Shown in pieces: positions 1 through 64,000 of a stretch of 64,000 nucleotides of DNA. Origin of the DNA: Tubiluchus corallicola (taxonomy: Eukaryota > Animalia > Priapulida); contig JAQGDQ010000249.1 in the NCBI GenBank assembly GCA_030141605.1, positions 246,510 to 310,509 of the forward strand. The letters are read 5' to 3'. The position numbers and the translations under genes were made by a program. Under the pieces are notes generated by a model, which did no database searches, had not been told where the DNA came from, and was given only the letters and a program-made list of their open reading frames with translations. Within the stretch, counting starts at the first letter, position 1, and every line of letters starts with the position of its first letter.

Positions 1-286
1 GGTTCCTGTTGTCTGGGCAACTCAGGATCTCCATACACCTTGCCCAGGCATGCGCCCTGGAGACGTTCAAGGATCGGACTGTTCAGCCACAGTCGACACT
101 GCAGCTCCATCAATGTGATCAATAACTGACTTTCTTGGCGCACATTCCATTGTCTTCCGAGACAGAAGGATGCCAACACCAAACCATTAGCATCGTTAAG
201 CGAGGACTTTACTGTACTGTCGAACTTTTTACTGAATTCCTAGCAGGTTCGCGATAATGATGCTACACCGAACTTGAAAGTCTTAC

Positions 287-3200
287 CTTGATCTTGGTTT
301 CGATGTTCTTGCATTCTCTTTCGAGAAGATCTTTGGTTCCGAAGGTCAGATAGCACAACTGAAAACAAAGGTAAACAATGAAAACACGGGTAACCAATGA
401 AAACACAGGTAACCAATGAAAACACAGGTAACCAATGAAAACAAAGGTAACCAATGAAAACACAGGTAACCAATGAAAACACAGGTAACCAATGAAAACA
501 AAGGTAACCAATGAAAACACAGGTAACCAATGAAAACAAAGGTAACCAATGAAAACAAAGGTAACCAATGAAAACACAGGCAACCAATGAAAACACAGGT
601 AACCAATGAAAACAAAGGTAACCAATGAAAACACAGGTAACCAATGAAAACAAAGGTAACCAATGAAAACACAGGTAACCAATGAAAACACAGGTAACCA
701 ATGAAAACACAGGTAATCAATGAAAACAAAGGTAACCAATGAAAACAAAGGTAACCAATGAAAACAAAGGCAACCAATGAAAACACAGGTAACCAATGAA
801 AACAAAGGTAACCAATGAAAACAAAGGTAACCAATGAAAACAAAGGTAACCAATGAAAACACAGGTAACCAATGAAAACAAAGGTAACCAATGAAAACAC
901 AGGTAACCAATGAAAACAAAGGTAACCAATGAACAACTTCTAAAATTCTTAGTACAGCCATACCTCTGTTTTCGACCATAATTCGTTCCTAAAAAGTGTT
1001 TGAAAACCGATTTGGTGGAGAACCCATAAGAAATAATGTAAAAGCAAATAATCCGTTCTCAAGCACCAAATGAGCTGTAAAGTATTACGAAATATAATGA
1101 TGCTAACATGCTTATTCAAACAGTAGATGTGATATAATTGATAAGAAAAACGTAATAGAATTACTTTGAAAGAAAAACATAATTATTCCTGCATGAAAAA
1201 CCCTTACGTGTTGGTAGCAGTGTGATAGCATATGTAGGCACGATCGGAAACGTGTGTGATTACTCTCGGGCGCGGTCGGTTACGCTCGGCTCGCCGCGCA
1301 TGCGTTCATCACGTGCTTGGCGGTTGGTCGAGTACCGCAATTGTGGTCGAGAACGGAGACAATTTCAGCTCGAATTTTCTGGTCGAAAACCGATTTGTAC
1401 GAATACGGAGACGTTCGACAACGCAAGTATGACTGTGATTATTTCAACTATTTCCACAAACACAAGAAGCGCAAACGACAAACAGGAACTTTAGAGTAAG
1501 GAACTTCGTGACAAAAAGACACGACAGGATCTCCTTTCCTCTTCTTATAAAGCATAATTTTGATTTGCTAGAAAAGAAATACGACTCACCTTGTTTATGA
1601 GTCTATTAGTGAACAACCGTGGTGCCGCCTGTCTGCTGCGATGAAAGTTTAACGTGACAAGAGCATCGACGCCCAGAGACAGATAATTGTTCATAATCAA
1701 ACCCTGGAAATGCAAAATCAGAGCGAATTAAAGCATCGACATTAAGGTACGAGACGTCAACTTACAACAACAAAACATGTTTACAACAGTCGTCGTCATC
1801 ATCAGTAGTAGAAGTAGTAGTAGTAGTAATAGTAGAAGTAGTAGTAGTAGTAGTAATAGTAGAAGTAGCATCGACATTAAGGTACGAGACGTCAACTTAC
1901 AACAACAAAACATGTTTACAACAGTCGTCGTCATCATCAGTAGTAGAAGTAGCATCGACATTAAGGAACGAGTACACGTCAACTTACAACAATGGCAAAA
2001 ATTTAAAAGGAGACATGATGATTTTTCATATACTACTCCATTTTCAAGTCTGATAAAAAGTATACATTTTGACACAATTAATACTGCAAAAATGTTTCTG
2101 ATAATTAAATAATAGATTAAAAACTTAATTAACGGTGGGCAAGCCCAACTGTTGATGACATCACAAGCTAACATAAATTTCAAGATCAAAAATATTCCAC
2201 GAGCGTGTTGCACGTGTTTGCGAAAGCAAAAATTGAAGTACAGTGCCACTGTAAGATGATATTCAGTGCGTTATACTAAAACTAGGCAAGTTTTAAGATA
2301 GAAATTCGAATTTCAAATTTCCTTCACATTTTGAGCTGTCGAACGTGTGCAGTTCGCCACAAACTAACACATATAGACTGAGAGGTACAGCACCTGTTTT
2401 TGTGCGACACGTTTCCGAAATGCAGGCTATAGTGTTTCTAACTAGCGAATGGCGAAATGCATGTAACAGCGAAGAACTAGTGGCGCGAACGTGAAATTGT
2501 GTTTGTGTGGTAATAATTCTTTCATGTAAGTCATTTTTGAAAAAACAATAAGTTTCCTTTCAATATTTTAAAGAGCAGATTGTTTTGACCTGCAGTTTAA
2601 GATTAGGTCCAGTTTTCACTTATATGTAACATCGCTGTACTACTTTGCCTGTACTACATTACAGGGATGAGAATGACAAATTACAAAAAATTCTGAAACA
2701 GGCCGGGGGTTTGGGGGCCGCAAAGCCCCCATGGGGGTTCAAGGGGGCGAAGCAACAAATTGCAATTTTGTGACCATAGAGAACCTCTAAGTGGACTTAA
2801 AATGTCAATTGCCTTGTCTCATGCATAATTTAAAATACCCAACTATCAAGGATACATGATACCTAATTGTGTCAAAAACGCCTAAGTACTGGCCGCTCCT
2901 ATGCAAAAGTATATAAAAACTGTCTGCAATTGACTCAAATAACTCCGCACAATTGATTCTATATTTTTATACATAGAGATATACACGTGGTTACACTGAT
3001 GTACGTGATGTAAACAAACTGACGGCCTGCCAACTAGCGGTCAGCTTGTGAAATAATGTACTGGGTCCGTAAAAATTTTCTCAACGAATTTACGCGATTT
3101 ACAAAAATGGCACTACTGGTCTTCCAAAAACTCGGAATTCCGCGTATCCGCGGAAAATTCTCATCCCTGCTACATTGGGTAACTAAGTAAATAGACAGAC

Positions 3201-6200
3201 TCATTTGTTTAAGTGCAGAGTATGAAATGGTGACATCGCGAAATCGAACAAAAAGAAACAACAAAAATCAGTCACAAATCACGCAGACGTAACTGCAAGA
3301 ATTGCGCACCTTTCCGGGCAACCGTAAGCCAAGATGGCGGCTGTGTCGTATCGTTACTTTCCACCTGAAAAACGAAACATAGTGTTTGCATCGCTGATCA
3401 CATGACCCGTCAGATTAGGTAGATGTTTATTTGCATCGGATTTGCCTCCTCCCGTGCTCTACCCAGGTTTCCCTGACCAAATATTGATTTTCCATGACCA
3501 AGATAAGCAGAAATTGCATTACCAGTAAACGTATTCAAACATTTTTGTGTACGGACATTCATACATATACTGATATATAACGTGTTGACACAGTTGCAGT
3601 AGTGCTAATGACATTACACTAATCACATTAAATGAACTTTCTTAATCCAATCATTATTTTTGGAACAGAAATCAAAACTGGGAGCCTGTCATAGCAAAAT
3701 TTTATTTGAACACGAATCAGTGAAAAATATGTTTACAAAAAATATCGGTTCACTTTGATTATTTTTGCAACCCTTTCCAATTTTCCTGACTTTTTACTCC
3801 ATTTTCATCATTTTCCCGGACTTTTCCATGACTTTCCAGGATAGCCTGTATTTTCAAGGATTTTCCCTGACCGTGGGAACTCTGTCTACTATTCAAGCTG
3901 ACTGAACAGGCCTAAGAATTCCTCCTTGTAGCCCACAATACAACAGCGCCACCTGTACCCATGACAGTAGGGGGAGCCCAGCATGACAGGGCAGGCCTAT
4001 GAATTCCTCCTTGTAGCACACAATACAACAGCGCCACCTGTACACATGACAGTAGGGGGAGCCCAGCATGACAGAGCAGGCCTATGAATTCCTCCTTGTA
4101 GCACACAATACAACAGCGCCACCTGTACCCATGACAGTAGGGGGAGCCCAGCATGACAGAGCAGGCCTATGATTTCCTCCTTGTAGCACGCAATACAACA
4201 GCGCCACCTGTACCCATGACAGTAAGGGGAGCCCAGCATGACAGAGCAGGCCTATGATTTCCTCCTTGTAGCACGCAATACAACAGCGCCACCTGTACCC
4301 ATGACAATAGGGGGGGCAGCATGACTGAGCAGGTCTAAGATTTCCTCCTTGTAGCACGCAATCCAACAGCGCCACCTGTACCCATGACAGTAGGGGGGGC
4401 AGCATGACTGAGCAGGTCTAAGATTTCCTCCTTGTAGCACGCAATCCAACAGCGCCACCTGTACCCATGACAATAGGGGGGGCAGCATGACTGAGCAGGT
4501 CTAAGATTTCCTCCTTGTAGCACGCAATCCAACAGCGCCACCTGTACCCATGACAATAGGGGGGGCAGCATGACTGAACAGGTCTAAGAATTCCTCCTTG
4601 TAGCACATAATACAACAGCGCCACCTGTACCCATGACAGTAGGGGGAGCCCAGCATGACTGAACAGGCCTAAGAATTCCTCCTTGCAGCACACAATACAA
4701 CAGCACCACCTGTACCCGTGACAGTAGGGGGAGCCCAGCATGACAGAACAGGCCTAAGAATTCCTCCTTGTAGCACACAATCCAACAGAGCCACCTGTAC
4801 CCATGACAGTAGGGGGAGCCCAGCATGACAGAACAGGCCTAAGAATTCCTCCTTGTAGCACACAATACAACAGCACCACCTGTACCCATGACAGTAGGGG
4901 GAGCCCAGCATGACAGAACAGGCCTATGAATTCCTCCTTGTAGCACACAATACAACAGCACCACCTGTACCCATGACAGTAGGGGGAGCCCAGCATGACT
5001 GAACAGGTCTAAGAATTCCTCCTTGTAGCACATAATACAACAGCGCCACCTGTACCCATGACAGTAGGGGGAGCCCAGCATGACTGAACAGGCCCAAGAT
5101 TTCCTCCTTGGAGCACACAATACAACAGCGCCACCTGTACCCATGACAGTAGGGAGAGCCCAGTATGACAGAACAGGCCTAAGAATTCCTCCTTGTAGCA
5201 CACAATACAACAGCGCCACCTGTACCCATGACAGTAGGGGGAGCCCAGCATGACAGAGCAGGCCTATGAATTCCTCCTTGTAGCACACAATACAACAGCG
5301 CCACCTGTACCCATGACAGTAGGGGGAGCCCAGCATGACAGAATAGGTCTAAGATTTCCTCCTTGTAGCACACAATACAACAGCGCCACCTGTACCCATG
5401 ACAGTAGGGAGATACTTTTACTATCAATACTTTCCCAAAATCATAATTAGTTAATTATTAATTCATTAATTTCTCAAATTAAATTAATTAAATTATTAAA
5501 ACTAATTAATAAAACTACAGGACTGTATGGAGAATATTTGAACAAATAAATAAGTTTGCTTGTCTTTCCTTCTCAAATACCTCCTGGAATCCGCCATTTG
5601 CTTATATACCTGTCTAGCTTGATAGGCGTGCTCTGTTCAATCCGGTCCAGGATGTCGTGCATGTCCTCTCCACAGTAACCATCGCCCCATCCTATTACTC
5701 TGGACAAGTCGTTGCCGGTGCCCAGAGGTACAACTCCGACCTGCGGTGTTGGCTGAAAAAACAAGCACAGAAATAGAGGTGTCTGGCGGTCTCGATCTAG
5801 CAACCGCCTTATCCTGAATCCCAGGGCTGGCAGGCAAAGTTTGTCCATCCCATGGAAAGTGGTAAAGGTAAAGCGGGCGTTTTGGGACTTGTTTGTGTAG
5901 AGCAGGATTTTTACGTGTAAAAAAAGTGAATTTATTAAGAAAATATTTCACGGATTCCCACTAAAGATTCCCGCCATTGTATTATCAAGAGTATGGTATC
6001 AGTTTTACTGACATTAATCTGCAATGATTCTCACCAAAGATTCCCGCTATTGTATTATCAAGAGTATGGTATCAGTTTTACCTGACATTAATCTGCAATG
6101 ATTCTCACCAAAGATTCCCGCCCTTGTGTTATCAAGAGTATGGTATCAGTTTTACTGACATTAATCTGCAATGATTCTCACCAAAGATTCCCGCCCTTGT

Positions 6201-9200
6201 GTTATCAAGAGTTTGATATCTCTAATCGAAGAAAACATGCCTCAAGTTTTAACTTATCATAACATTAACCGCACTGACCGCACAACTGCACTAATCAAAG
6301 TAAACGTACCACTAGTTTTAACTTATCATAACATTAACCGCACTGACCGCACAACAGCACTAATCAAAGTAAACGTACAACTAGTTTTAACTTATCATAA
6401 CACTAACCGCACTGACCGCACAACAGCACTAATCAAAGTAAACGTACAACTAGTTTTAACTTATCATAACACTAACCGCACTGACCGCACAACAGCACTA
6501 ATCAAAGTAAACGTACCTCAAGTTTTAACTTATCATAACATTAACCGCACTGACCACACAACTGCACTAATCAAAGTAAACGTACCACTAGTTTTAACTT
6601 ATCATAACATTAACCGCACTGACCGCACAACTGCACTAATCAAAGTAAACGTACCACTAGTTTTAACTTATCATAACATTAACCGCACTGACTGCACAAC
6701 TGCACTAACCAAAGTAAACGTACCTCAAATTTTAACTTATCATAACATTAAGCGCACAACCGCACTAACCGCACAACTGCACTAACCAAAGTAAACGTAC
6801 CTCAAGTTTTAATTTATCAATTGTTGAAAGCACCCAACCAATAGTGCCGTCCCCACCACAAACGACGACACGGCACACATGGTCACGAATCAAGTGACAC
6901 CACTCTAAGCCACATTCGGGGGGTAATTCATCCACGTCAATGACCTGTTAAAATGAAAACTGATTTTAACTACAGTCTTTTCTGCCGGTCTAGCACGAAC
7001 ATGTCTCCTACCATGCAGTGGAGGCTCGTGTATAGGTACTGTGGAACTGCAGCACCCCCTACGTTCTATCCTTATTAACGATAACATTCAATGCAATGAG
7101 TCCTTTTTCTTTAGTTATTTATACTTTTACGGAACCAGAGCACGTGAGGGTAGTACCGTTTGCTACTGAAAATTATGTTAGTTTGTGATGTCATGAATGG
7201 TTAGGCTCGTCCGCCGTTAATTAAGTTTTTGATTAAAAATTTAATTATCAGAAACGTTTTTGCAGCATTAATTGAAATCGGACTTTTTATCGGACTTAAA
7301 AGAGGGATAGTATGGGAAAAATCATCCTGTCTTCCATTAAACATCCTGATTTTAAATGTGGCACATTTGGGTACCACACCTTTTTTCTGATATGTTGTTT
7401 CATTACAATTGTATGTTTTCGTACCCAATCAACCTACATACCTGCGCAGGATTCAAAATGCCTTTGAAGAACTGTATTAGGTGTTCACACATACCTGCAC
7501 GAGATTCAAAATGCCTTTAAAGAACTGTATTAGGTGTTCACACATACCTGCGCGAGATTCAAAATGCCTTTAAAGAACTGTATTAGGTGTTCGCACATAC
7601 CTGCGCGAGATTCAAAATGCCTTTGAAGAACTGTATTAGGTGTTCGCATATACCTGCGCGAGATTCAAAATGCCCTTGAAGAACTGTATTGTGTTCGCAC
7701 ATACCTGCGCGAGATTCAAAATGTCTTTGAAGAACTGTATCAAGTGTTCGCACGTACCTGTGCGGGATTCAAAATGCCTTTGAAGAACTGTATTAGGTGT
7801 TCGCACGTACCTGTGCAGGATTCAAAATGTCTTTGAAGAACTGTATTAGGTGTTCGCACGTACCTGCGTAGGATTCAAAATGCCTTTGAAGAACTGTATT
7901 AGGTGTTCGCACGTACCTGCGTAGGATTCAAAATGTCTTTAAAAAACTGTATTAAGTGTTCGCACGTACCTGCGCAGGATTCAAAATGCCCTTGAAGAAC
8001 TGTATTGTGTTCGCATATACCGGCGCGAGATTCAAAATGCCCTTGAAGAACTGTATTGTGTTCGCACATACCTGCGCGAGATTCAAAATGTCTTTGAAGA
8101 ACTGTATCAAGTGTTCGCACGTACCTGTGCGGGATTCAAAATGCCTTTGAAGAACTGTATTAGGTGTTCGCAAGTACCTGCGCAGGATTCAAAATGCCTT
8201 TGAAGAACTGTATTAGATGTTCGCACATACCTGCGCAGGATTCAAAATGCCTTTAAAGAACTGTATTAGGTGTTTGCACGCACCTGTGCGAGATTCAAAA
8301 TGCCTTTAAAGAACTGTATTAAGTGTTCGCACGTACCTGTGCGGGATTCAAAATGCCTTTAAAGAACTGTATTAAGTGTTCGCCATCTTTATTTCCGCTT
8401 TTCTTTGTAGCAATGACAATCAACGGCCTCCACAGCGGGTCACTGCTAGGCGGCAGCACAGAATCAACCACTAGATGTTTGCGACCCTTCCAGCCCACGA
8501 GTTTCAATGTTACACAACCAGGTGGCACTATTAGGTTCTATATTAACAAGATGAAGTCTTAGATTATCATATGATAGCAAAATCGTCCATAAGTCGCCAC
8601 TTAAGCCTTTCTAGTTATTCACATAATTATCCATTTCATGAGGATCATTTTGATACCAAGTTCATCACCCTACTTTATTTCTAAGCTGAGATAATCCACG
8701 TTGAAGTTGAGGTGCAGGCTGCACACTGAAAAACATAATCTTGAGAAAATCACTGTTAAAGTCAGCCATTGTCTTTTGTTGGTTGCTACGGACTTTGCAA
8801 GAGCAAACTGTAGTTGCGTTTAAATTCAGTAGATGGCTCTTCCTGACAAAGATCTGGTCTTGGCAATAGAAAAAACCTGAAGCAAAATGGCTGCTTCCAC
8901 GAGCTACAATCAGAGTTTGAAAATACAAGTTTTTTACAATTGCAGAACTAGTTTCCAGACAGAAAACTGAGCACAGGGCTATAAAATTAACTTTTTAGTA
9001 TTTTTTAGCATTTTCTTGATAATTTGATGCTAGAATATAAAAGTCCAATATATATATATATAGCATTTGTTTTTACAAAATATGAAAAATCGACATTTGA
9101 CCAAATTTTTGGGTCATTCTACTTGGAATCATCATAACGTAGTTTTAACTATGCAGACTTGCGGACGGCTTTGGTTTGCAAGCGCGCGTACAGTAAGTAG

Positions 9201-12200
9201 CAGCAATTACTGGTATGCTATCTTATTCATTTTACATTACATTCATTTCAGTACATAACAAGTACCATAGAACTATAAACAAAGCTTAATAAACTTTTTC
9301 ACACTTACGTTGTGCCCAAGCAGACTTGTTGTAGGTCAAAGGTTAAGTGTACCACAGCAACGCGTCTTAACTACAACCGTTACGTGACATGCAAGTAAAC
9401 CAAAGCTGTCTGTCGCATCAGTTCAGTAACTTCAGTTGCTTTACGTGGACTTCACTCAATTATGCATTAGTCTGTTTGTAGAGTGATTTACATGTAGGTA
9501 AACCAAAGCTGTCTGTCGCATCAGTATAGTAACTTCAGTTGCTTTACGTGGACTTTACTAAATTATGCGTTAGTCTGTGCATAGAGTGATTTACTAGCAG
9601 GATCTTTCTTGGAAACAAGAAAAAAATGAACTAGGTAAGGTTCTAGCTAGCTGTTAAAACTGTTACTATTACAACAGCTTGGGCTGCGAGGCATTGTCAA
9701 GTGTACACAAACGCGTTGTCTGGTACAATTAACCTTTGACCTTTTCTCGATCATCATCAGTCACTGGAATTGTGAAAAAGCTTATTAAAAAATCACCGTC
9801 TGACTGATCAAAAAATCGATAAGAACACACTACGTGGTATTTGAACCAGCAGCTAAGTGAAATTGATCATTTCTTCTTCGTGGCATCAAAGCTCCACGGT
9901 AAGACGTACCTTATACTTGCCAAGGTCGCACACAGCGTTAGCGTTTTTACACTGTGAGTGCACCGTGATTTGGCACCAGCAGCATCGCCAGTCGCACAGA
10001 TCCGGCATGTCGCCGCACTGTTCCTCGCACACTGTGCACACACTGGGTAATGGTAGATTGCCGTGCACCCAGTGATGTAACAGTGGCTCCCCCACTTTCT
10101 AAAAAAAAATGAAGTATGCAGTAAAGGTGCGACTCCGTGTGTGCGTGATGTGCGATGTGTGATCCGTATTCATTCGAACTCGATCACTATCGTCCGAATA
10201 CGCATCGCGCCGCGATACGCAGATGGGAAACTGCCATTGCCTAGGTGACTATAGCGAGTTCTCAAGTTTCTTGTGACCATTTTCGCTGTTTAGCTTTCTG
10301 AAAATTCTAGTTAGAGGAGTTTTGGTCACTTTAGGGTCTGTAAACAATAATATTTTTCTATTTGAGTTTTTGAGAGGTGGACGAAGCATGTAGTTATATG
10401 TTGTGCATCTAACTGCAGTTCTTTCACTAAATAATGATACCTGCCATATTGTTCTCTCACCTGCAAAATGTTGTGCACACAAAACCTGTGCTTTCTCTTC
10501 CATCTAACAGTATAATAATAAGCAAATGCCGCAGCTTAAATTTCGACAGAGACGTGATTTCCAAAAATTATTGCTTGTAACTTTCACAAATAGCGACCAA
10601 AAATGGCGGAAAAAGAGACGTAAGCTTTGTTAATATGCATAGCGTTTACGAACACGTGGAAACGGTCAATACGCATCACACATTACGGATCACAGATCAC
10701 GCATTACAGATCAAATTCATGCATTACAGATCAAATTCACGCATTACGGATCACGGGTCATGCGTTACGGATCAAAATCACGCATTACGCATCTCAGATC
10801 ACGCATTACAAATCAAAATCACGCATTACGGATCACAGATCACGCATTACGAATCAATATCACGCATTACGCATTACGGATCACAGATCACACATTACGA
10901 ATCAAAATCACGCATTACGGATCACAGATCACGCATTACGAATTACGGATCACAGATCACGCATTACGCATTACGGATCACAGATCACGCATTACGCATC
11001 ACAGATCACGCATTACGTATTACGGATCACAGATCACGCATTACACATTACGGATCACAGATTACACATTACGGATCACAGATCACGCATTACGGATCAC
11101 AGATCACGCATTACGGATCACAGATCACGCATTACGGATCACAGATCACGCATTACGTGCACATGGAGTTGTAGCTTTAGGCACATGATGAACAAGCAAA
11201 ACGCAGTATACGTTGGTTAATCAAGCCTGGTAATTTAAGTCTTACTAACACAATTGATACCTACACACCAAATAACTGATTTACCAAAATATCATATTCA
11301 CACTGTAAATGCTCACTAAACTTAAAAACAAGACCTGCTAGATGTCTTATTGCATAGAGAGATTCTTTCAGCTGGCATGCCGCACAGAACTTTTAAATTT
11401 AAACTCCCTGATGACGATTTTAAAGACATTTGAAACAAGTTTAGATAACACTGAGTAAAGTTTCAAAAAACAATCAGAGAATTCATAGCACACTTTTCGC
11501 AACCTAAGTAAAAGTTTAAATCACTTTACCTTGTCACAAAGATCAATAGTGGTATTTTGGTGAATCACTGGTGCACACTGGGATGGCGATGCAAAAGTTT
11601 AAATCACTTTATCTTGTCACAAAGATCAATAGTGGTATTTTGGTGAATCACTGGTGCACACTGGGATGGTGATGCAATGCCATTTCACCAGGTGGTGTGA
11701 ATATTTTAGATTATTAAGAATTTTCTTTTCTAGTTACTCTAAAATTACTCTAAGATTTCCTTTTTCCCGTTAAGCATAAATCAAGATATTTGCAGTAAAA
11801 ATTATCGATACTAATTACACCACCCACCACTGATACATTACCAATCATCATTAAACTCTTACCGTACATTACCAATCATTATTAGATGCTTACCGTACAT
11901 TACCAATCATTATTAAACACTTACCGTACATTACCAATCATTATTAAATGCTTACCGTACATTACCAATCATTATTAAACGCTTACCGTACATTACCAAT
12001 CATTATTAAACGCTTACCGTACATTACCAATCATTATTAAACGCTTACCGTACATTACCAATCATTATTAAACGTTGTTTTTTTTGTTTTTTTTTTTTTT
12101 TTTTTTTTTTTTTTGTTTTTTTTGTTGTGTTTTTTTTTTTTTTTTTTGTTTTTTTTTTTTTTTTTTTTTTTTCACATTACGAATCAAAATCATAAACGCT

Positions 12201-13772
12201 TACCGTACATTACCAATCATTGTTAAACGCTCACCGTACATTACCAATTATTATTAAATGCTCGCCGGACATTACCAATCATTATTAAACACTTACCGTG
12301 CATTAAAAATCATTATTAAACGCTTACCGTGCATTACCAATCATTATTAAACGCTTACCGTACATTACCAATCATTACTAAACGCTTACCATAGACAGAG
12401 CTTTACAGCATATGTGCGCATCAGCCGCAGGAAGACACTCGTGGTCCACGCAGACGCCGCAGCTGTCGCACAGTAGTCCATGGACTACGTGACATTCACA
12501 GACGCTGCAGTAGAATGGTCGAGTGAACGTGTCAGTGGCACACCATCTGTGTCCTACAGTAGAAAGAATTTGCTGTTAAAACTGCTAAATTGCGCATGGC
12601 ATCCAACAAAACGTACAGTCAACCTCGGATATAAGGGACGCCTCAGGAATGGAAAAAATCGTCCCTTGTCAGATTGAAGGTGTATCTAGACCTGTACTTT
12701 TACCCATATTTTTATGGATTATTGCTACACATTCAGTGCAAGTGATATGTAGGAAGCTTCTTCAGTGATGCGAGATGTATGTGACCGCGGAAACCGAGGC
12801 CAAGTTTACGAAAAATTAAGGTTAAAAATTGATCAATTTTGCTTTGATCATAGGGTCGCTTATATGTGAGGTAATTTACCTGAAGATATCGTCCCTTATA
12901 ACCGCAAGTCCCTTATATCTAAGTACCTTATATACGAAGATTATATGCAGTCAACCTCGGGTATAAGGTACTCGCCTAAAAGGGACCACCAACACCGGTC
13001 TCGATTTTTCGTAACACTTTTTATAACAAAATCGAGACCGGTGTCGGTGGTCCCTTGTGTCCCTTACAAGTGAGTACCTTACACCCGAGGTTGACAGTAT
13101 ATGCGGGGTCGATTTTAAGCCAATTTGACAGTTTTCTTCAAACTGGGCCTCGTGCAAGGTGAAATCAAATCAGGCTACTCAACTGGATGTTTATAGCAAA
13201 CTTGAACTTGATTCATACCTGCGACATTCTTAACAATCTAATGTAGATAAGAAAGAGCAGTGGTCTTAATGTGGATCCTTGTGGCATACCCTAATGTAGA
13301 TAAGAAAGAGAAGTGGTCTTAGTGTGGATCCTTGTGGCATACCCTAATGTAGATAAGAAAGAGCAGTGGTCTTAGTGTGGATCCTTGTGGCATACCCTAA
13401 TGTAGATAAGAAAAAGAAGTGGTCTTAGTGTGGATCCTTGTGGCATACCCTAATGTAGATAAGAAAGAGCAGTGGTCCTAGTGTGCATCCCTGTGGCACA
13501 CCATAGGTATATTCTGTATATAAAATGCGCGTGTCGACTCATGCAGACCTCAATGGTAAACTCTACTGCAACGACAAAAACCCACCTTTCGTGATGTCAC
13601 GCACCGGAATTTCGTAGTGCCGCTTCCTCTTTCGTAAAACCGTGATGACGAAAATGCTTCCGAAAAACACGGCGGCAACGTACAGGGTGATCTGCCGAGG
13701 TGGAAGAGTTCCCCAAAGCATGGAGTTGCCCTCGGCAGCACTCGATGGCTTTTCTACGACGGCATCTGCCAT
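287..13772 (-). CDS. DGKE: Diacylglycerol kinase epsilon, 9 coding exons (about 423 aa visible; 3' exons lie beyond the left edge)
   Basis: Exons 13586-13772 (MADAVV..TM helix..RDITK), 12390-12553 ([19 protein letters not shown]1A), 9910-10098 ([10 protein letters not shown]1B), 8337-8537 (..[22 protein letters not shown]), 6801-6944 ([14 protein letters not shown]), 5610-5752 ([17 protein letters not shown]), 3310-3364 (WKVTIRHS..), 1590-1703 ([18 protein letters not shown]), 287-358 ([16 protein letters not shown]). All introns are GT-AG with matching phases. An N-terminal TM, two C1 domains and a catalytic domain is the epsilon-type architecture. Confidence 0.95.
362..935. repeat. 19-bp minisatellite (about 30 copies) abutting the DGKE acceptor at 359-361
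   Basis: Unit GAAAACA(C/A)AGGTAACCAAT; explains the spurious ORFs at 240-979. Confidence 0.95.
1732..1991. repeat. Short local tandem duplication with an (AGT)n expansion
   Basis: AGCATCGACATTAAGG..ACGTCAACTTACAACAA occurs three times, separated by AGTAGT tracts. Confidence 0.85.
2002..2165 (+). mobile_element. Dispersed repeat terminus starting TTAAA(A)GG (possibly a Kolobok-like MITE end)
   Basis: Related sequence (GATGATTTTTC..ATAATTAAA..TTAATTAACGG) recurs at about 7185-7342 (reverse), 28279-28410, 61707-61868 (reverse) and 62709-62871. The superfamily is inferred only from the TTAA|AGG terminus. Confidence 0.55.
2662..3169. mobile_element. hAT-type MITE, copy 1
   Basis: TIRs CAGGGATGAGAAT/ATTCTCATCCCTG; flanks CTACATTA/CTACATTG (8-bp TSD with 1 mismatch); second copy at 14533-15006. 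Confidence 0.85.
3900..5410. repeat. 83-85-bp minisatellite (about 18 copies) in DGKE intron 6
   Basis: Unit AAGAATTCCTCCTTGTAGCACACAATACAACAGCGCCACCTGTACCCATGACAGTAGGGGGAGCCCAGCATGACAGAACAGGCCT; the ORF track recurs every 83 or 85 nt. Confidence 0.95.
5963..6212. repeat. About 73-bp tandem repeat (about 3.4 copies)
   Basis: AAAGATTCCCGC..TTATCAAGAGTATGGTATCAGTTTTACTGACATTAATCTGCAATGATTCTCACC repeated. Confidence 0.9.
6238..6819. repeat. 69-bp minisatellite (about 8 copies) containing the DGKE exon 5 tail and donor
   Basis: Minus-strand unit TGATAAGTTAAAACTTGAG|GTACGTTTACTTTGATTAGTGCAG...; the first unit overlaps the real exon end at 6801. Confidence 0.9.
7434..8383. repeat. 53-bp minisatellite (about 18 copies) made of the last 45 nt of DGKE exon 4 plus the donor
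   Basis: Minus-strand unit GAACACTTAATACAGTTCTTTAAAGGCATTTTGAATCCCGCACAG|GTACGTGC encodes [15 protein letters not shown] followed by a 5' splice site. Confidence 0.95.
8573..8725 (+). repeat. Dispersed repeat (second copy at about 13925-14088)
   Basis: Shared ATAGCAAAA..CCATAAGTCG..TTTCTAGTTAT..GAGGATCATTTTGATAC..CTGAGATAATCCAC. Confidence 0.7.
9335..9741. mobile_element. MITE-like element with imperfect TIRs (related partial copy at about 41140-41335)
   Basis: GGTCAAAGGTTAAGTGTACCACAGCAACGCGT ... ACGCGTTGTCTGGTACAATTAACCTTTGACC; internal duplication of about 105 bp. Confidence 0.7.
10670..11160. repeat. Degenerate 7/21-bp satellite (CACGCATTACGGATCACAGAT)n
   Basis: Directly visible; source of the ORFs at 10627-11220. 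Confidence 0.9.
11836..12390. repeat. 31-bp minisatellite starting at the DGKE exon 2 donor, interrupted by a poly-T tract (12075-12172)
   Basis: Minus-strand unit GTAAGCGTTTAATAATGATTGGTAATGTACG; the first GTAAGC is the real donor at 12389. Confidence 0.9.
12614..13099. mobile_element. Two adjacent Tc1/mariner (pogo/Tigger-like) MITEs; 12948-13099 is a near-perfect hairpin of about 150 bp
   Basis: TA|CAGTCAACCTCGG termini; CAGTCAACCTCGGGTATAAGGTACTC ... GAGTACCTTACACCCGAGGTTGACAG|TA with an internal inverted CACCGGTCTCGATTTT/AAAATCGAGACCGGTG. Confidence 0.7.
13238..13506 (-). repeat. 53-bp tandem repeat (5 copies) derived from a non-LTR retrotransposon RT motif
   Basis: The minus strand of the outermost unit reads [18 protein letters not shown], the LINE RT PQG motif; other units read [16 protein letters not shown]. 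Confidence 0.85.
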
Positions 13773-14532
13773 GGCAAACTATTCATTCTCATAAAGTCAT
13801 TGGTAAAGTTTTTAAGCCATTCTGCCGCTGGGACAATTTGTCACCATTATGCTTATGCTATGAAAATAAAAAACCATGTTTTAAACAAGGAAAGCAACAA
13901 CTGTAAAAATACATGTGTGCTCACATAGCAAAAACGACCATAAGTCGGCAATTAAGTTTTTCTAGTTATCCACATATCCTAAATCTCCATTTCAATCATT
14001 TTGAGGATCATTTTGATACAACTTCATCGCTCTACGTTATTTCTAAACTGAGATAATCCACACTGAATTTGAGTGTGCTGGCACACTGCATGATAGAGTA
14101 ACTACTGTTATAGCAGGTTCGATTAATTTCAATATTTAATTTGTTTATTGTGTAACTTCTCTGAATCAATTTCAAGTTTGCAAAGTCTAGAATATTTATA
14201 TTTTGAAGTCTGGTCTCGATTATTAATTTCCTCATGCAGTCATCCAGGTAATTCTTTGTGCTTTAAATACCTGCCTAATTATTTTAACTCTGATCACTGA
14301 AAATTGCTCTGTAATTTTTTAATGACTCCATTATACATTTGCCTGCTTATGCACGACTATAACACACAACTTACAATCTTCTTTGCAACGTAATTTTTGG
14401 ATTCCAGTTGCTTTTTTCCGCTTGATCCGCTTTTTGTTACGTAAATTATAATTTCTGTATGCCTCCTGTGCATGAAAATAAACGCTTAATTTAATATACT
14501 TCAATATGCAAATATATAGATACACCTGATTC

Positions 14533-15006
14533 CAGGGATGAAAATGACAAATTGCAAAAAATTCTGAGACAGGCCGGCGGTTTTAGGGCCACGTAGGCCC
14601 CCAATGGGGTTCAAGGGAGCCCCCTTGGAGCCAGCAACAAATTGCAATTTTGTGACCATAGACTCTAAGTGGACTTAAAATATCAATTCCTTGTTTCAAG
14701 CATAATTTAAAATACCCCACTATCAAGGATACATGAAGTACTGGCCGCTCCTATGCAAAAGTATATAAAAACTGTCTGCAATTGACTAAAATAACTCCCC
14801 ACAATTGATTCTATATTTTTATACATAGAGATATACACATGGTTACACTGATGTAAACAAAGTGACGGCCTGCCAACTAGCGGTCAGCTGGTAAAATAAT
14901 GTACTGGGTCCGTAAAAATTTTCTCAACGAATTTACGCGATTTACAAAAATGGCACTACTGGTCTTCCAAAAACTCGAAATTCTGGCTAGAAAATTCTCA
15001 TCCCTG
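14533..15006. mobile_element. hAT-type MITE, copy 2
   Basis: Colinear with 2662-3169; CAGGGATG...CATCCCTG ends; TGATTC on both flanks. Confidence 0.85.
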
Positions 15007-15049
15007 TGATTCTCAGTTCTATTATTTACATGATAATTTATTTTTGATT

Positions 15050-16690
15050 GTCTAAGAATTGTGCTTGTATCATGATGTATATTTCAGTTGCCATTGTTCT
15101 TATGTTTCCGTTGTCAGATTTTTATTTTCAGTTCTTGTTTGATTCTTTATTGAACACTTTTTATTACTGCATATGAATTGTATTAATATGTTATATATAA
15201 CGCGTTATAAACAAATCAATTTAATGCCATTTGTAAGAATTAAATCCTAACTACAAGCAGTACTAACACTAATAAACTGTAGCACAGCGCTCATAAAAAT
15301 GTTCATCACTAACCAAAGGCCAGCTGACTAGATGACCAATTGGTCTTTCGCTGCTCTTTCTTCGCAATTTTTTCTTCAAATTATTATTTATATTATAAGA
15401 ATGTGTGGATTGGAAGATAAATAAAAAAGATTATAAGATAATAAGTATAAAAGTACAATATATTTTGCTTTTGTTTTTCTAAATTTATGGTACATTCCAC
15501 TTTGAAGCATCATAATTCATGACATAGTTTTAACTATGCTGAATTATGGACGGTACACACGTTTCCAATAATTTTGTTGCTTTTGTGTGATATAATTTTT
15601 GCCCTAAGTTGAATCGTGTTTTGATTTGCTTGTGATAATTTCTTTTGTTTTCAGCTGAATTGCGTTTGTTTTATAAAATTTTCGCTTTGAGTTTCATTTT
15701 GTTTGATACAATTTTTTGCTATAAGTTAAATTCCGTTCTGCATTGCTTGTGAAAACTTACTTTTATTCTGAGTGGAATTGCATTTCTGCGTTGAGTTGAT
15801 TTTTGTTGCTTTTGCCTTTTATATATACACAAACACCTAATAAATGTCATGAGCTTGTGAGTAAACTTGTATTTTTAATAAGGGGCAGCTGACCAAGTGA
15901 CCAATAGGTCTTTCGCTGTTCCTTCTCAGCTGCAATGAAATGTAAAAATAACTATGACGAATTTTAACTGCATTGAGAAAATAAAATTGAATAAACGGTT
16001 GTATTCTCAGCAATCCTACCAAGTTTAATTTAGACGTGTACCACACAGCTCAAGGTCCAAGCAGCAAAACCGCACACTGATTCCTCCTGTAGGCAAATAT
16101 TCAAAACTCACACTTAATTTTAACGGTTTACAAACAAACTGATTCAAATATAGTACTAGCTTAACCAATTTTTACACTGAACGTAAAACAGTTCTTTTGT
16201 GTGCTTTAACTATCTGGTTATTTATTTTACCTCAGATCATCAAAAATCGCTCTGTATTTTTTTACAATTATTATAATATATTATGACTCCATTATACATT
16301 CGCTTGCTCATGTCTAAGAATTATGCTTGTGTTATAAAGTAAATTTCAGTTGCCATTGTTATTATGTTTCTGTTGTCAGATTTTTATTTCAGTTCAGTTT
16401 TATTTCAGTTTGATTTTTTTTATTATGCACTTATCATTACTGTGTATGAATTGTACTAACACGTTATAAGCATGTCAATTTAATGTCATTCGTAACAATT
16501 TAGTTTTTATTATAAGCAGTACAAACACTAATACACTGTAGCATAGCGCCTATAAAAATGTTCATCACTAACCAAAGGGCAGCTGACTAGATGACCAATT
16601 GGTCTTTCTCTGCCCTTTTTTCACATTTTTGTTACTGAATTAATTGTATTATAACTGTGTGTGTGTTACAAGATAAATAAGATTATTATT
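15050..16690 (+). repeat. Diverged local duplication (15050-15425 versus 16312-16690) ending in a LINE-3'-like tail
   Basis: Colinear GTCTAAGAATT..ATTTCAGTTGCCATTGTT..CAGCTGACTAGATGACCAATTGGTCTTTC..AAGATAAATAA; partial third copy near 15880-15925. Confidence 0.7.
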
Positions 16691-17206
16691 ATTAGTTCTT
16701 AAAAATTTAAATTATATTAAACCAACATTATTAACGTCAATTTTGTAGCATTAAAACCACGGTGAGTGCTCACAGAATGTTTACTTCTCCGTTGCTTAAA
16801 ACACGATTCACTGACTGGTTAAAAACTTAAATATTATCTTCATGCTTAAACGTCTACAAGCATCTAAACATAAAACCGTCGTATACTACAACCTAATACT
16901 CACGATAAAGCACAGTACTACAATGTAATTAAACCGTTTTAATCAAATCTTTATGCTGAAGTATGGATCTATGTTCTGATCAGACAGTGGAAATTCATGA
17001 TAATTTGAAAAGCAACATAATTTACCTGATGATCATGGCTCTCTCTCAAACACAGAAACGAAGATTAAAGTGCCATTAAAAAGTAGTCAATAAGTAAATT
17101 AAGTCAATATCCTATGCAGGCAATGGAAGCTACAGAGTGCTGCATCCCAACACATGTGAATTAAATGGAAAAGAATGTTGCAAAATGATTGAGTGCTCGT
17201 TATCTA

Positions 17207-18880
17207 TGTGATGATTGGTTATACCACCCATCATTGTCGCAACACCTATTTTGATATATCTTTCCTATGAGGTTGTGTGTGCATAATTAATGATCTAATT
17301 ACCTGATTGATTTATTGCACTGTTTATTTAAACTTATATTACATTGTGTGTTTTTGTAAGATCTTGACACTAGATGGCTCTGGCCGCTTATTTCTCTGCT
17401 TACCTGTAATTAGGTTACCTGAAAATTCGAATACCAAATGGCTTCAACCTGTTTTGGGATCTTACTACCGAGTTCGTGTTTTACACTAGTTATGTTCTGA
17501 CTGTCGAAGTTACAGGGTGGTGGAGTTTTGCTGGTTAGTCCACATTCTGAGGTAATTTTATATGGCTGAACACCAAGTTTGGTGTGAACCTGTCTTTGTT
17601 GGCACTCGTATGCAGTGAGATGATTTATCACAAAGACAATGGTTTTGGCTACTTTTGTTTATTCGTTGTTTGCTGTGATGACACTGTCTTGATATTCCAA
17701 GAAGCAAGGGTTTGGTAACCATATTTCTACCTGCAGAATAGGACTCAAATTCTCGTTGAATAGTAGTGGAAAACCAGTCGAGGACCAGTTCTACCTGGAC
17801 CAATGGTCTGTCTGTTTGTCTGAACTGAAGGTTCTGTTTGTCACCCTGCAAAAGGACGATACCTGGCTTTATTACTGGGAGTCTGAGGCAACGAGGCAAG
17901 AGTTCAATCCCGAGGCAACCAGGTACGAGTTCAACCGCTGGATTTCCGGAGTAGTTTTAAAGCGTGGTCCATGCAGAGGCTGGATTGGTGACCATTGGCA
18001 AAGAGTTGCTGGCGAGGACGTGGCTGACTACTGGAGATGAAAAGCTGGTGTGGTATGGTTGGAGACTCAAGAGCGTGGTTGATAGATCCAAAAGCCTGAT
18101 GAGAGACAGAAGCGTAGCCGGCCAACGTTACTTTTGGGAGAATTAGGTATTGTTCGAAATTGTTATCAGTTCAATTTTGCTATCATCGTTTTACTGATTA
18201 AATTCTAAATCTAAATATTAGCTTTTAGTTCCGTTTTCGTTCTGATTAAATAATTTGCACGTGCACACAAGTGTTTCACCAGTGACACGGATTCACGTAG
18301 CCTACACAAATAAATGATTATCCTGTAGATTTAGCACAGGGGTGTGCAAATTGCGGCCCGCGGGCCACTAATGAAAATGCGGCCCAGGCGATTAATTGAG
18401 TGTATCCAGCTGAAGTCCGTGCCACGATCCCAAAGATAGTGCGGGTAGTTTTTTCTACTAGATCGGATGCCATTAACCCTTACAAGACGGTTGTAGCTTA
18501 ATGTCACTGTACTACACAGACTGTGTGATGCACATTACTAATATGCATTGTAATGAAATTACCACAATCTGTCCTGAAAGTAGAAATATATAGTTTGTAA
18601 TATAAATTTTAATAACTTCTAAAATAGTTTCTTGAATGCAGTAGTAATGATGTACGCAGGTCGGATGCAAAAAAATCGTTATTAGGCCTTTCTGTACTTG
18701 GCTCCTTGATCAAACTGCTTGTGGCCCACAGGAATTGCGGGAAAGTTTCATGTGGCCCAGCTAGTCAGATAATTTGCACACCCCTGATTTAGCATATAAA
18801 AGTGACGGAAACGCTCGAGAACCTTGAACACAGTACTCTGATTTCTTAACGTCCTGACTTAATTATTACACGGCGTCACA
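17207..18880 (+). repeat. Left LTR (1674 bp including a nested MITE), in opposite orientation to the internal domain
   Basis: TGTGATGATTGG...GGCGTCACA. It is the reverse complement of 24483-25613 apart from about 9 substitutions seen by eye, an extra 85 bp (17620-17704) and the 450+8-bp MITE; 1131+85+458=1674. Confidence 0.95.
18337..18786. mobile_element. hAT (Charlie-like) MITE nested in the left LTR
   Basis: TIR CAGGGGTGTGCAAATT/AATTTGCACACCCCTG; perfect 8-bp TSD ATTTAGCA; the empty site is present in the right LTR at about 24569-24576. Confidence 0.95.
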
Positions 18881-18890
18881 ATTTATAGCA

Positions 18891-18903
18891 TCTCTCTCCT
18901 TTT
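18891..18903 (-). other. Polypurine tract (AAAAGGAGAGAGA)
   Basis: Purine run downstream of RNase H, 10 nt from the left LTR. Confidence 0.75.
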
Positions 18904-19165
18904 AAAACTCTGAAGGAGTTTTCACAACATAGCGACACCTATATTGAAACGATTGAAGAAAATAAAAGCTAAACAATCATTTGCTAACTAAATGGGCTAT
19001 CTTAATTACTCTGAGAAGCAACTTCAATCAATACTGATACAAAATAAATCTACAAATAACGCAATAAACGACTTTACTTCTGCCATTTCACTTTTAAAGG
19101 CTTTATATTGTTTAATTGGAAAAAAAACAATTTCTTCGTATAAAACTATCAAAATTAGGCAAAAT

Positions 19166-21113
19166 TTATAGGCGTGAAAGTGCATCCGCCACAACATTCA
19201 TTCGTCCCGGAATATTCTCCACCGTGTAAGAGTATTCCTGAAAAATGAGCGACCAGTGACACAACCGGCGGTTATTACGCTTAATGCGAGGAAGGGCCAA
19301 CAAGCTGCGCTGGTCAGTTCGGATAGTAAAATGCCGCCCTTCCAGAAAGTATCTCAAGTTCTCCACACAGTATACAACTGCTAAACACTCCACTTCTACC
19401 ACACTGTAATTACGCTCAGTAACAGTTAATTTTCTGCTGAGGTATGTTATAGGTACTTCACCATGTTCACTTTGTTCTTGGGATAGTACCCCACCTACAC
19501 CACTCAAAGATGCATCAGTAGTCAGTATAAAAGGCTTCATGAAATCTGGAGAGTGCAATACAGTGTCGGAGCCAACGCAGCCTTGCAATTCCACAAAACT
19601 CCGCTCGCAGGCTTCTGTCCACTCAACTTTGGTTGGAGCGCTTTTCTCAAGTAGCTCAAAAAGAGGAGCAGCCTTGCTACTGAACGTAGGAATGAACCTA
19701 CAGTAGAAGCCAACAAGACCCAAGTAGGCCCGTACTTGTTTCTTGTTTTGTGGACGTGGGAAGTTGTGTATGCATAGAATCTTGTTGGGTTGTGGCCACA
19801 AACGATTTTTGCAAATAACATAGCCAAGGAATTCAGTTTCTAGCATTGCAAAGCTGCATTTCTTTGGCTTTAGAGTCAGGCCAGCTTGCCTGATGCAAAA
19901 CAGTGTCAAACGCACATGATTTAGATGTTCGGGCCAAGACGTGGACTTAATTACAATGTCATCGATGTATCCTCTGGCAAAACGGGCCACAGTTTCAAGG
20001 ACACGATCTACTATGCTTTGGCAGGTAGATGCCGAATTCATCAGTCCAAACGGCATTACTATGAATTCAAATTTGCCAAAGTCAGTGGCAAATGCAGAGA
20101 TTGGCTGTGATTCAGGTGTGAGCATTATTTGCCAATAAGCTTTGGAGAGGTCCAGAGATCCAGAGTGCACTGTGCATCTCATGAACAATGTCGTCGACTC
20201 TTGGCATCGGGTATGGAAGAAAAGCTGTCTGAAGATTTAACTTGCGATAATCGACGCAAAATCTGACGGTGCCATCTCGTTTAGGGACTAAGACTGTTGG
20301 CGCTGACCAAACTGACTCAGAGCGCCTGATTACCCCTAACTTTTGAATGTCCTCCACTTCCTTCTTACCAGCTCCTTGCGTGCTTGTGGGAGTCTGTAGG
20401 GCCGCTGTTGGACTGGTGTCTGGTCAGTAAGAGAGATGTGATGTTCTACCACAGATGTGCGTCCCGGTAAATCGGTGAACATCTCCTTGAATTCTTGAAG
20501 TACTGACATCAGCTGCTCAGATTGGTCTTTGGTCAGAAAAGAGGGTAATATAACATCTTCTAGGGACTGAATTTCCTCAGCCAATGGCGGGAAGGCGTAT
20601 TCAGGAAAGCCGATTTCTTCGTCTAGCTCATCTTGGCCTACTTGCTCTTCAGCTAACTCAGGCACCTTAGTGAGATCGTTTTCTTCACGTTTAGAGAACA
20701 GAATAAGATTGTCATCTCTTTCTACAAATGGTTTGGGCATATTGATGTGATAGATGCGAACATTGCGTCTATTGCTTTTGTTTCCAATATTCACCTTATA
20801 TGTCAAGTCGGACACCTTGTCTACAACCTCGAATGGTCCTTTGAAGCACTTCTGCATCTTTCCATGCCCTTCATGCATCAACACGAGCACTTTGTCCAAT
20901 TTCCAACGACCTATCTGACGACATACGATCGTACCATCGTTTTTGGGCAATCTTTGCTTGACGAAGGGACTGATGTGCATCTTCAGTAGCACTTTCTACT
21001 GTGTTGATGATTCTCGTAACACATTCATCAATATTTTCTAATTTAGGAGAGTCTTGGCAGCCCCAATGTTCTTTCAAAGCAGCCAAGGGGCCCCGCACAG
21101 GGAAGCCATACAC
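19166..21113 (-). pseudogene. pol: Disrupted pol 3' half: integrase C-terminus/linker, reverse transcriptase, RNase H
   Basis: VPKRDGTVRFCVDYRKLN, LDLSKAYWQI, MPFGL, YIDD, TTDAS, RNYSVVEVECLAVV, NVVADALSR; split across ORFs 20871-21113, 20336-20992, 20112-20357 and 19166-20188 by frameshifts and stops. Confidence 0.92.
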
Positions 21114-23857
21114 TAATTCAAATGGAGAGCAAACAAGCAGAAAGGAAGAAGTTCATCCCATGGCGGACTATGTTCATCTTGCAGAAGTTTTAGGATGGAC
21201 GATTTAATGGAAGCATTGTATCGTTCTGTGAGACCATTAGCTTGGGGGTTGTATGGGGACGTGTAAATACCTTTTACTCCAGGGGCCTTTTCAAGATCAC
21301 GTATGAGCTTGGACGTGAACTGGGTCCCCCGATCTGAGATGATTTCCCTAGGCATCCTGTGTCTGCACATGTATTGTAAAAGTGCTTTCACAATTGTTTC
21401 TGTTTCTATGTTTGGTAATGGTATACAGTCAGGATAACGTGTTGCATGATCAATGATTGTTAAAGCATATTTGTTTCCTGAGGGTGTGCGTTGTGTACCT
21501 AGTGGGCCTATGATGTCAATTGCAATTGTGCGAAATGCAGTTGATGGTATTGCCAAAGGTTTGAGTTTCGTTTTATCAGCGCGTCGCACACGAGCAGTCT
21601 TTTGGCAGGTGGCACATGAACGGCAGAACTGTATCACAGAGCGTTTGATGCGTGGCCAAGTATATTCCTGCAGTACTCGCTTGGTAGTTTTCCTAATGCC
21701 TAAATGTCCAGCCATCTTATTATCATGTGCCAGGGAGAGCACCTGCAGTCTCCTTGTCTTAGGCACAACCAGTAGTTCTCGTGGTTCTAGGCTAGGACGC
21801 TCACATGCCAGGTAATAAAGTACTCCTTCATGAAAATAGTAGCCTTTGCCTTCTTTCCGCACAATTTCTTCAGTGCGTGCATTGTCGCGTAAGTTCCTTA
21901 AAGTTACATCATCTACTTGTTCTTGGTGTAACTGGGATTTACTGAGCTCAGTTAGGTGCATTTGGTTTTGCTCTGACTCGTGCTCAGTCAGTAGAGGTGC
22001 TTTGATTTTGTCTTGCAAAAACTCTTGTTGGAGGGTCTTGTCTCTTTCCTCAAGGTTTTGCAGTTTTGCAGCTTTACTGCGTGTAACAACTAATGCCGTG
22101 TGCAGCTTGTCACCACTACTGTTTTCATCCTGCTTCATAGCATGCTTTTTAAATTGGCAGGAGGAATCCATGTTGGCCACAGTAGGGGTTGAAGCTGGTT
22201 TCGGTACACACTGGAAGTTCTTACTCCTCTTTGCCGGGAATGGAGTAACTGCCGTCCGAAAGTCATTACCAAGTAAGAAGTCAACTGGAAGGTCACCAGA
22301 GACAGCCACTGTTAAATATCCACTGACCATCGGACTTTCAACCTCCACAATAGCCATGCGTACTTCCTTGGAATCTCCATGTACACACTTAATCGTCCTG
22401 GTTGACTCATCAACATATTGCTCTGGCCTTACCAAATCTGGGTGAACAAGGCTAGTGCATGCCCCAGTGTCGCGCATGCATTTCACATTCTTGCCATTCA
22501 CAGATGTCCAGCAGCAATATTCGTCTTCAGAAGATGCAATAATGTCGCGCGACTTCTTCGTGGTTTTGCTTGAACCACCTTCCTGGGTCTTCTTAGCATC
22601 ACCTTTAGCTAAAAAATTCCGACCCATCGTGCTTCTGCCTTTCCCGGTGGCTTCAGCACCTGCCATGCGTCTTCTGCATTGATTTCTCTTATGTCCCAAC
22701 TCGCCGCAGCTACTACCATCGTGCATTGGCGGCTTCAATCCTTTCTTAAATGTGTTAGGTTGCATGACTTTTAAACCACCCTGTATCGACGTCACAGATG
22801 CTTGGTACAAGTCTGCTTTTTCAACGACATCATCGAAGGAATGAAGATCTTGCCTCCGGACCCATTCACACATGTCACGTGACATCAGTGTTAAGACTTG
22901 TTCCTTACAGACCAATTCCACAACTTTATCTACAGAGTCAGCACCGTCTGCATTTCTGTACTCATTGTAGGCACGAACAAGTCTTCTGCCAACTTGCTGA
23001 AAAGTCTCATTGGCCCTCTTTTTTATAGCACGAAAACGTTTCAAGTAGCTCTCGCTGGTTAATACATATGCTGCCAAAAGTGCTTTCTTCACAGCATCGT
23101 AGTTGCTCATTTGCTCAGGAGGTATTTGGTGAAAAGCAATTGAAGCTTTCCCGGTGAGTGCAGGCCCTAAAGATGCTGTATATACGTCCTGAGGAAACTT
23201 ATTTGCAGCTGCAGTTGATTCAAACTGACTTAAGAAATCGTCGATGTCTTCAGCGTTTTCATCAAAGACCCTCATTTTGATACGCTGGATGGGTGCATGC
23301 AATTGCGGGTTAACAGGAGGGGAAGGGTTTGCGACCTGTAATAAAGTGGGTGCGACCTCAATTCGTGCAAGTTCGGCACGCAATTTTTCAAGCTCAACCC
23401 GTTCCTGATGTTCAAGTTGCTTAATACGTAACTCTTTGTCCATCTGCATTTGCATCTCCATCTGCTTGACAGCTCGACGCTCTTCGCTGCGTAGCATTCC
23501 CTCAGTAATGTCGTCTGCCATAAATGACAAGTCGGGCGGGGGTGTGTGTTCTAACATCGTTGCCACAGTTGGCTTCCTTTTTACGCCACCTGAAATAGGG
23601 TTCACGGGAGTTGCTGCATTTAAATTAGCTTCAACATATATACCCGCGTCCAGGTCCGGATCACCAAGGCCTTGAATTGCTTGTGTTAGCGCAGGTTGCG
23701 TCATATTCAAAGGAAGCTGAGCTTGTAGAATAGCAGCTATTAAAACAGGTTTAGTCGCTGTTGAGGCAACTGTGATTCCGCGTTCAGCTATAATTTGTTT
23801 TAGCTGTGACACTTTTAAAATATTTAACTCGTTTTCAGTGTATGCGTTTGCTGCCAT
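21113..23857 (-). CDS. gag-pol: Gag-protease-integrase polyprotein (914 aa, ends in a frameshift within the integrase)
   Basis: SCAN-like capsid (CKEQVL..CEWVRRQ..ADLY), eroded CCHC knuckle (CGELGHKRNQC), protease RDTGA, integrase HHCC (AHDNKMAGHLG..CATC) and DDE (IDIIGP, SDRGTQF, GLTERYN). Confidence 0.92.
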   Translation of the reverse strand: MAANAYTENELNILKVSQLKQIIAERGITVASTATKPVLIAAILQAQLPLNMTQPALTQAIQGLGDPDLDAGIYVEANLNAATPVNPISGGVKRKPTVATMLEHTPPPDLSFMADDITEGMLRSEERRAVKQMEMQMQMDKELRIKQLEHQERVELEKLRAELARIEVAPTLLQVANPSPPVNPQLHAPIQRIKMRVFDENAEDIDDFLSQFESTAAANKFPQDVYTASLGPALTGKASIAFHQIPPEQMSNYDAVKKALLAAYVLTSESYLKRFRAIKKRANETFQQVGRRLVRAYNEYRNADGADSVDKVVELVCKEQVLTLMSRDMCEWVRRQDLHSFDDVVEKADLYQASVTSIQGGLKVMQPNTFKKGLKPPMHDGSSCGELGHKRNQCRRRMAGAEATGKGRSTMGRNFLAKGDAKKTQEGGSSKTTKKSRDIIASSEDEYCCWTSVNGKNVKCMRDTGACTSLVHPDLVRPEQYVDESTRTIKCVHGDSKEVRMAIVEVESPMVSGYLTVAVSGDLPVDFLLGNDFRTAVTPFPAKRSKNFQCVPKPASTPTVANMDSSCQFKKHAMKQDENSSGDKLHTALVVTRSKAAKLQNLEERDKTLQQEFLQDKIKAPLLTEHESEQNQMHLTELSKSQLHQEQVDDVTLRNLRDNARTEEIVRKEGKGYYFHEGVLYYLACERPSLEPRELLVVPKTRRLQVLSLAHDNKMAGHLGIRKTTKRVLQEYTWPRIKRSVIQFCRSCATCQKTARVRRADKTKLKPLAIPSTAFRTIAIDIIGPLGTQRTPSGNKYALTIIDHATRYPDCIPLPNIETETIVKALLQYMCRHRMPREIISDRGTQFTSKLIRDLEKAPGVKGIYTSPYNPQANGLTERYNASIKSSILKLLQDEHSPPWDELLPFCLFALHLN

Positions 23858-24461
23858 GGTAATTTACCGTTTCGTTTTATTTTTAATTTAATAAGGTATT
23901 GATACAGCAGTCAAATACTATGTGCAACTGTATTTTGTTTATAGTATTAGATTCTACGTAATTAATTTTTTTGCAAAGTATTTATTTGCGTTCTGTTTCG
24001 TTTTAACTTTACTATTACACTTGTGAAAATTTATTCACCACTCACGTGGTTTCTTTTACTCTACTACTCTCACTCTGTACACAAGCAAATTGCTCAGATT
24101 ACATACATCTAGTATTATGCAAAAATAAGTTCCGAACCGAACAGGAAATTATAAGCCGTTCTATATATTACTAGGGCTCATCAATTCGTAAACAAGCTTT
24201 TGCGTCGCATGCACTTCACAGCCAGACAATCTGACCTAGTTTACCTATAGTTCGAAATCGCCTACTGCAATGAAACTAACTGCTTTCTTGCGCAGAGAAA
24301 TTTATACCTACAGCACGGTCAACGCAAGTGTCAAAAGTTCTAAGCTTGCTCAGTAGAAATATTATATTATCAGTTCTGTAAAGGGCAGAGATGCTATTTT
24401 TCTAACAAGAAACAGAATAAATAATCTGCACAGCGGTTTCATTCAGTGACAGGCCTTAATT

Positions 24462-24479
24462 ATCCCACTTCTGACACCA
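24462..24479 (-). other. Primer binding site complementary to a tRNA-Leu 3' end
   Basis: TGGTGTCAGAAGTGGGAT, 3 nt inside the right LTR; matches the ...ATCCCACTTCTGACA-CCA end of metazoan tRNA-Leu(CAA). Confidence 0.85.
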
Positions 24480-24482
24480 AAT

Positions 24483-25613
24483 TGTGACGCCGTGTAATAA
24501 TTAAGTCAGGACGTTAAGAAATCAGAGTACTGTGTTCAAGGTTCTCGAGCGTTTCCGTCACTTTTATATGCTAAATCTACAGGATAATCATTTATTTGTG
24601 TAGGCTACGTGAATCCGTGTCACTGGTGAAACACTTGTGTGCACGTGCAAATTATTTAATCAGAACGAAAACGGAACTAAAAGCTAATATTTAGATTTAG
24701 AATTTAATCAGTAAAACGATGATAGCAAAATTGAACTGATAACAATTTCGAACAATACCTAATTCTCCCAAAAGTAACGTTGGCCGGCTACGCTTCTGTC
24801 TCTCATCAGGCTTTTGAATCTATCAACCACGCTCTTGAGTCTCCAACCATACCACACCAGCTTTTCATCTCCAGTAGTCAGCCACGTCCTCGCCAGCAAC
24901 TCTTTGCCAATGGTCACCAATCCAGCCTCTGTATGGACCACGCTTTAAAACTACTCCGGAAATCCAGCGGTTGAACTCGTACCTGGTTGCCTCGGGATTG
25001 AACTCTTGCCTCGTTGCCTCAGACTCCCAGTAATAAAGCCAGATATCGTCCTTTTGCAGGGTGACAAACAGAACCTTCAGTTCAGACAAACAGACAGACC
25101 ATTGGTCCAGGTAGAACTGGTCCTCGACTGGTTTTCCACTACTATTCAACGAGAATTTGAGTCCTATTCTGCAGGTAGAAATATGGTTACCAAACCCTTG
25201 CTCACTGCATACGAGTGCCAACAAAGACAGGTTCACACCAAACTTGGTGTTCAGCCATATAAAATAACCTCAGAATGTGGACTAACCAGCAAAACTCCAC
25301 CACCCTGTAACTTCGACAGTCAGAACATAACTAGTGTAAAACACGAACTCTGTAGTAAGATCCCAAAACAGGTTGAAGCCATTTGGTATTCGAATTTTCA
25401 GGTAACCTAATTACAGGTAAGCAGAGAAATAAGCGGCCAGAGCCATCTAGTGTCAAAATCTAACAAAAACACACAATGTAATATAAGTTTAAATAAACAG
25501 TGCAATAAATCAATCAGGTAATTAGATCATTAATTATGCACACACAACGTCATAGGAAAGATATATCAAAATAGGTGTTGCGACAATGATGGGTGGTATA
25601 ACCGATCATCACA
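24483..25613 (-). repeat. Right (5') LTR, 1131 bp
   Basis: Minus strand TGTGATGATCGG...GGCGTCACA, followed by ATT and the PBS. Confidence 0.95.
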
Positions 25614-28414
25614 ATCTAGTAACTGGTATCGCTGTATCTGTGTCCATGTATTTTAGTTAACGGAAGTGGTGTTGACAAGCCACTGACGTAGCAGTGTCTA
25701 GTTTTTTTGCTGGATTACTGCTGCGTTTACCTGTCTGAAGGCATCTAAAACTAGGTACTTCAGCCTTAGCAAAACCCCTTATGTTTGCATTTAATGATAT
25801 GATAACTTAAAATGGGTATCCTGATTTTTTGAAATATAGCGAAATCCCCCCGATTTAAGAGAAATGACAGATTAGAAAATCAAATTACCGGCCCATTGCT
25901 CGTTCGCTTATACAGTCGTACGAAAGAAAACAGCGTGTTAAGATTAATCTTAAGATTAACGTTAAGTTTAATTACAGTTCTTTAGCATTCTTTTCACTAA
26001 TATGTAGGCAAACACGTGTAGTTCTAATATGTTCTAATGTTCTTCTACAGTTTTTCTCTAATATGTACGATTCAAGTCTTAAGGTGCTTTAGGTCCAATG
26101 TTTTTATCACTACAATTACTGTATTAGCAAATTTTTGGTGGGCTCTTTGTGAGCAGGAAGACTTCTCAGAAGTGCTAAAGTAAAGCTCAGTGTTCATAAA
26201 AATAAGCCTCTTCAAGACCGTTAGGTATGACTTTCAAAATATTTTACTCATGGTAATAATGATAAATAAAAAGTGTTGTAGCAAATATAAAAATTGTTGT
26301 ACAAAACTTTGTCTTAAGTTTTTATTAATTTTGTTGTGTATATTTTTGTGATAATTTTGTCTATGCGATAACCACTTAATTTTATCACATATTCATTTAA
26401 TACGTAATCTTTATTAAAAAGTGTTAAAAATATTTATAAGATAGTATAAAATATGATAGCAGGATACAATACTTACAAAATAACTTTTTAAGATAAAAAG
26501 GCTAGTTAAAAGAGCTAAGGCTATATATATATATATGGTGTCTATATATATATATATACAGGTGTCTGTTAAAAGACCTTGATCCCAATGTCACAGTTAA
26601 GGTGACAAGTTCCAATTTTAGCAACTTGTAGCACGCATCAAACTTAATGAAAGGTCTCGTGGAGTGTATTGTATAATATAAGCCGGGACTGGTCAACCAC
26701 TGACCCTGCTAGGAGGCAACAGCTGAAATTCTAGGTCAGTGATACAAATGCTTCTTATGTCAAGGAACAGTAGGTTGTAATACATCAAATGAAAGGCCTC
26801 GATGAGACAAATTAATTTGTGTATGTTGAAATCAAAAAGTGACAAGTTCAGATTTCACCAAAATTGTCAATGTGAACTTTCAAGAACAATCATACTTAGG
26901 TACATATTGTTAATTATTTTGAAAAATGTTTTTATTTGTAAATGCAAATTTGCAAAACAAAAGCTGTTATATAAAGCATCTCTTGTCACAGAAGCAGAAT
27001 CTTACCTCAACATTTGACAGAATATTAAACGTTCACTAGTTATTTTGTCTGGGTGAATTTTTTAATATCCACTATAAAAGCGCCATGCATAACTTTTTGA
27101 AGGTAGTCATCTGTCCGATTTTGTTTGTTGTTTGAGGGACTTGTTGCAAAATTGCTCTCTCCGTGCACAGTATAGACGGAGTATTGAAACTTTGACAGCG
27201 CCAAAAACCTGAAGTAGTTATTTATTATTTATTTATTTATTTTATTTATTCAGTCTTTTCTTTTTAAAAAGTGTAAACAGTTGCCCTACTTCAATTGCAC
27301 AAAATGACTTCAACGGTACTAAAAGTGACTAATTGTGAGAAAAGTGATTTCAAAAGTACAAAAAAAATTTGTTAGGGATGAGCACTTAACGTTTTTTAGT
27401 TTCTAATATTAGTTTTTTTAGAAGTAGAAAAGGTGTAGTCTAAGACTTCTGGTAGGCAACCCTAGAAACCCGAGATTTTAGATATAAGTGCTGTCTTAGG
27501 TCACACTTTGTCTTGTGTTCTCTACCTGACACTGGAAGAATTCTAAGGCACAGTTCACACACGGCAAAAGTTGGTAAACTTATAAAATAAAATTCATGAG
27601 TTCACGACGCCATGTACGAACTGTAGTTGACCACCTTACTGTTCAAATTTACCTGAACTTTGTTTACTTAATTAGTTTTAAAAAATGTAAATACATTACC
27701 AGTCAATTACAATATTATGAATCATTCATCAAATTTTTATCATAGAAATAGAGAGAGAGCTATGCTTACTTTGCTTCTCGACTAACTGTCACATCTTTTT
27801 TGCATTGGACTTTTTAAAACTGTTTAATTTGAAAGCACTTAATGTGTTTACAGCAAATTGTACATTATGCATTACAGACTTTTTGCATTCAAGCTTCAAA
27901 TACTTTAATTTGAATGCCCTTCTTTATTTGTTTACAGCAAATTGTACTTCATACATTAACACAATTTGCAAACTGTGCTTTCAGATGCTTGAAATGTTTA
28001 ATCTGGCTCTAAACGGAATGCAGCTGGCTTCCCTAGAGCTCGGTTTACAGTCGCCCGGTGAATTTAAACAGGTTTGACAAGCTAACGCTGTGGGTTAGCT
28101 GCTAGGGTTTCATAATATGCAATTACTGAAGCCTATTTGTGTACCAAGGAAAATATCCGCTTATTCGCGGTCACACTAAAGGAGAATTTTGTAAAAATAA
28201 CACCGTTTGTTTGCGCGTTTTGTCTATAAATAGACTTATGTGAAAAGACCTCCAGCGTGTGAGTTATTTTTGATACATTTTAAAGGAAAACGGCATGATT
28301 TTTCACATCCTACCCCATTTTAAAAGTGTATATTTTAACACCTATAACAATGCCAAGCTTTTCTGATAATTAAATAATAGGTTAAAAATTATAATTAACG
28401 GCAGGCGAGTCATA

Positions 28415-28832
28415 GCGTGCGCCTGAACCCCTTTTAAACATTAAGCACCCAAGCATGCGCCTGAACCCCTTTTAAACGTTAATACACCCAAGCATGCGCC
28501 TGAACCTCTTTTAACGTTAATGTGTTCAAGCGTGCACCTGAACACCTTTTAAACGTTAATACACCCAAGCATGCGCCTGAACCTCTTTTAACGTTAATGT
28601 GTTCAAGCGTGCGCATGAACACCTTTTAAACGTTAATGCGCCTAAACATGCACCTGAACCCCATTTAAGCGTTAATGCACCCAAGCATGCAGCTGAACCA
28701 CTTTAAACGTTAATGCCTGGACCCCATTTAAACGTTAATGCACCCAAGCATGCAGCTGAACCCCTTTTAAACGTTAATGTGCTTCAGCGTGCGCCTGAAC
28801 CCCTTTTCAACGTTAGTACACCCAAGCATGCA
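28415..28832. repeat. About 38-39-bp minisatellite (about 10 copies)
   Basis: GCGCCTGAACCCCTTTTAAACGTTAATGCACCCAAGCAT units. Confidence 0.9.
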
Positions 28833-29084
28833 TTAGCTCGAAAGCGTTCAGAAAGTTTTTACTTGTCTTTCACGGAGGTCGTCATGTACATAATTGTTGC
28901 CCTATAAATGTCGGCTTGAACTTTTACATCTAGACCGACTTCAGCTCGTCGCATTAAATCCAATTTGGTTAGTTTAAAATTTCACGACCTTGGATGACTT
29001 GTGTTTAAGAATTGTTGTTTTAAGGCCCGAAGTTCTGTACGCGCTCACAAGATGTTTTCTACGTAGTAGCAATCAGGCAAAACT

Positions 29085-29087
<3 letters not shown>

Positions 29088-29149
<62 letters not shown>

Positions 29150-29182
29150 AGTGAGAGGGAGAGAGAAAGAGAAAGAGAGAGG
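29088..29182. repeat. (GA)n microsatellite
   Basis: Directly visible. Confidence 0.95.
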
Positions 29183-29555
29183 ATTAAAGTGTGCAGACAC
29201 ACATAGAGAGGAAAATGACTCGACCCCTGGAGCAGTCACCCCAGAGGGAGAAAATAAAAATTTCGTGAGTGCTTAAGCGGAATTTTTACCCAAACCATGT
29301 AGCCTGTGGCTCCTCAGTTTTGATTATTAAATGCAAATTAAACCAGTACCCCACTTGAGCGAATAATTAAAAAGTTTTTCGCAAATGACTTTTTGAGATC
29401 CACAGAGACGTTTTTAAATAACTTAATTTTCAAGTTACTTATTATTTAATATTATTTTTGGCAGTATTAACAGGATGATCGCACTTCTTGACGATGACGA
29501 TGAAAAATTAAATGAGTTAGTGTGCACTTTCAGCACACTAACCTCATTTAATTAT

Positions 29556-29572
29556 TCATCGTCATCTTCATT

Positions 29573-29609
<37 letters not shown>

Positions 29610-29693
29610 CCACCACCACCACCACCACCACCACCAACACCACCTCCACCACCACCAACACCACCACCACCACCACCACCACCATCACCACCA
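29556..29693. repeat. Compound (TCA)n(CCA)n microsatellite
   Basis: Directly visible; source of the poly-S/poly-P ORF 29475-29786. Confidence 0.95.
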
Positions 29694-29859
29694 ATATTAT
29701 ATTTTATTCAATTATGCGGGAATATCTGGTGCCGTTCAAAACGCACCCCTACCCGAGGCGGAATGTTGACTATCCTGGCTTCCTGATTGAATAGCCAAAA
29801 GTAATTCGAGCTGCCTGCCTGTGCCAGCGTGCAAGCGCATCGGCTCATTTTGGCACTGA

Positions 29860-29995
29860 TGACATCACCCCTCGTTTCCATATTTAGAGTAGAATGTTGG
29901 TGTGGAAGCTGGGATAATAAGACAGTGGGCTTGTAGTTGTACTGCTCGGTGGACAGTTTGGATTCATTTTCTCTCTCAAATAATCTACTAGACTT
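29860..29995 (+). promoter_or_regulatory. Candidate troponin I promoter and non-coding first exon
   Basis: TGATGACATCA (CRE-like), CCATATTTAG (imperfect CArG), GATAATAA, then a donor CTT|GTAAGT at 29995. The start-codon exon at 33207 has an acceptor, so an upstream exon is required. Confidence 0.35.
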
Positions 29996-32900
29996 GTAAG
30001 TTATTTTCTAGTTGTTTAAATAGAACTTTTATTTGTTTAGTTATAAAATGTATCTATTATTGTTGAATCTATTATTAATCGTAAATATATGATTAAAGTA
30101 AAGGTGGAATGACTTGGTTACTAATGTTATGCTGATAGAAGATTTATTGTCTTTATTGATGTGTAGAATATGGTCAACGTTCTTCCAAATTTGCACATTG
30201 AATACATTTCTACATACTCGCATACACACACGTTTTGCTGCTTATGAATCGCCAAAGATGCTAATTTTAATAAAGCCTAAACAAGTGTAATAAGTACATA
30301 TTCATGGAGCAAATTTGATAGGAAAAGAGGCCCACCTTCACCAAGCGTCTTTAACTAAGACTAGAAGTTAGGTAGGAGCAAGGTGTTGGTGTAAATGTGA
30401 GTCGCTAAATACCCGTTGTTGTAAATTTCTGCCGAACGAGCTACGGTAATTAAAATGTTGTCTGTGCCTTTTTTCGTCTTTTACCACATACGTAAAAGTA
30501 ATGATTAGACCAGAGTTGCATAATCTTTTTACCGGGTCTAGATCATGATCAGTAGGCGAAGGCGTTGTACCTATTAGTTTCACTTTTACTCGTGTTTTGA
30601 AGTTTATTGATTTTTGTAGAGCTGTTAAGGAATACATATACCTGCAGAAAATTGATAATCAGTGATAGGTTTATATTTATTTGATTTCGTAGTCCGATAT
30701 CATGCAGAGGGTTTAATTTTCTTTTTTTGATTTTGTAGTCAGTCAGCATCCATACTTACACATATTTCGTTCATGCAACGCAGAGCTATTAAAAGATATC
30801 GGGCAGCTAATGTTGTACAATAATACTATCATGCCTTGTCATGAATAAGTTAATCGTAAATGCACAATTTAATGCTTTTTCATTTAATCAGTACATTCTG
30901 CTAGTACATTATTTTCCGCCACAAGAGTGCGTTTTCGAAATTCCTATAATGCTGACATTCCAACGTTACCAAGAAGAGACAAGGAGATTATTTATAGGGC
31001 CAAGCAGCCGGCAAAGCTTTCATTTTAGACTGCTCTTCGGTCACATGACACCGACTTTTCTCCTGCTGTTGTACGGTTTTAGAGGTCTGGGTTATGCTAT
31101 GGCTTCTTGTCAATTGGAGAAGCTCTGTAGTAATGCACGATGAGAAAGATAAGATTGAATGAACGTTGAGTTTCTTATTTTCTTTTTCTGACAGTTTTGA
31201 ATTACAAAGCTCACCACTGCTGAGTTCATAGACCTTTTGAAGATAAATTAAATGCAATAAACAGGCATTTTTATTCGCAAGAATGCGTTCGTCATCGCCT
31301 GTTTAAATGGGAAAAAGGGAATTTTTAAAATGTTTTCATACAAACATGCCATACGTTTCCGTTTCCAAAAAGCTTTCTATACAAAGTTGAATTACTTAGC
31401 ATTAAGCTTACGTGTTTGAAAGACTTACTTAATTAGAAAAGATTAGCATGTTCTCGTGCCATCAGGTAAAAGACCACTGTATTACCCATCCCAGTGGGCA
31501 CCACTGCTTCACAACCATTGACCACCAACATTCTTTACTTTTTTGACAATATAAAGTAATTTAAACTTTTTTTAGCGAAGAATGTGCTATAAATGTTCTT
31601 CGATCTTCAATCGTTAATTCCAAAAGCTCAAAACAGCTAATCTGGAAAAATAAGCAGTCATGCTCTGATTGGTTTTTCAAAGTTTACGTAATGTTATCTA
31701 AACTTGTTTCGAACGATTTCCGTTAAAATGGCTGCGCCTAAGATGAGGTGTTATAATGCTGGCACAATCTTCGAGAATTTTTTGGCGATATCAGAGGGCC
31801 CTCTTCCCTTGATTGGGTTTAAAAAATTATGTAACATTTTATAAATAACGTTATTTGTTATACTTGAGATGGAAAAGAGGGTATGTTTTCACTTTTGAAA
31901 AGCTTTTGTACGCTTCTGACTCAGTATGTAGATAAGTTGTCATTTACCTATTATATGTCTATAACCAGTTTTTCCACATTGCTTCGCCGCCCCTCAAAAA
32001 TGGCCCAGTTTGGCGGTTCCTCGGCTTCAGGTTGGGAATATTTCCCCATGAATCATCGCTATGTGAAAAAATGCTTGAAATTGTAGTAAACAGTCGGATT
32101 TTATTCTGGGATTGCAGCTGGGGTGATTATTTACAGTGGCTTACTGCGAGAAGTTCCTTGGTATGGTAAGAATGTGCACAAGAAACTAGGATTAAACCAT
32201 TTAGTCAACTGTGAGGGTGTAGGAAGATACATATGCAGATTAATGCGGTACATGCATGCTAATGGTCATTCGAGTCTAATTTCGATACTACTGCTTGTAA
32301 TTTTTGTAACTCAAATAAATCAAAGCAGAACGTTTACTATCAAAATAAAAGAATTCTGTTATATCGAGTAATCTACAAAACACAACTTCTTTATTTACAT
32401 GCATTATTACATATCTACACCTAACATTTGTACGCCTAAATTTCTCCATAACACGATTCGTAAAGGCTTAATTAAAATGTCGGTTTGTGGTGCGTAAATT
32501 GCATGTATAGCTTACTAGACGCGATTGTACAGATTTAATTTACGTATGTAAGAGATATTACTCATTAAGTGGCGTTTACCTGGCACCCGGAATGCGTATG
32601 CGTCATGCGAATACGCAATAGATAAAATCGGTTTATATTGTTTTCAATGCGCCCATTTATCAGACCGGCGTTATGTGTTACTTTTTTCTGTGGTTATTTT
32701 CTATTGATTTTTTTTGTACGTAGCTATTCCGCGGGTGGAAACGCATAAGCATTTCGGATGACAATTAAACGCCACTTAACAGTAGTTAAACTGTTTTGTT
32801 TTAGCTTGTAATACTTATAAACGTTTTGCTTTGGTGTATAACATATAGGAACAACTTTTAATATTTTCACTGCAAAATGAATTTTACGATATGATTTTCG

Positions 32901-33223
32901 GCGCAACTGTTAGGCTGCTTATGTTCTAAGTAAGTGCGTATGAATATCAGCTGCTAAATAGGTTTTTGTTTTTGTACTCTGTATAGTCTGCGTAAATGTT
33001 TTCACTGAACTACTGTTGAGCTTATAATAAAAAGTTACCAGTACATTGCGTTTTACAACACGCTGTGTATATTTGAGGACAAAACCTCTAGCAAATATTT
33101 TGTAAACGATATTTATGTGTTTGCTGAGCCTCTCTGGTTTCTAAATATGTAAACACGTTTGTTTTACGACTTGAGTTCTAAGAATAAACTTTGCTTTCTG
33201 TTTCAGAGAAACTTAACCCGAAA

Positions 33224-36200
33224 ATGTCGGACAGTGAACACGAATAGTGAGTAATTGTCGACTACAACACAAATATTCTAAGTATTTTTGCATACATGAT
33301 TACATTAGTACAGTAAGAATTTTGACGAGCAAGTTTTAATTTTTCACTAAAACGCCAAGGAATGTCTCAAAAATCCAGCAAACAAGTGCCCTCCCTGGTT
33401 ACTGATAGTTGTTGATTACAGTCATTGCCTTTTATTGATTGCAGATAGCAAATAAGGGAGCTTTATTGGTTATTGTATTTGTATTGTAACGTGTAGGCAA
33501 ACGTAACTTTGACTTTTATGCAGTATACTTTCTGTAAAGTTTGAGAAACAGCGTTTTAATATCTTGCTGCGAACAAGACTTGAGCACACTGAACTGACAA
33601 AGTGGACTAGTTTATTAGTTAAAAATTTAATACCATTGCTCATGTCTTATGTAACTGTAACCAAACAGTTCCTCAGTTCCAAGTTTGTTCAGAAACAGAA
33701 TTGTAAACTGGTGGAGAACGAAAGCATAAAATGACCCTACCATACACTTTGCGATCCACTTCTATGTCTCCGTGATACATTATTTTTCTGATAGTGTTTG
33801 GCATTGGAAATAGACTGTAACTAAAAATATGGCATTTTAAAAACCAGCCCTTTCTCGTAAACAGTAAAGCTTTAGCTATCTGAGATGCAAAGTGTTTGTT
33901 TACAGACATTGCTACCGTTTTTTGATGTTTTTTGAGCTAAAATAACATAAAAATGTTAACATTAGAAACACCTTGTACATCTATTTGTGAAAATCTAGCG
34001 TGAAATATTAATAATTAATTTTTTATCACAGCAGCGAGGAGGAATCAGAGGAAGAGGAAGTAGAGGTATTTCTGTCAGCACAGCCGCACCTCTTAAGCTG
34101 TTACCACGAAATCATTCACCACTATCAACTTTATATCATATAACATGCATTACGATATAACAAGTTTTTATTATTTTCATGAAAAGTGCTATAGATATTT
34201 TCCTGGCAGAATTTAAACATGAAACGTCAGCTTACCTGATTTTTTCTTATTTTTTATCAAGAAATTTTAGGCAAAAGTAAAAATTCCTCGACAACAATGA
34301 TTGCAACAGTATGCCGTGTGATAATCTAGGAACAGTAGTTTCAAAAGTCAAATGATGTGATTTCGTGATAACAACATTGCCTTGCGTTCAACTTTCTATG
34401 AATCTTTCTATAAAATCCCGTGCCCGACATTAAACATTAACATTTTATTTGGACCGGCTTCCTGTTTTCGTTTCGCTTTTCACAGTGTCTTCAATTTCGA
34501 CTCACGTTCTGTTTTTCCCTAGCTTTAATCTGGCCAACCCTGTTGTGTTTCAGCCATTCAAGATCTGCTATTAAATCATTTTTGCAATTCTTACTGATAC
34601 TATCATTTTTCTTCACTAATTAGCTTCTTTTATTTTAACTCGTTTTAGACATAAACAGTGAAGATTTTTCGTCACTTGTAATTAAACTATCATATAGCAC
34701 TATTACTTTCTTGTTTGTTACATCAGTATCTAATCTTATTGTTTATTTTCTCTTTTTTCTCTGCCTGCTTTGACTACCTTTCTCTTGCTGCACGTTGAAT
34801 CAACCAGCGAGGAGGAAAGTGAGGTAAAGGTTTCCCTCTATAGCTACATACATACCCGTCTTGCTCTAAGTCTAATGTTAGACATCTTCAAAATCATTAT
34901 CTTAATTATGAGGTTGAAGAGCGGAGTTCATTTGAAAACGTTGCTTGTTATTTGCTTCAAAAATTTTACTTAAAAACGGAAAAGAAAGAAAAGGGAAGGG
35001 AAAGGAACAGGACAGGGCCCGACAAGACGATAGGAAAAAAGAGATGAGAAGTAGATACAGAAGAAAAGAAAAGGGACACAAAAGAAAGAGAAACAGAGGA
35101 AAGAAAAAAAAGAAATTAAAAGAAAAAATGAAATGAAAAGGAAAAAAGAAAAGAAAAGAAAAGAAAAGAGAAAGGATAAGAAAAGAAAGACAAGACTAAG
35201 CGTGGATGGGCAAGGCAAGGCAAGAATGGAAGAAAAGAAAAGGAAAGGAAGAAAAGGGAAGAAATAAAGAGAAAAGAAAAGAGAAGAGAAGGGAGGGAAA
35301 GGAAAGGACTGGAAAGAATGCGAGAGGAAAAGAAAAAGGAAGGAAAAGGACAGGGAGGAAAATAAAGCAAAGAAATAAGAGAAGAGAAAAGTAAAAGTAT
35401 AATCATGAGGTGGATCGAAATTTTTCCGTTAAATGTCTGCGTCTTACATTAGAGCAAGTACGGTAAGCAATTTACAAGCTTTAAAGAATTTAACAATCAT
35501 TGGCTTAATTAAAAAAAGAAAGTTCATTAACTTATTTATTTATTTATTTCCGTTTTTTCGTAGCATCTAAGCAGTGTCAGTGAGAAGCCAAGATTGCCTA
35601 TATTCTATAAGCTTGTATTTTGCATTATGATCGACCAGATTGTAGCTGGAAACTTGTATGCCATTATTCTACTTCGTTAGTTATTAAAATGGTTGTTTAA
35701 AATGACTTTGTTTTAACTTTGATAAATGACTATTATACTTTGATAAACAAAAACACGTGTTAAATATATTGTGATTACTATTATTTTTGTGTAAAGAGTA
35801 TTAGCTACAGCTGTTGTGTGTACTGTGGGGAAAAGATAGCAGCGGACAGCTAAAGGAAAGGCCTCGCCTTCTGCGAATTTAGGTTTATTTTAATGTTCGC
35901 AAGAAATATTAGAAGTATTTAGTAATAATAGTGTGATAACCGGCTCGTGTAATTAGTAAAATCACTTTAACGTCACGATCATTTGGGCGCTGCCACTTTG
36001 AAAGGCCCATTCTTCCACCAGTGACGTCGTTCATCGTCTGAAGAAAAGCAGCGCGCTGTTAATTTTCATCATAAGTTTTTACAAAAAAATAGATAGCTTA
36101 TTTTTCATATTTTTGCAAGTACATTAAGTAAGCTACAAAAATTTGAATTAGTTTAACCGGTGCGCTTACGAAAAGTCATAAAGTCCAACAGTGGCGTCAT

Positions 36201-39200
36201 AATTTTCAAGCGAATAGGCTGAAAATTTCTATACAGCGGTAGTATAAACTGTATTTTACGATTTATAGACAATTTTTGTCCATATTCCTTTCGTAGATTT
36301 TTTTAGTTTAAGTAAAATAACATTAAAATAAACATAATATGCTAAGTAAGTTGTCATTTCCTTTAAAGTAAAACATAACATTTAATTGCTAAAATAATTG
36401 TAAGTGATTACGAGTCTTGCAGTTACTCTAGAAAATGGTGTTTGAGAACTTTTCGTGGTAATGGTTGCTTACGAACTTGAAACTTTTGAGTGCATCCAAA
36501 ATAAAGCTGTTTATTTTAATCACGTCTGAATGATAATTGTATGGTATTTAAAGAAATTATTACATACGGTAGGAAGAAGAGGAGGAGGAAGAGGAAGAGG
36601 AAAAAGAAGATCCTGTAGCAAAGAAGAAAGCCGAAGAACAGGCGAAAAAAGAAGCCGAAGAAAAAAGAAAGAAGGAGGAGGAAGAAAGGAAAAAGACTGC
36701 CGTACTTGATCGGGAAAAGGCCAGAGAAGATGTGAGCTCCACCTTTTGACATTACATTTTCTTAAGTGATCAAATTTAAAAAGTGTTACAGTTGCGCCCT
36801 CTATATTCAAATATAGCAAATAATAATTGACCAACGCTGCTTTAAACTGTTGGTTTTTTGTCATGTTTATAACATCAACATTGATTTTCATCAAATTTAT
36901 TATATTTTGTTTCAGGAAGCCAGAAGAAAGATTGAAGAGAGAGAAAGGAAGAAGGCAGAGGTCAGGAAACGACTGGAGGAGAGTTCGAAAAAGAAGAAGA
37001 ACGGCTTCTTAACTGGAGCTCGTAAGAAGAAGCTAAAGGTAAGAATTAAATCGAAGCTCAAGAAAGCAGTGTAGACGCACCTTATTGCGATTATAAATAA
37101 ATGCAATAAATATAAACAAACAAACAAAGTAGTATGTAAAGAAGTACATAATGTGAAATATCTGCGCTTCGTGGTGAGGCACTTATTTACATTTGTGACA
37201 TGATTCGTCCAACAAATTCAAGCCGGTGTAGTCTTAGATCAAATGATAACATTTTGCTTACCGTTCCTAGAGTGCGCTGTTCCGCTACGGGTTATAGGTC
37301 ATTTGCTGTTGCAGGACCAACTCTATGGGACAGCCTGTCCATCCAAATAAGGACACTCTCGAGCATTAACACTTTAAAAATACAGATTAAAAGATACTTA
37401 TTTAAAATAGCATACAATCTTTGAAGTAATTTTGATTTGTCTTTATATGCTTGTATTTTGTAAATTTGTTTTTTATGTATTTACTTGTTGTAATTTTATG
37501 AAATTTAGTAGAATTGCTGCTTAATCTGGTAAACATTTTTGAAGTTCGTTGTGATGATTTTAGATATCTTTGTGAAGCGTTTTTCAATATTGTCAGTTGT
37601 ATTGTCTATAGATTTAGACGCTATACAAAATGAATATTATTATTATCTGAAACTGTGGAAAAGGAAACTCGAGTACGGTTTAATGAGCTACCTTGCAATA
37701 CTCTGATACAATTCAGTGGCTACATGTGGCTTTCTGTAGGCTTTCTTGATGAAAAAAATTCGTGAAGACATGTTAGCAGAAATTGCCCGCAAAGAAGAAG
37801 AAAAGAAAAAAGTTTTATCGCAGCGGGTGCGACCTCTTCCAAACTTGGACGCCATGTCTCAACGTAAGTGCATGATATAGAATACAATTAACAGTGTGAT
37901 GATAACGCTAAAATGACATTAATTGTCGCTTAGAATATTCTTTATACTTCATAAAAGACTGACATTGCAAACCTAAAATCCAATTTAACAACAGAAAAGA
38001 TAAAAAAATGTAAAGATAAAAAAATTGACGAGGAAAAATATTTAATTTTTGAATGTAGCCCAACTATTATAACGACTTAAGAAATAGCTTGTTCTTTCAT
38101 GTCAATGAAATTTTCACAAACTTAATGAATTTCACAGTATCGGAAAATTTATATTGCTGATGAACGGAATTGATTTTGAACTTGCATATTTAGTTTCAAA
38201 TTATGTTACAGACTGTTTTCAAAGGAGGAAAATAAAATCTTAATCACAGAAAATCATATTCAATTGATAACAATAGCACATTATTGTATTTATATTATTT
38301 TTGCAAACGTGTAAACATTGTAATCTTGTTTAATCTCTGTTTCAATTTTACCCAAGTATTGGGATGCTTTTGTGTGATGTGCGATTTTTTATGTACATTG
38401 CATATTGTATCGTGTTGTTTGTCAATAAACTAATACATAAACTTACCATATATTAAATATTACTGTAATTAGGATTAATTACTATCTTTAACATCCACTT
38501 CCCTAATCTTCATCATCAGTGCAGCTCAGGATCAGTGTATGTGTTTACGTAAAATCAGCTAAGGCCTAAAATTCGCTTTTTCTGTTTACAGAACAGCTAG
38601 AAGACTTGTGTAAGACATTATTGGGTCAGATTGAAAACACGGAGAGTGAAAAATATGACGTACTTTACAAGATTAAGGAAAACGAGGCTATGATTCATGA
38701 GATGAATTATGCTGTCAACGACTTGAGAGGCAAATTGTACGTATATCATTGCAACTCTGTATCCAACTTTTACCTTTATTTACACATTGTATATTGTGCT
38801 TAGAAATAACTATTTGGTATCTGTGTTGCAATTATAAACGTTTAGTCTTTGTAACAGCACAAGCCTACGCCCATAGCCTTCCTGACCTTTGTCTTTGCAG
38901 CACCTAGTTACAAAAATTAAAAAAAGATCTTCTGATATTAGTGCTGAAGGAAAGAAAATCAAACAGTTCGGTGTTCTTGTCTAGGAAGAATTAGAATCTA
39001 TACCTCGTTAATCACAACACGGGAATTGGCCCTGATTTATCTTTCACATGGAGGTTTAGCAATTGTTCGTTCATATATATTTGAAATATACGCTATTGTG
39101 ATAGTAATCTATCATTTATTCTCACTAGGTTATCCACAAGTCTGTGAAAATTTACTTACTTACTTGTTTTATTGCTTTACTTGCTTTGTCAGCTGATTTA

Positions 39201-40444
39201 TTATGCATTGTTGTTTGATAGAATTCGTAAAGTGACGTAAGTCTGTTATTTGTTTTCAGCATAAAGCCAAGTCTTAAAAAAGTATCCAAATATGATAATA
39301 AGTGAGTAATTTTATTCTACCTTTTATGACAAGTACATATTTTTGTACCTTTATTTATTAGGCTAAAGGCCTGATAAGATCACCTTAAATTTATTTTGTG
39401 TAATTATACATATTATGTGTAAACATAAACTCCAGTAAGAGTACAGAAATAAAAACAAAATCAAAATGGAGAGCAGCCATTGACACCTGCAGTTATAAAT
39501 GATAAGTTTATAATAACAATTTCTTAAAACGTTTGGTTGCATTAATATATTATTGCGCTAGATTAAGTTTATAAACATTTTACTGTATGGCTATTCACAA
39601 TGAGACGTGTACGGCGTTCTAGCGCTATGACACATGCTCAGTTCTAGTTTCACAATACACATATTGTGTTATCATTTTTAGAGTTTACTCTATTGATCTT
39701 GTATCAGCCTTCAACTGTACCAGTTTTAATTGCAGTTTCCGAAAACTGAACGACAAAAAAAAACAAATGACCTTCCCCTTTTTTAGGTTTGCCAAAATGC
39801 AACAAATGCAAAAGAAAACGACTGTGAATTTCCGGGAAGGACTGAAGGAATCAGGGAAGGACAAATTTGCGCTCGGACCAGAACAAGAAGGAGAGGTAAA
39901 AGAAACCAATACTATCTGTATTTTTGCAATATAGGCTTATCCAGTTTATAAGGAAAGTACTTTAATGTACTAACGTGTACAGACTTAAATAGAAATGAAA
40001 ATTATCAACAACAGCTTTAACAGAAAAATTCTCGCCAAATTCTGTCTTGCATTGGAATAAACACGGTAAATAAACAATGGTTTCAAAAAGCCACACACGT
40101 AGTAACAGCCTCTAGTCACGTGTAATGATATAAAATGTGACACACTTTCATGAAGTACGTTTCCTATTGTTGCATATTAAATTAAGCTACACTTTATAAC
40201 ACACTTTATAAGTCACGTATTTTGAACTAAATCGCAATAAATACGGGTCAACTTGTAAAGTTGTGAACTGTATTTACTAAACTCAATTTGCATTATGAAG
40301 AGGGACAAGTCTTACTTTTGCATTTTTCTTTATTTGTCAATATGTATGTTTTCTTTCAAAATTTAAAAATCGTTACTTTTTTTTGTTATTAATAATGGCT
40401 TGTTTTTTTTTTAGAAAAAGCCGGATTGGGCGGCGAAGCACTAA
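33224..40444 (+). CDS. TnI: Troponin I, invertebrate type with an acidic N-terminal extension (about 262 aa)
   Basis: Exons 33224-33246, 34032-34065, 36573-36731, 36916-37038 (KKAEVRKRLEE..GFLTGARKKKLK), 37740-37863, 38592-38736 (EKYDV..VNDLRGKF), 39260-39301 (IKPSLKKVSKYDNK, inhibitory peptide), 39787-39895, 40415-40444 (KKPDWAAKH*). Phases are consistent; AATAAA at about 40873. Confidence 0.93.
34808..34823 (+). other. Candidate 16-nt alternative microexon of troponin I (EEESE)
   Basis: Long pyrimidine tract, CAG|CGAGGAGGAAAGTGAG|GTAAAG; same phases (2,0) as exon 34032-34065 and similar sequence. Confidence 0.65.
34972..35396. repeat. A/G-rich low-complexity tract
   Basis: (AAAAG)n-like; produces spurious K/R/E-rich and F/L/S-rich ORFs. 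Confidence 0.85.
37195..37645 (+). mobile_element. L2/CR1-group LINE 3' end remnant
   Basis: SLRS..LLTVPRVR..GYRSFAVAGPTLWDSL..IR..LK.YLF is the typical L2 ORF2 C-terminus; ends in a (TAT)n tail. Confidence 0.75.
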
Positions 40445-42872
40445 AGAGTGGTCAATATTATACTACGTGCCCCTCGATCATGCCCTCTTTATGTGTTATT
40501 TATTATGATGAAATTGATAATGGTTGTTTAATATTATACATTTTCTTCATGTTAAGTTGTTGCTTTACAAATCAATGGGAAAAACTAATTCTAGTTAACT
40601 TAAGCTGTCTTGTTTTATAATGAAAACTGTTAAATACATAATCTTTTAATGAGCAAATTATCATAAAAATACATTTATTTCTGGTGATAACAAATGTTCT
40701 GATTAATTGTTGTTAATATGTTCACTTTTATTCACAAGTTTTATTTCAAAATTTTCCCTATTTTAACGCAGTCTTTTGAATCTGTGTTATCCCTGAATTT
40801 GATATCGCTTGATGCCGTTACACCATAGGCGAATTATTTTGGCGAAGTTGTAACTTCATTTTACATTTCTTGAATAAAATGCTCACAATTTGCTCACTGT
40901 ACTTGTTTTTTAAAATTTTATTTTTTATACTAGCTCCTTCAAATGCAAGAAACTAACGGGTCATTGTAACAACGTTTTAGTTCAGTTTGGCGTATTGTCA
41001 GGTATCCAGCTCCCAGCATTCGTCTATAGCAAGTTATACACAAGTAGGATTCTAAATTAGGTCTGAAGCTGCACATAGAACGCCTAAAATAGGGCATTAT
41101 ATTATCAATAAGCCTTTTCACGGTTTCGTTGTGAACACGCGCAGTTGCTGTAGGGCAACGGTTAAGTGTACCACAGCAACCCGTCTTAACTATAACCGTC
41201 GTGTGACATGTGTGTAAACCAAAGCTGTTTGCGGCAAGAGTTCAGTAACGTCAGTTGTTTTACGTGGACTTTACTTAATTATGCATTAGTCTGTGGGTAC
41301 AGTGATTTCTAGCAGGATCTTGCTTGGGAATGAGAAAAGATGCCGAAAACTAGTAAATCATTGTTATCCCAGTGTACAAAACCAGAACACTATAATGTAC
41401 ATAACTGACTAGAGTATGACGCGCACATGGCTATAGCAGATCAGAAGGTACCACCGGTCAATCGGACATTCCAGAACAAGCCACCAAGTCTTGTGGGTGA
41501 TCAGCTTGTTATGTTGCTAAGTGTCGCACTTATCAATGCCTAGTCATGGTGGTGATAAAGTTTCAAAGTCGCAAGGCAAAAACAAGCTACCAGTCTGTCG
41601 TCTGTCAGTTTTTAAGATCTCGTCAGGAACAGTCAACAGTCAACAGCCAGTGCCAGAATGAGCTAAACAAAGGCAACAACCAATTTAGCAGCTACAGTTT
41701 TTTGGTCAGCAACAGACTTCTCCATCTCATGACGAAACTGGCCGTCACCAAAGTCTAGCCAACGACCACGACCTCAAAATACCCCCCAACTCAGCAAATA
41801 CTGTACCACGGTCAAGACCAACTACCAAATCACCAGCTGTTGCACAGAGGTAAAGGTCAACTACCAAGTGGTAAGCAAGTCTTGGTCAGCCATAGACTCC
41901 TAGTCGAGGCACGCCATTACTAAGACGTGGTCGGGGAAAGCGACCAAAAGCGGATAACCTACTAAGTAGTCCAATATTGTAATAAATAAACCCAGTACTT
42001 ACATCATGTACTCTTTGTTTTGTTGTTTAATTATGATGGCAATTTTAACGTTGGCACTCATGACGAAGATAGCCACCAGAGACAGATAAAAAGAAGACTC
42101 CTACATGTACTATGTTTTGGATGGCAAATTGTGAAGGTTTCTGTTAACAGCAAAATAGTTTCAGTTACTTTGCAAAAACTAAAAAAATACGTTAAGCAAA
42201 GTTAGCATGCGATTTTAATTTAATATTAGCATAAAATTTGCACAACATTAATGATAAGCACATAACAGGAATGCAATTGCGCAATAGTTATTTATCTCTG
42301 CTCATCTCTAATTTTGTGTCACAAAATAATACCGCACCAGTAATGTTTTATCTGTATCGGAATTATTGCTTTCGTAAATTAGTAAGGTTTACTATAGTAG
42401 GTAAAAACTAGATGATGTAGTACTTTCTCAAATATTTTAAATAAGCCGTGAACAACAAAAATGCATTGAGACTTACACTTTGTTGGTTCATTCGTATGGC
42501 TGCTGAATTTCAGATAGCTACAATAAGTACAATCTATAGCTACATTAGCTACAAAAGTTAAAGATATATGCACTTAAAAATAGACATTATAAACGCATTT
42601 TCCACATTTGAGGAAGTCCGTGTACCAGAATTTAGATCTCAGTTGAGGCCTCTGAAAACACCCTTGGTGACTGAGGCTCCGTCCCGGACCGCGCCGGGGA
42701 GCTTGCAGCGCTCCCACAGACCCCCTAGATTATTGCATGCATTGTTCAATAACACACTGCACGCTACTGGTGCATATAAATTTGACATTATCTTACAACT
42801 TACAATTATACTGGGAAGTCAGTTTCAATATTATTGACTCAAACGCGTATCTTACTTACTACTATACGCTAA

Positions 42873-45800
42873 TTAACATGTTTTTGACACTGACTGATAA
42901 TTCGTGATGGCCGACACTGTCGCCAAAGCTGTCGAGTCTTTCGTGTTTGCTGACGTCTCACGCGCGTCATCTTTCACTTTCATCCTCAACACTTTCTTGA
43001 AGCCGTTGCGAAAGTGGGTGTTGGTCGCCCCATAGATAACAGGATTAGTGGCCGAGTTCAGGTGAGCCAGGTAGATGGCAAACAAGAAGAATCCTGTCGA
43101 CCAGTCGTGCCGATGATCAAAGAGACAGTCGATGAACAAAGGTCCCCACGAACAGGTGAAGAATGCCGTCACTAAGAAGAGAGTCTTTGCCATTTCTGTA
43201 GCAGCCTTTTTGCTGTCTTTTTTCCAAGGTCTCACAGCGTCTGTTACCTGGATTAGACAAGCAATACAATGTCACCTTTGAGCTTATGATTGGCAATGGA
43301 AACTTGTTAACCAGTATGATAACTAATGAGATAAGCACAAAACCACGGTGTCAACTTATTTGAAAACTCAGCAACTTACACCTTTATGATTTCGAACTTT
43401 TTATCATCTTTTTCTTGTGTACTTTCAGGCTCTTAAAACATTTTAAATCATAGAAAAAACATAAAACATAAACAGAAATGATGTTCTCTCTCTGTGTGTG
43501 TGTGTTATCAACAAAAGAATCCGAGTTCGTCTATAGCACGCTACAAACTATGATGATGATGATGATCGTTATTGTTTATTATTGTTGCTATGATGATGCT
43601 GATGCTGATGTGAAGATGATGATGATGATGATGACGATCATGATGATGATTATAATGAAGACGGCGGTTATAGACTGGCGATAATGACAATGAGAAAGAA
43701 ATAGTTTAATAGTTAGTGACGCTAATGATATTAAGGAAATGATATCAACAATTTAAAACTGATGCATTTTAGTAAGAGACTAATGGCTGTAGTAACAGCA
43801 GGCCCTTTGTTCTCTTTCCTTTGTGAAAAATATTTTAATGAAGCTTACTTTCTCAAAACACAGTTTCATAGGGTTTTGCATAAAACTAATGAGTCAAAGT
43901 GAATTAATTCGACGGCGATATAAAAATACTCCGGATTTTTCACAAATAACGCGTATTTTTGGCATCACAGTGTTTTTGCCGGATCACTTGAACATAATTT
44001 CTTTGCCCCGAAATAGGCCCCTGGTGGTCGCACGACCCAGGGCCAGACTAATACCTCCAGAGGACCTAAGCACTGAAAACAATGCGCTACCCCCATATAT
44101 GTGTAATTCAGAATAACAACAATAATAAACTGAACTGTAACTGAAATTTTAAACCTTTTAAAATGAAAAAAAACTTATATTAAGATTTATTCCTAGTAAA
44201 TGCTTTAAGTTATGATAGTAGATTAAAAATACAGAGACGACTCTAAATCTTATAAAAGGACAGCCATTCAGCAAATCTGCTGCCACAAGTATTCCGGTAT
44301 ATTTTACTTTTGGGGATTATTCGAATGGAAAAAACTGCGGGCCCTCTTCCACTGAGGCCCTAAGCACATGCTTATTTTGTTTACTCCAGGGCTGACACGA
44401 CCGCAGGCGCAGTGTTACAGCTATTACCTGTGAGTTATTAAAACAAATATTCTGAAACTTACAAAACAAAGTGCCGGTTTATTTGCGTTCGACTAATTTA
44501 ATTATATGCTAAGTAGGCACACTAACAAGGTAAAGTGAAACCAAGCAACTGTTATAAGAATCGTACAAAAACAAACGTCGCAAACAACAACAAGCTGAAA
44601 TTAGATACTGTTTTTGACGCAAGTGTTGTCTTATTTTAGATGTTATACGAAACCGCCTTTTCAATTTTAGGTAAAATAATTGCCAACGTCACATATGAAC
44701 TTGTCTGACTGAGATCTGATTAAATCTTTTTTGCGCGGATATAAACACGTTCTAGAGTTTAGACCTTGCCTCAGTCAGGCGTAGGCTGAAATAGCTGTGT
44801 GGTTAATGATAAAGCAAGAATATTTAGTTTCTCATATTAATCTTGCTTTTCAACGTTTGAGTAAAATTGGGTCTAATTCTGCAGTTCTTTGTTCAAGAAT
44901 TAAAAGACCCGAATTTAATTTTTATCATCTACGGAAAAGTGGTATTTGCAAGGCCTTAATTCGGCATTTATACTGACTAAAATATCAGTAGTTGAAATCG
45001 TGTTTAAAACATAATAATATGCTATTAATTAAGACTTCAACGAATTTAGATGTAAAAAGTTGTAAGCATACGTGCAATTGTGCTATCAGTTAGCGGGTAA
45101 ATAATATGCTAAAATGTCGCTGGTTTGTCGATTAACTTTTAATAATAACAAATTTTCAGCCAGAAATGGAAAGAAGGGCAGGAAAATACTTTAATTTTAA
45201 TTAAACCCGTATAATTTGCGAATAGAGGAGGCAGTGGTCTAAAAGCAACTGAGCTCGAGCAATGTTGGAAGCTCGAAGTTAGGTCTTTTCCTATAGCAAT
45301 TACGAGCGCGTTGTACTAAATGTGTGCGGTATAAAAACTTCAAAGTTTGCGACGAAATATTCAAGTCAAGAAATTCAAGTAATGGACGAAATATACATTT
45401 ACTGATGAAAGTGGTGAAACAAAAGTAAAATTTGAGCAAAATTAAGTAGGCCTGCACATATACAGAGGGTATACAGAGAGCACGGAATAGGTGTATTATT
45501 AGGTCCTATTTATTAGCCCGTGTTACCTGTGTCGTAAAACGCAATCAAAACGGCACAAGGAAAATATTCTTACTCTTTTTCTGCTTCTGCGGACGTAAAG
45601 AAAGATGTGGGTGTAGCAAATAGCCGTGACGACCAGTGGCATCATGATGATGAGAAGAGCAAAGAGGTATTTGTGGGTTGGAACCACGTAGAAGTTCCAC
45701 AAGCAGTGCATGGACCGTGGCTCCAGCCAAAACCTGCGAAATACATTTATATTTATGATACGGTTTTAGGGCTAAAGTTTACAATTCCTTACACACAAGA

Positions 45801-48800
45801 AATGAGTTTGTGGAGCGGATTAGAATTTTAGGGTTAGGATGAGGGTTAGGGTTAGGATTAGGATTAGGGATAGGGATAGAGTGAGGGTTGGGTTAGGGTG
45901 AGGGACAGGGTTACGGTTATGGTTACGATATTTGTGTGGGAAATTGTAATTTTTAGTTAAATTATCATTCTAGTTCAACAATACACTTTTCAATGATCCT
46001 TTATTTGCTCAACCTGGATCAGTCAGCCCCGAGAATGTGCAAGTCTTGAATACCTTAAAATTATTAATGAGAAGAGATACTCGCAGGCCTATTTCAACTC
46101 TTTTAGTATAATAATTTAACAGATTTTAATAGGTTTGGCATCCATTGTCGCAACTGCTAACTAAACAGAGATTATAGAGTTAGTTTATGTTATGTTATTG
46201 AATAAGAAAATAGAACTTCCATAATGCGTGCAAGGCATTAGAGTTACGAACCCTAGCAAAGGCCTAATGAATCCACCGATTTTAAATCTCATAAAATTTG
46301 ATGTGACCTGACACACCTGAAACTAGACCATCTATAACGAACATTTTCACTTTCTTATTCCGAATATAAATTAGGAAGATTACACTTTCCAAATGCTTTT
46401 TCACTTTTTCACGTACCACGTGATATTTTCATAGGATTTCTGTGGTAATGCAATTATTAATTTCTCACACTGCTGGATGTCAATTGATGCTTGATATTGC
46501 AATGCACGCAAAATTAAGATTTTTTAAAAATCCACTGCCTTTGTAAAGTACATGGTCGTCCAAAAAAAGGTTCTGACAAACTGGGAATTTTCCACCCTGG
46601 TAAAGGCGGTTTTAGAAGAGACTTACATCATCATGTAGCTCGGTTTCTGCTCAAAACAAACAGCTATGAAATTCCCACCATATCTTTACACGGTATTACG
46701 GTAAATAAGCAAAAAGTGCCATATTGAGAGATTTTCACCCCTTGTTTCTAGAGGAACACGGTGCAGAAAAAATATCCTAGTGGCTGTTATTGAAGATCTT
46801 TGACGGAAATTTATAGTTCTTTGGAAAAAACCTGGTTATAAGATGATGTGGGTCTCTTTTACAAACGCCTCTACCAGGATGAAAACTACGAGTTAACTTG
46901 GGGGAACGTTTTTTTCTGGACGAACCTGTATTACGAAATACGGCCAATCTGCTGAAACCACCCGGGCAGACTAGGCACGAACGATTGTCATGGCGTGGAG
47001 CTCAGGGGGGGGGGGGGCGCATCCGCTTAAGTCATTCCTGGATACCTTCATCCTGTGAATGAGGGACAAATCTACCTACTGAATCCAGCTTGGACGCAGC
47101 CAGACCTCTGGGCCTAAAACCATCAGTAAATTTCTTTATTTATACTGTAAAATTTTCTAATGTTAAACTGCTCAAAATTTTGTTTTAATTATTTCTTAAA
47201 CTTGAAACCGTATAGGCGTTAAGCACTTTCTTGTAATCCTCATGTATTTTAAAGTAGGCGTTATGAATTTTAGAAGCGTTAGACAGCTCTTTACTCTATA
47301 AAACGTTCTACGTCCATACTTTCATTTGCAAAATTTCAGAGTGGAATTCCTGGCAGTACGCCACCATCCTAAAATTTCTCTTACCAAACTAGAAACTTAC
47401 CCATCATTTCTCAAGTAACTGGACATGTTGGTCACAGTGTTGAAAAGCCAGACAGACAGACAGATGGCCACGCAGACCGCCGGAGAGAAGTACTGCTTGT
47501 AAATACCATGGTAACAGATGGCGATCAGACGATTGATGCTTATGACCATGAGCGTCAATAGTGATGTGGTGCAGGCGATGTAGCACAGTGCCCCAATTAT
47601 TTCACAGATTCCCACCTTTGACATCAGCATCTCTTCAGAAAGGTAACCTGTAATAAACACCAAAATCATAAAATTCCCAAAAGATTCGTCATATTAAACC
47701 TCCAAGTGACTTTGTTCACTTTCTTTGTTTTTTTAAACATTTCCAAACAAGGTCAATGACCAATTAAGGTAAGAGAGTACAGTGAAAATATGAAGAAATT
47801 AATAAGTGAATATATGTTAAAGAAACAGAAAAAACAAAAGACAAGATATTCAATGACGTTCTTAAGTTTTAGGAGAAACAGGTTTCCGGTGGAGAATCCC
47901 ACAAGTAAGAAGCTCAAATGAAAAAAAAACTTAATTTATAAATAGTTTTTTACAGTTAGGAATCTCCATATAACCTTGTCCATGTAACGCCCATGAGAAG
48001 CAGCAGAAAAATGAGTATTGCGTTTAAACTGTTGGCGTTTTAGCTCCAATGACAACAGTTTCAGTGAGCATCTTCCATGTATTAAACACTAGCGGCCCCA
48101 GTTATAAAACTCTACAATAAAAACATCTTTACAAAAAACAAGGAAATAATAAACAAGGACAGTTTGTGAAAAAGGAAATAATAATTAACGATCACCGCTT
48201 GCATTCCCTAAAGAACAGGGACGTCTGTGACAAAAAACCAGTTGAAATCATAGCTCCAGAAGACAGAACAAGGCCTGTGTAGATATTAGATGGATTGAAT
48301 TCTTACCTAGAATACCAGCTGGTGTAACGAGACCAGTAATCAGCAAGTCAGCAATGGATAAGTTGCAAATGAAAACATTACAGGATCTTCTTAGCGGTTC
48401 GTACATTATAATAGACAGGATAACCAAGATGTTTCCGCTGATTCCCATACCTGCAAATGAAAATTAAATGTTTTCCTATACTCAGATTACCATACGAGCT
48501 GTGCTTTCAAAATTAATTTATGCCAGAAAGGTTTATAATAATTGTGAAGTTCTACGGGATGTCTAATTGGTTAAAACCGTAAAAGAGGACAAAATGCCCA
48601 TTAAGTCTCAAAAATTCGTTGTTTTTTTCGGAAGAAAAATATAGAATTTTTTTAGACTTAATGGGCATTTTGACTTCTTTTGTGGTTACGACCATGGTAA
48701 ATCTCAGAAGAGCACTATCTTATTTTCAAGCTAATTTGTTAAAGCTCTAACAAGCAATTTCAAACGCATTTACGCTACTTCAGTGATAGACTATCGTTTG

Positions 48801-49172
48801 TTTGATTCTTTTTCGTATTTTTTGAAGGTTTCTGCTGGGCATTTTCTCTGAAAAAATACTACAAGAAACATTTTTTCAACATCTTAACTAACACAAGAAC
48901 AAAGCAATGCTTCCGCGCTCTGGGGGGGGGGTAATTATTTAATTCGGTTTTTGACAAGACGCTTAAAAAGCAGAACCCCATTGGACTATGAATGATTTTG
49001 CAAATTTTGGACAAAACTTGTATGAAAGGTTTACTATTACTGACTCACCTGCTGACAAGATCTGCAGACAAAGATAAATAATGTCTGTAGTTCTGCTAAG
49101 CTGATTGCTTGAAACTCCTTCAGATTGTTGAGAAATGTTGTTGATGACAAGTGGAACCGCTGCTGATTCCAT
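42873..49172 (-). CDS. Class A (rhodopsin-like) GPCR, melatonin-receptor-like (about 349 aa), 5 coding exons
   Basis: Exons 49049-49172, 48307-48450 (GNILVI, FICNLSIADL), 47401-47647 (C..ISINRLIAIC), 45574-45733 (EPRSMHC, ICYTHIF), 42873-43247 (CSWGP, LAHLNSATNPVIYG). Phases are consistent; NRL in place of DRY resembles the melatonin-family NRY. Confidence 0.9.
45770..45955. repeat. Short interspersed element with a degenerate TTAGGG core (inverted copy at 49375-49487)
   Basis: GGCTAAAGTTTACAATTCC..GCGGATTAG..(GGGTTA)-like; reverse-complement copy upstream of the GPCR start. Confidence 0.65.
46551..46928. mobile_element. Tc1/mariner-like MITE
   Basis: TA|CATGGTCGTCCAAAAAAAAGGTTC ... GAACGTTTTTTTCTGGACGAACCTG|TA plus long imperfect subterminal inverted repeats. 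Confidence 0.7.
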
Positions 49173-51650
49173 GTTCACTATGATAAGATAAGATATTGTC
49201 TGATGTATAAGAGATGACGTTGAGTGTTTGCTGGCAAAATAATTAGTGGCTTTTTGAAGTTGATTTGCTTCATATGCGTGACACTACGCGCAAGCGTGTT
49301 GAGCTTTGATTTAGTCATGCAGAGTCATCACTTTAAAGGGAAGTAAAGGCAATTGTAAAGTATATTTAACACTAGCCCTAACCCTAGCTGTAATCCTAAC
49401 CCAATCCCTAACCCAAGCCCCAACCCCAACCCTCACCCTAATCCGCTTTCTAATTTCTTGTGTTTGGGGAATTGTAAACTTTAGCCACCGTAAAAAACGT
49501 TCCGTACAAAGTTATATTGCTGTGCATTACGCTTAACTCTTTGAAAGACATGTAACTGAAAATAGAAGATCCTTAATAAATTAAAATATTCGCGCCAGCT
49601 GGAAAAATGTCACTGGTTCACCAAAAAACCATTATTACAGTTTTTTAGCTTGGCTAGTTAGATTAGATTAGTTTATTTCAGCGTATGGTCACCATGTTGG
49701 TACAATATCAAATATTTTTGTCCATTATTAGTACAACATTGGACCAATATTGTCGTCCAATACTGAAAACACATATTGATAAAAAAATATTGGTACTATG
49801 TTGCGACAAGTCCGAATTTCCATATGATAGCCATATTTGCAAAACTATTGTGACAACATTGGCACAATATTGCCGTGCTGCCTGGGATAGAGCTGGCAGA
49901 GATATTTGATACTTCTTTCGGATGCTACGAGCGCGAAATAACCACTTACAGATGACTGTCTAGAAGTGAATTTCCTGGCGAATACCCATAAATTTGTTTA
50001 CAACTTTAAGAATGACTTACCTTAGGTTACTGCACAAACACCACGACGAATCCAGCAATTTCCCTCTAATTGTAATTAGTTTAATTATGTAATTTCGCCT
50101 GCATGTTATGTATACACGTAGCGCTTGCTATACAAGGGACATGTGAAAAAAAGCTTATCATATTCGACGGAAGAGGAAGTTCATCAAAGCTAATAATAAA
50201 ATTGACAATAATTGAATAAACGGTTGAGTGCTCTTTTCTTAATCTCCAAAAGTAGATTTTATTTATTCCGGGAGCTTTCGTTTTTAACGGGCCTCGTTAG
50301 CAGGGTTGATGATTGTAAAAGGAAAACCTGAAGTCGATAATCTGTTAGTAAATAAACCTGCCCTTTGAGACTAAGAAAAGAGCATTCAGCTTTTTATTCC
50401 TTATAGTAAAGATAATAAAATCTTATTTAGTAATAATTGGTTGAACAAGTAAATAAGCAAGATCATATATAAAGAAGCCAGCTCTAGTAATATTAATAAT
50501 GCACAATGTTGAACGTAACCGGAGCTTGCATCAAGAAATCAGAGTTCTCGTACATTCTCTGAAGCTACGGGTGTCAGTAAGTAATTGCCCACCACTGTAC
50601 AAAAAGAAAGCGAATAGAATAGATACATGGCAAAATCACGGGAGCATTTAGTTTTAAGCAAAGGACACCTATCTATATATCTAGCTAGTGCCACTAGTCT
50701 TAGCGATGAAGGCCAAAAATGGACAGGAGTGTGATTCATGTTCTTTTCTCTTGACTCATTTGAGATCGATGTGGGCTGGTGCATAAAAAACTTCGAGAAG
50801 AAGTATGTCAGACGGTACCATCTATGGAGCTGAAAGGCATTTATCATAGCCGAGATAGTAATGTGCGCCATAAATTATAATCGAAATAGTGACAGAATTA
50901 ATCACAATGGAATTGATCATGTAAAAAAGAAAACCCTGTAAATAGTAATTGTAATAGTTTATATAAATGCCTATTCACAGAGATATTTATATCTAAAATG
51001 ACATAATCTTATGTAATTTGCACTACTAATAATCCTTCTGAAACATTACTAATAATATTGTAAATGCAAATATGTTATAATAATATGTCATAACCGTAAT
51101 CAGGTAATATGTAAAAACGCATGTAAAACGACCTCCCTGCAAATAGAGTGAACTGTATACATGTATATTTGTGTAATAAAAAGAGTTATTATAATAATAA
51201 AAATTGACGGAAAATTTCAAGAACTTCAAAGAATTTAAAAAGAAACACACTAAATAAGAATTATCACGACTGAAACGTTTATTTTTACCTGTGATTGCTA
51301 TTTATGTATAGAAGCTATTGAGAAGCGTTTAAATAATTACACTGAATTTCTTCATTGAATTTTTATGAACTTTTTCCAAATGAGAAATATTTCTGAAACA
51401 TACAAGATTGCTGCACCCCCCGAATGCCATTATTTAAGAAAGTATTAGAAAACTGTTTATGCCAACTACCCATGTTTGTCTTCTGGAGCTAGTTTGTTTT
51501 CACTCTTTATTGAAGGCCAAACAGCTACATGAATTTTAATTAAATTTTGCTTGATTAATGTTAGGGACTTGGGGTGTCACTGGGGTCAGGTTAGGTCACC
51601 ACCAGCTTTCGGTGTCTGAGATTTTTTGATGCTTAAGTATTGTTTTAATG

Positions 51651-52339
51651 CAGTGGTTCCCAACCGGGGGTACGGGTACCCCCTGGGGGTACGCAACAGC
51701 AATGCCAGGGGTACGCAGAAAGTGTGTCAGATCGACACATTTTTTTTCTTTCTGTAGCCGGTGAAAAGGGTAAAATACACCAAGTTGCAGCATCGCGATA
51801 TTCTTCCTACGTCACACAATATATTTCACAAACAATATCATTCCCGCGCAGTGTGCTAGAAAATACTTTTACCCGCCCACGAAAAGCCTATATTTTGTCG
51901 CTTTGTTTGTGCTGTATTTGGCTTTCGAGGTGTTGGTTCCATTTGTGACAACATACAAATGTGAGCTAGGCTTCAGTGCAATGCTACATTTGAAGACGAA
52001 GGCAAGAAACCATTTGGATTTGAGGAGCGACATGCGAGTCGCAATATCAACAATTAAACCTCATATAAAAAAACTTGTTGATAATCATCAAAAATAGCGT
52101 GCGCATTAATTATGACTGCTGTGAAGATCGCGTTTCCTTGTATTGATGTTTTCATATTCGAGAAAGTTGTTCAAATTACGCATTTCTTAATAATCAGTGA
52201 TAAAATGTCGATAATATTAATCGTTGTTTTCTGGAAACTGGTTTTTCAAACGATTTGTTGAAAAATATCAGTTGGGGGTACGCTGAAGATCGCCACATTT
52301 AGAAGGGGTACTTGGCAAGGAAAAGGTTGGGAACCACTG
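51651..52339 (+). mobile_element. Internally deleted hAT (Charlie/Buster-like) transposon with a transposase C-terminal remnant
   Basis: TIR CAGTGGTTCCCAACC/GGTTGGGAACCACTG; 8-bp TSD TTTTAATG; ORF 51903-52097 PFVTTYKCELGFSAMLHLKTKARNHL corresponds to the hAT dimerisation domain. Confidence 0.92.
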
Positions 52340-53492
52340 TTTTAATGGAAAAACTCTTTCAACAGCATGGTTACTCAGCAGGGATACTGTAACACAGCAA
52401 GCGATGAGTTTTTGTATTTACCATAGAGCCGAGATGAAAAAGCCAAATCTGAGTGTTTTCTGTATATTGAGATATATTGAGTTCTAGGAAAGAACACTAT
52501 CCTAGAACTCAAATGATGCAATGCAATTTTTTATTGGGCTTTTGCATGAATCATGGTATTCACAGACTAAAAAATAGCAGAAGTAGTTGTCTTATCGCAT
52601 TTTGGCAAAAGCCAAAGGCACAAAGTCTATGTAGCTGAAGTGAAGTCTGAAAAAATGGTCTACAAACAAATAATTATCTTATTTAAATTTCACTGAGTGA
52701 ACAACAATTAATCCAGAACTGTAAGAAACTTAAGTTTAAACGTTTATTAAAATTCTTCCACACTAAGTACTAAGAAATACATTTCAAAATAAAATGTGCA
52801 CAACATTAAAATTATCGCCTCACAGTTTACATAAAAGTGCAAATACTGATGAAGAATGCACGGCAAGAGCTCAAAGGATCTACAATTTTCTGCAATGTGA
52901 AACATTTTTCGTAATTGTTTGCAACGAGGTGTATCAGTTACGATGACTGCCTAGGACTGTTTGTATTTTTCTACAAATTAAAGTAGTAGAATAATCTATA
53001 GATCCCATTATGTCTACTGCTGACATCTGCCAAGTGAACTTTCAAGACAGATAAACATAGCTGCTGGTCCAGTAAAGAAAGTGGGAGAATAAATTGATTA
53101 TTAAAAGCCATAATGGCTTGCTTGGTGGCGCCATCTATAACTAAATTTAAAATGAAAAATTGGAATGTCTAAATTGCAATATATTTACGTTTATCTGACA
53201 ATGCAACAAACTACTACATGTAGTACCACACAAGCAAATAAGTTACCTTCTGCCAATTTTAAAACCTTTCAAGACTCCTGCATCAGTTTTTTAATCAGAA
53301 GAAATTAAAAACCCAGGTTTAATGATAGTAATCACTAATAATTATTCCAATATCTGTGGCACATAGCTTGTTAAAACTTCCACAATACAATTAAGGTACA
53401 ACATCAACAATCATGTAATGCAGTAGATGATGCCAAAACAAAATGACAGTCGTTTCACGTTGAGCTGAAAACACTGACGCGATGTCTCATAA

Positions 53493-56400
53493 TTACTCAG
53501 CTCCATTCCTAGATGGTGACGCCGAACGAGAATGTCTGCTCCTGGAGGCAAAAAACAAAGTCTTTTTAAGATTTTTGCAAAAACGCATCTTTTACAAGGC
53601 ACGATTTAGCCATCTGTAGTTATGTCAGTTGTTTTGACGGCTTAATCTCCAAGTTTCTGTTAGTTGCAGACTGAAGCACCCTTGGAAATGAGAGTCTCAA
53701 TAATCAAGTGGTACTTGTCTCACAGTCAGTTAAGAATGGTCACAAGCAGTCTTTTCAGGAGCATGTATAAATTAAACTTATTGTTGTAATTAAATTAAAA
53801 ACATTGCTTAAAACCGAGTCTGTAATGCAAGTCAATTTAGACAGAAACTTCAAAGCATTTATTAAAACAACACAACTTTTATTAATTTAAATCCATTTGA
53901 AAACATGGCCAGATGTTTCGACAGCAGTCTCCTGATTATTAGGCCTCAGTCTTTGCAAGTGAAAGGCAAAATCTGTCATATTATGAAGAAACTGTACCAC
54001 CATATTCAATTATGCATCGTGTTAAAATCTGGCAATAGTTTAGGCTCATTCTTCCCACTTAAAGACAAAATACTCACATTCTTACAGTCTGGTATTATTT
54101 ATAGATTTCAGTGTAGCAGCTGCAATGCTGCTTACCATGGCAGAACATCCAGACACTTTAAAATAAGAATATGTGAACATCTGAGTATTTCATCTAGAAC
54201 TGGCAACAAATTAAAAAAAATTCCTCAATCTAGCATTAATGACCACACTTGTGCCTCTGGCCACGAAGCTAATTTTAATAATTTCATCACTGTGACCAGA
54301 GCTACAAATAACTGGGACTTATTAATAAAAGAAAGTTTATCTATGTACCTCAATAAGCCTTCTCTTAATGCACAAAGCAGTTCAATTCCGTTAACTTTAT
54401 TTACAGATGCTTAGCTGTTACTGTATCAATTGCTTTTCTACAGGTCTGCTTATTCATTTCTTATTTGGCTTCCTTGTTATACATAATTAGTGCACAATTT
54501 TTTCTACTGTAGGCTCTGCCTATGTGTAAGCTGGTTGTTTGGTTCTATATTGTACCACTGATGATGACAGCAGACTGCTGTCGAAAGCTCTAGACATGTT
54601 TTTAAACAGTTTTACATTAAAGTTTTTTAATAAAAGTTGTGTTGTTTTAATAAATACGCGGCAGTGTTTGCAGTAGCTGTAGAAACTGAGCAATGCTATT
54701 TACATTATACAAACAATCATACGTACCTACTGCGGCTTCTACTGGCTGAACGTTTCTTGTCTTCACGGCTACGAGATCTTGACCGAGAGTAACTTCTTCT
54801 GCCCCTAAATATAATTAAGAAATTAATAGTAACTATACACAAAAGAAAATTGTAATAATTTTAAAATGCATTTTGCAAATGGCATTAATTATAGTTTATT
54901 AATATAGCTATATATTTCAAATGATAAGTTTCTTTCCCCAATTATTTCGTTTTTCAGGATGCCAAGATTTTTCATTCTCATGTAAAAGATTTAATTTACT
55001 AAATAACAAATATGCACGATAGCAAAATCGTAACCCACATTGTTTATTTACTTATTTTGATGCAGTCAGCATTTATATACCTGACCTACTCGATGAGTAA
55101 GCAGAAGAGCAAGTATGAAAGATGAAAACGATGACTGCAGTCTTGCTGCACGTGCCAAACATGGCAGCTGAATAATCTGCACCGTTTCGGTGCGATGATT
55201 TGCACGGATTTCCAACAAATGCAGAATAGCGAACGCTGTGACGACGCCGTAAAATTAGCTGCTGAAGAAATGCACAGCTGATCAAAACATTTTACGAAAG
55301 GCCCAGATGCGTCGAATACAAGCGACTAAATCTCGATATCCACGCTGCAGGTGACAGTGCAAACAGCTGATATTGGTGTAAATTAATTGCAGATATCGAT
55401 GTTACATAAATTCAATCGATGTGGAAACATACCACCCTGTAAATTATAGTGAACAATGCTATAATAGCTGTGAATTTCAATTGGAATTAAGAATTACAAC
55501 CACTGAAATAAAATGCTTAAAATAATAAGATGTAGAATAAAGGTAAACCAGACAATTGAAATGACTAAGTCTCTTCAAAGCTGCTTAAGTTAATTAACGT
55601 GAAACATACCTAAAGATGCTTTGCAGTATCAAATAATGAATTGCATCAAATGATTTTTGAGCACGAAGTAGGAACAGTGGCCCAATGATAATTTTCCAAA
55701 AATAAATAAAAATCTAACAAAAATCTACAACACCACGAAAGTAAAAGGTAAAGCAGCTTATAGTGCCACACAATCATTGTTGCACTTGTAATGTTTAAGA
55801 GAGCAAAAGTGTTTTTCTTGCAAAGTGCAAATGATAGCCAAAATTAAACCTACGTGTACACTGCAGGATGAAAATATTTAAGATTTAAAATAACGAAAGT
55901 TAAACAAGCATTCAGGTGACAGAAAGAGCAGTACTTTACCTGGAATGTGAGCGATCTCGTGAGCGTCCTCTCCGCCCACCACTTCTCCTTTTGCCGCAGT
56001 CATAAGCATAATGGCCTCGTTCACCACACTCGTAACATTTGTCGTCGGAATTGAAACGGCGACGAGGAGGTCCCCGAAATCCACCACCACCACCACCACC
56101 ATATCCGCCACGTCTCTGCTGTCTTCGTCCAGAGGACATTTCCACGCGAACTCGTTGACCACACACGGTCCTAAAGACAAGTGGATCAAACTCTTAACAC
56201 ACAAATTCCTCTGCATTACTCACTGTTTTTAAGGCTTACTCACTAGCCCATATGAAGCAATTATTACCAATATTTGTTTTCTGGCCAGAGCTCTAGTTAG
56301 CAAAAAAATAATTCTAAGAATTCTGCCAATAAGTTCAGGATTAACCATGCCTATCGTAGGTGTGTAGTTTCTACCCACAGCTAGGGGCGAGCATCCATCG

Positions 56401-57416
56401 AACGTTCACGTTTGAACAAATTTTTTTATTCAAATTCGATTTGAACACCAAACTATGAATTTGAATAGTTCAAAGCCCCAATTACTTTGTCATTAAACAT
56501 TTAAAATATCATGCAATAAGAACAATTTAGCTGCGATTTTTGTGTACTGTGTTTTAACAAATCATTACTAGTTTTTACCACAGAACAAAAGCAATATGCG
56601 CAATCTTTGCAAGCTGCTATAAAATGAAAATAAGTAGTGAAAGTGGAAATTTGGTCGTCTCCACTCACCCTGCATTCTGCATTGTGGGTTATATTATAGC
56701 AATTTACAAAATATTTGTCTTGTTAGTAAGGCCTGTAGAAGCAAGTACATATTTTGTATTCTTTAAGTTTACTGAATCATTAGAAGCAACTTACAACAAG
56801 ATTTTGAATAAAACAAGGGAAGGGGCAATTTAAGACGTGCAAAAGGAGAACTAATCTCAAACGCATCACTTAAAAACAAAGTAAGTAAAAAGTAGATTAT
56901 TTAAATTGCTAAATGCAGCAAAATATTTTTACCGTGATTCTTGGTTTTATGTATACAAATCAGTCATTAAAATCTTAGTGTAAATTAGTACATGGCTACA
57001 TGCAGTCTCTGCCATCTTGGAACTGAATTAATTTTTTGTGCACACAATTTTTTGGTACTACAAATTGAAGTCAATCTTCAATTGTCCGAATCAAGCTATT
57101 ACACCCTTGCGCCGTGTCACACACATAGGGTTTGTTTCATGCCTTAAAGTCAAATAACATCAACATTAAACAATGATTACCTTCCATCCAATCCTCGTGC
57201 GGCATCTTCAGCATCTCTTGGATCTTCAAACTCAACAAATGCAAATCCTGGAGGATTTCTCGCAACCCAGACGCTCTTCAAAGGACCATAGTAGCCAAAG
57301 GCTTCCTCAAGGTCATATTTGGATGCATTGTTGCCCAAGTCACCAACATAAACTTTGCAATCTGACGGCCCACGAGTCACACCAGATCGACTTGAACCTC
57401 CGTCTCTCCACGACAT
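53493..57416 (-). CDS. SRSF7: Serine/arginine-rich splicing factor 7 (9G8)-like: RRM, CCHC zinc knuckle and RS domain (about 197 aa)
   Basis: Exons 57181-57416 ([33 protein letters not shown]), 55940-56170 ([14 protein letters not shown]), 54727-54804 and 53493-53541 (RS repeats, stop). The zinc knuckle distinguishes it from SRSF3. Confidence 0.93.
53857..54660 (+). mobile_element. Penelope-like element fragment: GIY-YIG endonuclease flanked by an inverted partial pseudo-LTR
   Basis: ORF 53905-54414 [38 protein letters not shown]; 53857-53930 is an inverted copy of 54570-54658. Confidence 0.88.
54555..54593 (+). ncRNA. Minimal type I hammerhead ribozyme motif (PLE-associated, partly degenerate)
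   Basis: CCA-CTGATGA-T-GACAGCA-GAC-TGCTGTC-GAAA-GCTC-TAG: core boxes plus a 7-bp stem II. The inverted copy reads GAAACATCTGG, which restores helix I with CCA. Confidence 0.7.
55081..55436 (-). other. Candidate poison (PTC-containing) cassette exon of SRSF7
   Basis: TTTACAG|GGTGGT...GGTCAG|GTATAT; in-frame TGA after VVCFHID; more GC-rich than the flanking intron; lies after the zinc-knuckle exon. Confidence 0.7.
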
Positions 57417-58687
57417 CACTGTTAAGAATGCAACTTCAGCTCTGCCCAACGTAATCTGTGCACTTTAGTAAGACTCTAGAATGTCGTAAATAAGTTTTTC
57501 TGGGTGTCATAAGTAGTTAAACTGTGACTGTGAAGTTTTTAAGATATTAGAACATGACTTGTACTGATTCATGACTAGGAGGCAAGGCCAGTTACTAGAG
57601 TAACTATAACAGTATAATTTGAAGCCATCAACAAGTCAACACTTTTATGTAGTGAAATTTTAGTATAGCCAAATGTAAAGGTTGGAAGGCTAGCTGTGTT
57701 GCTGGAAAAATCAATATACATCTTATCTTCAGTAGGCCTGTTATTAGAAAGAGATGGCCACAATAACACTGTGTATCGCACATGTATACAATCACATGTG
57801 GACATTCTGTCACTGCCAAGTTTTTCAATATGACACAGTAAGTAGCGACAAATTACGGCGCATGCGTGTGGATGGAAAAATGTTACCACATGTAATAATT
57901 GCGTTGACGTTGTAACTTTTATGAATATTAGAATGTTGAACAGTTTCGTTGTTTTTGTTAATAATGAAGAGAAAACATCTAAACATTTTTCTATTGAAAT
58001 TTTGAAAAGAATGTTTTAAGTAAAAATGTGTGTCCATCGGAGCACGTCCATCACTCCGCGAACATTTTCCAGACCAGGGTCAGAAAGACACAATATTTCC
58101 TATTGAATTCCCTTCATTTGATTACTTAGGAACTGAGTCTCATTTTAGTAAAATCAATAGTAAAGTAGCATTCAAAACAATTTTAAGGAAAATATAAATT
58201 AAAATTTTATAGAAACTAAAGAAATTTGACAGAAGCATTTTGCATGTATAAAACTATAAATACTGTGAAGTGAAAAGGAATATAAAAATGCTTGGAATTT
58301 TTTTCTATTCGAACTACTATAGCTTTAACTAGGATTCAAATTGACAACTTTTAGATGTACAATATGCTCGTTTATTAATATAGAAAGGCACTCCGTGTGA
58401 TAATACACTCTATAGTCATGCACATATTGCCAGAGAGTCCAGCTTCAGGCGTGACTTTTGCACTACACAGCCTAGAGTTAGTCAGACGATGTTGGCGCCA
58501 ATTTGGGAGTCTTCAGGAAAAACGTATATCACCTTGTAGCCCAGCTCTTTCTAAAAAGCTATAAAAATCCCTTAAAGGTTCCCATAACACGTGTATATAT
58601 TATGTTAATACATCAGTTAAAGTTAAGTTACAGGCTGAAATACGCAAGTAAGAAACATTTCTCAAACAAAGACTACTTACTGCTTAC

Positions 58688-58760
58688 CTGATTTCCGAAA
58701 CACAAAACTTGGAGAGGCAATTCCTTATTTGAGCACCAGGCGTCAGCACATATTTCCATC
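58688..58760 (-). other. Candidate non-coding first exon of SRSF7
   Basis: Strong donor CAG|GTAAGC at 58687; the start-codon exon begins 2 nt before the ATG, after an acceptor at 57419. The 5' limit is uncertain. Confidence 0.5.
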
Positions 58761-58964
58761 ATTTTCAGTTTTTCATTTGTTTTTCATTTTATTTGACGTA
58801 AGCAGAAACGTAATTATAAATTTTAACTGGTAGTTCTCAAAACCAGATTCTTAAACTTTTTAATAACTTTTATTCGTTGGGACTTAAGTTAAGTAAAAAA
58901 ATATGTTTGTCACTTTCTCCCGGGGACGCAGTCAAGGAAGAGTCTGAAACGCACGTGTTCTACA

Positions 58965-59897
58965 TGTTGGGAGCCGAGTGGACCACTGCGCCAAGTAGAC
59001 CACTTGATGCGCTAAAAGTAGTGTCCTACATGGGCAGCCCAAGTAGGACACTAGCGATAAATGTAGGTGTTAGATGTAGGATTGTTTAGCTGTAGACTTA
59101 AATATTAAGTGAGAATATTCCAGTGTTTATGAACTTTTGTCTAGTTTTGCCTTTTGTCAAGTTTTGGTTTATTGTGTTACTAGTAATAACTTTTTCGAGT
59201 TTTTTGAGTCCCAACCAAAATGTTATTTTATAATATTGTTGTAGCTTAGCCTGTTATTTACTTTGCTCGTATTTATTATTGTTTCCATAGTCATATTTAT
59301 TTTTATTTTGTATTGCATTCTGTGAAAGTGCATTGCTAATTCAGTCAAATATTTTCCTACTTGAATTGCATAAACATGTTTATAAAAATGCAGCTGATAA
59401 TTTTTTCTAACATTAATTCCAAATCCTCAGTGTGGATGAAAAATATTGGTTTGTTATAGCGATGTTGCCCTATGAACAAACTGATATTTTCAAAACAAAA
59501 CGAAAATTGACTTTGAACAGAAATAGCAATCACTGTGTGTATGTATGAGTGGGCATAAACTGATCGCTTCAAAGGTAAGGTAGCCATCAAAAAAATTTTT
59601 GCTGAGCTAATTAAGTCCAACCTCTCGACCTCCTCGTGGTGCTTGCTTCTACCAGCTCAGAATAAAATTCTTTTATTTTATTAGATGTATAATAAATTAT
59701 TCAACGTGTACTAACGTTTTTAATTATTATTATTACATAAACAAGCACAACGGACGGTGTCAGTACACTTAACGACTCAATTGGCGACCTGTCTCTAGTG
59801 TCCTACTTGGGCAGCCCAAGTAGACCGCGGTCTACTTGGGCTAGCCCAAGTAGACCAATTGGTCTACTTGGCGCAGTGGTCCACTCGGCTCCCAACA
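58965..59897. mobile_element. Non-autonomous TIR element with TGT...ACA ends and a 5-bp TSD (Ginger-like MITE)
   Basis: 38-bp perfect TIR TGTTGGGAGCCGAGTGGACCACTGCGCCAAGTAGACCA; TSD CTACA (58960-58964 and 59898-59902); subterminal CTACTTGGGC-AGCCCAAGTAG palindromes. Confidence 0.85.
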
Positions 59898-60464
59898 CTA
59901 CAGATTCGTTGTGCTTGTGCCCGATTTTGAGGTCTTGCTGTCTATATTATTATTAAGCTCGTGCTCCTGATAAGATTGAGTCTAGATGCCTAAATTACAC
60001 GGCGGTTGGTCAAATCACAGTTAAATGAATTAATTTGCAAATTTCTACTGTTCGTTTGCTAGCATAAGCTGAAATGTGCAAGAGGCTTCTAGTCCACTTC
60101 TGGTTTGCCATCAAGTCTTGTAGCTGTCTCAGCGTCATGCGCATGTGCCACTAGTGTGTAAAATATCTTGCACGTTTTATAGTCGCAAAACTAGATATTA
60201 CTACACAAATCCAGATGAAAATTTTATGTCAAAGATAAATTGGTGGCTGATTTGGTTTAGTTATTGTGAATACCGTGAATATGCTGAACCTACTTTATCC
60301 CTAGTAAGAACCCCCAGTAAGAACATGGTGGCAGGATTTCTTTAAACACTATTTGTTGTGTCTACAATATTAAGGAATTTCATAAAACATGCCAGCATAA
60401 TAATGTATCCAAATCTAAACTTTATCGATAATACCTGCTGACTTGAACTGCTAAGAGAGTTTTA

Positions 60465-60835
60465 TAAAAGGCTCACTTACAACCTTAGAGTTGAAGAGAC
60501 AGAGGAGACTTGATACAAATGTATCAAATTTTACATGGGTTAGGTGGCACTGAAAGAGAAAAAATGTTTACACTGACTAGTGATGGCAAAACCAAAGGGC
60601 ACTTTCTTAACTTTTTTAAAAGTAGATCCAAAACGGATTGTAGAAAATATTTTTCATGGAAAGAGTGATTAGAGCGGGGAATTTACTCCCATCTGAAATT
60701 GCTAAGCATTTTCAATGAACAGTTTCCAGAACAAGCAGGATAGATATTTAGATATGAAATATAGGGTTAAAATGAGCTTGCTTGATTAAGCTCTATCACT
60801 CTTATACTTTAAAAGAGGCGGTATGGTATGGTATA
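60465..60835 (+). mobile_element. Degenerate CR1-group LINE 3' end
   Basis: Frameshifted remnant reading TTLE.KR..TKGHFL.FFKSRSKTDCRKYF..RVI; (GGTAT)n tail. Confidence 0.6.
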
Positions 60836-61706
60836 TATGACAGACGGCAATAGTTTATTGAAAAAGGCCGAGCAAGTTTCTTGTATAGTGTAAGAGCATG
60901 ATGCCCTTAATTGTCCCTGCAACCCCCAGCCCCCGTCATATTGGTTACATCCAGTTTTGTGGTGAAAGCATTGCTGTTTACTGTTAATCTCTGCCCACCC
61001 TGGATTTCCCTGTTGGAGTCAGCTGTAACATTACCATCTGAAGCTGATAAGTTTGTTGCTTGTTGCTGTATAACTTACTATACTGTTTTAATAAACAGAG
61101 TTTATTTTTACTAAATAATCACATTTATTGTGATTTTGGGCTAGTGACCTTGTAACAGTTGCCACATAATTATGATTGGTTCTTATTCATCTGATGCGAT
61201 AAATGAAAGTTTCATTGACCACTGTGACCAGAGTGCTTAAAAATGTAAAATATCCTGTGCCATTTGTTGGGAAAGTTATCCCCGCAATGAAAACTTTAAG
61301 GGCCTAGGGAAGTGCATATTGTACTTTTCCTAAAAGCTGCACACACTGTTACAGGTGTTTCTCTGGTCATTATCTATGTCTGCGACTAGAGGCAAAGTCT
61401 ACACATTTTTAAAGGAAAAGCCAAGCCTTCTGGTAAGTTAGGAAAGGTTTCCTGCTTTTTTGAAACAAGTTGCACAAAAAACAGCGCTGTACTTCTCAGT
61501 TCGGAGGTGTTAATTTGTGTCATATTGCACACATTTGAGAGCTCATGCATGAGCACAGTGGTAAATTTGAAAACTGAATTTTTATCTTAAATTTGTCAAG
61601 TTTCAGTATATCTCACTGAATCTCATACATTGGCACTGTACTTCAATTTTTGTTTTTGCAAACACGCCCATGGAATGTTTGTGCTGTTGAAAATTGTGTT
61701 CATTTG

Positions 61707-62871
61707 TGATGCCCGTAGTATTTGGGCTCACCCACCTTTAATTAAGTTTTGAATCTGTTTTTTAATTATCCAAAAATGCTTTTGCAGTTTTATTGGTCTT
61801 AAAATGTATAATTTTTACTGTACTTCAAGATTGGTTAGGATATGAAAAATCATCTAGTTTTCCTTTAAACATTTTGCTTTCATCCCAAGTTTGATAATGG
61901 GCATGAGTAATGTAAATGACCAAATTACTGCTTTTCCAATTTATTATTAAATATTAAAATTTTTGAAAACAAATGTTTGCTGTGCAAGTTTAATAATAAT
62001 TTTGTGTAGCTTGAGCAAGTAACTGTAGTAGCTTTTTTAAGAGCGATCTTTTTTTGTTATCGCACTTTGTAAGTTGTACTGAGTGCAGAAAGTCAGCTTA
62101 AATCATGTAGGTGTCCATATGATGTTTTTAACTTGTGTCTTGCACTGCCAGTATATGATCTTGTTCTGCTTTGATTCCTGCTTTCAAAACTACAAAAATT
62201 AATATGCAACTTTTAATAAAAATTGCAAGTATGCAGTTTTTATCCATTCAGAGTATCAAAGTTTGATTAATGACATGCTATAAAGTGAGATGTTTAGTGG
62301 TAAGTGTTTAGCATGCATAGTCAAACATTATGACTTCGAGAACTTGCAATAATCACTAGTGAAAGCTAGTTAGCTTGTCAACAGAGCGCTGCTTATGTTC
62401 CACAGAGTGCAAAGATCACTTTTAAGTTGCAGAAATTTGCCTGTCCCATTATCATTTTGTAGTTTTGCAGCATTTCTGCAATTTACATTTGTAATATTTG
62501 TTATTATTCTAGTTGTTGTTTTGAATTGAGAACTACTAAACTTTCATTTGTATACAATAATATTCAATATTAAACTTACATTTTGCAGGTGCTACAATGA
62601 ATAAAGGAAATCAATCAAAAAGCGAAAGTAGAGCGGTGTCGAATTTCAGAGAATATCTGCGAATTAAAACTGTGCAACCTGATCCAGTGGGATGAAAGCA
62701 AAATGTTTAAAGGAAAACTAGATGATTTTTCATATCCTAACCAATCTTGAAGTACAGTAAAAATTATACATTTTAAGACCAATAAAACTGCAAAAGCATT
62801 TTTGGATAATTAAAAAACAGATTCAAAACTTAATTAAAGGTGGGTGAGCCCAAATACTACGGTACGCATCA
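61707..62871. repeat. Near-identical inverted duplication of about 180 bp (61707-61887 / 62688-62871)
   Basis: CCGTAGTATTTGGGCTCACCCACC...CATTTTGCTTTCATCCCA is the reverse complement of TGGGATGAAAGCAAAATG...GGTGGGTGAGCCCAAATACTACGG. Confidence 0.9.
62597..62695 (+). pseudogene. ACY1: Aminoacylase-1 first coding exon, apparently truncated
   Basis: After the acceptor TTTTGCAG| (62588) it reads MNKGNQSKSESRAVSNFREYLRIKTVQPDP, matching the ACY1 N-terminal FR.YLRI.TVQP.PDY motif; it then runs into the inverted repeat and a TGA. Confidence 0.65.
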
Positions 62872-64000
62872 GTATTGTTATTTAGAGTGACCTTTTAGCT
62901 TTTTAGTCGGGTTATAATAAAGTGTGACCCGGACAAAAAGAGTGTATGGCTGAATTCTTGCACAGACACCCAGAAAGTCGTCTGGAACAATATATTAAAA
63001 ATCGTTGTAAATTCACCTTGGGGGGGGGGGGGAAATATGGTGCTTTTAATTCAGAATGGCCACCAATGTAGCATTAAAGTCAAAATAACTCAACATGGAG
63101 GCATTTAAGAGAGCATAAAGGTATTACCAGCTGATATAAAAGTGCATATGGCTTATCAGAAAAATAGTGTTTCGAGGTCATTAAAATCTGGCCAAAATGG
63201 TGGTCAGTGTAGAATTAAAATAAAAATAACTCAACTAGGTGGCATATAAGTTCGCGAATATGTATTGCCAGCTGGTAAAAACACAGTCCGTAACACATAG
63301 CATCCACAAGTACGTGTATACTCTATAAGTCATCAACTATGTTGTTAATCTCAAGTGTAGCATCAGTCAGTTCCTCCTTGTTTTGGCAACTCTACCCGCA
63401 ACAATTGTAACAAGCTGCCACACAGTACAAACAATGTGCTCGGCAAGAGCATATGCAGCCGTAAAAGCTGACTTGCACTTACACTGAACAACAATCAAGA
63501 TGTCTGATGGAACACTGGCAAAAACTTGTTACCTTTATATTCAGAACTCCACTCTTGGGGATTGTAAGTTACAGGTGCTGGTGCACACATAGGCTGTGAA
63601 AATGTCTAGCATGCTCTGTTGGTGGTAGAACTTGTGGTCTTACTATACAATTTGACAGCTATACAGTTCGTGTAACGTGCATACCCGAATTCATTAAGGA
63701 CACCTTTTTCTTTCCCTGATTACAGAAAATTTAAGCCCTGCAAAAGTAATTTGCTCAAGTGTGGCATCTTCTTTATGAAATATATTGCTTATGTGCTGGA
63801 CTGTCAGCATTTTTAATTTTTTCAGTACATGTATGTTACTTTTCCCCTGACCTTACGTAGCCGGCTACCGGCTTTGTGTCAAAATCACTCCATGCGTGAA
63901 AAAAATGTGCTGTGCTGCAAGCCTGTTTTGTCTAGTACTGTTCGTATTGACAACTGCAGGGAAGAAGTATACATCACTCATATTTTCTCTAAAATGGTAC

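What the first reader, a model, noticed from the sequence alone, without database searches (positions are those of the whole stretch)
17202..25618. Gmr1/Gypsy retrotransposon with inverted LTRs inside a single 5-bp TSD
Seen: the two LTRs (about 1.2 kb, about 9 substitutions by eye) are reverse complements, so both outer ends are the same TGTGATGAT (U3) terminus, and ATCTA flanks both. The PBS sits normally behind the right LTR. At the other end the PPT is followed by 10 nt (TGCTATAAAT) and then the U5 end of a flipped LTR. Established: integrase-encoding LTR elements have direct LTRs as an obligatory product of strand transfer; inverted termini belong to DIRS (tyrosine recombinase, no TSD) and to Ginger DNA transposons. 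Inference: the unit integrated as one U3-U3-ended substrate. It could be a family with long terminal inverted repeats (structurally between Gypsy and Ginger), an aberrant reverse-transcription or two-donor integration product, or a precise post-insertion flip of one LTR.
Basis: partly seen in the sequence, partly recalled or inferred. Interest (0 to 1): 0.88.

Follow-up and report, generated by a model that had tools for sequence, protein, structure and literature searches.

The report
One-off retrotransposon copy, flipped end repeat
A broken jumping-gene copy sits in an animal-type chromosome with one end repeat backwards while the other copies read here are normal, likely the scar of a copying error made just before it inserted, not a new kind of element.

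Summary
The LTRs at 17207-18880 (+) and 24483-25613 (-) are inverted, differ at 9 of about 1130 aligned sites, and ATCTA flanks both outer U3 ends. The domain order SCAN-PR-IN-RT-RH is Gmr1-like, and pol is broken. It is not a family architecture. In public contigs of two samples, 5 of 5 listed contigs leaving the PPT continue into a direct U3, and 24 run from the U5 end into unrelated flanks. The 10-nt 'spacer' resolves exactly: 5 nt of the family's normal PPT-U3 spacer, the first U3 base, then the flipped LTR's U5 end with the 3-nt LTR-PBS spacer plus one base. An integrated 3' LTR lacks that tail, which argues against a simple flip. Most likely, a malformed cDNA capped by a reversed plus-strand strong-stop copy integrated through two U3 ends. 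The inner junction itself was not seen in the listed contigs. AI notes from this scan report similar one-off inverted-LTR Gypsy copies in other genomes (unchecked).

The parts
17202..17206 (+). Left target-site duplication ATCTA
   Evidence: the flank-to-U3 junction is bridged by contig X1 record 1 (16913-17246, depth 10)
17207..18880 (+). Flipped LTR (U3 end outward, U5 end inward), interrupted by a MITE
17618..17702 (+). 85 nt of LTR present in the left arm and missing from the right arm
18329..18794 (.). High-copy MITE (18337-18786) with 16-nt TIRs and an 8-bp TSD, inserted after the LTR duplication; hAT-like by TSD length (label recalled)
   Evidence: summed contig depth about 199,000 against about 9 in the left-flank bin in X1
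18881..18884 (+). Tail of the flipped LTR: the 3-nt LTR-PBS spacer plus one base equal to the first PBS base, as expected of an unintegrated U5 cDNA end (inference)
   Evidence: the inverted match extends to 18884 <-> 24479
18885..18890 (-). The family's normal 5-nt PPT-U3 spacer plus the first base of U3; the normal direct 3' LTR stops here
   Evidence: contigs of 3 of 3 runs match from 18885 and continue into a direct U3
18891..18903 (-). Polypurine tract
   Evidence: sequence
19166..20236 (-). RT (C-terminal part) and RNase H
   Evidence: Pfam RVT_1 2.9e-21, RT_RNaseH 2.2e-34
20112..21152 (-). Integrase C-terminal domain and RT N-terminus, spread over several reading frames (broken)
   Evidence: Pfam Integrase_p58_C 4.9e-07 and SH3_Tf2-1 in 20339-20995; frame map
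21113..23863 (-). ORF with weak HeH/LEM-like N-terminus, SCAN capsid, protease, integrase zinc finger and core
   Evidence: Pfam SCAN 6.7e-07, gag-asp_proteas 3.1e-05 (below cut-off), Integrase_H2C2 2.9e-19, rve 9.5e-11
24462..24482 (-). 3-nt spacer (24482-24480) and 18-nt primer-binding site starting TGG (24479-24462); resembles a tRNA-Leu 3' end (recalled, not tested)
   Evidence: the same U5-PBS junction is seen in one X2 contig
24483..25613 (-). 5' LTR in normal position (1131 nt)
25614..25618 (+). Right target-site duplication ATCTA

Best explanation
This is a single broken copy of an ordinary direct-LTR Gmr1-like retrotransposon family whose 3' LTR is replaced by a reversed LTR, likely because a malformed cDNA was built before integration and then inserted through two U3 ends. 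Shown: inverted arms, a single 5-bp TSD, direct LTRs in the listed family contigs, and the junction's position at two reverse-transcription landmarks. Inferred: the growing plus strand reached the PPT/U3 boundary and went one base into U3, where it must displace the plus strand already there. It was then joined end to end to a free LTR copy that stops just past U5, as a second-round plus-strand strong-stop DNA does in Ty3. The join would be an RT template jump, or host end-joining of two cDNA pieces; these two cannot be told apart here. Both outer ends were then U3 att sites, and integrase would have inserted them in one concerted step, giving the TSD. Afterwards the arms drifted (9 substitutions, an 85-nt deletion, a MITE). 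Such a copy is predicted not to propagate, because minus-strand strong-stop DNA finds no direct R repeat at the 3' end and pol is broken.
For: (1) Family architecture is direct. Loose letters before 18885 are the reverse complement of the U3 start in 5 of 5 contigs in the listed rows (X1 2, X2 2, X3 1; two samples, two studies). One of these is a diverged copy (9 differences in 114 nt). 24 contigs in the listed rows (X1 10, X2 7, X3 7) run from the U5 end into mutually unlike flanks (agreement 0.46-0.68 in the multi-contig rows). (2) The junction is the family's PPT-U3 boundary +1 nt joined to U5 + spacer + 1 nt. The 4-nt tail matches the 5'-LTR/PBS side; chance about 0.014. (3) The junction does not use the 5-nt TCACA microhomology that both LTR ends share. 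(4) The TSD is perfect, chance about 0.002. (5) In Ty3/Ty1 a second plus strand ends at the end of U5 after tRNA removal, is displaced, and dead-end strong-stop DNAs accumulate (PMC5371799, section 2.2 read). (6) The left flank-U3 junction, with the left arm's own base at 17216, is in an independent contig (X1 record 1).
Against: No listed contig bridges the inner U5-to-PPT junction (24 pieces shown, 194 not shown). In X3 a single direct-type contig covers the stretch, so that sample's contigs lack this junction; contigs drop rare variants, so this shows no absence. The right outer junction and an empty allele were not seen in the listed rows. The RT region differs from the dominant family contigs by about 3.5-4% (table 8). 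The 24 best-supported RT sites are 9 synonymous and 15 non-synonymous, not different from neutral (p=0.24). The arms differ by only 0.8%, which could mean the LTR pair is younger than the insertion. The Ty3-type plus-strand cycle has not been shown for Gmr1 elements (no search was aimed at this).
Confidence: 0.68

Rival explanations
1. A normal element inserted first. Later, replication template switching or break repair replaced its 3' LTR with a reversed copy of the 5' LTR, entering at the shared TGTGA end and overshooting 4 nt into the PBS side.
For: Both LTR ends share a 5-nt inverted repeat that could seed a switch at the outer breakpoint. A copy of the 5' LTR would also carry the spacer. 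The RT region is more diverged from the family majority (about 3.5-4%) than the arms are from each other (0.8%), with a neutral-looking spectrum.
Against: The inner breakpoint ignores the available TCACA microhomology and lands within one base of both RT landmarks. Divergence is uneven: about 0.5-3.4% per contig in the gag-PR-IN part (table 8), and no majority difference is listed in U5 18800-18880. That fits an inherited mosaic template as well as it fits age.
Confidence: 0.16
2. Assembly artefact: pieces from different loci or haplotypes joined at the inner junction.
For: The inner junction was not seen in the listed contigs, and no genome or long reads were available.
Against: The window has no N gaps. 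The arms are biologically distinct (9 substitutions, an 85-nt indel, a MITE with its own TSD), so this is not a palindromic read. The two joined parts have no overlap for an assembler to use. The TSD matches on both sides, and the left outer junction is in independent contigs.
Confidence: 0.08
3. Two events at one site: the left LTR is a solo LTR with its own TSD (ATCTA ... ATTTA, one change), inserted into the TSD of an element that had lost its 3' LTR.
For: 18881-18885 matches the outer TSD at 4 of 5 bases (sequence), and the family has many U5-flank junctions, as solo LTRs would give.
Against: It needs a base-exact loss of a 3' LTR, a second insertion into the same 5 bp, solo-LTR formation, and a mutation in 5 bp at about 0.4% per-arm divergence. 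The same 5 bases are explained with no change by spacer + 1 nt + first U3 base.
Confidence: 0.05
4. A self-propagating family or subfamily with long terminal inverted repeats, structurally between Gypsy and Ginger.
For: The layout at this locus, and the fact that contigs drop rare variants, so a rare subfamily could be hidden.
Against: 5 of 5 listed PPT-exit contigs are direct, and 24 U5 ends face flanks. No DIRS-like internal complementary region was found: the best match of either 80-nt LTR end to the internal region had E=0.3. No tyrosine recombinase among the Pfam hits of the 6 ORFs scanned. pol is broken.
Confidence: 0.03

Closest known systems
Gmr1-like Ty3/Gypsy LTR retrotransposons (Osvaldo/Gmr1 clade)
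   Same: SCAN-PR-IN-RT-RH order (definition in PMC8220671 and bioRxiv 10.1101/2025.03.03.638093, passages), TG...CA LTRs, PBS, PPT, 5-bp TSD; sister copies have direct LTRs.
   Different: This one copy has its 3' LTR replaced by a reversed LTR that carries the LTR-PBS spacer; pol is broken.
Ty3/Ty1 second-round plus-strand strong-stop DNA (PPT recycling)
   Same: An LTR-length plus strand that ends at the end of U5 without the PBS (PMC5371799 section 2.2) has the same extent as the flipped arm.
   Different: In the model it transfers to the 3' end of minus DNA in the normal sense. Here it would have been joined in reverse at the PPT/U3 boundary; the section read describes no such product.
PrERV-1 of guppy (endogenous foamy-like retrovirus with an inverted 5' LTR)
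   Same: An integrase-type LTR element with one LTR inverted and low LTR divergence (PMC5210030, two passages).
   Different: A retrovirus with the 5' LTR inverted. The passages give no junction or TSD and leave the mechanism open.
Ginger1/Ginger2 DNA transposons
   Same: Gypsy-related integrase, TGT termini, inverted ends (PMC2836005, passages).
   Different: Ginger TIRs are about 40-300 bp, TSDs are mostly 4 bp, and there is no RT. Here the ends are 1.2-kb LTRs with PBS, PPT and RT/RH, and the inversion is not a family trait.
DIRS retrotransposons
   Same: Inverted terminal repeats around an RT-encoding body (search listing only; details recalled).
   Different: DIRS use a tyrosine recombinase and an internal complementary region and make no TSD (recalled). 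Here there is a DDE integrase and a 5-bp TSD, and no internal complementary region was found.

Membership tests
Gmr1-like Ty3/Gypsy | Integrase upstream of RT-RNase H | tested here: met
   H2C2/rve in 21116-23863(-), IN C-terminal domain in 20339-20995(-), RVT_1/RNase H in 19169-20236(-)
Gmr1-like Ty3/Gypsy | SCAN-type capsid followed by protease | tested here: met
   SCAN 29.4 bits (cut-off 27); protease hit below its curated cut-off
Gmr1-like Ty3/Gypsy | RT placed in the Gmr1 clade by phylogeny | not tested
   no tree built; the one protein search, for longer relatives only, found none at 1e-30
Gmr1-like Ty3/Gypsy | Direct LTRs in the family | tested here: met
   5 of 5 listed PPT-exit contigs direct; U5 ends face flanks in 24 contigs
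Gmr1-like Ty3/Gypsy | Direct LTRs in this copy (canonical insertion) | tested here: not met
   arms inverted; the copy is a malformed derivative, not a canonical insertion
Gmr1-like Ty3/Gypsy | PBS, PPT, TG...CA ends, short TSD | tested here: met
   tRNA identity of the PBS not tested
Ginger DNA transposons | Short TIRs (about 40-300 bp) and no RT/RNase H | tested here: not met
   1.2-kb arms, RT and RNase H present; definition from PMC2836005 passages
DIRS | Tyrosine recombinase instead of DDE integrase; no TSD (recalled) | tested here: not met
   rve integrase and no recombinase hit in 6 ORFs scanned; 5-bp TSD
DIRS | Internal complementary region matching the termini (recalled) | tested here: not met
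   best blastn-short match E=0.3; the 3' UTR vs 5' UTR inverted score was reached by 80 of 300 shuffles

The most novel reading that the evidence does not exclude
Inverted-LTR Gypsy insertions are the fossil of a recurrent, stereotyped error: plus-strand synthesis stalls at the PPT/U3 boundary, jumps onto the 3' end of a displaced second-round strong-stop DNA, and integrase inserts the product by two U3 ends. This copy would then be a base-exact genomic record that Ty3-type PPT recycling also operates in animal Gmr1 elements. It would also show a one-step route from an LTR retrotransposon to an integrase element bounded by identical inverted ends, the starting layout of a Ginger-like DNA transposon.
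Probability: 0.3. Interest if true: 0.6.

Novelty: new member of a known kind. Interest (0 to 1): 0.3.

Why it matters
As it stands, this is a curiosity with an unusually readable junction. It suggests that a Gypsy-type integrase can pair two U3 ends in vivo and that reverse-transcription intermediates can be fixed in chromosomes. LTR-finding pipelines that demand direct repeats would miss such copies (inference), so their frequency is unknown. If junctions of many such copies cluster at the same two landmarks, they would give an in-genome assay of plus-strand synthesis in elements that cannot be grown in the lab. It does not establish a new element architecture.

Tried and rejected
No whole genome is held, so a copy census was impossible; public contigs were used instead. 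No RNA holder was listed; this says nothing on expression. A viral-contig scan with RT-RH gave 1 distant locus (28% identity), not followed. A protein search for longer, intact relatives found none at 1e-30 (weak evidence). An apparent inverted likeness between the PPT region and the 5' UTR near 24380-24400 was not the best local alignment, and the best score was reached by 80 of 300 shuffles: rejected. No DIRS-like internal complementary region was found. The flanks have no paralogue in the window that would give an empty site. Dating the internal region against the LTR pair was inconclusive. It used 24 RT-RH sites from the 40 rows shown of 510; one further RT-RH row (19289, not the majority letter in X1 and absent in X2 and X3) and all rows outside that ORF were left out. 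Literature: 'inverted LTRs'+Gypsy+retrotransposon gave 2 papers, both DIRS-related; Gmr1+LTR+inverted gave 16, none on this by title or abstract start; 'LTRs in inverted orientation' gave 0; 'inverted LTR'+TSD+reverse transcription gave 1; aberrant-provirus/U3-end terms gave 0 and 6 listings, none read. Three papers asked for by id were not held, so retention of one tRNA base at the U5 end and integration by two like ends rest on recall. A search of earlier findings by this LTR's sequence found nothing. No supplements were read.
Full report
1. The observation. The window holds a 1131-nt LTR at 24483-25613 on the - strand and its reverse complement at 17207-18880. The aligned parts differ at 9 sites (0.8%). 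The left arm carries a 450-nt MITE with an 8-bp TSD (empty site in the right arm), and the right arm lacks 85 nt. Both outer ends are the U3 terminus, and ATCTA lies directly outside both; that has a chance of about 0.002 from flank composition.

2. What the element is. On the - strand the ORFs give SCAN capsid, protease, integrase zinc finger and core, integrase C-terminal domain, RT and RNase H, in that order. Integrase before RT, with a SCAN capsid, is the Gmr1-like arrangement (PMC8220671 and bioRxiv 10.1101/2025.03.03.638093, passages). No tree was built. The coding region changes frame at least three and probably four times between about 21150 and 20100, so this copy is broken. A PBS follows the right LTR after a 3-nt spacer, and a PPT lies at 18903-18891.

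3. Is inversion a family trait? No genome was held, so I laid public contigs. Four runs hold the stretch (three from one sample, one from another study). Internal depth is roughly ten times the flank depth in X1, so the family is multi-copy. Three of the four runs were laid on 18800-19250. Every listed contig that leaves the PPT (X1 2, X2 2, X3 1) continues into the start of U3 in direct orientation, including a diverged copy. From the U5 end, 24 contigs in the listed rows (10, 7, 7) run into long, mutually unlike flanks, and one runs into the PBS; 8 further loose-end rows were not shown. A U5 end facing host DNA is what direct 3' LTRs and solo LTRs give and what an inverted-LTR family could not give. 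The family is therefore ordinary and this locus is the exception; only a rare subfamily dropped from the contigs could escape this.

4. The inner junction. The family contigs fix the normal boundary: PPT, a 5-nt spacer, then U3. In the window the internal strand follows this to the first base of U3 (18885) and then switches to the reverse complement of U5 preceded by four bases (18884-18881). Those four bases are the 3-nt LTR-PBS spacer and the first PBS base, exactly as beside the 5' LTR (chance about 0.014). The 10-nt 'spacer' is thus fully accounted for. An integrated 3' LTR ends at CA, so a simple flip of it cannot supply the tail, and the junction does not use the TCACA microhomology that both ends share. 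Both breakpoints sit within one base of a reverse-transcription landmark: the plus-strand start and the U5 end of unintegrated cDNA. The extra base could be a retained terminal tRNA base or a non-templated addition (recalled; papers not held).

5. Mechanism. In Ty3 and Ty1 the PPT primes repeatedly. The second plus strand ends at the end of U5 because the tRNA has gone, it is displaced by a third, and dead-end strong-stop DNAs accumulate (PMC5371799, section 2.2 read). A free strand of that extent, copied from its 3' end by a plus strand stalled at PPT/U3, gives the observed molecule; end-joining of two cDNA pieces would give the same. Either way both termini are U3 att sites, and one concerted integration explains the TSD. 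These steps are inferred; the anatomy is shown. I give this 0.68.

6. Against this reading. The inner junction was not seen: none of the 24 listed pieces bridges it (194 not shown), and in X3 one direct-type contig covers the stretch. Contigs drop rare variants, so this is not absence. The left outer junction is bridged by X1 record 1 (16913-17246, depth 10), on a flank haplotype that differs from the window by one base and 13 gap positions; its single difference is at 17076, so it shares the left arm's own base at 17216. The right outer junction and an empty allele did not appear in the listed rows. The RT region is about 3.5-4% from the dominant contigs, with a neutral-looking spectrum (9 synonymous of 24, expected 26%, p=0.24). 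That is more than the LTR pair suggests and keeps a post-insertion templated replacement alive (0.16). But the gag-PR-IN part is closer and unbroken, so a mosaic, already defective template fits too. Misassembly (0.08), a solo LTR landing in the same TSD (0.05) and a true inverted family (0.03) are weaker.

7. Comparison and novelty. It is not Ginger (short TIRs, no RT; PMC2836005 passages). It is not DIRS (integrase, TSD, no internal complementary region). An endogenous retrovirus with one inverted LTR has been noted in passing in guppy, mechanism unclear (PMC5210030 passages). My searches found no paper describing this junction type (most subscription papers are not covered). Unchecked AI notes of this scan report about six similar one-off cases in other genomes. 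I did not test them; they suggest the anomaly recurs across Gypsy families. Verdict: real by the evidence at hand, a one-off malformed copy of a known kind of element, valuable mainly as a clean specimen for a cross-genome junction census. Interest 0.3.

Noticed in passing
window 18337-18786: A very high-copy MITE with 16-nt TIRs and an 8-bp TSD inside the left LTR; many internally deleted variants appear in the contigs.
   Followed up: partly
window 19660-21150 versus 21690-23370: The 3' half of pol holds all the frame breaks and is about 3-4% from the dominant family contigs, while the gag-PR-IN ORF is open and mostly about 1-2% away. The copy may be a mosaic of an older dead and a younger template.
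   Followed up: partly
window 19791 to 21652: A joint skipping 1860 nt of pol appears in three runs of both samples (depth 28.5, 555.7, 304.4), suggesting an amplified internally deleted, non-autonomous subfamily.
   Followed up: no
window 23735-23820 (-): The gag ORF starts with a weak HeH/LEM or Rho_N-like helix-extension-helix hit (E 0.002-0.012, below cut-off).
   Followed up: no
window 17693-18040 (+) / 24865-25269 (-): The LTR holds a 115-134 codon open frame, tryptophan-rich, with no Pfam hit.
   Followed up: partly
window about 25690-25743 and 16575-16664: Short high-copy repeats in both flanks (depth in the thousands).
   Followed up: no
window 200-13500: A dense cluster of minisatellites (periods 19, 85, 69, 53, 31 and others).
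   Followed up: no
window 61713-62862, 58965-59897, 53842-54670: Three further elements bounded by inverted repeats (175 nt at 100%, 42 nt at 98%, 44-53 nt at 81-84%), probably non-autonomous DNA transposons.
   Followed up: no
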